Source of the DNA: Lytechinus pictus
Taxonomy: Eukaryota
Assembly (NCBI RefSeq): GCF_037042905.1
Contig: NC_087251.1
Span: forward strand, 5,210,001 to 5,274,000
Length of the DNA stretch: 64,000 nucleotides
Direction of reading: 5' to 3'
This document shows positions 1 through 64,000 of the stretch, one piece after another. Both the position numbers and the translations under genes were made by a program. Numbering within the stretch: position 1 is the stretch's first letter; the number at the start of each line of letters is the position of its first letter. Below the pieces are notes generated by a model. The model was not told the DNA's origin and did no database searches. It saw only the letters and a list, made by a program, of their open reading frames with translations.

Positions 1-365
1 CAGATGCTGACATTTTCTCATGATGCATTGCGAATTTCGGCCTATTCGCTGCAACCGATAGATGGCGCAACGTATTGTGAATTCACTTACTAAGCATCAC
101 TTACATAATACATATTGTTTATTTTTCCAATGATTACATGTATATAATTATAGTGAACATCTGTAACATCTCATATTAATTGTTGTTGGGGGAACAAGTT
201 TAACATTATCATTATAACTTTATGGAAAGAAATGAAAAATGAGAATATGAAAGCTAAAAATAAGCAATCAGAAACAATTTTGATAAGCTTGTTTATAAAA
301 ATGAAATACAAGAAAGGGAATCAGAAATGGTTCAGTAGTTCTACTCACTTTGTACAGGGTTACAA

Positions 366-1012
366 TTGAAAAAAAAAACACTTAAAAAAAAACTTAATTT
401 CCTAAATGTATATCAGTTGAATCAATATTGTGTAGCATTAATGGTTTTTAAACATAAACAAAATAAAGTGCCGTATAATCTTGCCTCTAGGATCAAAGGT
501 AAAATATTGATGCACAGTTATAACACTATAAATCCTGAAAATTATTATGTTGAAGAATGTAAAATGCAGCATCTTCCTTTTCTTTTAAATTCAAAGGACC
601 TTGCATTTGGAATTCTCTTCCCCGTAACATCAAACAGATCTCATATTTAAATTCCTTTAAATCCAAGTTGAAAAACTTTCTTTTCAACTATCCAACATCT
701 TAATTTAATTTATCCCATCATATTTCCTAATTATTATATGTTTATTTTATCAGTACAAGTCTTGAATTTTATATTTTACTGTCCATAGGCACTGCCTCGA
801 CAGAACATTTGCTTTGTTCTTTTGCAGCTTCCCATTTCATGTTCATTTTTATGCATGTACTGTAATTATCCTTATACAATCTTTGCCTTTTTTTAATCTT
901 ACTTGCATCTTACTATGTATCTTTGTTTCTTTGTTTCTTTATGTATTTTTGATGTTTTTTATATGCTCAATGTATTTTAATGGACTTGAATAAATAAATG
1001 AATGAATGAAAT
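366..1012 (+). mobile_element. 3' end of a decayed CR1-group (L2/Crack-like) LINE
   Basis: Frameshifted remnant LNVYQLNQYCVALMVFK...HSYNT...GPCIWNSLP...SFKSKLKNFL resembles the C-terminus of CR1-group ORF2; it is followed by an AT-rich UTR ending aataaataaatgaatgaatgaaatg. Confidence 0.75.
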
Positions 1013-1210
1013 GCCAATATCCAGTTTTAAAAGCATAGAGAATTTACATCAGTTAACCGTTCATTCTATTGCAAGGAGAGAATTGTAGATCTTACAGAGA
1101 TGCCACATCTTCCACTGACAAATCTTAATTTTGTGTTCTAACTAAGGATGTTCTTACCTGCTTTGTCTAAAAAAATGTTATTTAGGATGCTACCACAATT
1201 AGAAATACCA

Positions 1211-1421
1211 GGGCCCGCTGCATAAAAGTTGCTATTAATTTTATTATGAAATATAATTATAGCCATCCAATTCTCACTCCCATTGTAATGCTGATCACTT
1301 TCCAATTAGACTCAAGGACTCCATGCAAGTTACCATTGCATGGCAAAGTTACCATAGTGGTTGCCCCGGGAACCTCGACACGACGTCTTTAGACAGTGGT
1401 AACTTTAATGCAATGGGGCCC
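1211..1421. mobile_element. Harbinger-type MITE (GGGCCC-ended family)
   Basis: Termini gggcccgctgcataaaagtt / aactttaatgcaatggggccc, with CAG on both flanks; same end motif as 63428-63582. Confidence 0.65.
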
Positions 1422-1597
1422 AGGTTGCCACTGTGATAGCACATTAGTTGTTACACATGGGTCTCTGAAAGAGAATATCAACAAAGTTATGTGTCCTTTA
1501 CCAACTTTTTTCATCCAGGTTATGGGGATATTAATGTGAAAGCAATTTTTGATGAGAGGAAAAAAGGATTGCACATCTTTTATCATAGGAACATGAT

Positions 1598-1962
1598 ATA
1601 TGCTTTTCACACTGCATTTCCTTAACCCATTACTATCTTTTTTGGTTTCACAATGTCTTTCTTAATCCCATACTATTTGCTTAGCCGGAGTTAACGCCCT
1701 TAACCACGGACTATCACACAGCTCATGAATATTGATGATTTTGCCACACAGAGCGTGATTAACGTGCAATTTCGATTTCTCTCATTGGCTAGTGCTTAGC
1801 CCCACTGTTCCTTAGCCTGGTTGGTTTCACGCTGCAGTTCTTAGCACCGCAAGTTGTGTGAAACCGAAGTGGGCTAAGCTTAACCCCGGGAAATTGGTGG
1901 GGCTAAGGCCCTCCCCCTTAGCCCTAGGGTTAAGGAAAATTTATGTAGTGTGAAAAGCATAT
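1598..1962. mobile_element. Non-autonomous TIR element (Harbinger-like)
   Basis: TIRs atatgcttttcacactgcat..ttccttaaccc / gggttaaggaaaat..atgtagtgtgaaaagcatat, with internal cttagccc/cttaaccc subterminal repeats. Confidence 0.65.
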
Positions 1963-2810
1963 GAGTCTGTACCAGAACCTATTTGGTTTAGTCAGGTGTG
2001 AATGCATTGCATATAAATTAGTTAATTATCACATATTTTCAGGCCTAAACACTTTCTCATAATTTATGGCATTTATTGCTGATCAGGAAGATGTGAATGT
2101 GCCTTGTGAGCAAGAGGTTTCTTGTCCATTTTATTGCTTTTATTTCAACTCTACCTTCTTTCAGGTAAAAGGTTTATGTCACAAGGGATTTGAATGAAAG
2201 CACACATCTTGTGCCAGTTAATCACTGAGCCAGTAAAAAGCATGGATTGTTGGGTAGTCATTAGTGCTTTGATCCATTGGGATTGATCAAGATGCTCTGG
2301 CTTCTGCCTAACATGGCTTGCTTTCTAATCGCCATTGTTGTAAGTGAATCTAGTTAATTAGTTTAAGATACGATATAATCTTTGCTAAACTATCCTGGGG
2401 GTTGAAGTTCTGGATCTGAGTGCACTTTACTGTTTCCTAGGTCAATTTGTAAAGCTTGTTCACGGTGCAACATGAATCAGAAACATTTTGTCTATGCATT
2501 ATGATACAACGTAAAGAGTTGCAGAGACATATTTAGGGAGTCTTACTTTGCAAGAAAAAAAAATTGTGGACCAATCCCATTTAGCTCACAACTAATTTTG
2601 TTAAAACGTTGCAGGAATAGGTTCATGATATCATAGCCAGTATGCATGAGAGAGCTGATGTAATACACCTTATAATGTATATGTATGTCTATTATCTTTA
2701 GAGAGAGAGAGAGAGAGAGAGCTTCCTTCGATGCAAGAACTTCCTTAACACCACACTTAGCACATTGCATGCACACAAAAATGCCCTTAGCAGCACACAT
2801 AATACATGTA

Positions 2811-3710
2811 CTAGCAGAGCCCGTGGAAATTCCACGGGTTTTGGGGGTGTGATTAAGTTAAATAGAATTTGTTGTAGATTGACATGTTTATTCAAGATAG
2901 GGAAAGAAATAAACATTTGAATTTTTTAAGAGTTGTGGTTTGAAAGGAATGTGAAAGTTAGGTTTTTATTTGAAGTCGTAATTTGTTTTGAAAAATATAT
3001 GATTGATTAAAGGTAATAGTGAGAGAGTAAAAAGTGATAGAGTATAGGATTATGGTTAATATAAGAAATACAGATAAGAGAATTAAAATGCTATTGAAGT
3101 CGGACGAATATGATATTTAGTTAAAGTAGCGTTTAAAAATATTGCCCCTAATTTTAACTATAAAAAGGGAAGTTTAAAAAGTATTTGGTTTTGGAGGATT
3201 TACATTAACCCTTTTATTTACTTGTTCAACGTATTTCATTGCTTTAGCTGATATTCATTTTATCGCCCCCGCTTTTTATTTATTTATTTTTTTACTCTTT
3301 TTTATTTCTATTGGTCCAAAAAAGTAAAGTAGGAAGAAAACATTTTAAAATGACGCAAGTTTATTTATTTTTATTTTATTTTTTATTTTTTGTCCCCTTT
3401 ATCACTAAAAAAAAAGGATTAAAGAAAGAAAATAATAAGGAAATACAAAGGAAAGGAAGGACGAAAGAAAAGAAAGAAGTGAAAGGTAAAGAAAGGATAA
3501 ATAAAAGGGAAAAAAGAAAGAACAAAGTGAAAGGAGTCAAAGGGAGAAATGTAAAATAAAAAGAAAAAAAGTATGAAAGCAATGGGGAAAAAACGAAGAA
3601 GCCGTAGTTGCGATATGGACTGAAGTTAGCGATCATAATGATGTGAACTTGCCGCGCGGACACACAGGCAGCGCAAACTGCCCCATCCTTCGCGAGGCAG
3701 GTTCACTTTA
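2811..3710 (-). mobile_element. Helitron 3' terminus and adjacent body (5' end not located)
   Basis: Minus strand reads CCCGTGGAA-T-TTCCACGGG hairpin (2820-2838), a short spacer, then CTAG|T (2811-2814), which is the canonical Helitron 3' end. The right boundary given is only where the Harbinger insertion starts. Confidence 0.65.
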
Positions 3711-4611
3711 GGGCCGTCTGCACCATCCCGAGTTTTCAAATTAGCGCGCTATTTCTGATCCGGCAAATTATCCCGATCTGAAAAATCTCGAGATAGTTTG
3801 CAGTGGAGACGCAATTATCGCGCTAGTTCGTAGGATTAATCTCGAGATTGCAATCCCAAGTCAACTCGGGTTTATTTGCGAAATAGCGCGCTATTTTACG
3901 AATTATCCCGCTGGTGCAGACGCACTCGAGATTGGACTCGGGGTAATTTATTCATGACGTCAGTCCATAATGCAATTCGCGTTCCACTTCCGCCTTGGTC
4001 AAAACATAAACACGTGCGAAAGTCAACTTTATACATGCGAATAGATTTATCGCGAATATTAATAGCGTTCATCAATTGCCTAATCAGCAACGATGGTGTC
4101 CCACCAGTGAATGGATTTTGGGAGAGACCAGACCGAAGGGGGAGGCGCTCATCGACGATGGTCATATTCAATAACAACACTGACAGCAGTGTCGTCTTAT
4201 TCCTTCGCAAAATGTGAGCAAATAGCATTTCTTTCCCCCTTCTCTCCCCCTCTCTCTCTCTCTGTCGTTGCCTCCTACTCCGCCATCATATTTAACGAAG
4301 AATACATCACTTCTTCACTCGCTGAGCTGAGAGGATTGTTGCATAACACTGGTCGAATTCGGCGAAAGTGCTAGTGAAAGGAGTACATTGCTTGCATATC
4401 GCGGGAAGTTATTCAAAAGCGCGGGCCGTTGAAACTCCAAGATCCGAAAGTGCGCATGCTCGGAATATCGGGTTTGTTGCCTCGCTCGAGCAGGAATCGC
4501 TGTCTTGCGATGGTGCAGACGGGGTTTCTTGAATCTCGAGATTAATCGCGAAGTGGGCCGATCGGGCTAAAATCTCGAGATTGAGCAAACTCGGGATGGT
4601 GCAGCACCGCC
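3711..4611 (-). mobile_element. Internally deleted PIF/Harbinger element with transposase remnant
   Basis: TIRs gggccgtctgcaccatcccgagttt / aaactcgggatggtgcagcaccgcc, preceded by TTA; many ctcgag/tcgcg subterminal motifs; minus-strand remnant RR*APPPSVWSLPKSIHWWDTIVAD...IRMYKVDF resembles the Harbinger transposase N-terminus (VW..xS..WW / FRM). Confidence 0.7.
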
Positions 4612-5051
4612 TATAGAATAAAATAAAATTATATTGTGCCAAAATTAATTGGCGAAAATTGCCCAGTGCGAAAATGCATTTCAGTTGTGACAGAATGCCA
4701 AAATCTCATTTCACGTTCACTTTAAATTCTACACATGATTCAAATCAAAGATCTCGCCATGTTTTATATATTTGTCCTTTTAAACGGTATTCGAATGTGG
4801 TTACGCCTTGTTTTTGTTTTCCACAGTAATTATTGCATGTATGAACAGAAGTGAAATATTTGTTGTGAAGCACTGTGTGAATGTTGTGTGATCATGGAGC
4901 TATGGTGTGATGGTATTCTAATTAATTCATCATTTTTGTTATGTGACTGTAAACCTGGTGGATGTGAGGGAGTGGCCTGGATGAAAGGAAAGTGAACATG
5001 TGTCCAATTACTGATTTGCATATGTGCATTCCCTACATTCCATGCAAAGAG

Positions 5052-5603
5052 TAAAGGAGAAGTCCACCCCACCAAAAAAATTAATTTGAATTTAAGGAAA
5101 AATAAAGTATTGCAGAAAATTTCATAAAAACTATGATTCAAAAGTTAAAAAATTACTATTTTGACATTGAGAAATTTGCCTAATTAAATTACAAAACAAT
5201 TATATGCTCATCTTGGTCAATGTGCAAATTACAGAACCGATTATGTCACACACACACTCTAATTTCTTGTGTATTTTTTTTGTTTGATACATGTACATGA
5301 CATGTATATTTCATTTTAATTTATTTATTTTCTTCAACAAATTTTGAGAGGGATTTTAATTCCTCCATTAACATTCGTAGTTTCCATGAATGTAATATAT
5401 TGTGATTCGATGAGTTTTTATATCAAATTTGCTAAAATTGATATAATAAAATGCAACCAAAATTTAGAAAGTAATGTGATGTGAGTGACATAATCAACTC
5501 TATTTGCATACCATTGTTTTGTGTATATAACTGTTTTGTGTTAAAAAAGGGAAATTACTCTATTAATTCAAAGATTTTTTGTTGATGTGCACTTGACCTT
5601 TAA
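5052..5603. mobile_element. Decayed TTAA-type MITE (TAAAGG...CCTTTAA family)
   Basis: Begins taaaggagaagtccaccc and ends gtgcacttgacctttaa; internal gatgtgagtgacataatcaac motif shared with the 7.5-8.2 kb element. Confidence 0.5.
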
Positions 5604-7529
5604 CGCACTTCCCTTCCCACCCCTGCCCAAATAAGTGTAATCAAGAACTTGAAAATCAAAAGTGATTAAGAAGAAGTAAGATTTAATCATAGTTATTAAT
5701 AGCTCCATGATTTAATAATACAGGCCTAAATAGAAATTCACATGAAAGTAAAAAGAGAATAAAGCTGGGTAGGAACGGGGAAGGAATATGATTTAAAGAA
5801 AAAGCAAAAAAAAATCCACATCACCCCCCGAAATTTTTTTTTTTTAAATACACGTTTCGGCGGATTCGATCCAGGGTCCCTGTACACGTCAAAACATTGT
5901 GCTTACGTAAGTCGCCACAGATCGCTTTCAAACTATTGTCGGGTTTTTAATGCTATATCAAATGTTGTAAGTCTGTGCGCCGCTGTTGACCAATCAGAAC
6001 GCGGCGTTCGGAGCGAGACGACCCACGTGACGCGTCTGTCGTCTGCAACGGTCGAATGTTGGGCTACAACGCGCAAGTCTACGGGGATTTTTGGTGGAAG
6101 AATCGGACGACTATTTCGTCGTGCGAGGTCGTGATGGGCTTGGAGTGCGGCGAGTCCGTGAAGAGTGGCAGGCCTGACACGCGGTGCGATTTTGGAGCCT
6201 GGGCGTGGCGGATCCCGGGAGGAGATACGGTTCAATCGATCACCCCCCTCCGGGCTTAGAGTATTCATGTAATAGTTGGGCATTGGATAAGGGCATTTTT
6301 GGACCTATGTGGTGCACAAAAATGTTTCGCAAGAGAGTTCTTGCACCTGCATGATGAGTGTATGACATCTGCTCATCCAGTTGCATATATGATATTGGTT
6401 GTGTTGTGCCTATCACTTTTTATTTTCCAACCAAACAAATCTTCAAAATTTCATGCTTTTCTTACATCTAATTTTTGTGAAATCCTCAGATTTTATACGA
6501 GTTATTTTTTTATGATAATAAAGATGACAGAGGTTGAACAAGTTCTTCTTAAATTATGCACTATAGAATGATGGATACCACCACAAGACATTCTTTACAC
6601 ATCCAGGTGGGACAAGGAAATATGGCACCATGTCCGTGAGGCTTAGTTACAGATTTCTGTGAACTGTAAATGTATTCAATCAAGAGAATTGATCTAGCCA
6701 ATTTACTTCAGTAAGGCTCCTTGCCAAACCCAACAGTATGTAAATCCTCATTGTAAATGAACTGATTGTATTTGTCATTAACCCTTCAGGTTCCAAAATC
6801 TTCATTCCCTATATGTTAAAAAGCAGGGTGTGCTTAACACTACCTTAGGCTAAAGTATGATTGGTGATTGGACTACTAGAAACTGAATAGGTGTCTAAAG
6901 CGTTGTGTGCATTTGCCGTTTGTATTTACATGTATTTGTATCATTTATTGCTGACCCTGTGAAACTATATTGTAAAAAAAAAATTATTGACCCCATTTTT
7001 ACAACTTCTTCACACAATGAATGCTGCTTCAAATTAATAGTTATTGTAAATTCAGTGCTTATTGTACACTTCTGGATAACCTTTGTCACTTGCATTGAAA
7101 ATCATATCAACCAACATTATTTATTTCTCTATGAGATATTGGTTGTCATGGTCATTCAATTTTCTTAAAGTTTATTTTAAGTTTTGGTAAATCCCCTCAT
7201 GCATGTCATTATTCTATTTCATTACTAGATTATACTGATGCTTGCGCTTTAAAACAATTATGTGAAGAATATAAAATTAAAATAGGTTTTATTGGATAAA
7301 GTTTCTGATTTTACACAAAAATTTGATTTTTTCAGGTGCCTGATCAAATTAAAATATCTGCATTTTTTTGTCTGTTTTTATAAACACCAACACAAGAAAT
7401 GGATTGGGCTGAGAATTTCAGGATATAATCCTTGTCAGTAGCTTTCTAGTGTACCATTACTAAACATAAAGAGTAAGTGCTCTAACTGCTATTTCAAATA
7501 AAAGTTTAATCATTACAGAGGGAGAGCTC

Positions 7530-8212
7530 TATATTTAAATTTAAATCCCAATTGGTGGTAAAATGCCATATTTAAATGGATGGTCCAGGCTGGAGATATT
7601 TATATCTAAATAAATAGAGTAAAATGCTGAAAATTTGATCAAAATCGGATAACAAATAACAAAGTTATTGAATTTTAAAGAATTTGCATTATTCTGGTTG
7701 AACAGTTCTAGGCATGTCTCATGAATATTCATTAGGTAGGCTGATGATGTCATATCCTCACTTGTTCTTTTGTATTTTATTATGTGAAATAAAGTTTATT
7801 CAAATTTTTTCTACCGAGAACTATAACAACTGGATTGACAACTGATTAAGTGCATTAGTTATTTATTACCCCAACTTATTTCATCATAATGGAGACACAT
7901 CACTTACACATGTATGAAAAAATGAAACGATTATAATTTCATGTAATAACATTAGAAAAAGGAAAGTGGGGATGTGACATCATCAACCCACCTAATTAAT
8001 ATCCATGAAGACATGCCTAGAACTGTTCAACCAGAATAATGCAAATTCTTTAAAATTCAATAACTTTGTTATTTGTTATCCGATTTTGATCAAATTTTGA
8101 GCATTTTACTCTGTGAATTTTACTCTATTTATTTAGATATAAATATCTCCAGCCTGGACCATCCATTTAAATATGGCATTTTACCAACCATTGGGATTTA
8201 AATTTAAATATA
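7530..8212. mobile_element. Long-TIR foldback MITE (TTAA-type) with extended inverted flanks
   Basis: About 240-bp near-perfect inverted arms (7530-7770 vs ~7960-8212); a further partial right arm lies at ~8238-8310. Confidence 0.8.
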
Positions 8213-11200
8213 AGTGTTTTCACAAAATGTTGGTAAACTTTAAAATTCAATAACTTTGTTATTTGTTATCCAATTTTTAATAAAATTTTCAGCATTTTGC
8301 TCTGTGAAAAATGCATTCAATGATGATTACGCTTTTGTGATATTGTAATATTTGATGATACTTTAGAAAATGTCATGATCAATTTGATGGAATTGTAAAG
8401 TTGGGCTTGAAAATTCCTTTAAAAGTTCCTCATTTAATTTTAGAAAATTTTATGTGATATTTTGGAAGCCATTCATAAGGCTTTGTATGATTTCTTCAAA
8501 TATTGATGTGTGTGTGTGTATATATATGTATATTTGTACATATCTTCCTGGTGATGCTGGGATTGTATATGAACTTTTGTTGTAACGATGCAATTTTCAT
8601 TAAATATCTGGAGTAAGTATGCAAGCTTCAAGGATTCAGTCTTTTATCAGTCATCATAATGAAGGTGGGAAAACTGTCAATTTCTCTGAAGCCATACAGT
8701 AGAATGTGTCGTATGAATTCCTCAAGAGATTCCTTGATTAATTTTCCAAGCCATACATTACTGCCTCCTTCAATATTTTTTATTCTTACAGTTTAGTGAA
8801 ATTCATAACTCTCATCAACCAATTCACCACAAAATGGTGAACCAGACCAAGAAAGCAAAGTTTGATTCCGGTGCTGATTGGCATGTGGGTAGTGCCGGGT
8901 ACAGAATATGTACATATTAATGACCTCATTCGCATATTGCTTCTGGTTGGTTGAAAAGGACCAAGGTGAACTTTACCCCCTTTTTATAGTTCGTTTTCGA
9001 TGCTGGAGAGCGGCCCTCAGGTTTATATTTGTTTATAGTAAATAGTGGTAGTAAAATACGAGCTGTGATTGGCAAGATTGGTATCATGTGACCTCCCTTC
9101 AAAAAGTTATATTGTACCTCACTTTCGATTTTTGGAGGGTAAAACCTGTGATAATGAATGGGGAGAATAAAGATTAATGGCAAAAAAAAGCCCATTTAGC
9201 CAGTAAACCCTACGCGTCTACATTTACTGAGCGCATGCAATGCATTGAATCTTAATTTGTATTTGTCACTTTTTCCTGACACGTGCAAGGTACATTATGG
9301 ACGGTACATTTTGGATGGTAAGTGTGCAAAGTTACAAACATTTGACATTCAGCCTCCCATTTTGCTCGCGTACAACAAGCTAAGTATGCGTTGTACAATT
9401 TACTATAATAATTAGTAAACGTTCTATCATACAATATTACTGGACTATATGAACTCCAAATATAATATCATGCCTCATGCAGGTTTATTTCACCTCAGAC
9501 TTCGGCCTCGGTGAAATAAACCCCCACTCCGGATAATTTTATATTTGTTGTATATATAATCCAGTATGTTGTACAATACACTATTCATATAATATACTAT
9601 AGCAAGCATGAAATTTCTTTTTTTTTTCATAGTGGCATTTAATTCATTTTATCAACTATTTCTTTCGTTAGCTGGTCAACAAATTTTTGATAAAGAAACT
9701 CACACTGTACTCAGGCTTACTCTTCCATCTTCGCTCATCTATGATAGATTAATAATAATATTATAGAGTGAATTTTCCTCAACTATAGCATTATTTACTG
9801 TTTGGCTGGTTGTTTATTTTCATATTGACAAGTAATGACATTTGTTTATTGCACAATCAATTTGTTTGTAGTGAATTTCTTGTGGTTTCATAGTAAAAAT
9901 CAAGGAATGATTTAATCTTTTCTTGAAAACTTATAGAAAAAAATTAATGTCGAGTTGATTTAACACAAAATTTAAGAGAAAGTGCGCATAGATTCCAAGA
10001 AATGTCAAAGAATAGAATTGCATGTTTAAAATATAGATTTTAGGTAATACCAGCTTAGGGTATCATAATTGCATATACATGTATGGTCTTATCCTTAGAA
10101 AAGTGCTTGGTGGATTGGTGCTTGGTGGGGGCATACAACAGATATTTCTGGTGAATTATTATTTCTGTTTGGTTACTTTTTAATTGCTGAGCAACAATTA
10201 TAAATGTGTATTGCTCTTGATGAGAATTGATCCTCTTTAATATATAAATTTGCTGTGCTCTAGAAGGAATGATTTGTATTCATGGCTTTGCCTACACATA
10301 AAGTAAAATGGTTTATCTCAGTTTATGTGGGTGTTTTCTCATGCATTTCATTTTCTTTCTGAAATATATTTATATATTGTGCAAATGACAGTGAAAGTTT
10401 TTGTACATTTTCATAATCCTCTTTGAAATAGAAAGCACTAATCCTCCTTGATGGCATAGCCAAATAGCAATTGAGCTGGGGTAGTGATATCCAAAGCCAA
10501 TCGAAAGTGCTTCACGGATTTTTACTTTCTTGTTTGTTTAGGTTTTGATTTTCTTTCTTATAGGAGTTCATAAAATTGCATCAAAAGTCTGTCTAGAGCT
10601 GGGTTCAATAATGTGAGTTACTGGAGAATCATCTTAAATCCCAATATGTGTAGTGACTACTGAATACTTTTCCAATCTTTGATTCTATGTAAAAATTTGA
10701 ATTGTACTTTTTGAAAATATCAAGTGCCGTCTATCTGTAATTCTTTTTTTTTTCTCTCTCTCTCTGATAAAGGGATCTTTTGAACATTTATTGTTATGGG
10801 CACCTGGGGGGGGGGGGGGTGTTCAAACATGGCTTGTTAAAAGGAATTTGAAATGTCCATGCTGCTGGTGTTCACACAGTGATGGAAAATGTCCTAGCCT
10901 CTATATACAGCTACCCCCCCCCCTTCTCAGATATATCTATCTCACAACATCCCTTAAGGGGTAACTAAAGTGCACCTGCTTCTGCTGCAGTTAAGTCTCT
11001 CTACCATTAAGAAATTCAAGGCTTCTTTGTTCAATCATTCCAATATCAATGTATAATCTTTCTCCTTCTCAATTTCCAGATAGCCATTTAGATAAGATGT
11101 ATAAAGAATATAACAGCAAATTGTCTTTTATCTCAGAGAATTGGGGAAGGATTAAAAATAGCATCGACCTATAAATTTCACCCACTCTCTGGGAATATTG

Positions 11201-12269
11201 TTTGTCCACTACATTTTCACTTCCAAATGATATTTTAATTTTTTTTCAATAAATAATAGGTATTTTTATAGGACCTCGTTCTAAAATTATATCATTATAC
11301 AGTATACATCCCCTCTTCAATCATTTATCCTTCATTTGGTAACTTTATTTCTACATGCAACTTCATTTTTAATTTGATACTCACATATCTTAATATAATC
11401 ATTTTTTACAATTACTAGTATGCAGGTGTGGACATGAAAAGAAGCAAGAGCACCATATATTTTGTTTGTGATATGGTCTATTGAATGAGTTACAGTGTAT
11501 AGCATTCATGTAAAGACTTTTACTTTCATTTTATGCAAAGAACTCTAAATAAATTTTTGACCAAAATTTATTGTCTGAAACGACGGTTTGGATGATTTGA
11601 CAAGTGGCCTAAACAAGTGCACAGTCTATGTCATAGATTCAAGGTCTATTTAGAATATCCCTTTGTCTGAAATTCATTCTAATTCTGAACATTTTGAGTT
11701 GTTATTAGTATATGATATGTTATCCTGAAGCAATGCTTATTTTCTTCTTCTGGATAGGCCATGGAAATATGAAGTGTGTTGCCTGTGGCAAAATATGAGT
11801 AGTTTTGTCTTAGCTTGAATTTGCTATTTTAGTCTGAGGTATAAAATGAACTTCAAGGGAATTACATCCTATATTTTTGTGCGTGTCTATTGACTAACAT
11901 GTAATGCTATAAACCCTTTCGCTTTTTTCATATCTGACAACATTGACAATTAGGCTGATTTGATAATATGATATGGTACCAGGAAAGCTGGGAATAAGGA
12001 ACTTGGAAAATTACAAAACAGCGTGCAATAAAATTTACAACTTCATCTATTATTAGTTTTAAAAGCTCTTGTTTTTTCCTGTAAAAATGCAATTATTTCT
12101 TAGAATTTTATGGGAGTTATTAATGAAAGTATTCTTCCATAAACAAGAATGTCATCATGACATTTTCAATACAATACTCATATTTCAGATTTTCAAGGCT
12201 ACTCTGAGATTACTATAAAAATAAATTAATCTATCCTGTTCCCATTTGATCACATGAACGCTTTGCTAG

Positions 12270-12633
12270 CGTTCCCATTTGATCACACGAAAGTGGTTTT
12301 CAAAATCACTTCACATAAAGCTATTGGAATGCTCTCAGTGGGGTGACACGTTTTACGCGAAATTCGAAACTGCAGCGTAGGCATTCTACACACAGTGCGT
12401 GGAGTAGCATGCTCAAAATGTGCGAAGATCGCTTCCCGAAGCACGGTTCTGTTCTCACTTACGCTAAAACCAGTTTAACGAGGCAAAGCGATCTTGAAAA
12501 CTACATCTCGAGGTGGTTTTATAAACTGGTTCGGAAGATCGCTTCCAAGATCGCTTTGACCGTTCTCATTACACGTTAAATGAGTTTCCACTAAACTAGT
12601 TTCCAGTTTTAGGAAGGTAGTGAGAACGGTGCC
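12270..12633. mobile_element. Partial Harbinger-like MITE
   Basis: Right end gtagtgagaacggtgcc|tta; internal aagatcgcttcc repeats; higher GC than the flanks; left TIR not found. Confidence 0.45.
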
Positions 12634-13385
12634 TTACATCCTTTCTATTTCCGTGCTACTCTCCTGATTCAGCTCCTGGTCAAACTTCTTAAAACAGTTC
12701 TGTCTCCATTATGTTTGAGCTATCACAAAGTATAGGTGTACATACATTTCTTATAACTGGTCCATGATTGTTGACTTTCCCTATCAGGGATAGGAGGGAC
12801 TACCTTTATAGTAATAAAGCATGTAAAAAAAAAGCATTTTAAGTTTGCAGACTAAGATAAAAATTACAATAAATTCAAGTTAAATGTTCAGGTTCACAGG
12901 ATTTCTTATTATTAATAGAAAGTCATAACTTGCAAAATAGATATTATAATGGAATAATTTTATATTTGGTTTAGACTCATATGTACAAATCAAGAGATGA
13001 AGAGATGTTTAGTGTTGTCGACAGCTCAAGTTTATTCATTCTTTGTGGAGTTTAATACCTTCTCTCATTGCATTACATTATACTTCATTTGAATCTTCTT
13101 CAAGCAGAAATTTCAAAGGTTGTTGCTTGGCTGAACAACCTGTAATCAATACTTGGCACAATTCTGCACTCTGGCGGTGTAGGGAATAGGGGGGTTTCCC
13201 TCTTGCCTCCTAAAACACATCTCAAATGGCATCTGCAGATGTGGTTCAACATATGTGTCTGGCGAGAAAGGGAAATGAAAGATCTGCGGTTAATTGGTAG
13301 CTTTTAACAAAGGAGTCTATTAAACCTTTTGAAGTTTTGTTACCAGGAGTTGATTACAGAAGTCATGAAATTATTGGTTAGAGTA

Positions 13386-13596
13386 CACTCTAAATTCCAA
13401 GGATTTAAAATAAATCCAGATCGGCTGTGAATAGTGACCAGCCAAATATTAGATTTAGTTTTAAACCTTGTACATTTGAATATAAATCTAAAAGATTTGA
13501 ATTTGAATCTTCTGAGATTTAAAATAAATCCAACATTTGGTTGGTCACTATCCACAGCCGATTTGGATTTATTTTAAATCCTTGGAATTTAGAGTG
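13386..13596. mobile_element. Palindromic MITE with CACT termini and TA flanks (EnSpm-like)
   Basis: ta|cactctaaattccaaggatttaaaataaatcc ... ggatttattttaaatccttggaatttagagtg|ta; nearly the whole element is an inverted repeat. Confidence 0.85.
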
Positions 13597-14120
13597 TATG
13601 ACTTGTTGCCTCTGAATTCCTAATTCATATCAGGTTTAGATGATGTAATTAAATTTAATGATATAATGATTTTCTTTAAGAACCTCTGAAAATTATAAAC
13701 TAATGTTATTAATAAACTTCATGGTTTACAATTCACTCTGCCCCTTTTTATGGAGACAATACTGGGCACCTTGATGAAGATACAGAGTACCAAGGGGCTA
13801 AGAGGAAAGGAAATCTCCGGAAAGCTGTAAGCTGATACTAAAAATAGGCTGTAGAAATAGGCTCCCTAATGGGGAAGACATTGACAGATCTTTCGAGCCA
13901 GCTAACACTCTCTCTCTTTCTTTTGAGGTAATTTAGCTGAAACAAGGGATTTAAGCTTCTTTATCTTACTCTTAACCAGAATCGTCTTTAGTGTGCTGAG
14001 AGCCAGAAGGATACTAACCTTGGTACTTGCTGAAAAATAGAATTAATTGCCTTCTCAACAGAGTGTTTATACATGAGAGTTTACAAAATGAAACTGGCTT
14101 GTTTTATTGTTGTATGAATC

Positions 14121-14852
14121 TCCTGGGGGGGCCACTAACATTGACTAGTGGATACCATGCGCGACCAAAAAACACTTAAAAAGGATGTCTTTTTCAAGAT
14201 AGGGCACGTTACGAATGTAACATGATAAGGGTGTCATAAACACTAAAATAATGAAAAAAGGGTATCTATTTTCGCTAGGAAAGCTATGTGTTAAGGGTCA
14301 AATTTGCGAGGGTGTAAAAATTAAGACTAAAATGTTTTATAAAGGATGTACTTTTGCCCCAAGAGTCAACACTACGTGTTTAGAGTACGATTTGGGTGAG
14401 ATGTGGGAGGTGGGGCCAGTCAAATATATTGTTGTACACATGCGTGACCAAAAAAACGTGTTTAAAGGGGTGTTTTTTCAGTTTTGGACGCGGTCCACGC
14501 GTGGACTCGTTAAGGGTATCAAAAACACAGATTTTAAAGAAAAAGGGTGGTTTGGAAAGACTGGTCAATGGTCAATCGCAGGGTCAAACGTATTTAGGGT
14601 ATGTTTTTCCCCCAAAGCTTTTTTTTTAAGACTAGCGAAACGTGTTTAGGGTATGTGTTTTTTTTCCAAGCTTTTTCCCCGGAGGTCATATTTTGGCGAC
14701 AACTTGTTTAGGGGCCAAAATGTGTAAACAAGGCCCGCGAAAAACTTGTTTAGGGGGTTATTTTGCACACAGAGAAAAACTTGTTTAGGGGGTGTTTGGA
14801 AATTCCTTGGTCAGGCGTGTGTACAGCAATATATTTGACTGGCCCCCCCGGG
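14121..14852. mobile_element. CCCGGGGGG-ended non-autonomous DNA element
   Basis: Ends cctggggggggccac / ggcccccccggg; internal repeats of acttgtttagggg; related copies at ~22293-22630 and 52521-52828. Confidence 0.7.
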
Positions 14853-15613
14853 CGTCTGTCGTCCGTCCACAATTTCAAAATGCTTCTTCTTTGCCATTTC
14901 AAGTCCGATTTCAATTCTGTTTGCTTTATATGATAGCACTAGGTGGGGGATTCAAAACTTTTAATCAGAATTTCGAAATTCATTAAATATGCTAATTTAT
15001 GCGCATTTTTCGAAATTCACAAAAAATGCTTCTTCTTTATTTGTTGACCGATTTTGAATTTTTTGCTTCCATCTGGTAGAGCTTCATGAGGTTCACCAAA
15101 CTTGTACACAAGCTTTTGAAATTTTCTCTAGAAAATTATTTATGCTAATTTATGCAAAATTTATTCATAAATCACAAAAAATGTTTTTTCTTCTTCATTT
15201 GTTGATCAATTTCAATTTTGTTTGCTTTGTATGATAGCTCGAGGTGATGATACAAAATTTCAACACAGACTTTTGAAATTCATTAAATATGCTAATTTAT
15301 TCATATATTTTCAAAAAATATTTATTTATTTGTTGATTGATTTTGATTATTTTTGTTCCATCTGAGAGCTACATGAGGTTCACCAAGGTTCTACAGAGAG
15401 TTAAGAAATTTTGACTAGAAAATTACTATGCTTAATTTATATGAAATTCATAGATCACAAAAAAATGCTTCTTTGTCATTTCTTCATCAATTCCAATTCT
15501 ATATCCTCAATTTATGTCACAAATCACTACAGTGTCATCGGGCTGAAATTAAAATTGTGTTAAATTTCGGTGCGAGATGCCGGAGGAGCTCCACATCATT
15601 GATGTGCTAGTTT
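14853..15613 (+). mobile_element. HINE/DINE-1-like (Helentron-derived) element with internal tandem repeats
   Basis: Starts gtctgtcgtccgtcc, has ~150-bp tandem units (aaaatgcttcttc...tatgctaatttat) and ends with a cacatca-t-tgatgtg hairpin plus ctagttttt. Confidence 0.6.
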
Positions 15614-16205
15614 TTGTTTTTTGTTCTTTGTTCTTTTTACCTTTTTTTGGTCAAGGGGTCAGATATATCATTTAGAAATACATGTAGATGTTTACATTTG
15701 ATTTAGCCTCATCTACACATTCATTACATGATACATGTTTAATGGTTTGTGAATTTTATGTGACCTTTACCTTCATCAATTTTCAGACAATAATGGTGTA
15801 GCTTCCAATATTAGATATTTTGGCATGGACAATAAATTAACTAATTGACAAGTGTCTTTTTCATTCAGTGACAGAAATGCTTTCATCAATTAGTGAAGAT
15901 ATTTGCTCTTTTTTTATCTCTCATTTTTGTATAATTGTTCTTTTTGCAATGTATTGAAATAAAACAATATTTTTACTGTTGAACAAAATGAATGATACAT
16001 TCCAATATACTTTTGTCAGTTGTCACTGCTTTGATAATTATGGTAGGCCTACATAAGATGATTACCTTAGCAAAATCAGGATAGAGAATATGAGCAATTT
16101 AACAAAATAATATATCTTTATAGTGCTTTTACCGTTAAAGTAAAATTCATTTGTAGTAAACAAATATAATAGTATTGAAATCACTCTAATGAATATATTA
16201 CATTA

Positions 16206-16815
16206 CCGTAAGGGCACTAGTATTCAACCCGTTTGGAGAGTTTCCTCAAATATATAGAAATATGGAATTTACCTTAATTTCAGACCTGTCTTATTTCCAA
16301 GAGCAAATGCTGGTTATTCTTTTTGCGTTATTTTTTTCTTCAACCCGTCGACTGTGTGCGCGGGCGATCGAATTATACGGCGATGGTTTTTGGCACTAGT
16401 ATTCAACCCGTCGGCACTAGTATTCAACCTAGCGATGAAAGATGGCCCTGTCTCTCAATCTGCCCTTGTCCCATCTGACTATGGATTAGACCATTTGAGA
16501 TGAGACCAAACATGGATTAGTCAAAGCCAGAGACTTACATAGATCTAGATCTAGTTTAGCAATCTAAACCATTTTGAGATTCGCTATCTATCATCACTAG
16601 GTTGAATACTAGTGCTATTCAGTGCAAAAGGTCATCGCCGCATAATTCGATCCTTCGCGCATACAGTCGACGGATTGATAAAGAAAATACCGACAACAGA
16701 TTACCCTGGAAATAACAAAGGTATGAAATTAAGATAAATTCTCTATTTTTAAATATTTGGGGGAATCTGTCAAAATCTTTGAATTATGCTGGGTTGAATA
16801 CTAGTGCCCATACGG
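16206..16815. mobile_element. Tc1/mariner (pogo/Tigger-like) MITE
   Basis: ta|ccgtaagggcactagtattcaaccc ... gggttgaatactagtgcccatacgg|ta; long imperfect inverted arms, with the gcactagtattcaacc motif repeated internally. Confidence 0.85.
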
Positions 16816-17029
16816 TACTGGGTTAATTTTAGGCCCACGTGAAATATTTGCCTGGCAAATTCAGTATAGAGTTTTTAAGGCATTATTTATGTTTTCTATT
16901 TTTGTTTGCAACATGAACTGAATTGTTGTTTATATGCTTCCACATTGACACTAGACAAATAATGTGATGAAATCGAGTTAGAAATTGCATGACATACAAT
17001 GTGAACATATTAGTTTTTGCATGTAATGA

Positions 17030-17272
17030 TTGAGCACCTATTAGGCAGTGCAGCGAAAGCTTGGTAATAGCAGCGCTTTGTATCCTCAGGGAAAAAAGCG
17101 CTATATAAGCACAGCTATCATTATTATTTTTATTATTATTATTATTGTTATTATTTTTATTATTATTACTATTATTATTATTATTGTCATTATTAGTATT
17201 ATTATTATCATTATCATTATTATCAATATTATTATTATCATTATTATTATTAGTAGTAGTAGTATTATCAGT
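17030..17272 (+). repeat. LINE/SINE 3' tail with expanded (ATT)n microsatellite
   Basis: gcgctttg...aaagcgctatataagcacagc followed by ~160 bp of (TAT)n, the typical L2-type tail; accounts for the poly-Ile ORFs. Confidence 0.75.
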
Positions 17273-18513
17273 ATGTTAAACAATATATTCACTCTTACTG
17301 TGTAAAATTCAATTGAATCAGTTGTTAGCTATTGTGCAGTAACCAACTAACCATGATTTTTAAATGAATAAGTTAGTGATATAAAGATACAAATCTTGAA
17401 CAAGTATTTCTGTTTGATTCACAAGGTGTCATCTGATCTTACTTTCTAAAGATACTGATTGAACAGCTTCTTATTTAAAAAAAAATATTAGGTTTATCAA
17501 AATGAGATAATATAATGTTTTAACTTCCTATTTTTTATTAAGCCTGGTTAAAGTATCTAGTTTCATTTAATGACTAGAATTGGAATGTAAAAGTGAAACT
17601 CTATTTGTGGGTCATTTCTCAACCAACTTGATTTTGTTTAACTACAGTAACACAAGAGAGAGAGAGAGAGATTGTTCTGAAGAAAACAAATTAACTGTAT
17701 CTATTTGGAATAATGCATGTGAACATGTCTTCATGTGACATCAATATTGCTTTTATTATTAACTTTCTATTAACAGGTACACATGAATTATCAAACCTAG
17801 CAGAAGTCTTAGAAATAGAAGAAATAGCTGTGGTTCATGAAAATTGATGAGTGTATAAAGTTGAGATCCTTCCAGGGAAGAGAAAAGACTTCAGTTGGTG
17901 TTTGGCTTCACATTATCATATGAAGCTGGATTAGTGTAAGTAATGAGAGGAATATGTAATGGGTGTATGTTATTTATCTATTCAAACAAGAAATGGTACA
18001 TATACATACAGATCATTATTCTCACGATTCATGTAGATGTCAGAATGTGCCTTTTTGATGGCCTTTCAATACAGTATTTTCAGTGTCTTTCCCTGTTTTG
18101 TTTTTAACATCCCATGAAGCCACCTTGTGTTAAGAAGAAGTATTACCATAGTATCAATGTGGAATCCATATTGTGGATTATTTTTTACTTTCTTTGTAAC
18201 AGAACCATCAAATTGTGCTAAGTGAAAGAAAAGTATCAGCTCTCACAAACTGTTCCCCATCTCATATAACAGAAACATATAGTTCATGCTTATTCTTGAA
18301 ATACAGGCATGTAACATAAATTTATAAGCATTATATACAATTTATAGATGCTATCCTGAAGCTATGGATGCACATAAACATTTAATTTAACTCTAGAGTA
18401 TGCAAAATACTATAATTTTCAACCTCAGCATGCACTATATGTATGAAAGAATATTCTGGAATAAATTATATCCGATGAAGATATTAACTTACTGTTTATC
18501 CTCAGGGTATATA

Positions 18514-19333
18514 CAGTGCGTCCCACAAAAAACGAAACCGAGATTTAGCGATGATTTATCATAACTTAATCATAAATACAATAGACAAATGACCTACCAA
18601 TGTAAAGCTTAGAATCTCCTCTTTCACCTGATATTACTTAGATTATTCCTCATTCACGCATGACTGAGCAAAAACAATTTGAAGAAAGGATACCAAAAAC
18701 CCATTTGGCGGGGGTATCTGAATTTTAAACAGAAAATCACATGCCTAAAAAGTTCAATATCTGCTCTTTTATTTGATAACTTAATCACAGAAAATGGTCA
18801 AGAAGTAAAAAAGTTATGTTCCCTCGAAACAATGCTTGTATTTCCATAATTTCATTAAATAAACATGTTTTCACTGGTTTCCCACAGAAGCTATCGCACG
18901 GTTAACAAAAGACTTAATGCATGGCTGATCGTCAACAAAACGGAGTGTCAAGTGAGTTTGAATGCTAGCCTGTAATAGCTCTTCATTTTATGAAATTGTT
19001 GAGATTCAAGCCTTATTTCAAATAACCAGAACTTTTTTATTTCTTTACCATTTTCTGTAATTGAGGTATCAAATTAAAGAGCAGATATTGAACTTTTTAA
19101 AAATGTGGTTTTCTTTTGGAAACCTTGATACAGCCCGCCAAGTGACTTTTTGGTATCCCCTCTTCAAATTGTTTTTGCTCACTCATGCGTGAATGAGAAA
19201 TAATCTAAGTAATTTCAGATGAAAGAGGAGATCCTAAGCTTTACAATGGTAGGTCATTTGTCTATTGTATTTGTATTTAAGTTATGATAAATTATCGCTA
19301 AATCTCGGTTTCGTTTTTTTCTGGGACGCACTG
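18514..19333. mobile_element. Tc1/mariner MITE with long TIRs
   Basis: ta|cagtgcgtcccacaaaaaacgaaaccgagatttagcgat ... atcgctaaatctcggtttcgtttttttctgggacgcactg|ta; inverted arms of about 300 bp. Confidence 0.9.
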
Positions 19334-20406
19334 TATATATATATATATATGCCTACATCCTACGAAAGGGCGAAGTCTATGAATGGTTTTATTCCATCAT
19401 AATACACATAGACGTAAAGACGAAGGTAGAGGGTGCTAAGGCGCATTACGAACATTGAAAGAAGACAAAAAAATCGCCTTAAACACAGATGTAGAGAAAT
19501 ACATATATATATATATATATCTTTTATCTTGAGATGGTTTCCATGGTAATTTGGATAATATATAATATTCAGAATTAGGAGGAAGTATATATGTGATGCT
19601 ATGGATATATTTGATAGCAATAAAAAAAGTCAAGTGTCATGAAGTATTTACAATACCTATCATCTGATGAAAATGAAAGTGAAACATGGATTTATAGAAT
19701 CAAAATTTATATTGATTAGATAGTACAAAATATGCTGCAGAATGTATGAAATATACATGTAAATATGGAATATTGGGTATCAAGCAGAAGAAAAGGAGAA
19801 TCATTTGTCTATGTGCTTTAGTTCTTGAAAATAACAGCTGTATATGTGATGTGATGGTGTCAGATGATGATTATGACATGGTTGGTCTACATTTATATCA
19901 GTATTCAATTTTGTATTTTTAATAAGGTGGATAAAGTCATGATTTGTGGAAGTCAAATCAGCTTTTTGAATAGTCATTTAGAATGTTCATTGATTTCAAA
20001 TAATGTATTTGCAGCTCTCAGCAGGCCATATTTTTATTTTCTTCAACTTGAAAGTGGAATTATACTTCCTCAGAATTTCACACGTTCTTTTGTCTGCTTC
20101 TGGCTAGTTGGTTGTTTGCTCCAAGTAGTGTTCTCTGCAAGAGAAATACTTTGTTTAAAAAGAAATAAATTGAAGTGAGGTATCAGATGTTGACTGATTT
20201 CCAGGAAACAGGGCTCATTGATGATGAGGAGGCTCCATCCTAATGACAGCATCCCTGTGTTTGTGATGGTACTCCCTGATTGGATGGTCATACTCTGGAA
20301 TATCATTAAACCAGAAAAAAAAACCACTGGAAAGAAGGAACTGTAAGCCGAGCTAGTAATTGACTGCTCTGTGATCCCCAGTACTCTGGGTTTTGTTTAT
20401 TACTTA

Positions 20407-20821
20407 AAGGTCGTTCAGACTGTTTCCCGTCACTCGGGGAAGGGGGAGAGAAATCTTATCTCTTTACGACTGACCATCCATACATCCCCCGGTGTCCGGG
20501 AGATTGGCACCGCGGGATGAGTGGGCTAGGTCATCGGCATGGTTACGTAAGGCGCGCCCGCACATGATAACGCGGGAAATGCAATTACTTGCAGCTAGCC
20601 GAGCACTAGCACAGTACCTGAGCGGAAGCAGTTCTCTTGACACCACATTTCGCGCATGCGCACTTATGATTAAAACAGGTGCGCGATCTCGGATTACGAG
20701 CCAAGGTCGCTCTTCCTTCGAAAAACCCGGGGATAGAATCGGGAGACGGGGGACAATCCTCCAGGCCGTCCAGACTGTCGATTCTCCGGGGGATGTCCCG
20801 TGGGACAGTCTGAACAGGGTG
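20407..20821. mobile_element. GC-rich Harbinger-like MITE
   Basis: tta|aaggtcgttcagactgtttccc ... gggacagtctgaacagggtg|tta; CpG-rich island in AT-rich flanks. Confidence 0.6.
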
Positions 20822-22292
20822 TTAGAGATAAGAACAAACCAGGCTTGCTTGTCAGAGCTCTATATGTACATGAGCCGGTGAGATGCTTCAACATCTGACA
20901 TACAAAAAAACATATATATATATATGTATGTATATATAAATGACAGGTATATTGCCACATGCACCAGTGTGAAAGTAAACTACTCAATATTCTCCTTGAA
21001 CAAAAAGCATGCAAGTTTATATCGGGTGATTTTCAAAATTGCAAGAACTTGGATTTTCTAAGGTTTCAGTGAATTTCGTATCGTGAAAGCATAGTATGAG
21101 AATATTTATTGAGTCAAAACAGTGCACATGTTTTGCATAGGACTGTTAGAGTATTTTAGCAAGCTCATTATTCAACAAGTTTTATGCAGGTATGAATTTG
21201 CTAAATATTTGAGACTTGACTGTTTTTGTCTAATTTTTTAGTATATTTATGCATCATGGGTGAAAATACATCTAGTCAGATTAAGGCGTGAAGTCAAAAC
21301 CCAATCTGCTCCCATTGTGAAACTGCTTCGAGAATATTTAACCTCAATTTTTTTTTAAAGCCCGTACAAAGCGTTAATAAAGGGTCAGAATGTGAATTAG
21401 ACTCAAGTCTCATCTAACATTCCAATATCAAGATTTCACATCACTGTCCTGTTTTTATTCATATTTATCATTACCTCTACCTCAGAAAAAGAAATTATTT
21501 TCACAATATAGATTCATAACGTATATAAAATAGAAAGTATTCAACAAATCATGCTGCATGCATATTTTTATCCTTGTTATTTTAAAAGACACTAGCTCTT
21601 AATAGAAAGCCTTTCTATTTAAAGAATAATTATGTATTAAAGTCTGTTTCTATTTTTAGTATAAACATGAACAAAAATATACTTACTCTGTAGTTGGGAG
21701 GTTTGAAAAGACATTATCTTGCAGTTACTGAAGGATTGAGTTATTTTTGGCACAGTGTAGCTAAATAAAGGTATGTTATGTGTATAGCATTACATGCATG
21801 AGTGATATGATTCTTAGGTTGGTGTCTGTGACTTACAACTTTCTAAAGATACTCTTATACATAGAAATTAGACAAGAGAGTTTTTATGGAGTGGGTATAC
21901 TTGCAAAGTGGGAGATATAAATGAGTTTAATGGATTTCAAAGGGTGAAGGCATTCAGAAGATATAAGAAAGGGTTACTGAATAGGAGACACAAACAAATA
22001 GGATCTCTGAGGTGAGAGGGTTAGTCCAGAGGCTTAAGAAATCCTTTGTATTTTGGATGATTGCAGTTATGGATTAGTACTAAAATAGCTCTTTGAGTGA
22101 ACTTGACCATTGTAGCTGTTACAAAACAAAGGACAAGGGAGGTCCCAGGGAGGTGGGTGGTTTACCTAGATTATATGAACATAACTGTAGGTAGACAAAT
22201 TAATGAGCTCTTCTTCAGTGTAGCTTTATTTTTTGAGGATCATATCCTTTTATGCAAACACACTCAGCTTGGTAACATATGCTGTGGATGTT

Positions 22293-22630
22293 TCCGGGGG
22301 GGGGGGGCACTTCCATTAACGAGTAGATACCATGCATGACCAAAAAAACATGTAAAAAGGATCTCTTTTTCAAGATATGGCACGTTACGTACTGTTACGT
22401 ACGTAACGTGATAAGGGTGTCAAAAATAATGAAAAAAGGGTATATATTTCACGGTCCAATTTGTGAGGGTATAAACATACTTTATAGATGTACTTTTTGC
22501 CCCAACACTACATGTTTAGGGTCCGATTTGAGCGAGGTGTGTGGGGTGGTACTAAACCCAATGAAAGTAAAGGTAAGGACAATGTCCATGACATAACAAT
22601 TAAGATATCGTACTTGTTTAGGGGGTCAAT
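22293..22630 (+). mobile_element. Partial copy of the CCCGGGGGG-ended element
   Basis: ccggggggggggggcacttccattaacgagtagataccatgcatgacc...gtgataagggtgtcaaaaa matches 14121-14400 and 52521-52640. Confidence 0.7.
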
Positions 22631-25600
22631 AGGGAATGTTTCAATGTAGTAACTCCATCTCTTGCTATTTGGTGAGTCTGTCATTTTCCAATGATATCAT
22701 ATTTCTGACCAGAGGTAACATACCTGTATGTCTGCAGTAAATGCTCTGGATTTCTCTTTGCCAAACGGGTATGTAGGTCTATGATTTTTCTGTTTCTTGT
22801 TGGCTTGGCAGGAAGAAATAGGAAAGAAATGTGCTATATAAGCATAGCTGTTCTGATTCCCTTCAATCTTTTTTAATTCTAAAAGTCAAGCTTTGAAAAA
22901 CTTTGTAAACCATAATTTTTTAAACAAATTGTTGATTTCTCTGAATGATTATCAAGATAAATTAAGACTTGTCATTGCAAGGTTAATGTCCCCAGATAGA
23001 CAAGCTACTGTACCATTAACTGGTAATTGGATTATTATTGAGGGGCGAACTATCAGAGATGATTTCTTTTGAATATACAAACTATTTCTAGGAAGATCTC
23101 TTAACAAGAACAACCTACATTCTACTTCTATGTAATCTTAACAGTAGTAGTCGTCCTTAATCATCAGACTTGTTAATATAAGCCCTGTTGATTTGATTGC
23201 CGAGATGTGCTCAGGACACCGATGAGTGAATGCACAGGCAAGTGCAACCCCTATTATCCCCTGTTTATCTTAATTTGGAATTTATTTCTGCCTTTTGTCT
23301 CTTTAACTGAGAATACGTACATGGTATTTAGTGATGGCTCATTCATGATTCTTTACTAATCCAGATAATTTTATATAAACCATATTTTACAATAATCTGA
23401 TATTAGCATCTTTTCCTGCATGCATATACTGTTCCAACAGTACTCCTCTTTTAGATCTTTTTGTCTTCATTTTGTTATGGTCCATATCATCGCCAAGTTG
23501 TATTTATTTTGTTAAACGAATCATATACAAATCAATGTATTATTAAAATTGTTGAATGCTAACCTACACATACACTACAATGTGATAGCAAAATAAAAAA
23601 TCATTTGATTAATGTGATTGATTTTGGGTAGATTTTTAAATACATATTTTTGTTTCATGGATCTACATAAGTCCTTGGTTGTATACAGGTGAAATGACAT
23701 TGGTGCATTTTACAAATTATAAATCTTTAATTTGTACGTGAGGACATTACACTTGAGGATACCCTTTTCCTACCCTACACATGAATTCCAGGAATCTTCT
23801 CCACTAGATGTAATCCCCTTGGAAATTTGCTCTGGTTTTTCCTAAACAATAATTTGTAACCTTTACCATAGCAAATGATTTTTGACATTTTGTGAAGATA
23901 ATTCTAGGAAAGTTCTCTTGTTTCTACCCTTTTGATACCCTGAAGTACGAGTATCTATATCGAAAACAGGTATGAACAGCTTTGGTTACATGTCAATGAT
24001 GGTAGGTGTCCAAGCAAGTTGACTAACCCACCCTCTATGACATCATCTCCTAAATAAGTACTCTACTGATAGTATCATGGTGCCCCTCTCCAGATTTGGA
24101 TCAGATCTTTCAGGGCAAAGAGATGGAGGGAAACAATATTCCAGGAAGTTTTATTACTGTATCTGTTATGACTGGCAGGGGAGAGAGAGTGGCGATGAAA
24201 GAGTCCCATGGGAATAATAGTCTAAACAGCAGACATTAATTGACTTTGTCAAGAATTTGCAAAAAAATTTGTTCAGATCAAACAGGACCTTCCTGTCAAA
24301 AAAATTAGAATGGTAGTAAACCAAAGAGATATTCACTGGATGCACATCTAAAAGAAAATACATCGTATGTCTTATTTGATCAGTGATCATCACTGCCTAA
24401 ACTGTATCTTTATTTAAAAAAAACATGATTGTTGCCAAGATAGAATATGTAATAAAGTAGGAAAAATCTGATAGTTGTCCTCAAAATTTGATCTTGCTTT
24501 GAAACATTGATAACATTTTATTTTTTCCTGATTGTCTTTCAAGCTACATGTAATCCTGCTTTTCTTATCTTTAAATCATTTAATTACATTCTTTCATTGC
24601 CTTTGAACGTTCATTCTATGCAAGTGATGATGAGGATCAGTATAGCCCTAAAGTTACCTTGTAACCTGACCTTAACAAATATATTCATCCTGCCTTCTAA
24701 GAAGTACATCAGGTATAATCTAAATCAAATTATATAAAGGATATACCCGACCTTCGTCATAGCTTGTATTGCTTTAACCTGCAAAGGAAATGTTACATGC
24801 GACAACACCTCTAAAAACACACGTTGGCACTGGGTGATTCGCCCTCTAAAATGTTTTCTCAAAAGAGCTTTTTTTTTTTGGGGGGGGTGGGAATAAGTGA
24901 CAAAATAACCCCCAGAGGATTTTATTTCCCCCTGTCAAGCACATGGGCCTGTTTGGATATTTACATGTACGATGGTTAACAATTTATTTCTTTGCAACAT
25001 TTCTCCTCTAATGAATCCCAACAAATCTTACAGAGTGAAAATTCTCACCTTTGCCAAGTTTGGAGTAATTCATATGGTTTCTGATTTAGAGAAACTTGTT
25101 TTATTTTTTTCTGTCCTTGAGATAATTGTTTCTATTAAAGTACAGGGTCCATTTTAAAGCCATAAATGTATTTATTAGATGGGGGAATTTGGTTTCATGT
25201 TTACACTAACAGCACATGGTTTTGAAATAAAATTCAAGATAATTAAAGCAGGTATTCAATGTATCCATCAGTATGATGTCGTGTTTGTTCTTCGAGGAGG
25301 ACAATTTTCTAGGCCAATCATTCTTGTTCTACAAATCTCACATGATGACAATTTCTATTTTTCATTAACTTTATTTTGGACGATATCCCCTATCTCACTT
25401 TCCCCCATGAATTTTTATATTCACAAGTTGAAGCTTACACACTTGTATTTGTCACAGAATGTAAATATAGTGGTATATTTCAGTCTCTGACATTTGAATA
25501 TGATGTTCTCCCTCCACCTTATACCTTTTGTTCAGGCATGTACATGTTCAGGTATACATTGTAGATCTTTATTCTTCACATATGGAGTTTGAGAGTGAGT

Positions 25601-26053
25601 GAACTGAAATCATTGTTTCCTATACTGGAGGTTGCATGCAATGTACGCCTAATTTATGTTCTTTTTATAAAAAATGTTTTAATGTTATTGTAACAGGATG
25701 ATATATTACTCTATTATTACGTAGTAATATATAGTACGTTCATTAAACATGCATGGTCAGCACAACGGGGGGGGGGGGGGGGGTTGCTGAAATCAAAACT
25801 ATTCAAGAAATGATGATGAGGTTGCTGTCTCATGTACATTGTAAAGTTCTACAAATATACCAACTGTTCCTTTTATAGGTTTTTTTTTTAAATCATATTG
25901 TGCAAATTGCTATTACGGGAATTATAATTCAATTCAAAGTTTATTTCAATCATTCAGTCATAGAAATACAAATATATACAAATTTGAGGAAAAACATGGG
26001 ATTGGGAGCCCCGGAAGTTTTTTTTTTTTTAAACATATGGGTGGGGCACCACC

Positions 26054-26417
26054 AGACCTGCCAACCAGTACGTTTTTTTTTTTTTTTTTAACTAAATCGT
26101 AATTTATTGAGAAAAATAATCTCTATATGTCTCTATTTCATAAAACGTGCACAAATATGGTTATTAGATCAATGTAATTTCAGGTAACTTGTTTTTTTTT
26201 TCAATCATTTGGTTCAAACCAGGGTGCAGATATACACATGTTTTAATGTTTTTTTTTTCATCTGCAAGAGCAGTGCGCATTTGAGCTTGCATGCAGCTTG
26301 AGTGCCGCGATGAGCGAGTGAGCCAAGCATTTTATTATGAAATACACTTTTTTTGGGAAAAATACAGTTTTTTTAATCACAGAATACAATTTTTCATTCC
26401 CAGAGGTTGGCAGGTCT
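26054..26417. mobile_element. Short-TIR MITE with target-site duplication
   Basis: TIR agacctgccaacc / ggttggcaggtct flanked by the direct repeat gcaccacc (26046-26053 and 26418-26425); this reads as 6 bp (caccac) if the termini are CAG/CTG. Confidence 0.8.
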
Positions 26418-27019
26418 GCACCACCATGATACAATTTAATACTTATCAATACAAAACATACAGAAAGAGTGAACAAGTAACAGCATTGAAATACAATGCA
26501 AAAGCAATATGGACTAATATAGAGGAAATAAACAAACAAATACGAAATAATAATTATGAATTCATAGTGACCTATAGTGTGCTATACATTACCTAGTTTG
26601 GCAAGATTTTCATACTTAGAGAAATTTCCATCTTTCAGAAGTTTTTTTTAAACTGATTTTCATCCCCAGATAACCTTTTTCCATCCCTCAAAATACGTTC
26701 TTTGATATAAAAAGAAATAAAACAAGTCACCTATGGGTAATCACCTCTCCATCAAAAGGCCTTGCCGCTAGCTTCAACATGCATCTTGCAACAAGTTAAC
26801 CAATATTGTGAATGAATTACACTAGATGTATTTGAAAAGAATAACAAAAAGTGTATTATCATAAATTATGACAAATCCTTAGGCAAGATATACATATCAG
26901 AGCATGTTGTTTTGGGATTAATGCATGAAAATATTTTTCATAAGTAACAGACTAGCAGACCTTCATGAAATCACGGCTCTCCATTTCTGTGCAAACAATG
27001 TGTCAGCAGCGGTTTAGAG

Positions 27020-27531
27020 ATTTGATTGGTTTCTGTCTCATCTACTGTGGCAAGCCTTCGATCGAAATGCTAATGGAGTTCCACGATGAAGAAAACCGCT
27101 TCTAAAAATAGCACACCTTCTATAACAGGAAACTAGTGGGTGGAGCTTAAGTCTGGGCAGGCAGCCAGTCACTAGCCAATCATGAAGCAGGATTCCTTTC
27201 TATAGTGACAGTGTGTGTGTGCTTGCATGAGATTGCTCCATAGTGGCTAGTGAAAGTGACTTGCGTTACATACTCAGATGCTGACTTCTAGGTATTGGAC
27301 AGTGTTATCTAGCTTGGTGATTTTCAAACCAAAAGACATTATTTATGTAGTTCCCTGGATCATATTTTATCACTTGCCAACTATCATGGAGTAATCTAGT
27401 ATGGTATTTCCTGCTGAAGAAAACGGTTCTTTGGGATTTTTCTATTAAGGTGTTTTTTATAATCTTAAATGATTATATAGAATATACTGAGTGGAATATT
27501 TTCTTGAGTTGACGTATTTTACACCTTTGTG
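27020..27531 (+). promoter_or_regulatory. Candidate promoter and non-coding first exon of the GPCR gene
   Basis: ATTGG (27025), GC-box-like GGGTGGAGCT (27138), CCAAT (27176), TATAG (27201), then a consensus donor G|gtaagt at 27532 that could splice to the acceptor at 32206. Confidence 0.45.
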
Positions 27532-30500
27532 GTAAGTTTATATTTCGTTCTTGTTTATTATTACTGTTTTAAAGTTGTGTCTCACTCTTTTCGTAATGTC
27601 TTTATATCGTGTATGTCTTGTATAATGCAATCAGTATAAGATTTAACATTGCTTTATAATGTTTCATCATAAAGTGTTGGTGTAGATCTTCCTTTATCCT
27701 TCTAAATTAAATTTGTGTACAAAGATTGTAATTTGAGCTACGTTTGGAGATTTCCGTAAATCCTTCAATCAAAAGAGAAATGTTTCGCTTCAGCCAGAAA
27801 CTAATTTGTATCTTAGTCTTTAGTGGATATAGATGCAGCTGTTAAAGCTCTCTTCTTTCCCAGAGGCTTGTTGGAGTTATTGGAAGTTAGGAACATGAAT
27901 CAAAATCACATCGCCTTACGATATCAATTTCTTTAAGTTTGTTGATGTGGAATGATCCATCATTAGGTTACAAAGCGAGTTAGGGCAGAATGAGATCCGA
28001 AAGAAAAGAATATTTGAACATTTTGATTCTGAATAGAAGAGTACATTTAGTATGTTATTGCACTAAAACGATCTGCATTTAAAGTAGATTAATTATCTAC
28101 TGTATATTTTAGTACACCTCCATTCTTTAGTAATTCCAGACAAATATTTATTGAGTAAGCGAAATTTGTACAGAAAAATGTGTTATTAGTTGGCTACACC
28201 CCCCCCCCCCACACACACACGATTATTCCTCCCCTTTTGGATTCCCTTCAAGACATTTTGATATTAATTCACACATTCCCATTCTCCACATGTATGTCTT
28301 TGGGGTCCCCATTGTTGCACATTCTTACATAACATTTCCTAAAGAAGACAATCATTGCCTTGAATTAACAAATTATTGAATTCGTCAACTCTGTATCACT
28401 AGTATCACTTGTACTTGCACATGTAATTAGATACTTTGTACAAATATTGCGATCTGTTTTATGTGGTTTTTGTATTGCAGAAATCTTAGCCCAAATCATT
28501 ATATAAATGTATGTGGATACTAACAATATTTGTAAATTATTTAGATTATGATTTACTGTATAAAGAATGATAGGAATATGTTTATATTGTAAATGTGAAA
28601 AATGACCTTGGCATTCAGTGCAAGCTACTTGTACCTAACCTAAATATTTCAAAATTTTCAATCCCCTCCCCCCCACAAAAAAAAAACTAAAATAAAAGCC
28701 TATGGATGTTTGCCATATCAGGCATTGCTGCATTGTCAATAATTATTAGTCTTATGTACAGTACATTGCACAGAGGATATCATGTAAACAATCAGTGCTT
28801 TTTCAATTATCCCCCACACTATTCAGGTCACGTCACATTGATATTATAGACAAACATAACCATACGGCAAGAGATATCCAAACTATAACTATGTGATATA
28901 GTTTCTAACTTGGGGCCCTGTTGCACAAGATAACTCTTGTAACTTTGACATCACATGTTATCTGCCTACCATAGTTACTAAGCTCAACAGCCAATAAAAA
29001 ATCTAGAATTCCAGAGAAGTAACCATGATTATAGTTACCTTTTTAGCAATTGGCTCCTGGACTGCAATTGTCCCAAAATGTACTGATAACTTTTTTGTGT
29101 GTTTGTTTCTAGTCATGTTTTGTCTGTTTCCGTTTGTTTGTTCTGTATGTTAGTGTTGTTTTGTTTTGGGTTTTCAAGGAATCATAAGGTGGCTATGTAG
29201 TATAGACTAAACATTTTTCTTTTCTTGTTTTGAAAATTTCCATTCATTCTATTTAGGCATCATAGATTATTCAATTTTGATTGAATAATTTATATTGTGT
29301 GTGTATAGTTGTCATTTTGAAATAAAAACATAAACCTTTATTTGTATATTTTGTCTATTATCATGTCTAATTATTTTTTTATTTAAATGCCAAAAATTTC
29401 AACATCTGATGAGCAAATTATATGTGTATAGATATAGTTAGCTTGCCTGAGTTTGAGTGATTTCAGCCTTTTTTAAAACCTAGAGAAACAAGTTTACAGG
29501 AGCTATGTCACTTAAAATGTTCAAATGGCTTATGTTAGGACACCCATAATATGTTAGTTAGCTGTTTATTCCTTTAGAATCCATTTAAGGGAATCAAATA
29601 ACTTATTTGGCATTTACAGTTTTACACCCATATGTGTACTGTAGTCTGTATAAAAAGGTGTTATGAATGACTAATACAACAGTTATTAAAGAATACACAC
29701 AAAACCTGATAGAGAACTTTGATTGTTTGCCATGTTGGCACGCGTGGCATTTAATAATGAATAGTATCAATTAGTGATGCTCTCTTTAAATGAAGCTACA
29801 ATAATATGACAAGTAATTAACGTCTATGATATACTCCGCAACCTCAGATCTTGTAGATATCTACACACACACACACACACTCCCATATACAGACGTGCAA
29901 AACTTCTTAATAAAAATATATGTCATCTACTCTGGCGATGATATTTCCTCTCTAAATATATTCTTCCAGGGTTTGTTTTGTTGTCATTGTAACTGTCCTT
30001 GTCGATCAATTTAGATCGCAACTAAATTTTGCTATAAATAGATCCTATTCATCCTCAAAGACTACATTGGATAGTACAGTACTTTAGTGGTAATTTGGTG
30101 GTAATTTCATTGGATTCTGTTCGAACTCATTTTGAGATCATTACCGCAACTGGTATTTATGTTCAATCAGGTTACATGGTCTTTTAGGAAGTCGCAGCTG
30201 GATACTTAACATTAATGAGGAACTGATTTATTTCCACTGTTTTGAAGGAAAGAAAGCATAAGATTGTATATTTCCATCATGCATTTTATGCAATGAACAA
30301 ATCCTACTATGGACCTGACTTGCAGTGGCTGCATCTTTAATTTTTAAACTTCACAAATGTATAATGTTGGTTGAGAGGGCATACATACCATATTGTACAG
30401 TAATGGAATATACTACTAGAGAGAGTGAGTTCAGCTTGAACTGTGGTATATCTGTACTCTCCTGGGTCATTGGAAGAAATGATGACCCTTTGATGACCTC

Positions 30501-32298
30501 TTCTTATCTACCCTCTGGCAAGGCCAGTCTATATATAGACACACCATCTGAGGTCACTCAGGACAAGGATGACACTAGTCTTGACCATCACACCCTTTTG
30601 GATATTAGTTATAAGATAATTACAAAACTTTTTGGCTTTGACTGTTTGCATGTGTGCATGTTTTTATCTTCCAGAAAAAAAATGCAAGCTAGATATCTAT
30701 GAATTGTGGACTGAAGAGCTTATATTTACATTATATTCTCAGTATAAACCACATCAACTATGTGTGGTTTAAGTTCAGGCTTCCTTGATAATTGTGAGTG
30801 GTAACAGACATGTACTCTTAAAACTAACAACCATCCCTCGCATTTCATGGTACACTTTCAAGTGTTTAGCTGATATACCAATCATCATATCTAATGAATT
30901 GTACAAGGGGCACGGGAAATACACTGTAGTAGGCTCAGCTGTGACACTGATTAATTCTATGAAGGGCTGAACAATCAAGACTATTAACTGCCCATAGCAT
31001 TCAGTGCAGATTGATGGAAAGAGTCCACAAATAACTAGAAAAATCCACACCTTCCTTTTGACTCAGTTCTATATTTATCCATTCCTATATCTGCCCAATA
31101 CTATTTTTGTTTCAAGCAGATTTTCTCTAAAAATACAGTTGAATCCATTCATTTATCTTTAGCCCGTTTTAGATATCAGTTGAGCAGCTGCAGTGCTTTT
31201 CTCTTTCAATTTCTTAGGATTGTTTTGTATTGATAGCTGCTATTAACGTTCCTAGGTGATTTGTTTTTCAATTTGTTAAAAATGTGTAATTTTATTGATG
31301 TCCTCTCCATGTCTTTAGAATTATGATGTATTTTCTCCTGTAAGGGATGGACAAAGATTGTGCATCTGAAAACAATTTGTCTTGTATAAAAGTAGAATTT
31401 GTAACTAGACTAAAAACAATGAGAATAAAAAAAAGTTGGAAATTGACAAACTTACAGTAATTCTAGTTGTGCTTATTACATAGATGATGCATGTGGTATT
31501 ATTGATTATACTGAATTAAAGCCATGGGATTGATTTAATGTATGATACTGTGATCAAGTCTCAAGTTTATTCTTCTACTCAAATAGAAATTTGAAGTCAA
31601 GTCATTGTTCATTTTGCCACATTCAGGTATCATCAACGAACGATTATTTCTTGGGTTGAATCAGATCTTTTCTATTTGGGGAATTCGATGCGTTTATAGG
31701 GCTCAATGCCAAGTTCAAAATAATTCCCCCTTGTATTACAGGCCCTTTTCTTACACCCATTGTAAAAAGCAGTCTGTTGCTCAGACATGACACCTAATGA
31801 AAGGTCATGACACCCAAAGTTATTTTCATCCTGCTAATGTAACCCAAAGCCTGTCTCTTGGTTACTATCCTTGGACCAACTAATTAGATTTGATGAAAGA
31901 TATGTACAATTCAACCTGTGTGCTTAGAACAATGCAATGTTGAGACTAGAACCAAGACTATATCTGAATAGGAAATGTGAGAGGAAGAGCAGTTAAATGA
32001 GCATTGTTGAACTATGATTAGTCCAAGACATGACTCATGATATCTCAGAGATACTGTAATTGTTTTATCTCCATGATCAGTTAAAGTATGAATTGGTTTG
32101 TTTGATTTTTTTCTACCTCATGTAGATTTTGTAATGGGCATCCTAAAATCGTTCAACATTTTCAAAAATTTTATCAAGCTCAATCACCCTATTTTTGTTC
32201 TTTCAGATCCCTGTCTTACTTCTTTTTGAGCAACTGGACTCTTGTTGACCATCTACTTCTTTGAAGAGTGCAATGAGAGAAATAAGGAATGACTCGAA

Positions 32299-33669
32299 AT
32301 GAAGCAGTTACATCTATCTTCATTATACACTAACCTCAGTGAGGATCGGGCCATTGTTATCATCATGCAAGAATCAACAGTCACACCAACGTCTCATCTC
32401 CTTCCTAGCAATAGCACCAGTCAGGATATTCCAACTACACTTTTCACAGAGAGTGATGATTCTGAGTGGAGCTTCCAGTCTTACATCGCCCTGGGCATCA
32501 TCTTTGTCCTCATGACCGTAACCTTCATTGGAAATATCCTCATAATCGTTTCAGTTGCCAAGTTCAAGAGGCTGCAGATACCACCCAACTACATCTTGGT
32601 GAACCTTGCAGTGGCTGATCTAGGCGTGGCTGTCATGACCCTTCTCCTCTTTGCATTCAACTTCTTGAGCGAGACAGGAGGGGTACTTTGTTTGTTGCCA
32701 TACTGCTTCATGTCACTCTTCAGTGGTGTCTCTGTGCTCAATCTCAGCATCATCGCCTACGACCGCTACTCTGCTCTGGTTGAGCCTCTGAAGTACTCTG
32801 CACGCATTACATCGTTCCATATTGCAGTAATCTGCCTTGTGGTATGGATCTATGTTACTATTATATCTGTTATCCCTATGATTGGATGGTTCATTCCTCT
32901 ACCAGGGACCAGTATGGACATGCTCTGCTCACTCAACTTCTACCACAACTACACCTCCCTTGCTCAGGTCATAGCCATCTTCTTACCTGCTTTGGTGTGT
33001 ATGTTTTTTTGCTACTGCCGTGTAATGCTTGTTGCTAGACACCACACCAGGGCTATTTCAGCCGTCCAGTTCTCTCTGTTCCCTGGTGCCATTAAAAACT
33101 ATAACACTTTTAAAGGAAGCAAGTACTGGAAGACACTTGCTCTCATCCTAGGTGTATTTACTTTAACATGGGGTACGTTCATCACTACAGTCATAGTTGA
33201 AGTCTTCTGCAAAGCATGTGCTCAATTCCTGACCATGCACAACTACTCAGGATTATTGCTTTTGCTGAATAGTTGTCTCAATCCATGGATCTATGCGTTC
33301 CGCAATCAGGACTTCCGAGCAGCATTCAGGCGAATTTTAAGGTGCTTTTGGAGGCCATGCAAAAAGGGATCAAAGCGGTCCAACTCGAGTTCAGTCAATG
33401 AGCGAAGGAACTCACGCATGTCTGTTGCCTTGAGCAGGACAAACAGTCTCTGTGGAAATCTTCAGACACTTCAAATGCTCTATGAACAAGAAATGGCTCT
33501 CAAAAACAATAATCAGCCAAACTTTAAAGATGGTGAAGTAGAAACCAGACACACCTCCATTGGAAATAGCAAGAGCTCTGTTGAGAAGGAGGAGGTGACT
33601 GAACCACATGTTCCTTCCAGAGAAGACCAAGTTTCATCCAGAGAACCAATGCAAATTGAAGAAGCTTAA
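32299..33669 (+). CDS. Class A (rhodopsin-family) GPCR, single coding exon; non-aminergic, GPR119/adenosine/melanocortin-cluster-like orphan
   Basis: Seven hydrophobic segments with GN (TM1), NLAVADL (TM2), C3.25 and DRY (TM3), W (TM4), FLP (TM5), FTLTW (TM6), NSCLNPWIY (TM7) and helix 8 DFRAAF; N-glycosylation sequons in the N-terminus; acceptor tttttgttctttcag|32207. The true start may be the Met at 32365. Confidence 0.96.
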   Translation: MKQLHLSSLYTNLSEDRAIVIIMQESTVTPTSHLLPSNSTSQDIPTTLFTESDDSEWSFQSYIALGIIFVLMTVTFIGNILIIVSVAKFKRLQIPPNYILVNLAVADLGVAVMTLLLFAFNFLSETGGVLCLLPYCFMSLFSGVSVLNLSIIAYDRYSALVEPLKYSARITSFHIAVICLVVWIYVTIISVIPMIGWFIPLPGTSMDMLCSLNFYHNYTSLAQVIAIFLPALVCMFFCYCRVMLVARHHTRAISAVQFSLFPGAIKNYNTFKGSKYWKTLALILGVFTLTWGTFITTVIVEVFCKACAQFLTMHNYSGLLLLLNSCLNPWIYAFRNQDFRAAFRRILRCFWRPCKKGSKRSNSSSVNERRNSRMSVALSRTNSLCGNLQTLQMLYEQEMALKNNNQPNFKDGEVETRHTSIGNSKSSVEKEEVTEPHVPSREDQVSSREPMQIEEA

Positions 33670-36600
33670 ACTCTTTATTCAGTGATCAATGGTCTTCAGA
33701 TCATTAGAAAAATGAAATAATGCAAACTGTCCAGAGCAAAGAAAATTTGTCCATTAATTTTTTCATGTTCAGTACTTGGTTTGTAATGCCATTTTTTTTT
33801 CTTCAGAGAAAGGTACATGTTACCATAAACAATATTAAATTTGTAATTTACCCATAGAATATTCATTCACAGGTTTGCAATTGTGGATATTTTATTAATT
33901 GGAAGACAGATTCAATTTAGGATCTTATCCTATCCTGCAAAGAAATTTGCTGATATTCCTGTTCTTATGGATTTAATGAAGCAACCAGAAGGAATTAAAA
34001 GGAACATATGTACATTTTTTGAAAGTACAACTCCGTTCTGAGAAAGCTAATTACTAGGGCGAATTTACGGGGTAAAGAACAGATTGGGTTGAACCATTGA
34101 AAGGGGATTTGAGAGATGTTGCGTTCTTGAAAGTAAATAATGAAATAAAACTTTAAAAAATTGAATTGAATATTTTGCACTATGGTTTGAATGGCACCTT
34201 GCCTTTGTATGAATGCTTTATTTAAGGTTTGACAGAAGAAAAAAATGGTCAAATGTATAGCTGATTGAGGTTAATGGAAGACTTCTGACATGGTGCTAAT
34301 TTGCATGTAGGAGATACATGTACTGTATTTTCTAGTAAGACTAGATTTTAGGTGATTAGAATGTTCTTATCACATGACATCATGGAGACTGATTTATTTG
34401 TAGCAAGATATGGAATATTTTTGTGCAATCTTGTTTTTCATATGTGTGTACCAAAGAGATGTCTGAATTGCTAGGGAAAATTGATTTACTTAACAGTCTA
34501 CCTTTGTTCTATGATGTGATGTCATGCATTATCTTGTCTATGTATGTACGTACCTATACCAAAAAACATTTTTAATGTTCCAGAGCAGTCAACACTGGGC
34601 AAGAAGCAATTTCATTTGTACATGAGAATGTAATTTTATGAATGAAATGTTAATAACAGTTCTGTTATTTACGTGAAAGAAATATGACATGTGTGCAATT
34701 TTTTAACATGGAACTTGAAACAGAACTTTTTCTTTGTCAGTGTTAAACTAAAGCTCTGATCAGAGAATTGAAAAAAAGTTTCAGTCATGGGGAAGAAAAT
34801 TAATTACAAGTTATACTGAGTGGAAAAAACAATGTACAGAAAAGTCTTGTCCCTGTATTTAATTCAATATTTTAATATACTTCTTACATCATCATTTGTA
34901 AAGAACAATTATTTAGGATAGTGTAAGCTGTTTTATATGCTCAAATTTGTACATTGAAGTTGTATTTATTCTTGCAATGATGGTTTTTATACTTTTTCAA
35001 AGCATGCAAATGTTACATTTGCATTTTTTTGTACTACTTGTTCTATCTCGTGCATTTATATGAACATATAAAGATTTAAACCACTTGTACTCTTAAGAAT
35101 CGTGTGCCAAGAATCACATTTATTTGTTGGTCAATTACATTAGAATCAGGGGTCAACAAAATCTACTTTATGATGTTTGTTTACGATACTGTGAGTTTTT
35201 GAATGAGATGCTTTTATTTGGGGTAATAGATAAGTGAGCTTGGTAAAAAAAGAAGCTGTTTAAAAATATACCTTTCAAAGAAAAGGCTATTTTTTATAGA
35301 TTTGTCAAACATCAAAAAAAAAGTACACACAAATCACATTATGTTCTGCCGAAGTAATTATAGATTTCTTCAGTTACAAGTGGATTGAAGAGTACATACA
35401 CATTAAAAAAAAATATTAATTAGAGATTAATCAAGTATTTTGGAGATTTGTGTTTAAATGATTCTATGGAACAATCCACCGCTATTTACTTTTTGCTTAG
35501 TCGTTAATCGAGTGTTATTGGCCTGGGAAGGGGGTTCAATTCCTTACTGCTTATGTCAAGCCATCACACACTTCAAACAGTCTGTCACAGCACTTGTTTT
35601 ACAGACAAGGCAGAGGTTAGATTAAACTTTCAGCCAATAAGACTTCAATTTTTTAATACAGTTGATGCCTTGAGTAGAAGTCAAGTTGAGAGGGTGTGCA
35701 ATGATGTTATTGACATAGAGAGAGGTGTGCTTTCCATAAAATATGCCATTTTCAGGCTTTTGATTGCCATACAATTCATACCCTTCCTCTCCATCTCAGA
35801 ACAGTTTTACAAGGTGTGTGTTGGCTTGGTACAGTTGATAGTCTGCCAAGATTTTCACCCAATTTTTATCAGTTGTGCAATTTCATTCATATTAATTTTT
35901 CATTTATTTATCTGATTTCTGGTCATTTATTTTACACTGCATTTGACCATTGCTTGTCAAACTTGTCAATAAAATGATGCACTTAAGTTTTGATTATCCT
36001 CTTGAGTGTAAATTTAATGAGGAGAGAGAGTGGTAGCTGATAGAGGATGAAGAGTTAAATAAGAGGGAATGATGGCGGAGGGAGGGGACAGAGAGAGCAA
36101 GGAAGAGATAAAAGAAAGTAGAAAATGAGAGCAAGAAAGGAAGAGACATGGCAGGGGGGGGGCACTTGGATTTGGAAAGGTTAGGGGTGTGTGGCCACAA
36201 AATCTGAAACCATACCTAAGAGTGGAAGTTGCTTCTGGAATTAGGGGCTTAAGAACTCAAAAGTTAGATGGCCCTCTATGAATAGAAATGTTTGGGAACT
36301 GGAATTTAACATGAAATGTTGGCCTTTAGAACCGAGGCCTGAAATGAAGGGGTGGACAGGTTGGTGAATGAAAAAGGGTGAAAATTATGATTGGGAACGG
36401 CTGGCAAGGTTTGAAAAGGGGATCTTAAGGGCCACACATAACCATACTGCCATTATATGTGAGTGCCCCCCCCCCCCCCCCCCGGGACAGGTGTAAGAGA
36501 GGGAGAGAGATGGAGGGAAAGGGAATAGGGAGAGTGGGGGTGGGAGACTAAGCAAGAGCGAGAGAATTGGAAGTGGTGAAATTGGAGGAAAAGGAAAGGA

Positions 36601-36878
36601 AGCAAGAAAGAATAGAGGGGGATGTAAATGGAGGAAGAGAGGTTGATGCGAGTGGAGAAAAGAAATAGATGGGTTTGAGAAACAGAAAACAGGAGAAAGA
36701 TTAATGGAGAGAGAAGCACACACAGAAGGGGATGGTGGGAGGGAAACAAGAAAAAGTCATGATTCTAGTCATGATTAAGATAAATGCAAGTACTTAGTAT
36801 GCTATATCAACATGGAACAGAAAATGAGAAAGCCAAGATGACAAAGGGGTAGTGAGAAAGGGTATTAGGATTTAAAAT

Positions 36879-37444
36879 AACATGTGGAATGCCTCTGGCA
36901 GTCTCGCCTGCATTACGCGATTCAATATAGCAGCAGTGCCGACTTTGAAAACAGCTATTGAATAATTATTAACAAAAGAAAACACTCATAATAATAAAAT
37001 ACTATGTCCATTGACCCAACATGACCTTTGACTATGATCATGTGACCTAAGACGTGTGGAAAAACAATCATTCATACTTGATTAACCTTATATCTATGTT
37101 TCATGAACTACATGTGTAGATCCATAAACTTTTTAAAGTTCTGATGACAAATATCCCCAACACCGCCAAAGTTCATTGACCTTAAATGACCTTTGATCTT
37201 GGTCATGTGACCTGAAACACGCTCAGGATATTCAGGGATAAATGGTTACTCTTATGTCCAAGTTTCATGAACTAGATCTATAAACTTTTTAAGTTATGAC
37301 AATTCCACACATACCCCAACATGATCAAAGTTCGTTGACCCTAGATGACATTTGACCTTGGTCATGTGACCTTAAACTCAGGCAGGATCGTCGTCGTAAA
37401 AGCGGTGCCTATAGCCTTGCTCTGCTATGCAGGGGAGACAAAAA
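36879..37444 (-). mobile_element. HINE-like element with tgacctttgacc tandem core
   Basis: Starts aacatgtggaatgcctctggcagtctcgcctgc, carries ~3 units with gttcattgacc..atgacctttgacc, and ends gcaggggagacaaaaa (subterminal inverted repeat). Confidence 0.6.
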
Positions 37445-37734
37445 TTGACAGAGGAAGAGATAAATGGTATATAACAACTTGAACAAGAATATATTGGAAA
37501 CTGAACCAAGGGAAACCATATATAGTCTGAGAAAAGAATGAGTTCCTCTTTCAAATCCGGAGATAGAATGATGAACATTTTCATAGCATGTGCCTACATG
37601 AATGATGATGAATTAATGAGTCATAAATGGGATACTACAGATTGATATCATTGGTTAATGAAAAATAAGTTATCTGAGAATATTCTAAAACAGAGTTAAA
37701 TAAAATTTTCTACTCTCTCTCTCCCTTCACTCTC

Positions 37735-37857
37735 ATAGGACCCCATTGGAAATAAGCCTTTCGGCTTTCATGGGCTATCCTGTCAAGGTATTTCCTCAAT
37801 TTCATTGTAATCTCCTGTGATATTCTTGACGAATAAAATCAATCAATCAATCAATCA
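37735..37857 (+). mobile_element. LINE 3' terminal fragment
   Basis: Stem-loop region ccattggaaataagcctttcggctttcatggg, then aataaaa and an (atca)n tail. Confidence 0.5.
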
Positions 37858-38156
37858 TTTCTGTCCTCATGATTTCTCTCTCTCTTGTACCTCCCTCTCA
37901 CTATCTCTCTCTTCTCCCCTTTCTTTCTCTTCTTTCATAAATCTACATGTATTTAATTTGTCTTCACATCATACTAAACCACTCTCCCCCTTCCAACAAA
38001 AGCAATGGATAAGATACAAATTTGATCCCAATGTACGGTACTTTGAATGTTCATGAATACACTTTAACATTCTCTCTCTCTATTTCCACAAAGATTTAAG
38101 TATGACTTTAAGTCCTGCTTGGGTAGGCATATCTTTTTAGAATGCACAATCATATG

Positions 38157-38303
38157 CAAGGGCCGCGGAAGCGGGCGGGCTTCAGCCCCCCCCCCCCCAC
38201 TTTTTTCCAAAACCATGTAAAAAACGTACAAATGACCATATGATTGTGATTTTTTGCATGGTCAGCCCCCCCCCCCACTTTGAAAACCGTTCCGCGCCCC
38301 CTG
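38157..38303. mobile_element. Short TIR MITE with poly-C tracts
   Basis: caagggccgcggaa ... ttccgcgcccctg, with atatg on both flanks. Confidence 0.55.
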
Positions 38304-38382
38304 ATATGGAAGGATAGTGCACATCTTCTGTGCATGATCTAACCAATGCTGTGACCCATTAAACATTACATAAAAGTAGGCA

Positions 38383-38620
38383 AGTAATAATACTATATAT
38401 AGCATTTATGAGGCGCCAATTTATCTAGTTGCCATTCCAATGGCGCACTATTTGGTGCATTCAAGGAATTAATCCTGCCAGGTACCCATTCACTTCACCT
38501 GGGTCGAGTGCAGCACAGTGTGGATAAATTTCTTGCTTAAGGAAAACATGCCATGGTAAGGATTCGAACCTACAACCGTTTGAAAGGCAAGAATCAGAAT
38601 CACTAGACCACGACGCACCC
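38383..38620 (-). mobile_element. tRNA-derived SINE
   Basis: Minus strand: A-box tggtctagtga, B-box ggttcgaatcc, central ccacactgtgctgcactcgacccaggtgaagtgaatgggtacc and an L2-type tail gcgcctcataaatgctatatatagtattattact. Confidence 0.8.
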
Positions 38621-39565
38621 ATGATATTTCGTCAGACTTGAATATTCGTGAAACATCCCAGCATTACAAGAACAGGATGAAACATTCCCTCTTTATATTC
38701 TTGATAAGTACTTCATTAAATTCACACTGTTTCAGTTGCCAATGTTATGTTTATTTAGACAAACATGTGAGAAAAAAAATAACACGCAAAATCAGGGGAA
38801 AATTAAATTTTATTATCTTCTGAGTACAGAATAAACTGTGATCCATGATGAAGAAGGAGGAATTGATCAATGGTTTCAACCAAAAGTTTAAGTGTACACT
38901 GTATGTTTTGTAAAATGTTATATAAATCTTTAATATTATAAGATGCTTTCATTATTTAAGGGTGTTGTTTTTTATTGAACTATTGCCAGAAACTAAAAGT
39001 GTAATAGTTTCCTACCTGTTCAAACAGAAAGGATTGAATTAGAATCTAAAAGTGAATAAATAATGTGTGTGGGGGATGTCTTCTACTCGTCTTTATTTTT
39101 TAACCCGTTTCTGTTTAGATACCAGCTACCTATCATTAAACCACATAAGTTATATGACACTTTAAAAAATGAACACAAGATGGCAGTATGCACAAATGAA
39201 ACAGAGAAGGCATTAAGTTCATACATTGCAATCTCTTTCAAATTTGAATCCAATTCTTTACAGAAATACAGACATCATGGAAAAGTTCTGAAGAAGCTGA
39301 AATACTGTCTCAAATGCCAAGGTCATTTAAATATCTTTTTTTTTGGCCAGGTAAAGTTAAAACAAATATTGCACAAAGGACCAAACATTCAATACTAATG
39401 TTCAGCAGAGTGCTTATTATCATAGTAGATATTCAGAAATACCTGCAGTATGGGATGATAGTTCCTAATATTATCATTACATGATAGCCATCAATGGGTT
39501 TTGGTGTTTTTACTATGCCAATGATATGTCTTGTAGGGTAATAATGATTCAATGTTTCCAAAATG

Positions 39566-40714
39566 CTAACTTGGTTTTTGAACTGATATCACTTCTTCAA
39601 CATGCCTCACATTGAGAGAGTTTGCTTCTTGATGACAGAGAGACAGCATGCCTTCCAGATTACCCATCACATAAGGCAACATAGATTTTCTAATGTTCTC
39701 ATTCTCCATCAGTACCAGTATATCACTTAGCAATCCTTGAAGCCTAGATACATAATCAGGAGGAATGGTAGTTTCACCAAGAGGATTAGCCATAGGTTGT
39801 GATAATAGTACTTCCTGTGCAATGTTACCTCTTTCAGTATTTATATCCAATGGGGTAGTTTGTTGCAAAGATGTTTGTTCATCATGATTTTCTCTTCTGA
39901 CTTTGGTATTACAAGTATCAGCCATTTGGAGGACCTCTACCACAACATTGTATGCAGTATCAGATGGAGGTTGGACTGGTTTACTCTTTTGAAGCTGACG
40001 CTGAATGGCACGAATTTGAGATTTGTTTATAAGCTTTAGTCTGTGGTCATAAATGGTGGATGAAGATTGAAGGCCAGGGCTTGGGTTTTGAAATTCCTGG
40101 TAGATTTGGTTGACAGTAGAGCCAGACTCAAGCTTGCTTCTGATGTCCTTCCGCACTGATTCTGGGAGAGGATGGTGCACAAGGTCACTGGGTGAGATAG
40201 CATGAGAGTGTGACTTGTAATATGAAACATCCACTCTTCCTGTCTTTTTGCACTGCCGAAGCAACATTCTAGCTGGACACACCAAATCTGTTTTGATAAC
40301 ACCTTTCTGAAGTTTCCTTCTCGTTTTTCTGCCTGGTTGATTCTTGGATGTGTGGCTCCTTGAACTTCCATCTCTTTGGCAGATATAGTGTTGGTGAGTA
40401 ACAGAACTATGAGTCACACATCCTCGCTGTTTTGTGAAACAAACAAAATTTTGTGCTTCCTCCTGCATCTTCCACATGAAAAACTTGTCCATTGATGAAA
40501 AGGTTAACTCTGTCTTGTCTATATGTTTACCATGAACCACTTCAAGATGAGACAATAATTTGGTTTGATGATAGAACTTTGCAGTGCATCCAGGAATGGT
40601 GCAGGAGGTCCTCTCTCTCTTTGTCTCCTTTTTATGGATTGTTCGTTTATGGCGATTCAGGTTTGTTCGGAAACTGAATTTCATCTTGCATGCAGGGCAT
40701 TCAAACCCTTTATC
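39566..40714 (-). CDS. Last coding exon of a C2H2 zinc-finger protein with a MULE-transposase-like (WRKY/GCM1-fold) DNA-binding domain
   Basis: Acceptor ttcttcacag|GAT at 40714 extends the ORF in frame to DKGFECPACKMKFSFRTNLNRHKRTIH (C2H2), then CTIPGC..HLEVVH (C2H2), then FSSMDKFFMWK..EE..F, YICQRDG, KTDLVCPARM, VDVSYYKSHSH; no stops to 39566; AATAAA on the minus strand at 38971-38976. Confidence 0.85.
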   Translation of the reverse strand, partial: DKGFECPACKMKFSFRTNLNRHKRTIHKKETKRERTSCTIPGCTAKFYHQTKLLSHLEVVHGKHIDKTELTFSSMDKFFMWKMQEEAQNFVCFTKQRGCVTHSSVTHQHYICQRDGSSRSHTSKNQPGRKTRRKLQKGVIKTDLVCPARMLLRQCKKTGRVDVSYYKSHSHAISPSDLVHHPLPESVRKDIRSKLESGSTVNQIYQEFQNPSPGLQSSSTIYDHRLKLINKSQIRAIQRQLQKSKPVQPPSDTAYNVVVEVLQMADTCNTKVRRENHDEQTSLQQTTPLDINTERGNIAQEVLLSQPMANPLGETTIPPDYVSRLQGLLSDILVLMENENIRKSMLPYVMGNLEGMLSLCHQEANSLNVRHVEEVISVQKPS

Positions 40715-41578
40715 CTGTGAAGAAATGAATCAAACAAACAATATATTTCAATATTGTACAAGTTTGTTTAAAGGGAAGCATATTTTCCAAGCATTCTAAG
40801 TTTTCTACTACCCTGAAAGACAAATGACCAAGTAGGAGAACACTGTCTTAATACATGTATAACATATCAGGGGTGAGAACATTCCAGAAGTACTTATACC
40901 TTCTCCTTCATATTAAAACTACATTCCTACTCACAAAATCATCTTTTAAATGGATCTTCTACAATGAAAAGTATAAAGACTAAAATGCTTGAATATATGC
41001 ATTAGCATCCAGAAGATCATCACCATCTCTCTGATAACTTTCAAGACAAAAGAATGAATACCCAACAAAAGAAAATGTAAGTGTATTCCTTTTGACCAGA
41101 CCTATCTCTATATTCTTAGATTTTCTATGACAAAAAAAATGTTGCCTTTCAAATTAAAAGTATCAAAAGGCTTCAGCAGTTAGAAATTTACTGACAATTA
41201 CAAGGACAGTCTTTTAAAAGGGAACTTCTAAATAGAGCACTGTACTGTTGGGTAGTCTTTGTATTTATACCTGCTGATTGATAAAATGAAGTAGGTCTAT
41301 TGAGAAGTTTGACACCTGTGACTTTGATCTGAAGTCATCAGTCAAAAGGAATTCCTATATAATAGGGTACTTTGATCCTTTATTCCTTGGCAATATTGTT
41401 TGTTGTGAAGAGTAAAGTGGATTTCTAGTAAGATTAAGAATACATGAAACAATAAAGGAAAACACAGTGCTTGTAGTTATAGGAGATTAATTAATTCAAT
41501 GAGGCTGCGGTGCTTTACCTTTATATTAGTGTACCAACTAGTGTTGAAGATGAATATTGTGAATAAAATATAGACATG

Positions 41579-42604
41579 GGGCCCGTTTCTCAACACATGG
41601 ACAAGTTAGTCATATCTTTATCCACCAACCACGGAGTTAGTTCCAATCTTACTAAACCTGTTTCTCAAAAGGCTTCCTAACTAGAATACCTTGATATCGA
41701 TACTATCGGTAAAAAGAGCAGACGAGACGTAGCCTTAGTCACAAAATAGCATAAAATTCAAAAAGAAAAATTATTACAAAATTGCAAATATTACGATGAA
41801 TTGGGAAATAAATCTTTTCAAAATAATAGCACAGGTGAATTATGCATCATACATACTTAGACCATGAAGACTGGAGCATTCAATTGCAGAGAAAATTAGA
41901 TTATGAATAATTCATTTTATGACTAAAAAATCACTTGTGGACGCTGAGATGGGTACCCCCGGGAGACCCAATTTTAATAGTTTACGAAAGTAAACCATAA
42001 CGGTTTTCTTTGTAAAATGATGATAATTATACGGACTTTTACGATTCCAAACGTCATCAAAATATAGTTTAACGAAACATTTTTAATCATTGATACCGAA
42101 AGATACGATATTGGACAAATTATATGCATAAATTATAGATAGAATTCATCCAACTGTTAATAGGGGTCTGAAAACAACAAATACGAGTTCAGTTATGAAT
42201 GGCCTGACGTGGTAGAATCTTTATCGATTAAATCATTTTACTATTTCAAAATTAATGGTTTTGTGGCGTTTACCAACAGTTTTTATAGTTTCTTTGTATT
42301 ACAATTATCATTGAATGCATTAACCCACTTGTTTTGTGATGTATATTTCAACCTCTACCATTGATTACGTAAGTTTATAATTTTAAAATTTCTAGGCACT
42401 TTCGCATGTCAGTCTACCCACGTGATGCCACTACGTCATTAAGAAAGAAGTTAAGACAGGTTCGGAGGTGTCATAAATATTTAGTGAGGTTGTTGTACCC
42501 GATCTTGGTAAAGAGGGCTTCGTGAAACGGTTAGCGGACAAGTAGCTCACTATCTCCGATTTAGTCAAGAAGTTAGACTTATGACGGTGTTGAGAAATGG
42601 GCCC
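41579..42604. mobile_element. Harbinger-type MITE, copy A (1026 bp)
   Basis: atg|gggcccgtttctcaacac ... gtgttgagaaatgggccc|atg with a 3-bp TSD ATG; reverse complement of 44185-45204. Confidence 0.9.
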
Positions 42605-42646
42605 ATGGTGTCTTCTCTAGACTTGATTTGATTAATTCCTAATTAC

Positions 42647-42682
42647 CTGCCCATGTTGTTTGCCACTACCATAATCTGCCAT
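42647..42682 (-). CDS. Candidate first coding exon of the zinc-finger gene (MADYGSGKQHGQ; exon 42647-42713)
   Basis: Minus strand: acceptor ttttacaatcttgacag|, Kozak-like aagATGg, 12 codons and a phase-0 donor CAG|gtaatt matching the phase-0 acceptor at 40714. Confidence 0.6.
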
Positions 42683-43614
42683 CTTGAAGTACATGTAACC
42701 AAACGGCTAATACCTGTCAAGATTGTAAAAAGGGAGAGTATCCATTATTCTTATAGGAGTGGGCTATACAGGGGTCAAAATGATTTTTTTTTACCTTAAC
42801 ATCTCATCATTAAATGACAATATTTTTGGTGTTGGGTCAAAAGAAAAAAGTATGTCAGCCAAAAACCAAAGATAGCTGCCATTTTCCCAGACAATCGCAT
42901 TTTTGCCATAATATTGTAATTTTGTAGAATTCCATATGCATGTCTTGATAAATATCACAGCATTCAGTAAAGCAATGGTGACATTGCAAACCAAAAATCT
43001 GACCTTTTTTGTTATAAAATGCTGAGTTGTTGGAAAATTTAGGAATAAGCATGTTATTTATTTATACTAGAACTTACAAGATGAATTTGTTTTTAATGAT
43101 TCTTTCAGCCTGATGAATTAATTTGAAATTTCAAATTGCTTTGAAAATTAGATGACATTAACATCAAGTGACATTAAAGGGGTTACAGTATCTTTTTCCC
43201 CTTTTAAGTTTATTTCCCCCCGTTTTGGTGCATTTCAGGCCAAAACGGAATAATAATCTTTATTTTGGTTCAGTAAATTTTTTATATTTTTATGAAATAA
43301 AGACAAAAATCGATGAGCCCAGTCGGGGGGATTTTGCATTGTTAACCCCTTAATGGTGGCTGCACGATTACGAGCCGTCTGTGTACGAGGAGAAATTAAA
43401 AAATAAAAAAAATGTTTAAAAACTCCTCGAAACAGACGTATGGCTGCCAGCTGTCTAGATGCCAGCCGGCAGCCAGCCGTCTGTCTGGTACGGTACCGTA
43501 CCGTGGTATCTTACAACATGTCTAATGTTAGTCTAGGACTAGGTACATGTACCCTAGGTAGGTCTATTCTTAATTTGGATTCTTAAATGATTGAGTAAAA
43601 TGAACTGAACTTAC

Positions 43615-44184
43615 ATTCAACAGGTAAAGTGCAGTGGCCAACTCGAGCCCGGCCCCAGGCCCAGCGCGGCCGCCCCGATCAATCCCGCCTAGCCGTAGGG
43701 CTACAGACACAGCTCTCTCTCTCTCTGAGTCTGAGACTCTGTATCTGTTAGGTGATCCCCGGCCCTCCACTGTTTTGGAGATTCTCAGAAACAAATAGAA
43801 CAATTCCCAGTCTGGTAAGTTAGAGATTCAACATCAAGTTGGAGCGGTGTTCATGAATTTTATGTAGAAAAAGAGAGATTTGAGGAGCAGACTATTATTC
43901 ACTTCGGAAGGGAGACCAGGTTGATGGGTTAAATTAAAATTGGTGTGGATCACCATGGACGTACGTACAACAACACCAAACTATCGGACTCGCAGTCGCT
44001 CCAAATCTCTATCAGGCTAGCTCGATCTTGAAAGCAAGCAAGCGCAAGCGAGCTGGCTGTATCACCTGACTTTCTTAATTTTGATCATGTGACTCAATTA
44101 TACGCTCATCACACACGTACATAGAGATATATACTTAGTATACATCTCTATGCACACGTACACCGCACTGTCATCATCATCCAG
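43615..44184 (-). promoter_or_regulatory. CpG-rich promoter / non-coding first exon region of the zinc-finger gene, probably shared with GLO1
   Basis: GC/CpG-rich stretch 43630-43700, minus-strand donor gaat|gtaagt at 43609-43614, E-box-like tcatgtgac at ~44085; lies between two divergent genes. Confidence 0.5.
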
Positions 44185-45204
44185 GGGCCCGTTTCTCAAC
44201 ACCGTCATAAGTCTAACTTCTTGACTAAATCGGAGATAGTGAGCTACTTGTCCGCTAACCGTTTCACAAAGCCCTCTTTACCAAGATCGGGTACAACAAC
44301 CTCACTAAATATTTATGACACCTCCGAACCTGTCTTAACTTCTTTCTTGATGACGTAGTGGCATCACGTGGGTAGACTATGACATGCGAAAGTGCCTAGA
44401 AATTTTAAAATTATAATCTTACGTAATCAATCATAGTGGTTGAAATTACATCACAAAACAAGTGGGTTAATGCATTCAATGATAATTGTAATACAAAGAA
44501 ACTATAAAAACTGTTGGTAAACGCCACAAAACCATTCATTTTGAAATAAGTAAAATGATTTAATCTAAAAAGATTCTACCACGTGAGGCCATCCAATATT
44601 GTACTCGTATTTGTTGTTTTCAGACCCCTATTAACAGTTGGATGAATTATATCTCTAATTTATGCATATAATTTGTCCAATATCGTATTTTCGGTATCAA
44701 TGATTAAAAATGTTCCGTTAAACTATATTTTGATGACGTTTGGAATCGTAAAAGTCCGTATAGTTATCGTCATTTACAAAGAAAACCATCATGGTTTACT
44801 TTCGTAAACTATTAAAATTGGGTCTCCCGGGGGTACCCATCTCAACGTCCACAAGCGATTTTTTAGTCATGAAATGAATTATTCATAATTTAATTTTCTC
44901 TGCAATTGAATGCTCCAGTCTTCATGGTCTAAGTATGTATGATGCATAATTAACCTGTGCTATTATTTTGAAAAGATTTATTTCCCAATTTATCATAGTA
45001 TTTGCAATTTTGTCATAATTTTTCTTTTTGAAAATTATGCTATTTTGTGACTAAGGCTCGTCTGCTCTTTTTACCGATAGTATCGATATCAAGGTATTCT
45101 AGTTAGGAAGCCTTTCGAGAAACAGGTTTAGTAAGATTGGAACTAACTCCGTGGTTGGTGGATAAAGATATGACTAACTTGTCCATGTGTTGAGAAACGG
45201 GCCC
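44185..45204. mobile_element. Harbinger-type MITE, copy B (inverted relative to copy A)
   Basis: cag|gggcccgtttctcaacacc ... gtgttgagaaacgggccc|ctg; colinear reverse complement of 41579-42604 with scattered substitutions. Confidence 0.9.
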
Positions 45205-45207
45205 CTG

Positions 45208-47288
45208 GGGCCTGTTGCATGACGAGATGCGCGATACGTAGGAACGTCCTAGGACCATTCTTTCGAGATAGGAAGATTGGCGACAAATCAGCGCTTTCCG
45301 TTTCACGAAGGCAATTTTGTCTTCCAAGTCCGCGACATCGTTTGATATCGATAGTATCGGAAAAATATTTAGTCTTCATCGTCACCTGAACCTTTTATTT
45401 CTGAATGACGACTTTACATAAAATCCGATATTTCAATAAAAGGAGATCAAATAATGTTTTATTTATTACTGATAGTAGAATTGATGTATGGAGCTTACTT
45501 TATGAGGTTAAAAGAGAAAAAACTTTAAAGATTCACAAACATAACTAAATAAAATCGAAATTTTCATTATTTCCCTTATTTAGGACACGGTGTCCTTTTA
45601 GAGACACCTTTCTTTGATATTTCAACGAAAGAGACCCTTGTCCGACATAAAAATTGATTTAACTAAGTAATTTCGACATTTATTAGTTCAATATTCTGTA
45701 TTTTTATAGAATACTTGTATATAATGATAATTTTGCAAATTATGCGTTAATATGTTATTTGTTGAGGTAAATATAGGGTTTGAATGGAGTAAACAAAATC
45801 AACAGTGTCTGATTGTATGAGACTAAAAACGAAAATATGAGAGGCTGCGTGTGAAAAATCTAATTTATTTATTTTATTTGTCAGATATAACGCAAGAAAT
45901 ACAAATGTGAGTGTTTAGAGTATAAACATACCTCAGTTGCATGATGAGTAACAGAAGAAAATGAAAATATGAAAATTGCTGCAAACATGTCCAAGTGGAT
46001 AAAGTAGTACTTTGCAATAATAAATAAAAAATAGAAAAGGTGTGAATCAATCCGCAATGGAAAAAAATACTTTTACAGAAATAATGCTAAATATGACAAC
46101 GATCATAAACGCTGGTCATATTTAAAGATGATCACTTAATTTATGGAAGCTTATATAAGAATATAAGGTTTAAGAAATAACATAAAAAATATATATGTTC
46201 AACATTTCAAAGTCAAGGAGTATAGAGATTATATGCTATGACATAAGGGCCGAAAGGGGCCTACCCTAAGATTTAAAATGCGCCTCTTCGTATGGACTTT
46301 CCATAATCTTTTCTTTAATGAACTTATCTTCATTTGTAATGATTGTGATGGATTCGTAAGCTATAGGCTTAATCTGTATCTTAAATTCAATATTAGCTGC
46401 AGGTTTTTTGTTTTGTTTCACTGTTTCAAATCCAACAATTAATTTTCTTTGATTAAAATAAATCTCAGCAAAAAAAATAATTATAATGAAAATAAAATAA
46501 ATAAATGATTTAGCATGTTTAACATCTTAGTTTTGTTTGTCTTGTTTTTTTTTTTGCTGAATGTTATTGAACACGTTTCATTTACCTTACATAATTTCTT
46601 TTAAAGAAATTTGTTGTTTATCTATAATAAGAAAGAATGAGGGGTCGGCTAAAGAGATATAGTGCCGCCCATTTCAAGTATTTCAAGTTTATTTTTTTAA
46701 TAGAAAAGGGGTAGGGATAAGACGGAGGGAGAATAGAAGAAAACATATTTTAAAAAAATATTTGGCCCTATACATTACCCCCGGGAATAATACATGTACC
46801 CTGGAGAAGTTAAAATGACATCCGTTTTTGGTCGTCCTGTCGTGCAAAAAGACGACCTGAAATTGATGACAACTAGCCCCATATAAAAAATAACTTGGCG
46901 CCATCCCAGATAAAATGCATCAGAGTGCAACCAAAAAAATGTTTAGAGGTTATATGTCAGTGTGGCTTGCCGTAAATGCATTTTCTCTCAATGCCGACGG
47001 TGGCGAGCGGTGTGCAAAGAAGATCATGCCTACGTAGGACATGTCTGGAGGTGTCTTTCCAAGGACCATTCTTCATATCGCCCAAATCGGCTTTGTGAAA
47101 CAGTTGAGCGATATCTCGTTCTTACGTAGAATGGTTCTACGAAAGACCCTTTCATGCAACAGGCCCCTGGAGGTGTCTTTCCAAGGACCATTCTTCGTAT
47201 CGCCCAAACCGGCTTTGTGAAACAGTTGAGCGATATCTCGTTCGTACGTAGAATGGTTCTACGAAAGACCCTTTCATGCAACAGGCCC
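45208..47288. mobile_element. Harbinger-type non-autonomous element with a duplicated right end
   Basis: ctg|gggcctgttgcatga ... tcatgcaacaggccc|ctg (45208-47166), then a second copy of the last ~120 bp ending caggccc|cag (47288). Confidence 0.85.
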
Positions 47289-47413
47289 CAGTGTCAGATC
47301 ACACATGCACACTGCACTTGGCTCTTTTGAGACAGCCTACGTAAAACTAAAAGGTCATAAGTTTTGATCTGTAATTCAACTAATTATATGAATTATTGGT
47401 GAGCATATAAACG

Positions 47414-47488
47414 ATGGCTGAATCAAAGAATTGTCTGCCAGCTGAAGAAGTAGATGCTTGCTGCTCTGAACCTGATGCTTCAACAAAG
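47414..47488 (+). CDS. GLO1: Lactoylglutathione lyase (glyoxalase I), exon 1
   Basis: acgATGg; MAESKNCLPAEEVDACCSEPDASTK|gtaatc resembles the animal GLO1 N-terminus (..CCS..D.STK); phase 0 joins exon 2. Confidence 0.9.
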
Positions 47489-47714
47489 GTAATCTCAAAA
47501 TATGCGATAAACAGATAAAACGAGTACCGGTACCGGTCATGCCGTTACTGACTAATTAAATGTGTAAATGCAGTCTTGACCACTCGTTATCCCCGACCAT
47601 TTGCCATACAGCAAAAGGTAGGGGATGGGACTAGAGGTATGTGAGGCGTAGTCACATACACAAAATTTGTTTTAAAAATGTAAGACTAAGAGTAATAGAG
47701 TTTGACTTGAATTA

Positions 47715-48087
47715 ATTCAAATCTTCAATTCAAAATCACAAGAGGTATTGATCGGATAGATCTGAGTTAGTAATAGTAGCCTGTTCCATCTTGATGATAA
47801 TAAAAGGACCAGAGATCATAGTATGAAATTCAGGAAATACAGATATAGATTACAGACACGGCAATATGCTTTTACAGTTAGAAGCATTAATAACTGGAAT
47901 GCTTTGCCTGAAGTAGCAGTTTCTGCTACTACATGTAGTGTAAATGCATTTAAATCTGCAATCGAGAGGCACTGGAAATCCCATCCATTAAAATATTCAC
48001 CATACCAGAGACAACCCTACGTGACGAGGGACAAATTAGCTTTATAGCTTTATGTCTCTACATCCAAGTAAATCCAAGTAAGTAAGG
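47715..48087 (+). mobile_element. CR1 LINE 3' end
   Basis: RTRDHSMKFRK..RLQTRQYAFTVRSINNWNALPEVAVSAT..VNAFKSAIERHW is the typical CR1 ORF2 C-terminus; tail atccaagtaaatccaagtaagtaag. Confidence 0.8.
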
Positions 48088-50150
48088 AAGACTTACCAGT
48101 CTTTCCCCCATAACAAAAGTTGATCTTCCTTCCGTTGTTGCTGTAATTTATCTTGGAATCAACGATATATTGTCATTTATCGAAAATTCGAAAGACACTA
48201 AAATATCGTCGGAATGTATCGGGAAATTTGTCATTTTCAGCAGCAACGCATAGACTTGTACGTAGAGGATGTAACGCGCCCTCTTGTGCTCAATTAAAGA
48301 AAGCTAACGGAAGCGACCACACCAATGACCTCTACAGAGCTGTACAAAGATGCTTCTCACCACAGATACCAGTTTCCGGTGATGCTTCTATTTCGAAGCT
48401 CCGAGATCCAGCGATAGTAGTGTGGGGTTGTAAAATGATACAGTTTATGGGGGAAAATAAATGTTCAACTGAAGAAGGGAATAACATAAGCTCAATCATA
48501 CATCTAACAGAAGCAAACGGAGAGGAGAAGAGGGAACTAAACTCGATGACACAGGAACAAAATGGAACTTAACTCTAAGTCTGGTAGTGCACTGTTTTAT
48601 TTGCTGGGCTAATTTGCCTCAGCTAAACTCATAATGGCAATACCAAAATTAGCATATATTTAAATTACACAAAATCAACCAATGAAAATCAAGAGAATGG
48701 AGGAGCCAACTGAAAGTGGAAAAGTCTAATTCATAAAAATAACCAATAAGAGATAGATGATGGAGATGAATAAGATGTTGGGATGATTACATAATAAGAA
48801 TGTTGAACAAAAGAATCAGATGTGGGAATGTAATGAATGAACACATCTGAATAGGAAAGGAATGACGGGAGAAGTAGGTTGAAAGTCAAATGTAAATGGA
48901 TGACAACAGAAGCATGGAGAATTTAAACAAAGCTGAACTAAATACCAAAGCTTGAACTACAAATAACTAAACTATTACAGGAAACCAAATGTCAAAATAA
49001 CAGTCCTACAGTAGTCTCTTTCTCCCCTGACACTCAGTATTTTTTTTGAATATTTTATACACAAGAATAATTGTTTTAGCGCCATCAGCTTTGTTTATTC
49101 TGTAATGAACAGTATCTTGTCGTACGGTGAAAGGAAATATGATACTTTTTGGGGGGGTTATTGCTTCTTCTCTCGATCCCTCTCTTTTTGTTGAGTACTA
49201 TCATTGAGGGTTATTTTGGTTTTTCTATTATTTTTCATATTGTTGTTGAATAGTAATTTTCATCATCATATCACTTTTGTAAGCCCCCATTTTGTACCGC
49301 CCTGAAATTAATATGGGTGAAGGGTGGAATATGAAAAGGGGCAAGGACCTCAAGTGATAAAACAGATCATAATTACGTTCCAATTTTTTTTTTCTTTCTT
49401 TTATTTATCCCCTTGAAAGCCATAGAACAGATTTGTTATAAATGTTCATTTTATGTGATAATTTGTAAAAAAAATAATAATTTCATTTGATTGTAATCCT
49501 TTTTTTTTATTTGAAATAAATAACATTAACTTGAAACTTTCCCGCCCTCCCCCTTGAAAATTTGGATCTGCCCCTAAATAGGCCTTTGTGGTAAGAGATT
49601 TTTCATTTCATTTATTTTTTAATGAAAATCCTATAGGTTTGGCTTTTATATCAATTTGTATCGATACGAAACAAAATTGCAAATTTGTCTTGATTGAGGC
49701 TACCAAGACTTCCTTACCAGAATGCATTACGAGCAAAGTTTCGTCGAAACCTCAACGGTCAGTGGTCCAAACGGGTTGATGAGCCTCTATGGTTTCGTGA
49801 GATCTTTTTTCTTTTTCGATTTGTCACTGTCGAACACCATAGACGTAATGGAGGCAGCTGGAAGAGGTTCACATAGAGAAATCGGTGAGTTTTTATTCAT
49901 TTTTTGTATTGTATTGATGACTTTAATGTTATTTCCGTCAGAATAACGTTTTGAATCAACGGATCAGTTCAAGTATGAATTGATTCGCAATGCTTTGGGC
50001 AACGGATGGAGGGAAAATGAGCAATGTATATTTCTACAAATGGAAGGCATACAGGCTAACAGCCGAGAACGAGGTTATATTATAACCTCGTTCGTAGGAT
50101 GAGTGGTCTTGACCATTGTTGACTCTACTTGTCTTGACTCTTCAGTCTAA

Positions 50151-50766
50151 AAGGTTGGTCACATTTGCTCTACGACTACGGCGGCCGTACGGCGAGTCAA
50201 AAACAGCCGTTTTAGCATTTTATTTTAGTTACCGTACTGTTACATTAGACAGCTGGCAGCTGTCTGTTTCGAGGAGTTTTTTAACATTTTATTTTTTATT
50301 TTTTTCTCCTCGTACACAGACGGCTCGCAGCCACCATTAGGGGGTTAACAATGCAAAATCCCCCCGTCCGGGCTCATCGATTTTTGTCTTTATTCCATAA
50401 AAATATTTAAAAAGAACTTGTCCAAAATAAAGATTATTATTCCATTTTGGCCTGAAATGCACCAAATGGGAAAAAAATAAAAGGGGGAAAAAACAGTGAC
50501 TTACTTCAGCTGTCACGCAACTCCCACTTCCTGGTTTGGTTTATCCGAACTTAATACATAAACATATGGCCATTGAGTCCCTGTACAGATCGAGATAGAA
50601 CTTCGGTCTCTGTATTTGGTGATGGAGCCAACAGAGTTCAGCGGAACAACCAACATAACAGAGATCGATGCTTTTGGTCTAGAGCTACATATTTTGTATA
50701 AAAATGAATAAAACGGCTGTTTTCAACTCGCCGTACAGCCGCCGTAGAGCAAATGTGACTGAGGTA
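50151..50766. mobile_element. Harbinger-like MITE
   Basis: About 60-bp TIRs gtcacatttgctctacg..gcggccgtacggcgagt..aaaacagccgtttta / taaaacggctgttttcaactcgccgtacagccgccgtagagcaaatgtgac, with TWA flanks. Confidence 0.75.
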
Positions 50767-52520
50767 TTAGTCTTGTCATGTCATCCACACTAACAGGCAC
50801 AGGCAGGTTAAAAAATGAAGGGGGGGGGGCCAACTGCGCACCTAACAATTTAATGGCATTTTAATATCCTGGTTTAATTCACCAGTCAATTCACTGCCGT
50901 TTATTTCGTCAGTGCTGGTGACTTCTTTCAGTTCAGTTCAGTTCAACTATTCAATTCCCATATTCTAAACATTTTACAATACATTGCCTTGGGTAAAACA
51001 TGCAATTCAAGATGAAATATAGCACTTCAATAGTATGAACATACAAATTGGTATTGAAATTAGGTATACCGGTAGCTGTAAAAAACCATGAAGGTCTTAA
51101 TAACATAAGATTTGATCAATTAATAAAAACGGAGAACAAGTTCAGTGAATATTCAGTAAATAAAAATGAATTGCGTCTTGCACCAAGACAAACCCCAGAA
51201 CAAACATACATGAAAAGGGTAGGAGAGAATGAAAAGCAGAGGGGGGGGGGACTGAGAGTAGAAAGATGAAAAAACATTTAAAATTCAACGAGAGTCACGT
51301 TTGAAAATATAGCTTTAGATTGTGCTTAAATCTGTTATAAAATGAAATTGAGGTTGTACATGTAGGGAGTGAATTCCAGAAAGGCTGTATTTTGATGCCC
51401 TCACATGAAATTCCTGATTTTCAATACTTGAGGTTTTCCACCATTCTGATTCAGGGTTTTTTTAATGTATATCTGTCTATATATACAAGTATTATAGGTG
51501 TAAAATTTGTGGCCTTTGCCTATTAGAATCGTGCTGATACTCGCATGTCCAGAGAAAGGGGCACTGCTCAGAAATGGGGCACTAACAGCGGTGGATCCAG
51601 GTAGGGACACATCTGACCCGTGCCCCCCCCCCCCCTTTGAGAGTAACAGCAAATATTTGTCAGGGGATGAGGGATATGTATACACAAGTGAGGATCTTTT
51701 TTCTCAAAATTTTCTTTGACATAATTTTTCATTATTTGGGAGTGAAGACCTTTTTTTTTTTTTTTTTTGCTTGTCAAATTATTCCTCACATAAATCCCCA
51801 TTAATTAGGAGCAAAGATCCTTTTTTTGGGGGGGGTCTTTTTAATTTTTTGTCAGTAAAAAATGCCCCCTTCTTTTGGGCGGGTTAGACTGATGTGACTG
51901 AAGGCTTCAGTCTCTGTTTGTCGGTTCCACTGGACTACGTCTTGTTTAGGAGGAGGAATAAAACAAGGCATAAGCGATGTTGTGTCTCACCCACTTTTTG
52001 AAATAATCAGAATTATCGCGATTTGCGACGGCATGCAACAGAATTGTATCAGAAGTTTATTGTGAAATAAGTGGGATGTAATAACCTTATAAAATATGGA
52101 AAGGGCTTTTTTATAAAATGCCACTGCATTTTCACCTGCATCTATTGTCGTTTTTTATATGGATTATACTAGCATTGATATTTTTCATTTGTGAAGGTGA
52201 AAAGTGTTTGTGGTTGTAGTCTAGCTGAGAGGTTTAGATGATATAGTCCAGACCTTTCGTTGGACAATGCGAACGCTTATTTGCGATGGTAGTTGATTTT
52301 GGAAGAGACTTTTGTGCCCGTCGTCATGGTCGTAAAACTCTGTCCTGCAATGCAAATTGTGTGACATGAGATTTTTTTTTTGTTTCGCATCTGGAACGGA
52401 AACATTCAATCTGCTTTTCGTGTGCAAAATTCTGAGTTGCTACTATGGTAACAGCAATATATCCGATTTAGGATGACTTTCCAAAGCCACATTTGGTTCC
52501 TCCCAGAGCTCGAGAGGCCG

Positions 52521-52828
52521 CCCGGGGGGCCCACTTCCATTGAAGAGTGGATACCAAGCGCGACCACGCGTAAAAAGGGAAAGAGTGGGCAAGTACGTTA
52601 CGTATAGGCCTATGTAACGTTATAAGGGTGTCAAAAACGTTAAAAATGTTTAAAATACTGAAAAAGGAGGATATGTTTTCAATACTTGTAGGGTTTCACA
52701 AGCTAAATACTTGTTAAGAGATGCTTTTTCATAATCTGGAAAAGCCTTGTTTCCCTTGTTTAGGGTGCTTTTCGAAACCGCATGGTCGTGCCTGGTATCC
52801 ACTCATCAATGGAAGTGGTCCCCCCGGG
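52521..52828. mobile_element. CCCGGGGGG-ended MITE, short copy with both TIRs
   Basis: cccggggggcccacttccattgaagagtggatacca ... tggtatccactcatcaatggaagtggtccccccggg. Confidence 0.8.
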
Positions 52829-53392
52829 AATTCGAATCTAATCCCCCATTTCTGGGGAAAGTAAAGCATAATGCCCAGTACATTGTGTGCAAGAGGCATA
52901 TCGTTTGTGTAGGAGTAATCAAAAGAAAAAAAAACCCACACGTATACATGCTGTGTACATAATCAACGCATGCAAAATGGTTTTCGGCTGGAGAGGTGAT
53001 TTGACCCATGGAATCAATTGCCAGAGATCCACCAATAATCCACATTAAATGCAATATCGATTCGATGAACTGTAATGATCTATATCTAAGCCTTAATTCA
53101 GTAACTTTTTCCTCACTCAATATGTACTCGATTTGTTTGAAAAACCACTTTCTTATCCATGTCATAATCTATTTTAGGTCCTGCATTTCCAATATCTCAA
53201 GCCATCAGTGGTAATGTACATGCATGTATGGTGCGGGTGTCGCGGGAAAGAATTTTGCACACGAAAAGCAGATCTGTAGGGCCTGTAACCCCCCTGTAAC
53301 ACAAAGCTTAGCATTGATTGTAGAGCAGTTCTCTACGTTTGATTCTATTGACTATAATGTACAATCAATCTTAAAAATCAAGTGTATGATTA

Positions 53393-54840
53393 AGCACTCA
53401 TTATCTTGTGAGTTTGCTCCACAAAATGTATGAGAATGGCGAAAAAAGCAAGAGTCTATCCACGGTTGTGTGTACTGATTTCACAAAGGCTTTTGATAGG
53501 CTGGATCATAACATCCTCGTTAGGAAGTTGATCAAACTCAATGTACGACCTTGTATCATTAAATGGATTATAAGTTTTTTGGAAAATCGTCAACAATGTG
53601 TAAAATATCAAGGCACTTTGTCTAATTACTTACCCAATCACGCTGGAGTGCCCCAAGGGACTAAATTAGGTCCTATCTTCTTCCTGATTATGATTAATGA
53701 TGCTTGTGAAAACACATCAGTCGATTGCTATAAATATGTAGACGATCTTACTTTGTTGGAATGTCGTAAAGAAAATTATCCTTCTGACATACAATCTACA
53801 TTATACAATCTGGATCAGTGGTCCTCCCTAAACCACATGAAATTGAACCCTTCAAAATGTTCTTCACTAGTTGTGACATTCTCCAAATATCCTCCTGCTG
53901 AGCCAAGATTTTATATTGATAACTTACCTCTACAAAAACTTCAATCTGTTAAAATTCTCGGTGTAATCGTCCAATCCAATCTAAAATGGGACCTACATAT
54001 CATGGAAATCATCAAAAAATGTAACAGGAAGTTGTACATGTTTAGGCTTTTGAAGCGTTATGGGCTGTCTCTATCGGATCTGAAATTGGTATACATGGGC
54101 TACATTCGTCCTGTTATGGAATATTGCACCCCAGTTTTTAATGGTGGGCTTACAAAGAAACAGGTAAGAAGTTTAGAGCAAATTCAAAAGAGAGCTTGTA
54201 GAATCATGTTGGGCCCAAACTACACAGATTATGCCAGTGCTTGCCTATCATGTGAAATTCCTACTCTGGAATACAGAAGGGAGAAACTCAGCCTGGATTT
54301 CGCAATGTCTTTAACCAAACATCCAACATTCAGTACCTGGTTACCTCCTCCAAAAAACTTAACCATCAATCTCCGACATACTCCTAGATATCAGCAATAC
54401 AAATGTAAGACAAATCGATTTCGCAATAGCCCCATACCATATTTCATAGATCTCCTGAATAAAGACATGCCCAATCAATAAACCCATTGCTCATTTGAAA
54501 GAAATACCAGCCCACTTACAATATCAAGTTTTTTCATGAATGAGGAAATCAACTCTTTTATTTAACACCATATATTTTTATTGATCTTTTACAGCTTACT
54601 TATTTGGTTTTTATTATTCTTAATTTACCTTTTCCTCATTATCTTATGTACATGTATGTAAATTTTCATTGCCTAAGTATTCTTGCCTAAACACATATTT
54701 CTCATGTCAGTTTTTACAAAGGTGTACTGCTTTTTAATGTTTGAAATATGTAATGAGTCTTTTAATTGTTTTTACTTTGTATACATGACCAATTCAGCCA
54801 TTTGGCTGCGACTCATGTTTTTAATAAACCTTGAATTGAA
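53393..54840 (+). mobile_element. 5'-truncated CR1-group non-LTR retrotransposon with open reverse-transcriptase frame (ORF 53408-54481)
   Basis: RT motifs DFTKAFD, GVPQGTKLGP, YVDD, LNPSKC, KILGV, YIRPVMEY, LEQIQKRA; AT-rich 3'UTR ending aataaaccttgaattgaa; no endonuclease domain or ORF1. Confidence 0.93.
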
Positions 54841-55119
54841 AGCATTAACTTATGTGTTAGGGGACCCTAATATTAACGTCCGTGAGGATTGCGAAAGGTG
54901 GCAAGTGTCACAATGAGGTTAGTAACTAGAGGTGGAAAAATATGAGAACAGTAATGATGTTTTGTTAAGAAGAAGATTTAGTGATTAAAATCTGTTATGG
55001 AAACTAAATACTGAATGTAACAATAACAATCATGCATAATATTGAAGAGAACACAAAACATTGTGATCCCTCAACCACTTTGCACTGAGTATTTATGTCT
55101 AGTTTTAATATTCTTTCAA

Positions 55120-57300
55120 GTGCAAAATGTTTCCTGGCACCCTCAACATGGACGCGGATCACAAATCATATTATTCACAACAGTTGTTTAGTAATGAATC
55201 TTTATACTTTATTCAAGGATAATTTAAGGAAATTTGTTTATTGTTGTAGAGGTGTTTAAGGCAATATTTTTACATGTTTTGAATGATAATCAATGACAAT
55301 CAATGGATAGATAGTAGGATTGAAGTAGATATGAAAGTTAGTAAAGTTGGGATATGAAATATTGCTGTGAAGTATATGATGGGTGCAATGTGGCTCTAAC
55401 TTTGAGCCTGTTTTACACTTGAAACACAAAGTAGAAATTAAACTTAAACACCATTTAAGAAAAAAAAGCCCATGGTGAGTTAGAGTGGTTTGAATGTCAT
55501 ATGTTCATTTCTTTCTAACATCTATACATAGTATATAATTAAAAAAAAACAAATACAGCACAAAGTATGTTGGCTGTGACAGTATATTATGAGTTTAAAT
55601 GTAGCGAAGTTTAAGTATTATAAAAATAAATGAATTGTTTTTGTATGGCTGTTCACCTGGAAAGAAGAATAAAGTTATATATTTATATTTTTTGGAGTAA
55701 AAAATGTTCCCAGGCACATTGAAAAGGTTGTGGATGACAAATCATATTGTCAGAAGTTATGTTTACGTTTGCACTTTACACATGAATATTGTATGGAAAT
55801 GTGCCTTGTTGCTGTAACTTTGAGTGTGTTGTTAGAACACTTGAAACACAACATAGAAATTTAACATTAGTCAAGGAAAAATAGATATGTTGTATCTTAT
55901 ATTTCTTTGAAACATGATACATGCATAGACTATAATAAATTTTCATGTTAAAAAAAATAGATACAGCTCAAAATATGCTGCCAAATACATTATATCATCA
56001 GTTTAAATGTTGTGAACTATAAGTAATAAATGTAAATGAACTGTAGAAAATAAACATCAGTGAAGACAGAAAAACATATTTAGAGTGCTTTAAAACTCTA
56101 TACATAGTACATTGACCACTGTATATCTTATTAACACAAAGTTTTGTTGTTTAATGACTTGAGATCACACAACAATTTAAGGAGAATATAAGCAAGAAAG
56201 AAACCAGCACATATTTAAATATATATACATATTCATTTGTTGCACTTTGCATATACATTATATACAGTATCTTTGGAAGTTATGTAGAGAAGTTGTTTGT
56301 ATGGCTGTTACCTACACTACAGTTATTAAAACCAATAGGAAAGATGAAAACAGTTGAGGATGACACATCATATTATTCTCAGCAGTTGTTAAGTTTGCAC
56401 TATATACATGAATATTGTATGGAAATGTGCCATGTGGCTCTAACTTTGAGCTGTTTTTTTTTTTAGATCACTTGAAAAAGTAGAAATTAAACATCAGTCA
56501 AGGAAAAAAAAAGCACTGAGATTTTGAGTGCTTGGTATGTCATATCTTATTTCTTTGTAACACAGTATAGCATAGACTATTTAATTTTCATATTAGCAAG
56601 AGATACAGCACAGAGTATGCTGTCTGATACAGTATATCATCAGTTTAAATGTAGTGAACTGTAGAAAATAAACATCAGTGAAGACAGAAAAATATATTTA
56701 AAGTGCTTTGAAACTCGATACACAGTACATTGACCGCTGTATAAAACATTAACACAAAGTTTTGTTGTCTGATGACTAGAGATCACACAACAAAAGAAAG
56801 AAACCTGCTTACATTTTAATATGTACACATTGACATTATTTTTTGCACTTTACATAGTGTCTTTGGAATATATTATAGTTGAAAGAGACATTCCTATCAT
56901 AAAGAAGTACTTAATCTATTTGATGTATGTGAAGAGAATTTATTTTAATACTAATTGGAATGAAGTAAGCAGGGTATACATGTACATGTAAGTGTCATGA
57001 CATTACAGAATATTTAAGGGCACTTACAAGTTACATGAAAAAGAATTCTGCATAGTTTTTAATACATGTACACATTAAACCTGTTTGCAGATTACATATT
57101 TATACAGTATCTTTGGAATTTGTTTTTGTTGAAAGGACATACAGGTCATACAGAATTACTTGATTCTTTATATATATATGTGAAGAGAATCTATATTAAT
57201 ACTTTTGAACGAAGTAAGCAGGGTATAAGTGTCATGACATTACAGAATAAATAAGGACACTTTAATAAAAAGAATCGTGCATACATTTCAATACATGTTG
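55120..57300. repeat. Degenerate AT-rich direct repeats (~600-630 bp and ~240 bp periods)
   Basis: tgtggctctaactttgag-like motif at ~55390, ~55805, ~56433; gtagaaaataaacatcagtgaagacagaaaaa at ~56043 and ~56661; gaagtaagcagggtata..gtgtcatgacattacagaata at ~56962 and ~57211. Confidence 0.75.
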
Positions 57301-57408
57301 GTTAGTAAAGATTTAATTTAAGTATTGTTCTTGTGAATTGAAGAGAGTCTGAGATGAGTTTTGGTACGATGTTTGTGGTGATGATTGTTGTGCTGTAGCA
57401 GCTTGTGG

Positions 57409-57841
57409 AGTACGGTAGCTGTTGCAGTAGCAGATGGAACTGTGTCTTTGGGCATTGATGATTGTGGAGTAGCTGTTGTAGTAGCTGATGGACCTGTGTC
57501 TTTGGGCATTGATGATTGTGGAGTAGCTGTTGTAGTAGCTGATGGAACTGTGTCTTCGGGCATTGATGATTGTGGAGTAGCTATTGCAGTAGCTGATGGA
57601 ACTGTGTCTTCGGGCATTGATGATTGTGGAGGAGCTGTTGTAGTAGCTGATGGACCTGTGTCTTTGGGCATTGATGATTGTGGAGTAGCTGTTGTAGTAG
57701 CTGATGGAACTGTGTCTTCGGGCATTGATGATTGTGGAGTAGCTGTTGCAGTAGCTGATGGACCTGTGTCTTCGGGCATTGATGATTGTGGAGGAGCTGT
57801 TGTAGTAGCTGATGGACCTGTGTCTTTGGGCATTGATGATT
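57409..57841. repeat. 54-bp minisatellite, 8 copies
   Basis: ggcattgatgatt recurs at 57451, 57505, 57559, 57613, 57667, 57721, 57775, 57829; the minus strand encodes SSMP(K/E)DT(G/V)PSATTTATPQ. Confidence 0.95.
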
Positions 57842-58599
57842 CTTCAGAAAATAATTCCTGGCTTCCGCACACAGAGCATAGTGATGAGGACTTCTTTGTA
57901 GCTTTAACTTTTTAAAGTTCTTTATAATAGTTAGCTTTGGTGCGATTGGATTTTTGCAGAGAAGTGTTGAGTCTTGCAATTGTTCCTTCCATTCTGTCTA
58001 TGATATAAGCCATTTCTTCTATTATTCGGTTGATGTCTGCTGCTGTTTGTGGTGATACTTTGCACTCCTTTATTCACTCCATAGGTGGAGGGTGTATGAT
58101 CTCTGTGTCCATTCTTATACGAAAACATGAAGTGATAGAACTCACACTACGTGGTTTCAGATTCCTTGAAAGTTTGTCAGTTCAAAGTATTTTCTAATCC
58201 TTTCTCTTTACATTCTTGGTTACTTTCTCTGTTAGTCTGTATTCTGGATCCTTTCTTTTTTTCTTTCACTTTTTTTAACTATATGTAACTGTCTCTCCTG
58301 AACTTTGAAGTCAGGATTGGACTTTTTGAGTGATTTCCTTGTTAAGTCTGACTGCCTTTCTTGATGTCTCATGTTAGGACATTACCTTTTTAGTGCTTTT
58401 CTTTGTTGGTCCCTATCCTGTTCTCAGCCTTATTACAGGATTAATTAATTGAACACTATTTTTGTCACCTTGTCTGACATCAGTGCTGAAATGTTTTGTA
58501 CCTGAGTATTTTGTGCTGTAGGGATACAAACTGAAGACAAAAGTTCTTCAGGAAACTGCAATACCTGTTTTTGTGCCAGTCAAAATTCAGAATTATTTA

Positions 58600-58737
58600 T
58601 CAACATCTGATAAGTACTGGTATTTAAGTGGCAAACTGTGGATTAACGCCTTGCCAAATGACGCAGGCAGTGGTGGGATTGGAACACACGACCCTCTGTT
58701 TACAAGGCGAGAGTCAGAACCACTACACCACGGCTCC
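58600..58737 (-). mobile_element. tRNA-derived SINE head (3'-truncated)
   Basis: Minus strand ggagccgtggtgtagtggttctgactctcgccttgtaaacagagggtcgtgtgttccaatcccacc with A- and B-box-like motifs; similar to the head of 38383-38620. Confidence 0.7.
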
Positions 58738-58752
58738 TCCATCATTCATGGG

Positions 58753-59452
58753 CATCTACATCAGTAAAGTTACATCACCACATATACATATACGATCTTC
58801 CTTTCTTTAAAATGAACTGAATTGCATTTTACACTTTGTACAAAATGTACAATGATGATTTTTCAATCTCATTTCAGAGCTATATGATATCTTGCAGTAC
58901 TGACATGAAAAGGAATCTAAGAATGTGACTGCAAAGTTTCTTTAAAAAAAACTCCTTCCCACAGTTGCAGCAAATATTATTATAATATGACTCGTTTGCA
59001 TCTACATCAGTAAAGTTACATCACCACATACATGACCTTCCTTTCTTTGAAATGAACTGAATTGCATTTTACGCTTTGTACAAAATGTACAATGATGAGT
59101 TTTCAATCTCATTTCAGAGCTATACGTTGCAGTACTGACATGAAAAGGAATCTATACAAGAATGTTACTGCAAAGTTTCTTTTCGAAAAACTCCTTCCCA
59201 CATTTGCAGCAAATATATGACTCGTTTGCATCTACATCAGTAAAGTTACGTCACCACATACATGACCTTCCTTTGTTTGAAATGAACTGCATTGCTTTTT
59301 ACACTTTGTACAAAATGTACAGTGATGAGTTTTCATCTCATTTCAGCGATATATGATATCTTGCAGTACTGACATGAAAGGAATCTATACAAGAATGTGA
59401 CTGCAATTTTTTGTTTTCGAGAACACACCTCCCGACATTTGCAGCAAATATA
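58753..59452. repeat. ~235-bp tandem repeat, 3 copies (each encodes three zinc fingers on the minus strand)
   Basis: catctacatcagtaaagttac recurs at ~58753, ~58999 and ~59229. Confidence 0.9.
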
Positions 59453-60079
59453 GCATGAATGTTTCTGGTTATTTGCTCTCAACTTAAATGATTTTCCACA
59501 TCTGTTACATGTATATGCCATGTTGACTTAAAATAAATTGGCTCCTTTGTTGCCTAGAAGGATTTTTTTCTATTTATCCTCAATTGAGGTACTTTATTGA
59601 CCATAATAATATCAAAATATACAATTTTTACATCAACAAATTCATATTGCATCACACAACAATATTTTACCTAAAAATACAGCAAATACAATAAAATATG
59701 CTACTTACACTACCAGTCTCAATTCCTCAGCCCGCTACCACTTGCCGAAAACCAGAGAAAAATAGATTCAGTAGACTAAATCCATTGTTTCTCCGACAGG
59801 CCAGCCAACAGGGAACCAAAGAAATGTGACTTGTAGTGTATTCACTCGAAGTAGTAATACATCTTCTGCAATTCTTAAACCTTTTCTTATTATACTTCAG
59901 ACTTATGTAAAATCTTATTTCTGCTTTCAAATCCTTTGAACAATAGATAGTTTCCATGTAACACATGTTTCTTTTTATCATTGCATACTTTGACATAATT
60001 CTTATATACAGTAAATTGGGCATAAATAAGGATGAAATTGACAATTTTTGTTTTTTCGGTTACCTATGTCATATACCAA

Positions 60080-60463
60080 ACAGCATAAAAGATAAGAGTC
60101 TTGCATGAAAACTTTAACGTTGACCTCAAGATGAACTTTGACCTTAGCATGTGACCTCTGACTGCACAATAACATGCAGGTAAATCTGCTATCCAAATTG
60201 GGTGAAAAGTGACTTACGGTTGCAGAGTTATGTGTCATAAGAGAGTCTTGCACGTAAACTTTAACGTTGACCTCAAAATGACCTTTGACCTTACCATGTG
60301 ACCTCTGACTGCAGCATAACATGCAGTACCTTAAGTACATGGACAATCCAAGTTTGGGTGAAAAGTGACTTGTTGCAAAGTTGTCTGTTGTAATATTTGT
60401 GACGGACGTACGACATTTTGATCCCTTAGTCTCGTCTTCACCTCTAGTGGGCGAGACAAAAAG
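60080..60463 (-). mobile_element. HINE-like element end with tandem core
   Basis: Two ~148-bp units (aactttaacgttgacctcaa..tttgacctt), gacggacg microsatellite, hairpin gtctcg..cgagac and terminal aaaaa. Confidence 0.6.
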
Positions 60464-60749
60464 TAAATTCTAAAATGTTTAAAAACTCCAAACAGATGGA
60501 TTCTAGCTGTCTATAATGTTAGGCCTAGCATAGGGGTTGATTCGGGATTTTCCGAAAGAGGGGGCACACATTTTCCTGAGGAAAATTTAACAAGAACAAG
60601 AAAAAGGTCCTCACTTGTGTATGAATGAAATATTCCCATAGAGCATGGGCAAAGCTTATCCTGAACTTTGTTTTTGTATTGTCCTTAACTTATTTGGTAA
60701 AATCAAAGTAGTTCAGCTGAATAATTCTTCCCATTTCCTTTCTCTTCAG

Positions 60750-60832
60750 GGTTTTATAATGCAGCAGACCATGTACAGAATTCGAAATCCTCGCAGGTCA
60801 CTTAAATTCTATACAGAAGTTCTTGGAATGAG
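60750..60832 (+). CDS. GLO1: Glyoxalase I, exon 2
   Basis: tttctcttcag|GFIMQQTMYRIRNPRRSLKFYTEVLGM(R)|gtacac; glyoxalase I signature QQTMxR...FYxxVLGM including the metal-ligand Gln. Confidence 0.95.
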
Positions 60833-60982
60833 GTACACATTCACTTGAATATTTATCATTGAATAATTAGTTTTGAATTAAATAATGGCTTATATAGCAA
60901 TGAATAAATATATACTCCTGTCCTATGGGCATCTCATAAAGATTTTTTGTTTGTTCAGATGTGTGTTTTCAATGACCTTTCC

Positions 60983-61990
60983 TTTTTATGCCCCGCAGAC
61001 AAAGTCTGGAGGGGGCATTAAGCGTTGTCCCTGTCAGTCAGTCCGTCCGTCCGTCCCCCCCACTTGGTTTCCGCACAATAACTGAAAAAATATTTAATGG
61101 ATTTTAAAACTTTTTGGTGTGTAGGTAGATGACACCAAAATACAGGCTAAGTTCGAATTCAGAGTCCGCAGGTCAAAGGTCACAGCTCATTAAATATGCG
61201 AGTTGGTTTCTGCACAATAACTCCAAAAATATTTAATGGATTTTAAAACGTTTTGGTGTGTAGGTAGATGACACCAAAATACAAGCTAAGTTTGAATTTG
61301 AAGTCGGTAGGTCAAAGGTCACAGCTCATTAAATATGCGACTTGGTTTCCGTACAATAACTCAAAAAATATATTATGGATTTTAAAACTTTTTGATGTGT
61401 TGGTAGATGACATCAAAATACAGGCTTAGGTCGAATTTGGAGTCCGCAGGTCAAAGGTGAAAGGTCACAGCTCATTAAATATGCAAATTGGTTTTTGCGC
61501 AATAACTCAAAAAAATATTTGATGGATTTTAAAAATTCTTGGAGTGTAGGTAGATGACACCAAAATACAGGCTAAGTTCAAATTCGGAGTCCGCAGGTCA
61601 GGTCAAAGGTAACAGCTCATTAAATATGCGAATGTGTTTACGTGCAATAACTCAAAAACTATTTAATGGATTTTAAGAAATTTTTGTGTGTAGGTAGATG
61701 ACACCAAAATACAGGCGTAGTTTAATTTCGGAGTCCGCAGGTCAGAGGTCAAAGGTCACAGCACATTAAATATGCGAGTCGGTTTCCGCATGATAACTTA
61801 TGAAATAATCAACAGATTTTAAAAAATCTGTGTGTGTAGGTAAATGACACCAAAATACAGGCTAAGTTCGAATTTCGGAGTCCGCAGGTCAGAGGTCAAA
61901 GGTCACTGCTCATTTTATATGCGAGTTGGTTCAAAGGTCTAAATTTGTTCATTATATATATATATGCATATTGGTTTCTGCACAATATTA
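60983..61990 (+). mobile_element. HINE/DINE-1-like (pearl/Tsp-type) element with ~6 tandem 140-146 bp units
   Basis: Starts in a T-run ttttatgccccgcagac..gtctggagggggcat (subterminal IR), then a (gtca)(gtcc)n microsatellite and repeats of ggtttccgcacaataact...gtaggtagatgacaccaaaatacagg...ggtcaaaggtcacagctcattaaatatgc. Confidence 0.75.
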
Positions 61991-62323
61991 AGTTCAATCA
62001 TATTGAATGAATTTCTGATTGCGTTAAACATCTGTGTCCTTATTTGGACACGTCAAATTCCTAGTTTCTCTATTCATCTTAATTTTGAATGATCAAAATC
62101 AATTTTTTTTTTGTTAATTTCAAGGTGCAACCTTAAGAGGGGTTTGCAAGGACAATGCTAATTCAGCTCATAATAGCCTTTGATTGTTTTGTAAAGAAAA
62201 GCTTTGTGTGTACACAGTACAATGTGATGTACCATCACTATTGTGTATGTGTGTATGAACAATAGACTTAATAGCACTCTGTGTGTATTGTGAATAGAAT
62301 GTGACTTGATTTGAACTTGGCAG

Positions 62324-62719
62324 CAGTGTTTCCACTCTTCCCAAAATTCAGGAAATTTTGACTTTTTCCAGGAAAGATTCAGGAAATTAAAAAAATTCCA
62401 GGAAATCCGAAAAAAATTACAATTAAATGTAGCAACTTTTAATATTCATGTTATATTTAAAGAATTATTCACCTCGATTTGTAGCTCAAAATTTTCTGCT
62501 TGTGCACGAATATTATAATTTTGTCCCTATTTTAAAAGAGGGCGTGAACAAAAATGTGCTAAATTCCTTGATTTGGGACACATGGACTAAATTTAGATCG
62601 CTGCATTATTGCCCGATTTTTTAAAAATCATACTTGAAAATTCCAGAAAATGTCTATAAATTTTGGGAAATTTGGGATTCAGTTTTTAGGAAATTTATTT
62701 TGGATCTGTGGAAACTCTG
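62324..62719. mobile_element. hAT-type MITE
   Basis: TIR cagtgtttccac / gtggaaactctg with a perfect 8-bp TSD cttggcag (62316-62323, 62720-62727); subterminal caggaaa repeats. Confidence 0.88.
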
Positions 62720-62837
62720 CTTGGCAGTCTGCTTTATGTGACTCTAGTCGAACAAAGCAGGCAAATAGTTCAATCTTTTGAAACACTTTTCATGAAATCA
62801 GTTGCTTCTTTTAATGTTTCTTTGTTTATTTTCTCAG

Positions 62838-62978
62838 GTTGTTGAAAAGGCTTGACTTCCCTTCAATGTCGTTTACCCTATTTTTTATGGGTTTTGCTGA
62901 TGAAGCTGATATCCCTAAAGATGAGAAAGAAAGGATTAAATGGACATTCATGCAACCAGGAACCATAGAACTTACTTA
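62838..62978 (+). CDS. GLO1: Glyoxalase I, exon 3 (gene continues beyond the window)
   Basis: ttttctcag|G LLKRLDFPSMSFTLFFMGFADEADIPKDEKERIKWTFMQPGTIELT TA|gtaaga; phase 2 matches exon 2; contains the catalytic ELT Glu. Confidence 0.95.
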
Positions 62979-63427
62979 GTAAGAACTTGCATTGTCATCT
63001 GTATTGGTGATGTAAATCCCTTTGAATAGATGATTCATTTGACAGTGGGAAAGTTATTTCATTGATGTTGGCTATCTAAATTTGAATGTTAATCCCTGCA
63101 GTAAATAAGACATTCTGATTATATGCAAATGGTCATTTTCAAACGTGAGTGACACGTCAATCGGAGAGGGTTAAGGGCTTATATCTTCAAACTTAAAGGT
63201 TATGAATCAATCATGACTTCTATATTATATACAATGTAGGACTGGCATGGGTCACTAGCAGTTTGATTTGAATTCTACCGCACGGTAGTTTGCTGTTCAG
63301 ACCCTACATGTAGTTTATCACGAGTGGTATGAATGGTGGCCGTACAAAGAATGATTTTGAACTTGGCATGTCGCCGCTTCAAGCAATATCCAAAATGTTC
63401 TATCAAATCTCAGTACATTCTCACCAG

Positions 63428-63582
63428 GGGCCCGTTGCATAAAACTTTTTACCTGAGAAAACTCAGGTTGTTTTTACCGGAGTTTTTTCCCTGTGTTAAA
63501 GTCAATGGCAGAAATCAGACTAACCTTAGTTTTCAGTTTTTACCAGAGTTTTCTCAGGTAAAAAGTTTTATGCAACAGGCCC
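63428..63582. mobile_element. Harbinger-type palindromic MITE
   Basis: cag|gggcccgttgcataaaactttttacctgagaaaactc ... gagttttctcaggtaaaaagttttatgcaacaggccc|ctg. Confidence 0.85.
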
Positions 63583-64000
63583 CTGAAATGTTCTTGCAAA
63601 TTTTTTTATTTTATGTCTCGAATACAAGCTTTGTGGCAAAAAAGGTTGATTTTAATCAATCAGAACAAAAAGGAAAATATTTTCGTTTCTGATTTTGAAA
63701 AAATGTTTGGTGTTCACAGAGATCTATCTCATACACTACTCTACCTCTAAAATTTCTGCAAATCTTAGAATAAGATCCCTGACTTTTAAAAAAAAAAGTG
63801 AATTTTCTGCTCATTTCTGTAAATGGAGACAGAGAATGTTCAAGTCATACCTGTATGACTTGAACCATCACCAACTCTTTATGCACTGTAAATATGTCCA
63901 TTACTTAGTATAGTGGTTTTTCTCTTGATACATTAATAATTTTGTGTTGATTGATATTAAATGTTGTTATATTCTTCATCTCAGTACATTCACCAAAATA

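Follow-up and report, generated by a model that had tools for sequence, protein, structure and literature searches.

Babu et al. (2006) described an insert-type family of WRKY-GCM1 domains characterised by two C2H2 fingers, a leading helix, a long insert between the cysteines and an HxH motif; as animals carrying the transposases they listed sea urchins, Ciona and Caenorhabditis, and they considered the transposase-less animal members to be probable transcription factors (PMC1702500). The sea urchin protein described here, P0001, shares these features, but has a tyrosine (Tyr181) in strand 4 where tryptophan is described as typical of the family; tyrosine occurs at this position in at least 90% of 105 aligned rows, transposases included. 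The main text of that paper names neither this gene nor a solo form in urchins, a retained C-terminal hairpin or an internal deletion, although its supplement may list an urchin protein. Among fungi, Aft1 (Rcs1) and Aft2 of yeast and Rbf1 of Candida are likewise stand-alone WRKY-GCM1 factors derived from Mutator-like (MULE) transposases, as noted for Aft2 itself by the same authors (PMC1702500); they differ in having an independent, fungal origin and a proven function, where that of P0001 is predicted.

In plants, FHY3/FAR1/FRS and the truncated FRF1-4 are also MULE-derived and, according to PMC13306707, FRF1-4 keep the DNA-binding domain and lack the MULE and SWIM domains, as P0001 does. The FAR1 group is nevertheless of independent origin, and the Pfam FAR1 profile matches P0001 weakly (E 0.17, 13 bits against a cut-off of 28.1); five of seven proteins score 13-18 bits and the other two give no match. 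FRF genes have known full-length sisters within the same genome, whereas none was identified for the urchin gene. Long, catalytically degenerate relatives, such as P0023 and Amphiura filiformis P0183 and P0025, share the front of P0001 at 35-43% identity, with the same hairpin in P0023 and P0183, but differ in that the SWIM finger and the RNase H-like core are still present, the catalytic residues having changed. A literature search by gene and protein identifiers and by topic returned no paper on this gene, and neither the main text nor the five supplements of PMC10027918 mention echinoderms or Strongylocentrotus.

The gene is Lytechinus pictus LOC129265102, on the minus strand of the 64-kb stretch of DNA analysed here (the window), and encodes the 398-residue RefSeq protein P0001. 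Its transcript features are as follows.

39566..40714, minus strand: main coding exon, 382 codons and stop
42647..42713, minus strand: exon that opens the coding sequence of isoform X1, its ATG lying at 42694 or 42682, with its own AG acceptor and a GT donor; residues 1-16
48097..48111, minus strand: alternative first coding exon of isoform X2 (MGERL), with GT donor; when joined to 40714, it reproduces the N-terminus of RefSeq XP_063957808.1
38971..39097, minus strand: candidate polyadenylation signals, AATAAA at 39097 and 38976

The open frame at 39566-40729 (minus strand) is the sole long one of the region. The original prediction of an uninterrupted exon of about 380 codons holds, the main exon beginning at an AG acceptor (40715/40714), and every motif that it quoted is present in the translation. 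Joining 42694-42647 to 40714-39566 reproduces the start and end of P0001 with 100% identity, in agreement with the predicted splice from the GT donor at 42647; the supposed ATG exon, however, carries an acceptor of its own (42713) and is thus probably internal. RefSeq models of isoforms X1 (three accessions) and X2, compared with the window DNA, both fit canonical splice sites. The polyadenylation signal that had been claimed can be found at four sites (AATAAA at 39097, 38976, 38814 and 38755), but these are candidates, the motif being common in such AT-rich DNA.

Within the protein we distinguish five segments.

40529..40705, minus strand: two C2H2 zinc fingers, residues 20-78 (Pfam zf-C2H2; finger 1 26.2 bits against a cut-off of 25.2)
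40193..40528, minus strand: insert-type WRKY-GCM1 zinc finger with leading helix, residues 79-190 (from ligands, weak Pfam FAR1 match and model)
39983..40192, minus strand: three-helix HTH-like block, residues 191-260 (helices in the model; weak fold matches)
39767..39982, minus strand: poorly conserved linker rich in Q, T, E and P, residues 261-332 (23% identity to Diadema, pLDDT below 50)
39617..39766, minus strand: C-terminal helical hairpin, residues 333-382 (matches the post-SWIM segment of long relatives)

All twelve zinc ligands are retained in the alignment of urchin-type proteins. Both C2H2 fingers keep CCHH in 11 of 11 full-length urchin-type proteins (alignment A3), and the WRKY-GCM1 ligands C128, C162, H185 and H187 (C128-x33-C162, H185-x-H187) are invariant in 33 of 33 rows, enclosing a basic insert of 33 residues with 10-11 K+R. 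A first structural model built from nine sequences was poor (pLDDT 57.7), and the front part was remodelled (pLDDT 89.8, pTM 0.79), giving a helix at 75-89 together with strands; the model contains a helix ahead of strand 1 and the four-stranded WRKY-GCM1 sheet, with modest scores. The best fold match is yeast Aft2 (Z 7.4, below the tool's mark of 8; 108 residues aligned, rmsd 4.8, 11% identity), in which the C2H2 pair and the hairpin play no part, followed among proteins of the WRKY-GCM1 type by the modest matches WRKY1 (Z 5.4), WRKY33 (5.2) and GCM (4.6). Foldseek, which had been suggested as a check, produced nothing at E<=0.001 for the first or the second model (best E 3.9e-3), and it is the separate fold comparison that places Aft2 first; rows for RnlA in the Foldseek output were taken as chance. 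A sequence search of the PDB returned C2H2 fingers only. The HTH-like block weakly matches transposase HTHs (SETMAR Z 5.2, TnsB 5.1, Mos1 4.9, ISCth4 4.5), and these matches lie within the range of common arrangements.

When 1.84 billion proteins were searched with a profile, the 150 best matches included 57 that continue into a match to the DDE profile; 14 of 30 hand-picked matches reach the Pfam threshold of MULE or ZSWIM1-3 RNaseH, and the set D, D, CxxH and E is intact in 15 of 43 full cores. A word-based search for longer relatives had found none, which was a false blank, since the full profile search gave many. Top Atlas matches are C2H2 clusters (0.95 and 0.92), followed by MULE clusters at 0.87 and lower, which are leads only. 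The predicted MULE origin of the N-terminal half is thus upheld by profile matches to MULE proteins, fold matches and zinc ligands, and the first 260 or so residues are supported as corresponding to the end with which MULE transposases of animals bind DNA.

The correspondence extends to the other end of the protein. Residues 83-259 of P0001 align with 5-180 of P0023, the sister row and nearest long relative, and residues 348-385 with 704-741; the hairpin matches the post-SWIM segment of P0023 (pairwise E 5.7e-5), P0022, P0163 and others. A hairpin profile made from urchin-type short proteins alone recognised 9 of 143 targets at iE<0.01, with no match in any of ten shuffles or in the reversed set, although no Pfam or Atlas family matches the hairpin. 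The original prediction saw the C-terminal helical segment as a replacement for the catalytic part; instead it is homologous to the post-SWIM hairpin of the long relatives, and the event was therefore an internal deletion, with the linker occupying the place of the DDE core and SWIM finger. On the sequence evidence, a single event removing about 500 residues is likely. The loss itself was correctly predicted: neither the protein nor the window translated in six frames matches a DDE profile (best iE 0.75), and a SWIM match is likewise missing from the window (best iE 0.69). The protein cannot cut DNA.

Non-autonomous elements usually arise by internal deletion, solo-domain parasitic elements are known in fungi (Babu et al., PMC1702500), and the transposase-derived coding part is here confined to a single exon, all of which would suit a MULE deletion derivative or neutral fossil with no host gene at all. 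The terminal inverted repeats (TIRs) of such an element were not found around the gene, as predicted; when 40715-52000 was compared with 33701-39565, the strongest inverted match was 18 nt (E 0.19), although TIRs are absent from some MULE families (PMC6446971). Inverted repeats of 1 kb near exon 1 were rejected as MULE TIRs of the gene: they do not lie on both sides of the main exon, and every one forms a whole element bearing an 18-bp TIR of its own, accompanied in one case by a 3-bp duplication.

Comparison between urchins makes such a derivative or fossil very improbable. Full-length short relatives occur in L. variegatus (95% identity), S. purpuratus (68%), and D. antillarum and D. setosum (both 51%), so that an intact protein is found in five named species with its frame and zinc ligands kept and its linker decayed; compared with Diadema, the fingers retain 65-69% identity, the hairpin 45% and the linker 23%. 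This domain-wise pattern agrees with the predicted conservation as a host gene, in so far as sequences can indicate it. At the protein level each assembly shows one locus, if near-identical duplicates are set aside, namely a second, frameshifted copy in L. pictus (P0006, 99%) and two 99% copies in D. antillarum, which we tentatively read as assembly haplotypes. A diverged paralogue lacking 14-15 residues of the basic insert accompanies the gene in four species; it is absent from the window, and gene and paralogue lie on equal-sized contigs in those species, one of only 1.79 Mb. Trees follow the species split in both paralogues. 'Lineage-specific', as the gene had been called, is accurate if the lineage meant is that of sea urchins (Lytechinus, Strongylocentrotus, Diadema), where a paralogue also exists. 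A metagenome scan for orthologue DNA gave 408 pattern matches, none of them confirmed.

The 13 short proteins of urchin type group in a single clade (97/94), whose sister is the long P0023 (99/96), with values of 94/92 when the hairpin is added. The eight orthologue-like rows do not come out as a single clade in the front-only tree, although such a clade is not rejected (p-AU 0.40), and are grouped at 91/98 in the tree with the hairpin. P0023 itself sits on a long branch. The combination of DNA-binding domain and hairpin is found on several unrelated branches; a single origin of all 23 such rows is rejected (p-AU 3e-53), and a shared origin of the urchin-type and Amphiura short forms is not (p-AU 0.061). 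We tentatively suggest, as a possibility that is more doubtful than not, that the unannotated hairpin is a self-association module of animal 2xC2H2-MULE transposases, and that deletion of the DDE-SWIM middle is a convergent shortcut, taken repeatedly in sea urchins, a brittle star, amphioxus and further lineages, to ready-made dimeric proteins that bind DNA and either act as regulators or restrain the parent transposon in a dominant-negative way. If true, the urchin gene pair would be an old, experimentally tractable example.

Our preferred explanation, to which we assign a probability of roughly two in three, is that this is an intact urchin gene retaining both ends of an animal MULE transposase without its DDE and SWIM parts, likely through one internal deletion, and likely encoding a nuclear protein that binds DNA sequence-specifically and regulates host genes. 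The ancestor would have been a 2xC2H2-WRKY-GCM1-DDE-SWIM-hairpin transposase that was immobilised first, an order suggested because P0023 already lacks the catalytic Glu. Loss of the middle would have come next, then duplication before the Diadema-Lytechinus split and, finally, capture by host promoters through short 5' exons. The 260-residue front is predicted to bind DNA in the manner of Aft2 and WRKY domains, while the disordered linker and amphipathic hairpin may recruit a partner or second subunit.

Given a hairpin that is conserved at 45-74% across comparisons while the linker decays, and that no DNA motif is known, the fingers might instead bind DNA or nucleosomes loosely while the hairpin docks a complex, in a chromatin or protein-adaptor role that is not sequence-specific. 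The basic insert and the twelve retained ligands are expected for specific DNA contact, however, and solo WRKY-GCM1 proteins already known are specific factors (PMC1702500), making such a role distinctly unlikely.

The main rival to a host regulator, with the same origin, is a transposon repressor, which would bind at the terminal repeats of MULEs, or at sites belonging to long domesticated sisters, while its hairpin poisoned their multimers. What the protein has kept is precisely the part that recognises sites, together with a hairpin that may serve for interaction; the wider family includes the intact transposases noted above, and FRF1-4 are proposed as competitors of this kind (PMC13306707). 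The protein also evolves fast, as its divergence from Strongylocentrotus indicates, which fits an arms race. Nevertheless, the nearest long relatives (P0023, P0022, P0045 and P0025) are catalytically degenerate, the word-based search gave no long sister or active partner in an urchin, which is weak evidence, and the paralogue's loss of insert residues suggests new targets. Retention from Diadema to Lytechinus is also long compared with the usual turnover of transposon families. Defence or attenuation of this kind is possible but appears unlikely, and we continue to favour regulation of host genes.

As an instance of host reuse of a MULE DNA-binding domain, a general route in print since 2006, the case is tidy but not surprising. 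The new detail is that both transposase ends were kept, with the same deletion found again on other branches; this suggests that the hairpin, which is named in no library, has a function. The sea urchin repertoire thereby gains a conserved, previously unstudied gene pair whose products are probable DNA-binding regulators and, since transgenesis and CRISPR knock-in exist for L. pictus, according to PMC11361634 and PMC13370504, the step from transposase to regulator is directly testable.

With regard to its neighbours, LOC129265102 has an intronless 7tm_1 receptor as the nearest gene on its 3' side. About 12.6 kb past the MGERL exon, at +60762, is an exon that we take, from its motif, to be GLO1-like.

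LOC129265102 is an intact, conserved minus-strand gene whose product lacks a catalytic core and combines a confidently modelled, DNA-binding-type front (two C2H2 fingers, an insert-type WRKY-GCM1 finger and an HTH-like block) with a conserved amphipathic C-terminal hairpin on a disordered linker. Translation of the window gives an open reading frame of 387 codons at 39566-40729 (382 plus a stop from the acceptor at 40714), which contains every motif quoted in the original prediction and whose best protein match is L. pictus isoform X1 (398 aa, 100% identity). In the RefSeq models, splicing 42694-42647 to 40714-39566 yields the start and end of X1, a second exon at 48111-48097 reproduces X2, and GT-AG occurs at every splice site of both, as modelled rather than read. 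Candidate poly(A) hexamers occur at 39097, 38976, 38814 and 38755. An older RefSeq model (P0010, 423 aa) passes the stop at 39566 and takes 25 extra residues from 39491-39565, which is an allele or assembly difference. On the same strand, a GC-rich patch at 43600-43720, with a donor-like GTAAGT near 43614 at its end, is possibly an untranslated exon of one of three X1 transcripts.

Pfam places zf-C2H2 over its cut-off and FAR1 under it. A profile from nine urchin-type proteins, run against 1.84 billion representatives, gave 666 matches at E<=1e-10. By local profiles, the best 150 comprised 57 with a DDE-core match behind the common front (some with its first part only), 64 with just the front (many of them perhaps fragments), 18 with front and hairpin, and five unrelated finger arrays. 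Among 30 matches hand-picked and enriched for long proteins, 14 scored at or above the Pfam threshold for MULE or ZSWIM1-3 RNaseH. Since 15 of 43 full cores keep D, D, CxxH and E together, the family includes competent-looking transposases. The structure model of residues 17-276, from 105 input sequences, has a pLDDT of 89.8 and a pTM of 0.79; its top fold match is Aft2, at a modest score (Z 7.4, 108 aligned, rmsd 4.8), and, also modestly, its sheet matches WRKY1, WRKY33 and GCM and its helical block transposase HTH domains. The families matched by this predicted fold agree with the sequence result. The proposed MULE origin of the front is borne out by the 57 DDE-core matches and the Aft2, WRKY and GCM folds, as is the loss of the DDE and SWIM parts, for profiles detect no remnant of either in any frame of the 64 kb.

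The original prediction erred over the C-terminal helices, which were thought to have replaced the catalytic part. Run against 143 targets, a hairpin profile built from the last helices of 13 urchin-type short proteins only matched nine below iE 0.01 and 12 below 0.1. The corresponding numbers were none and at most one for ten local shuffles, and none and one for the reversed set. A second-round profile had nine of its own matches among its seeds, so these rows match it by construction. In long relatives the hairpin follows SWIM, and the corresponding stretches give a clean alignment. Pairwise, residues 83-259 of X1 match 5-180 of P0023, a long relative with DDE core and SWIM finger (E 3e-49), and 348-385 match 704-741 (E 5.7e-5), with 88 residues between the matched ends in X1 against ~520 in P0023; the tail is therefore the transposase's own, homologous to the post-SWIM segment, and the middle was likely lost by internal deletion. 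The hairpin corresponds to no Pfam or Atlas family. P0036, P0050 and P0030/P0173, with front, SWIM and hairpin and no DDE core, are intermediate deletions; P0030/P0173 also carry an Ulp1-type protease domain.

The same short build occurs full-length in L. variegatus (95% identity), S. purpuratus (68%), and Diadema antillarum and D. setosum (51%). Identity to Diadema is 69% in the C2H2 pair, 64-65% in the WRKY-GCM1 finger, 51-53% in the helical block, 23% in the linker and 45% in the last helices, and all zinc ligands are kept across the aligned full-length urchin-type rows. No TIR pair surrounds the gene (top inverted match 18 nt, E 0.19), as the original prediction had noted; the available portions of PMC6446971, PMC13228809 and PMC13359780, which supplied the TIR and TSD features, hold nothing on LOC129265102. 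That the locus is a non-autonomous element or fossil is highly improbable. A second L. pictus record, P0006 (LOC129264045), present only in NCBI nr, is 99% identical over 130 residues before two frameshifts, and is probably an assembly double.

A diverged paralogue, LOC129264384, lies outside the 64-kb window and is also represented in L. variegatus, D. antillarum and D. setosum; its basic insert has 18-19 residues, against 33 in the first gene. In each species the contigs of the two genes are equally long (1.79 Mb in D. antillarum, where their accessions are seven numbers apart). A front-domain tree of 53 rows, picked from a 137-row quick tree from which 22 short or non-matching rows were dropped, unites the 13 urchin-type short proteins (97/94) with P0023 as sister (99/96), the bootstrap being unsettled. 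With the hairpin added, this clade falls into two groups, one for the first gene (91/98) and one for the paralogue (100/100), both with Diadema and Lytechinus members. From these sequences we infer one deletion, then duplication before the Diadema-Lytechinus split, some 200 million years ago; old domestication by internal deletion, leaving a sea-urchin gene pair, is well supported. The catalytic Glu is lost in P0023, P0022 and P0045, which suggests that activity was lost before the core. The long relatives P0022, P0183, P0184, P0185 and P0025 have degenerate catalytic sites and are likely to be separate full-length domestications; the first four are ~70% identical to each other, and P0183 and P0025 come from Amphiura filiformis. 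Among the front-plus-hairpin rows are P0026 of Amphiura and P0078/P0182 of Branchiostoma. A single origin of all 23 such rows, a group defined by architecture after the tree was inspected and perhaps including faulty gene models, was rejected (p-AU 2.7e-53); shared ancestry for the short forms of urchins and Amphiura was not (p-AU 0.061).

We propose, at odds of roughly two in three, that the protein is a specific DNA binder that influences host transcription. Specific contact would come from the WRKY-GCM1 sheet together with the basic insert, the fingers and the HTH-like block would assist, and the effect on transcription would run through the linker or hairpin. Babu et al. (2006, PMC1702500), in the portion available, describe insert-type WRKY-GCM1 transposases with two preceding classic zinc fingers in sea urchins, Ciona and Caenorhabditis, and regard transposase-less animal members as probable transcription factors. 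A less likely role, by analogy, would be competition for MULE ends or with long domesticated sisters; its model is the plant FRF proteins (FRF1-4), which, according to the part of PMC13306707 seen, likewise lack MULE and SWIM domains. A loose chromatin adaptor is a distinctly unlikely alternative, and it and the element or fossil fit worse than a DNA-binding regulator. This kind of gene was already predicted in 2006; what is new is that the hairpin, which carries no annotation, was retained and that the same cut recurs. Should the hairpin be a self-association module, as is conceivable, convergently reused, the finding would gain in interest. The catalogue of animal FHY3-like genes in PMC10027918 has no echinoderms in the part consulted, and no paper appears under five gene or protein identifiers in the literature searched, which leaves out most subscription journals.

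The window holds these further features:

32293-33669, plus strand, intronless rhodopsin-family receptor (7tm_1, E 2.6e-41), the convergent 3' neighbour of the gene
41578-42608 and 44181-45205, in opposite orientation, a non-coding 1.03-kb element bounded by 18-bp TIRs, in two copies that are 95% identical
43193-43457 and 50130-50790, a further repeat, in which a 265-bp fragment is 85% similar to a section of a ~640-bp element that has inverted ends of its own
47045-47289, 122-bp tandem pair
53390-54481, plus strand, reverse transcriptase ORF (RVT_1, E 2.3e-20)
60690-60830, plus strand, glyoxalase I-like exon

The last, a GLO1-like exon placed at +60762 by its motif, agrees with the GLO1 neighbour expected earlier, and the reverse transcriptase ORF is probably a LINE fragment. 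The 1.03-kb element, presumably Harbinger-like, has a 3-bp duplication (ATG) at its first copy. Its copies flank the X1 first coding exon, one on each side, and by pairing in the X2 pre-mRNA they could loop that exon out.
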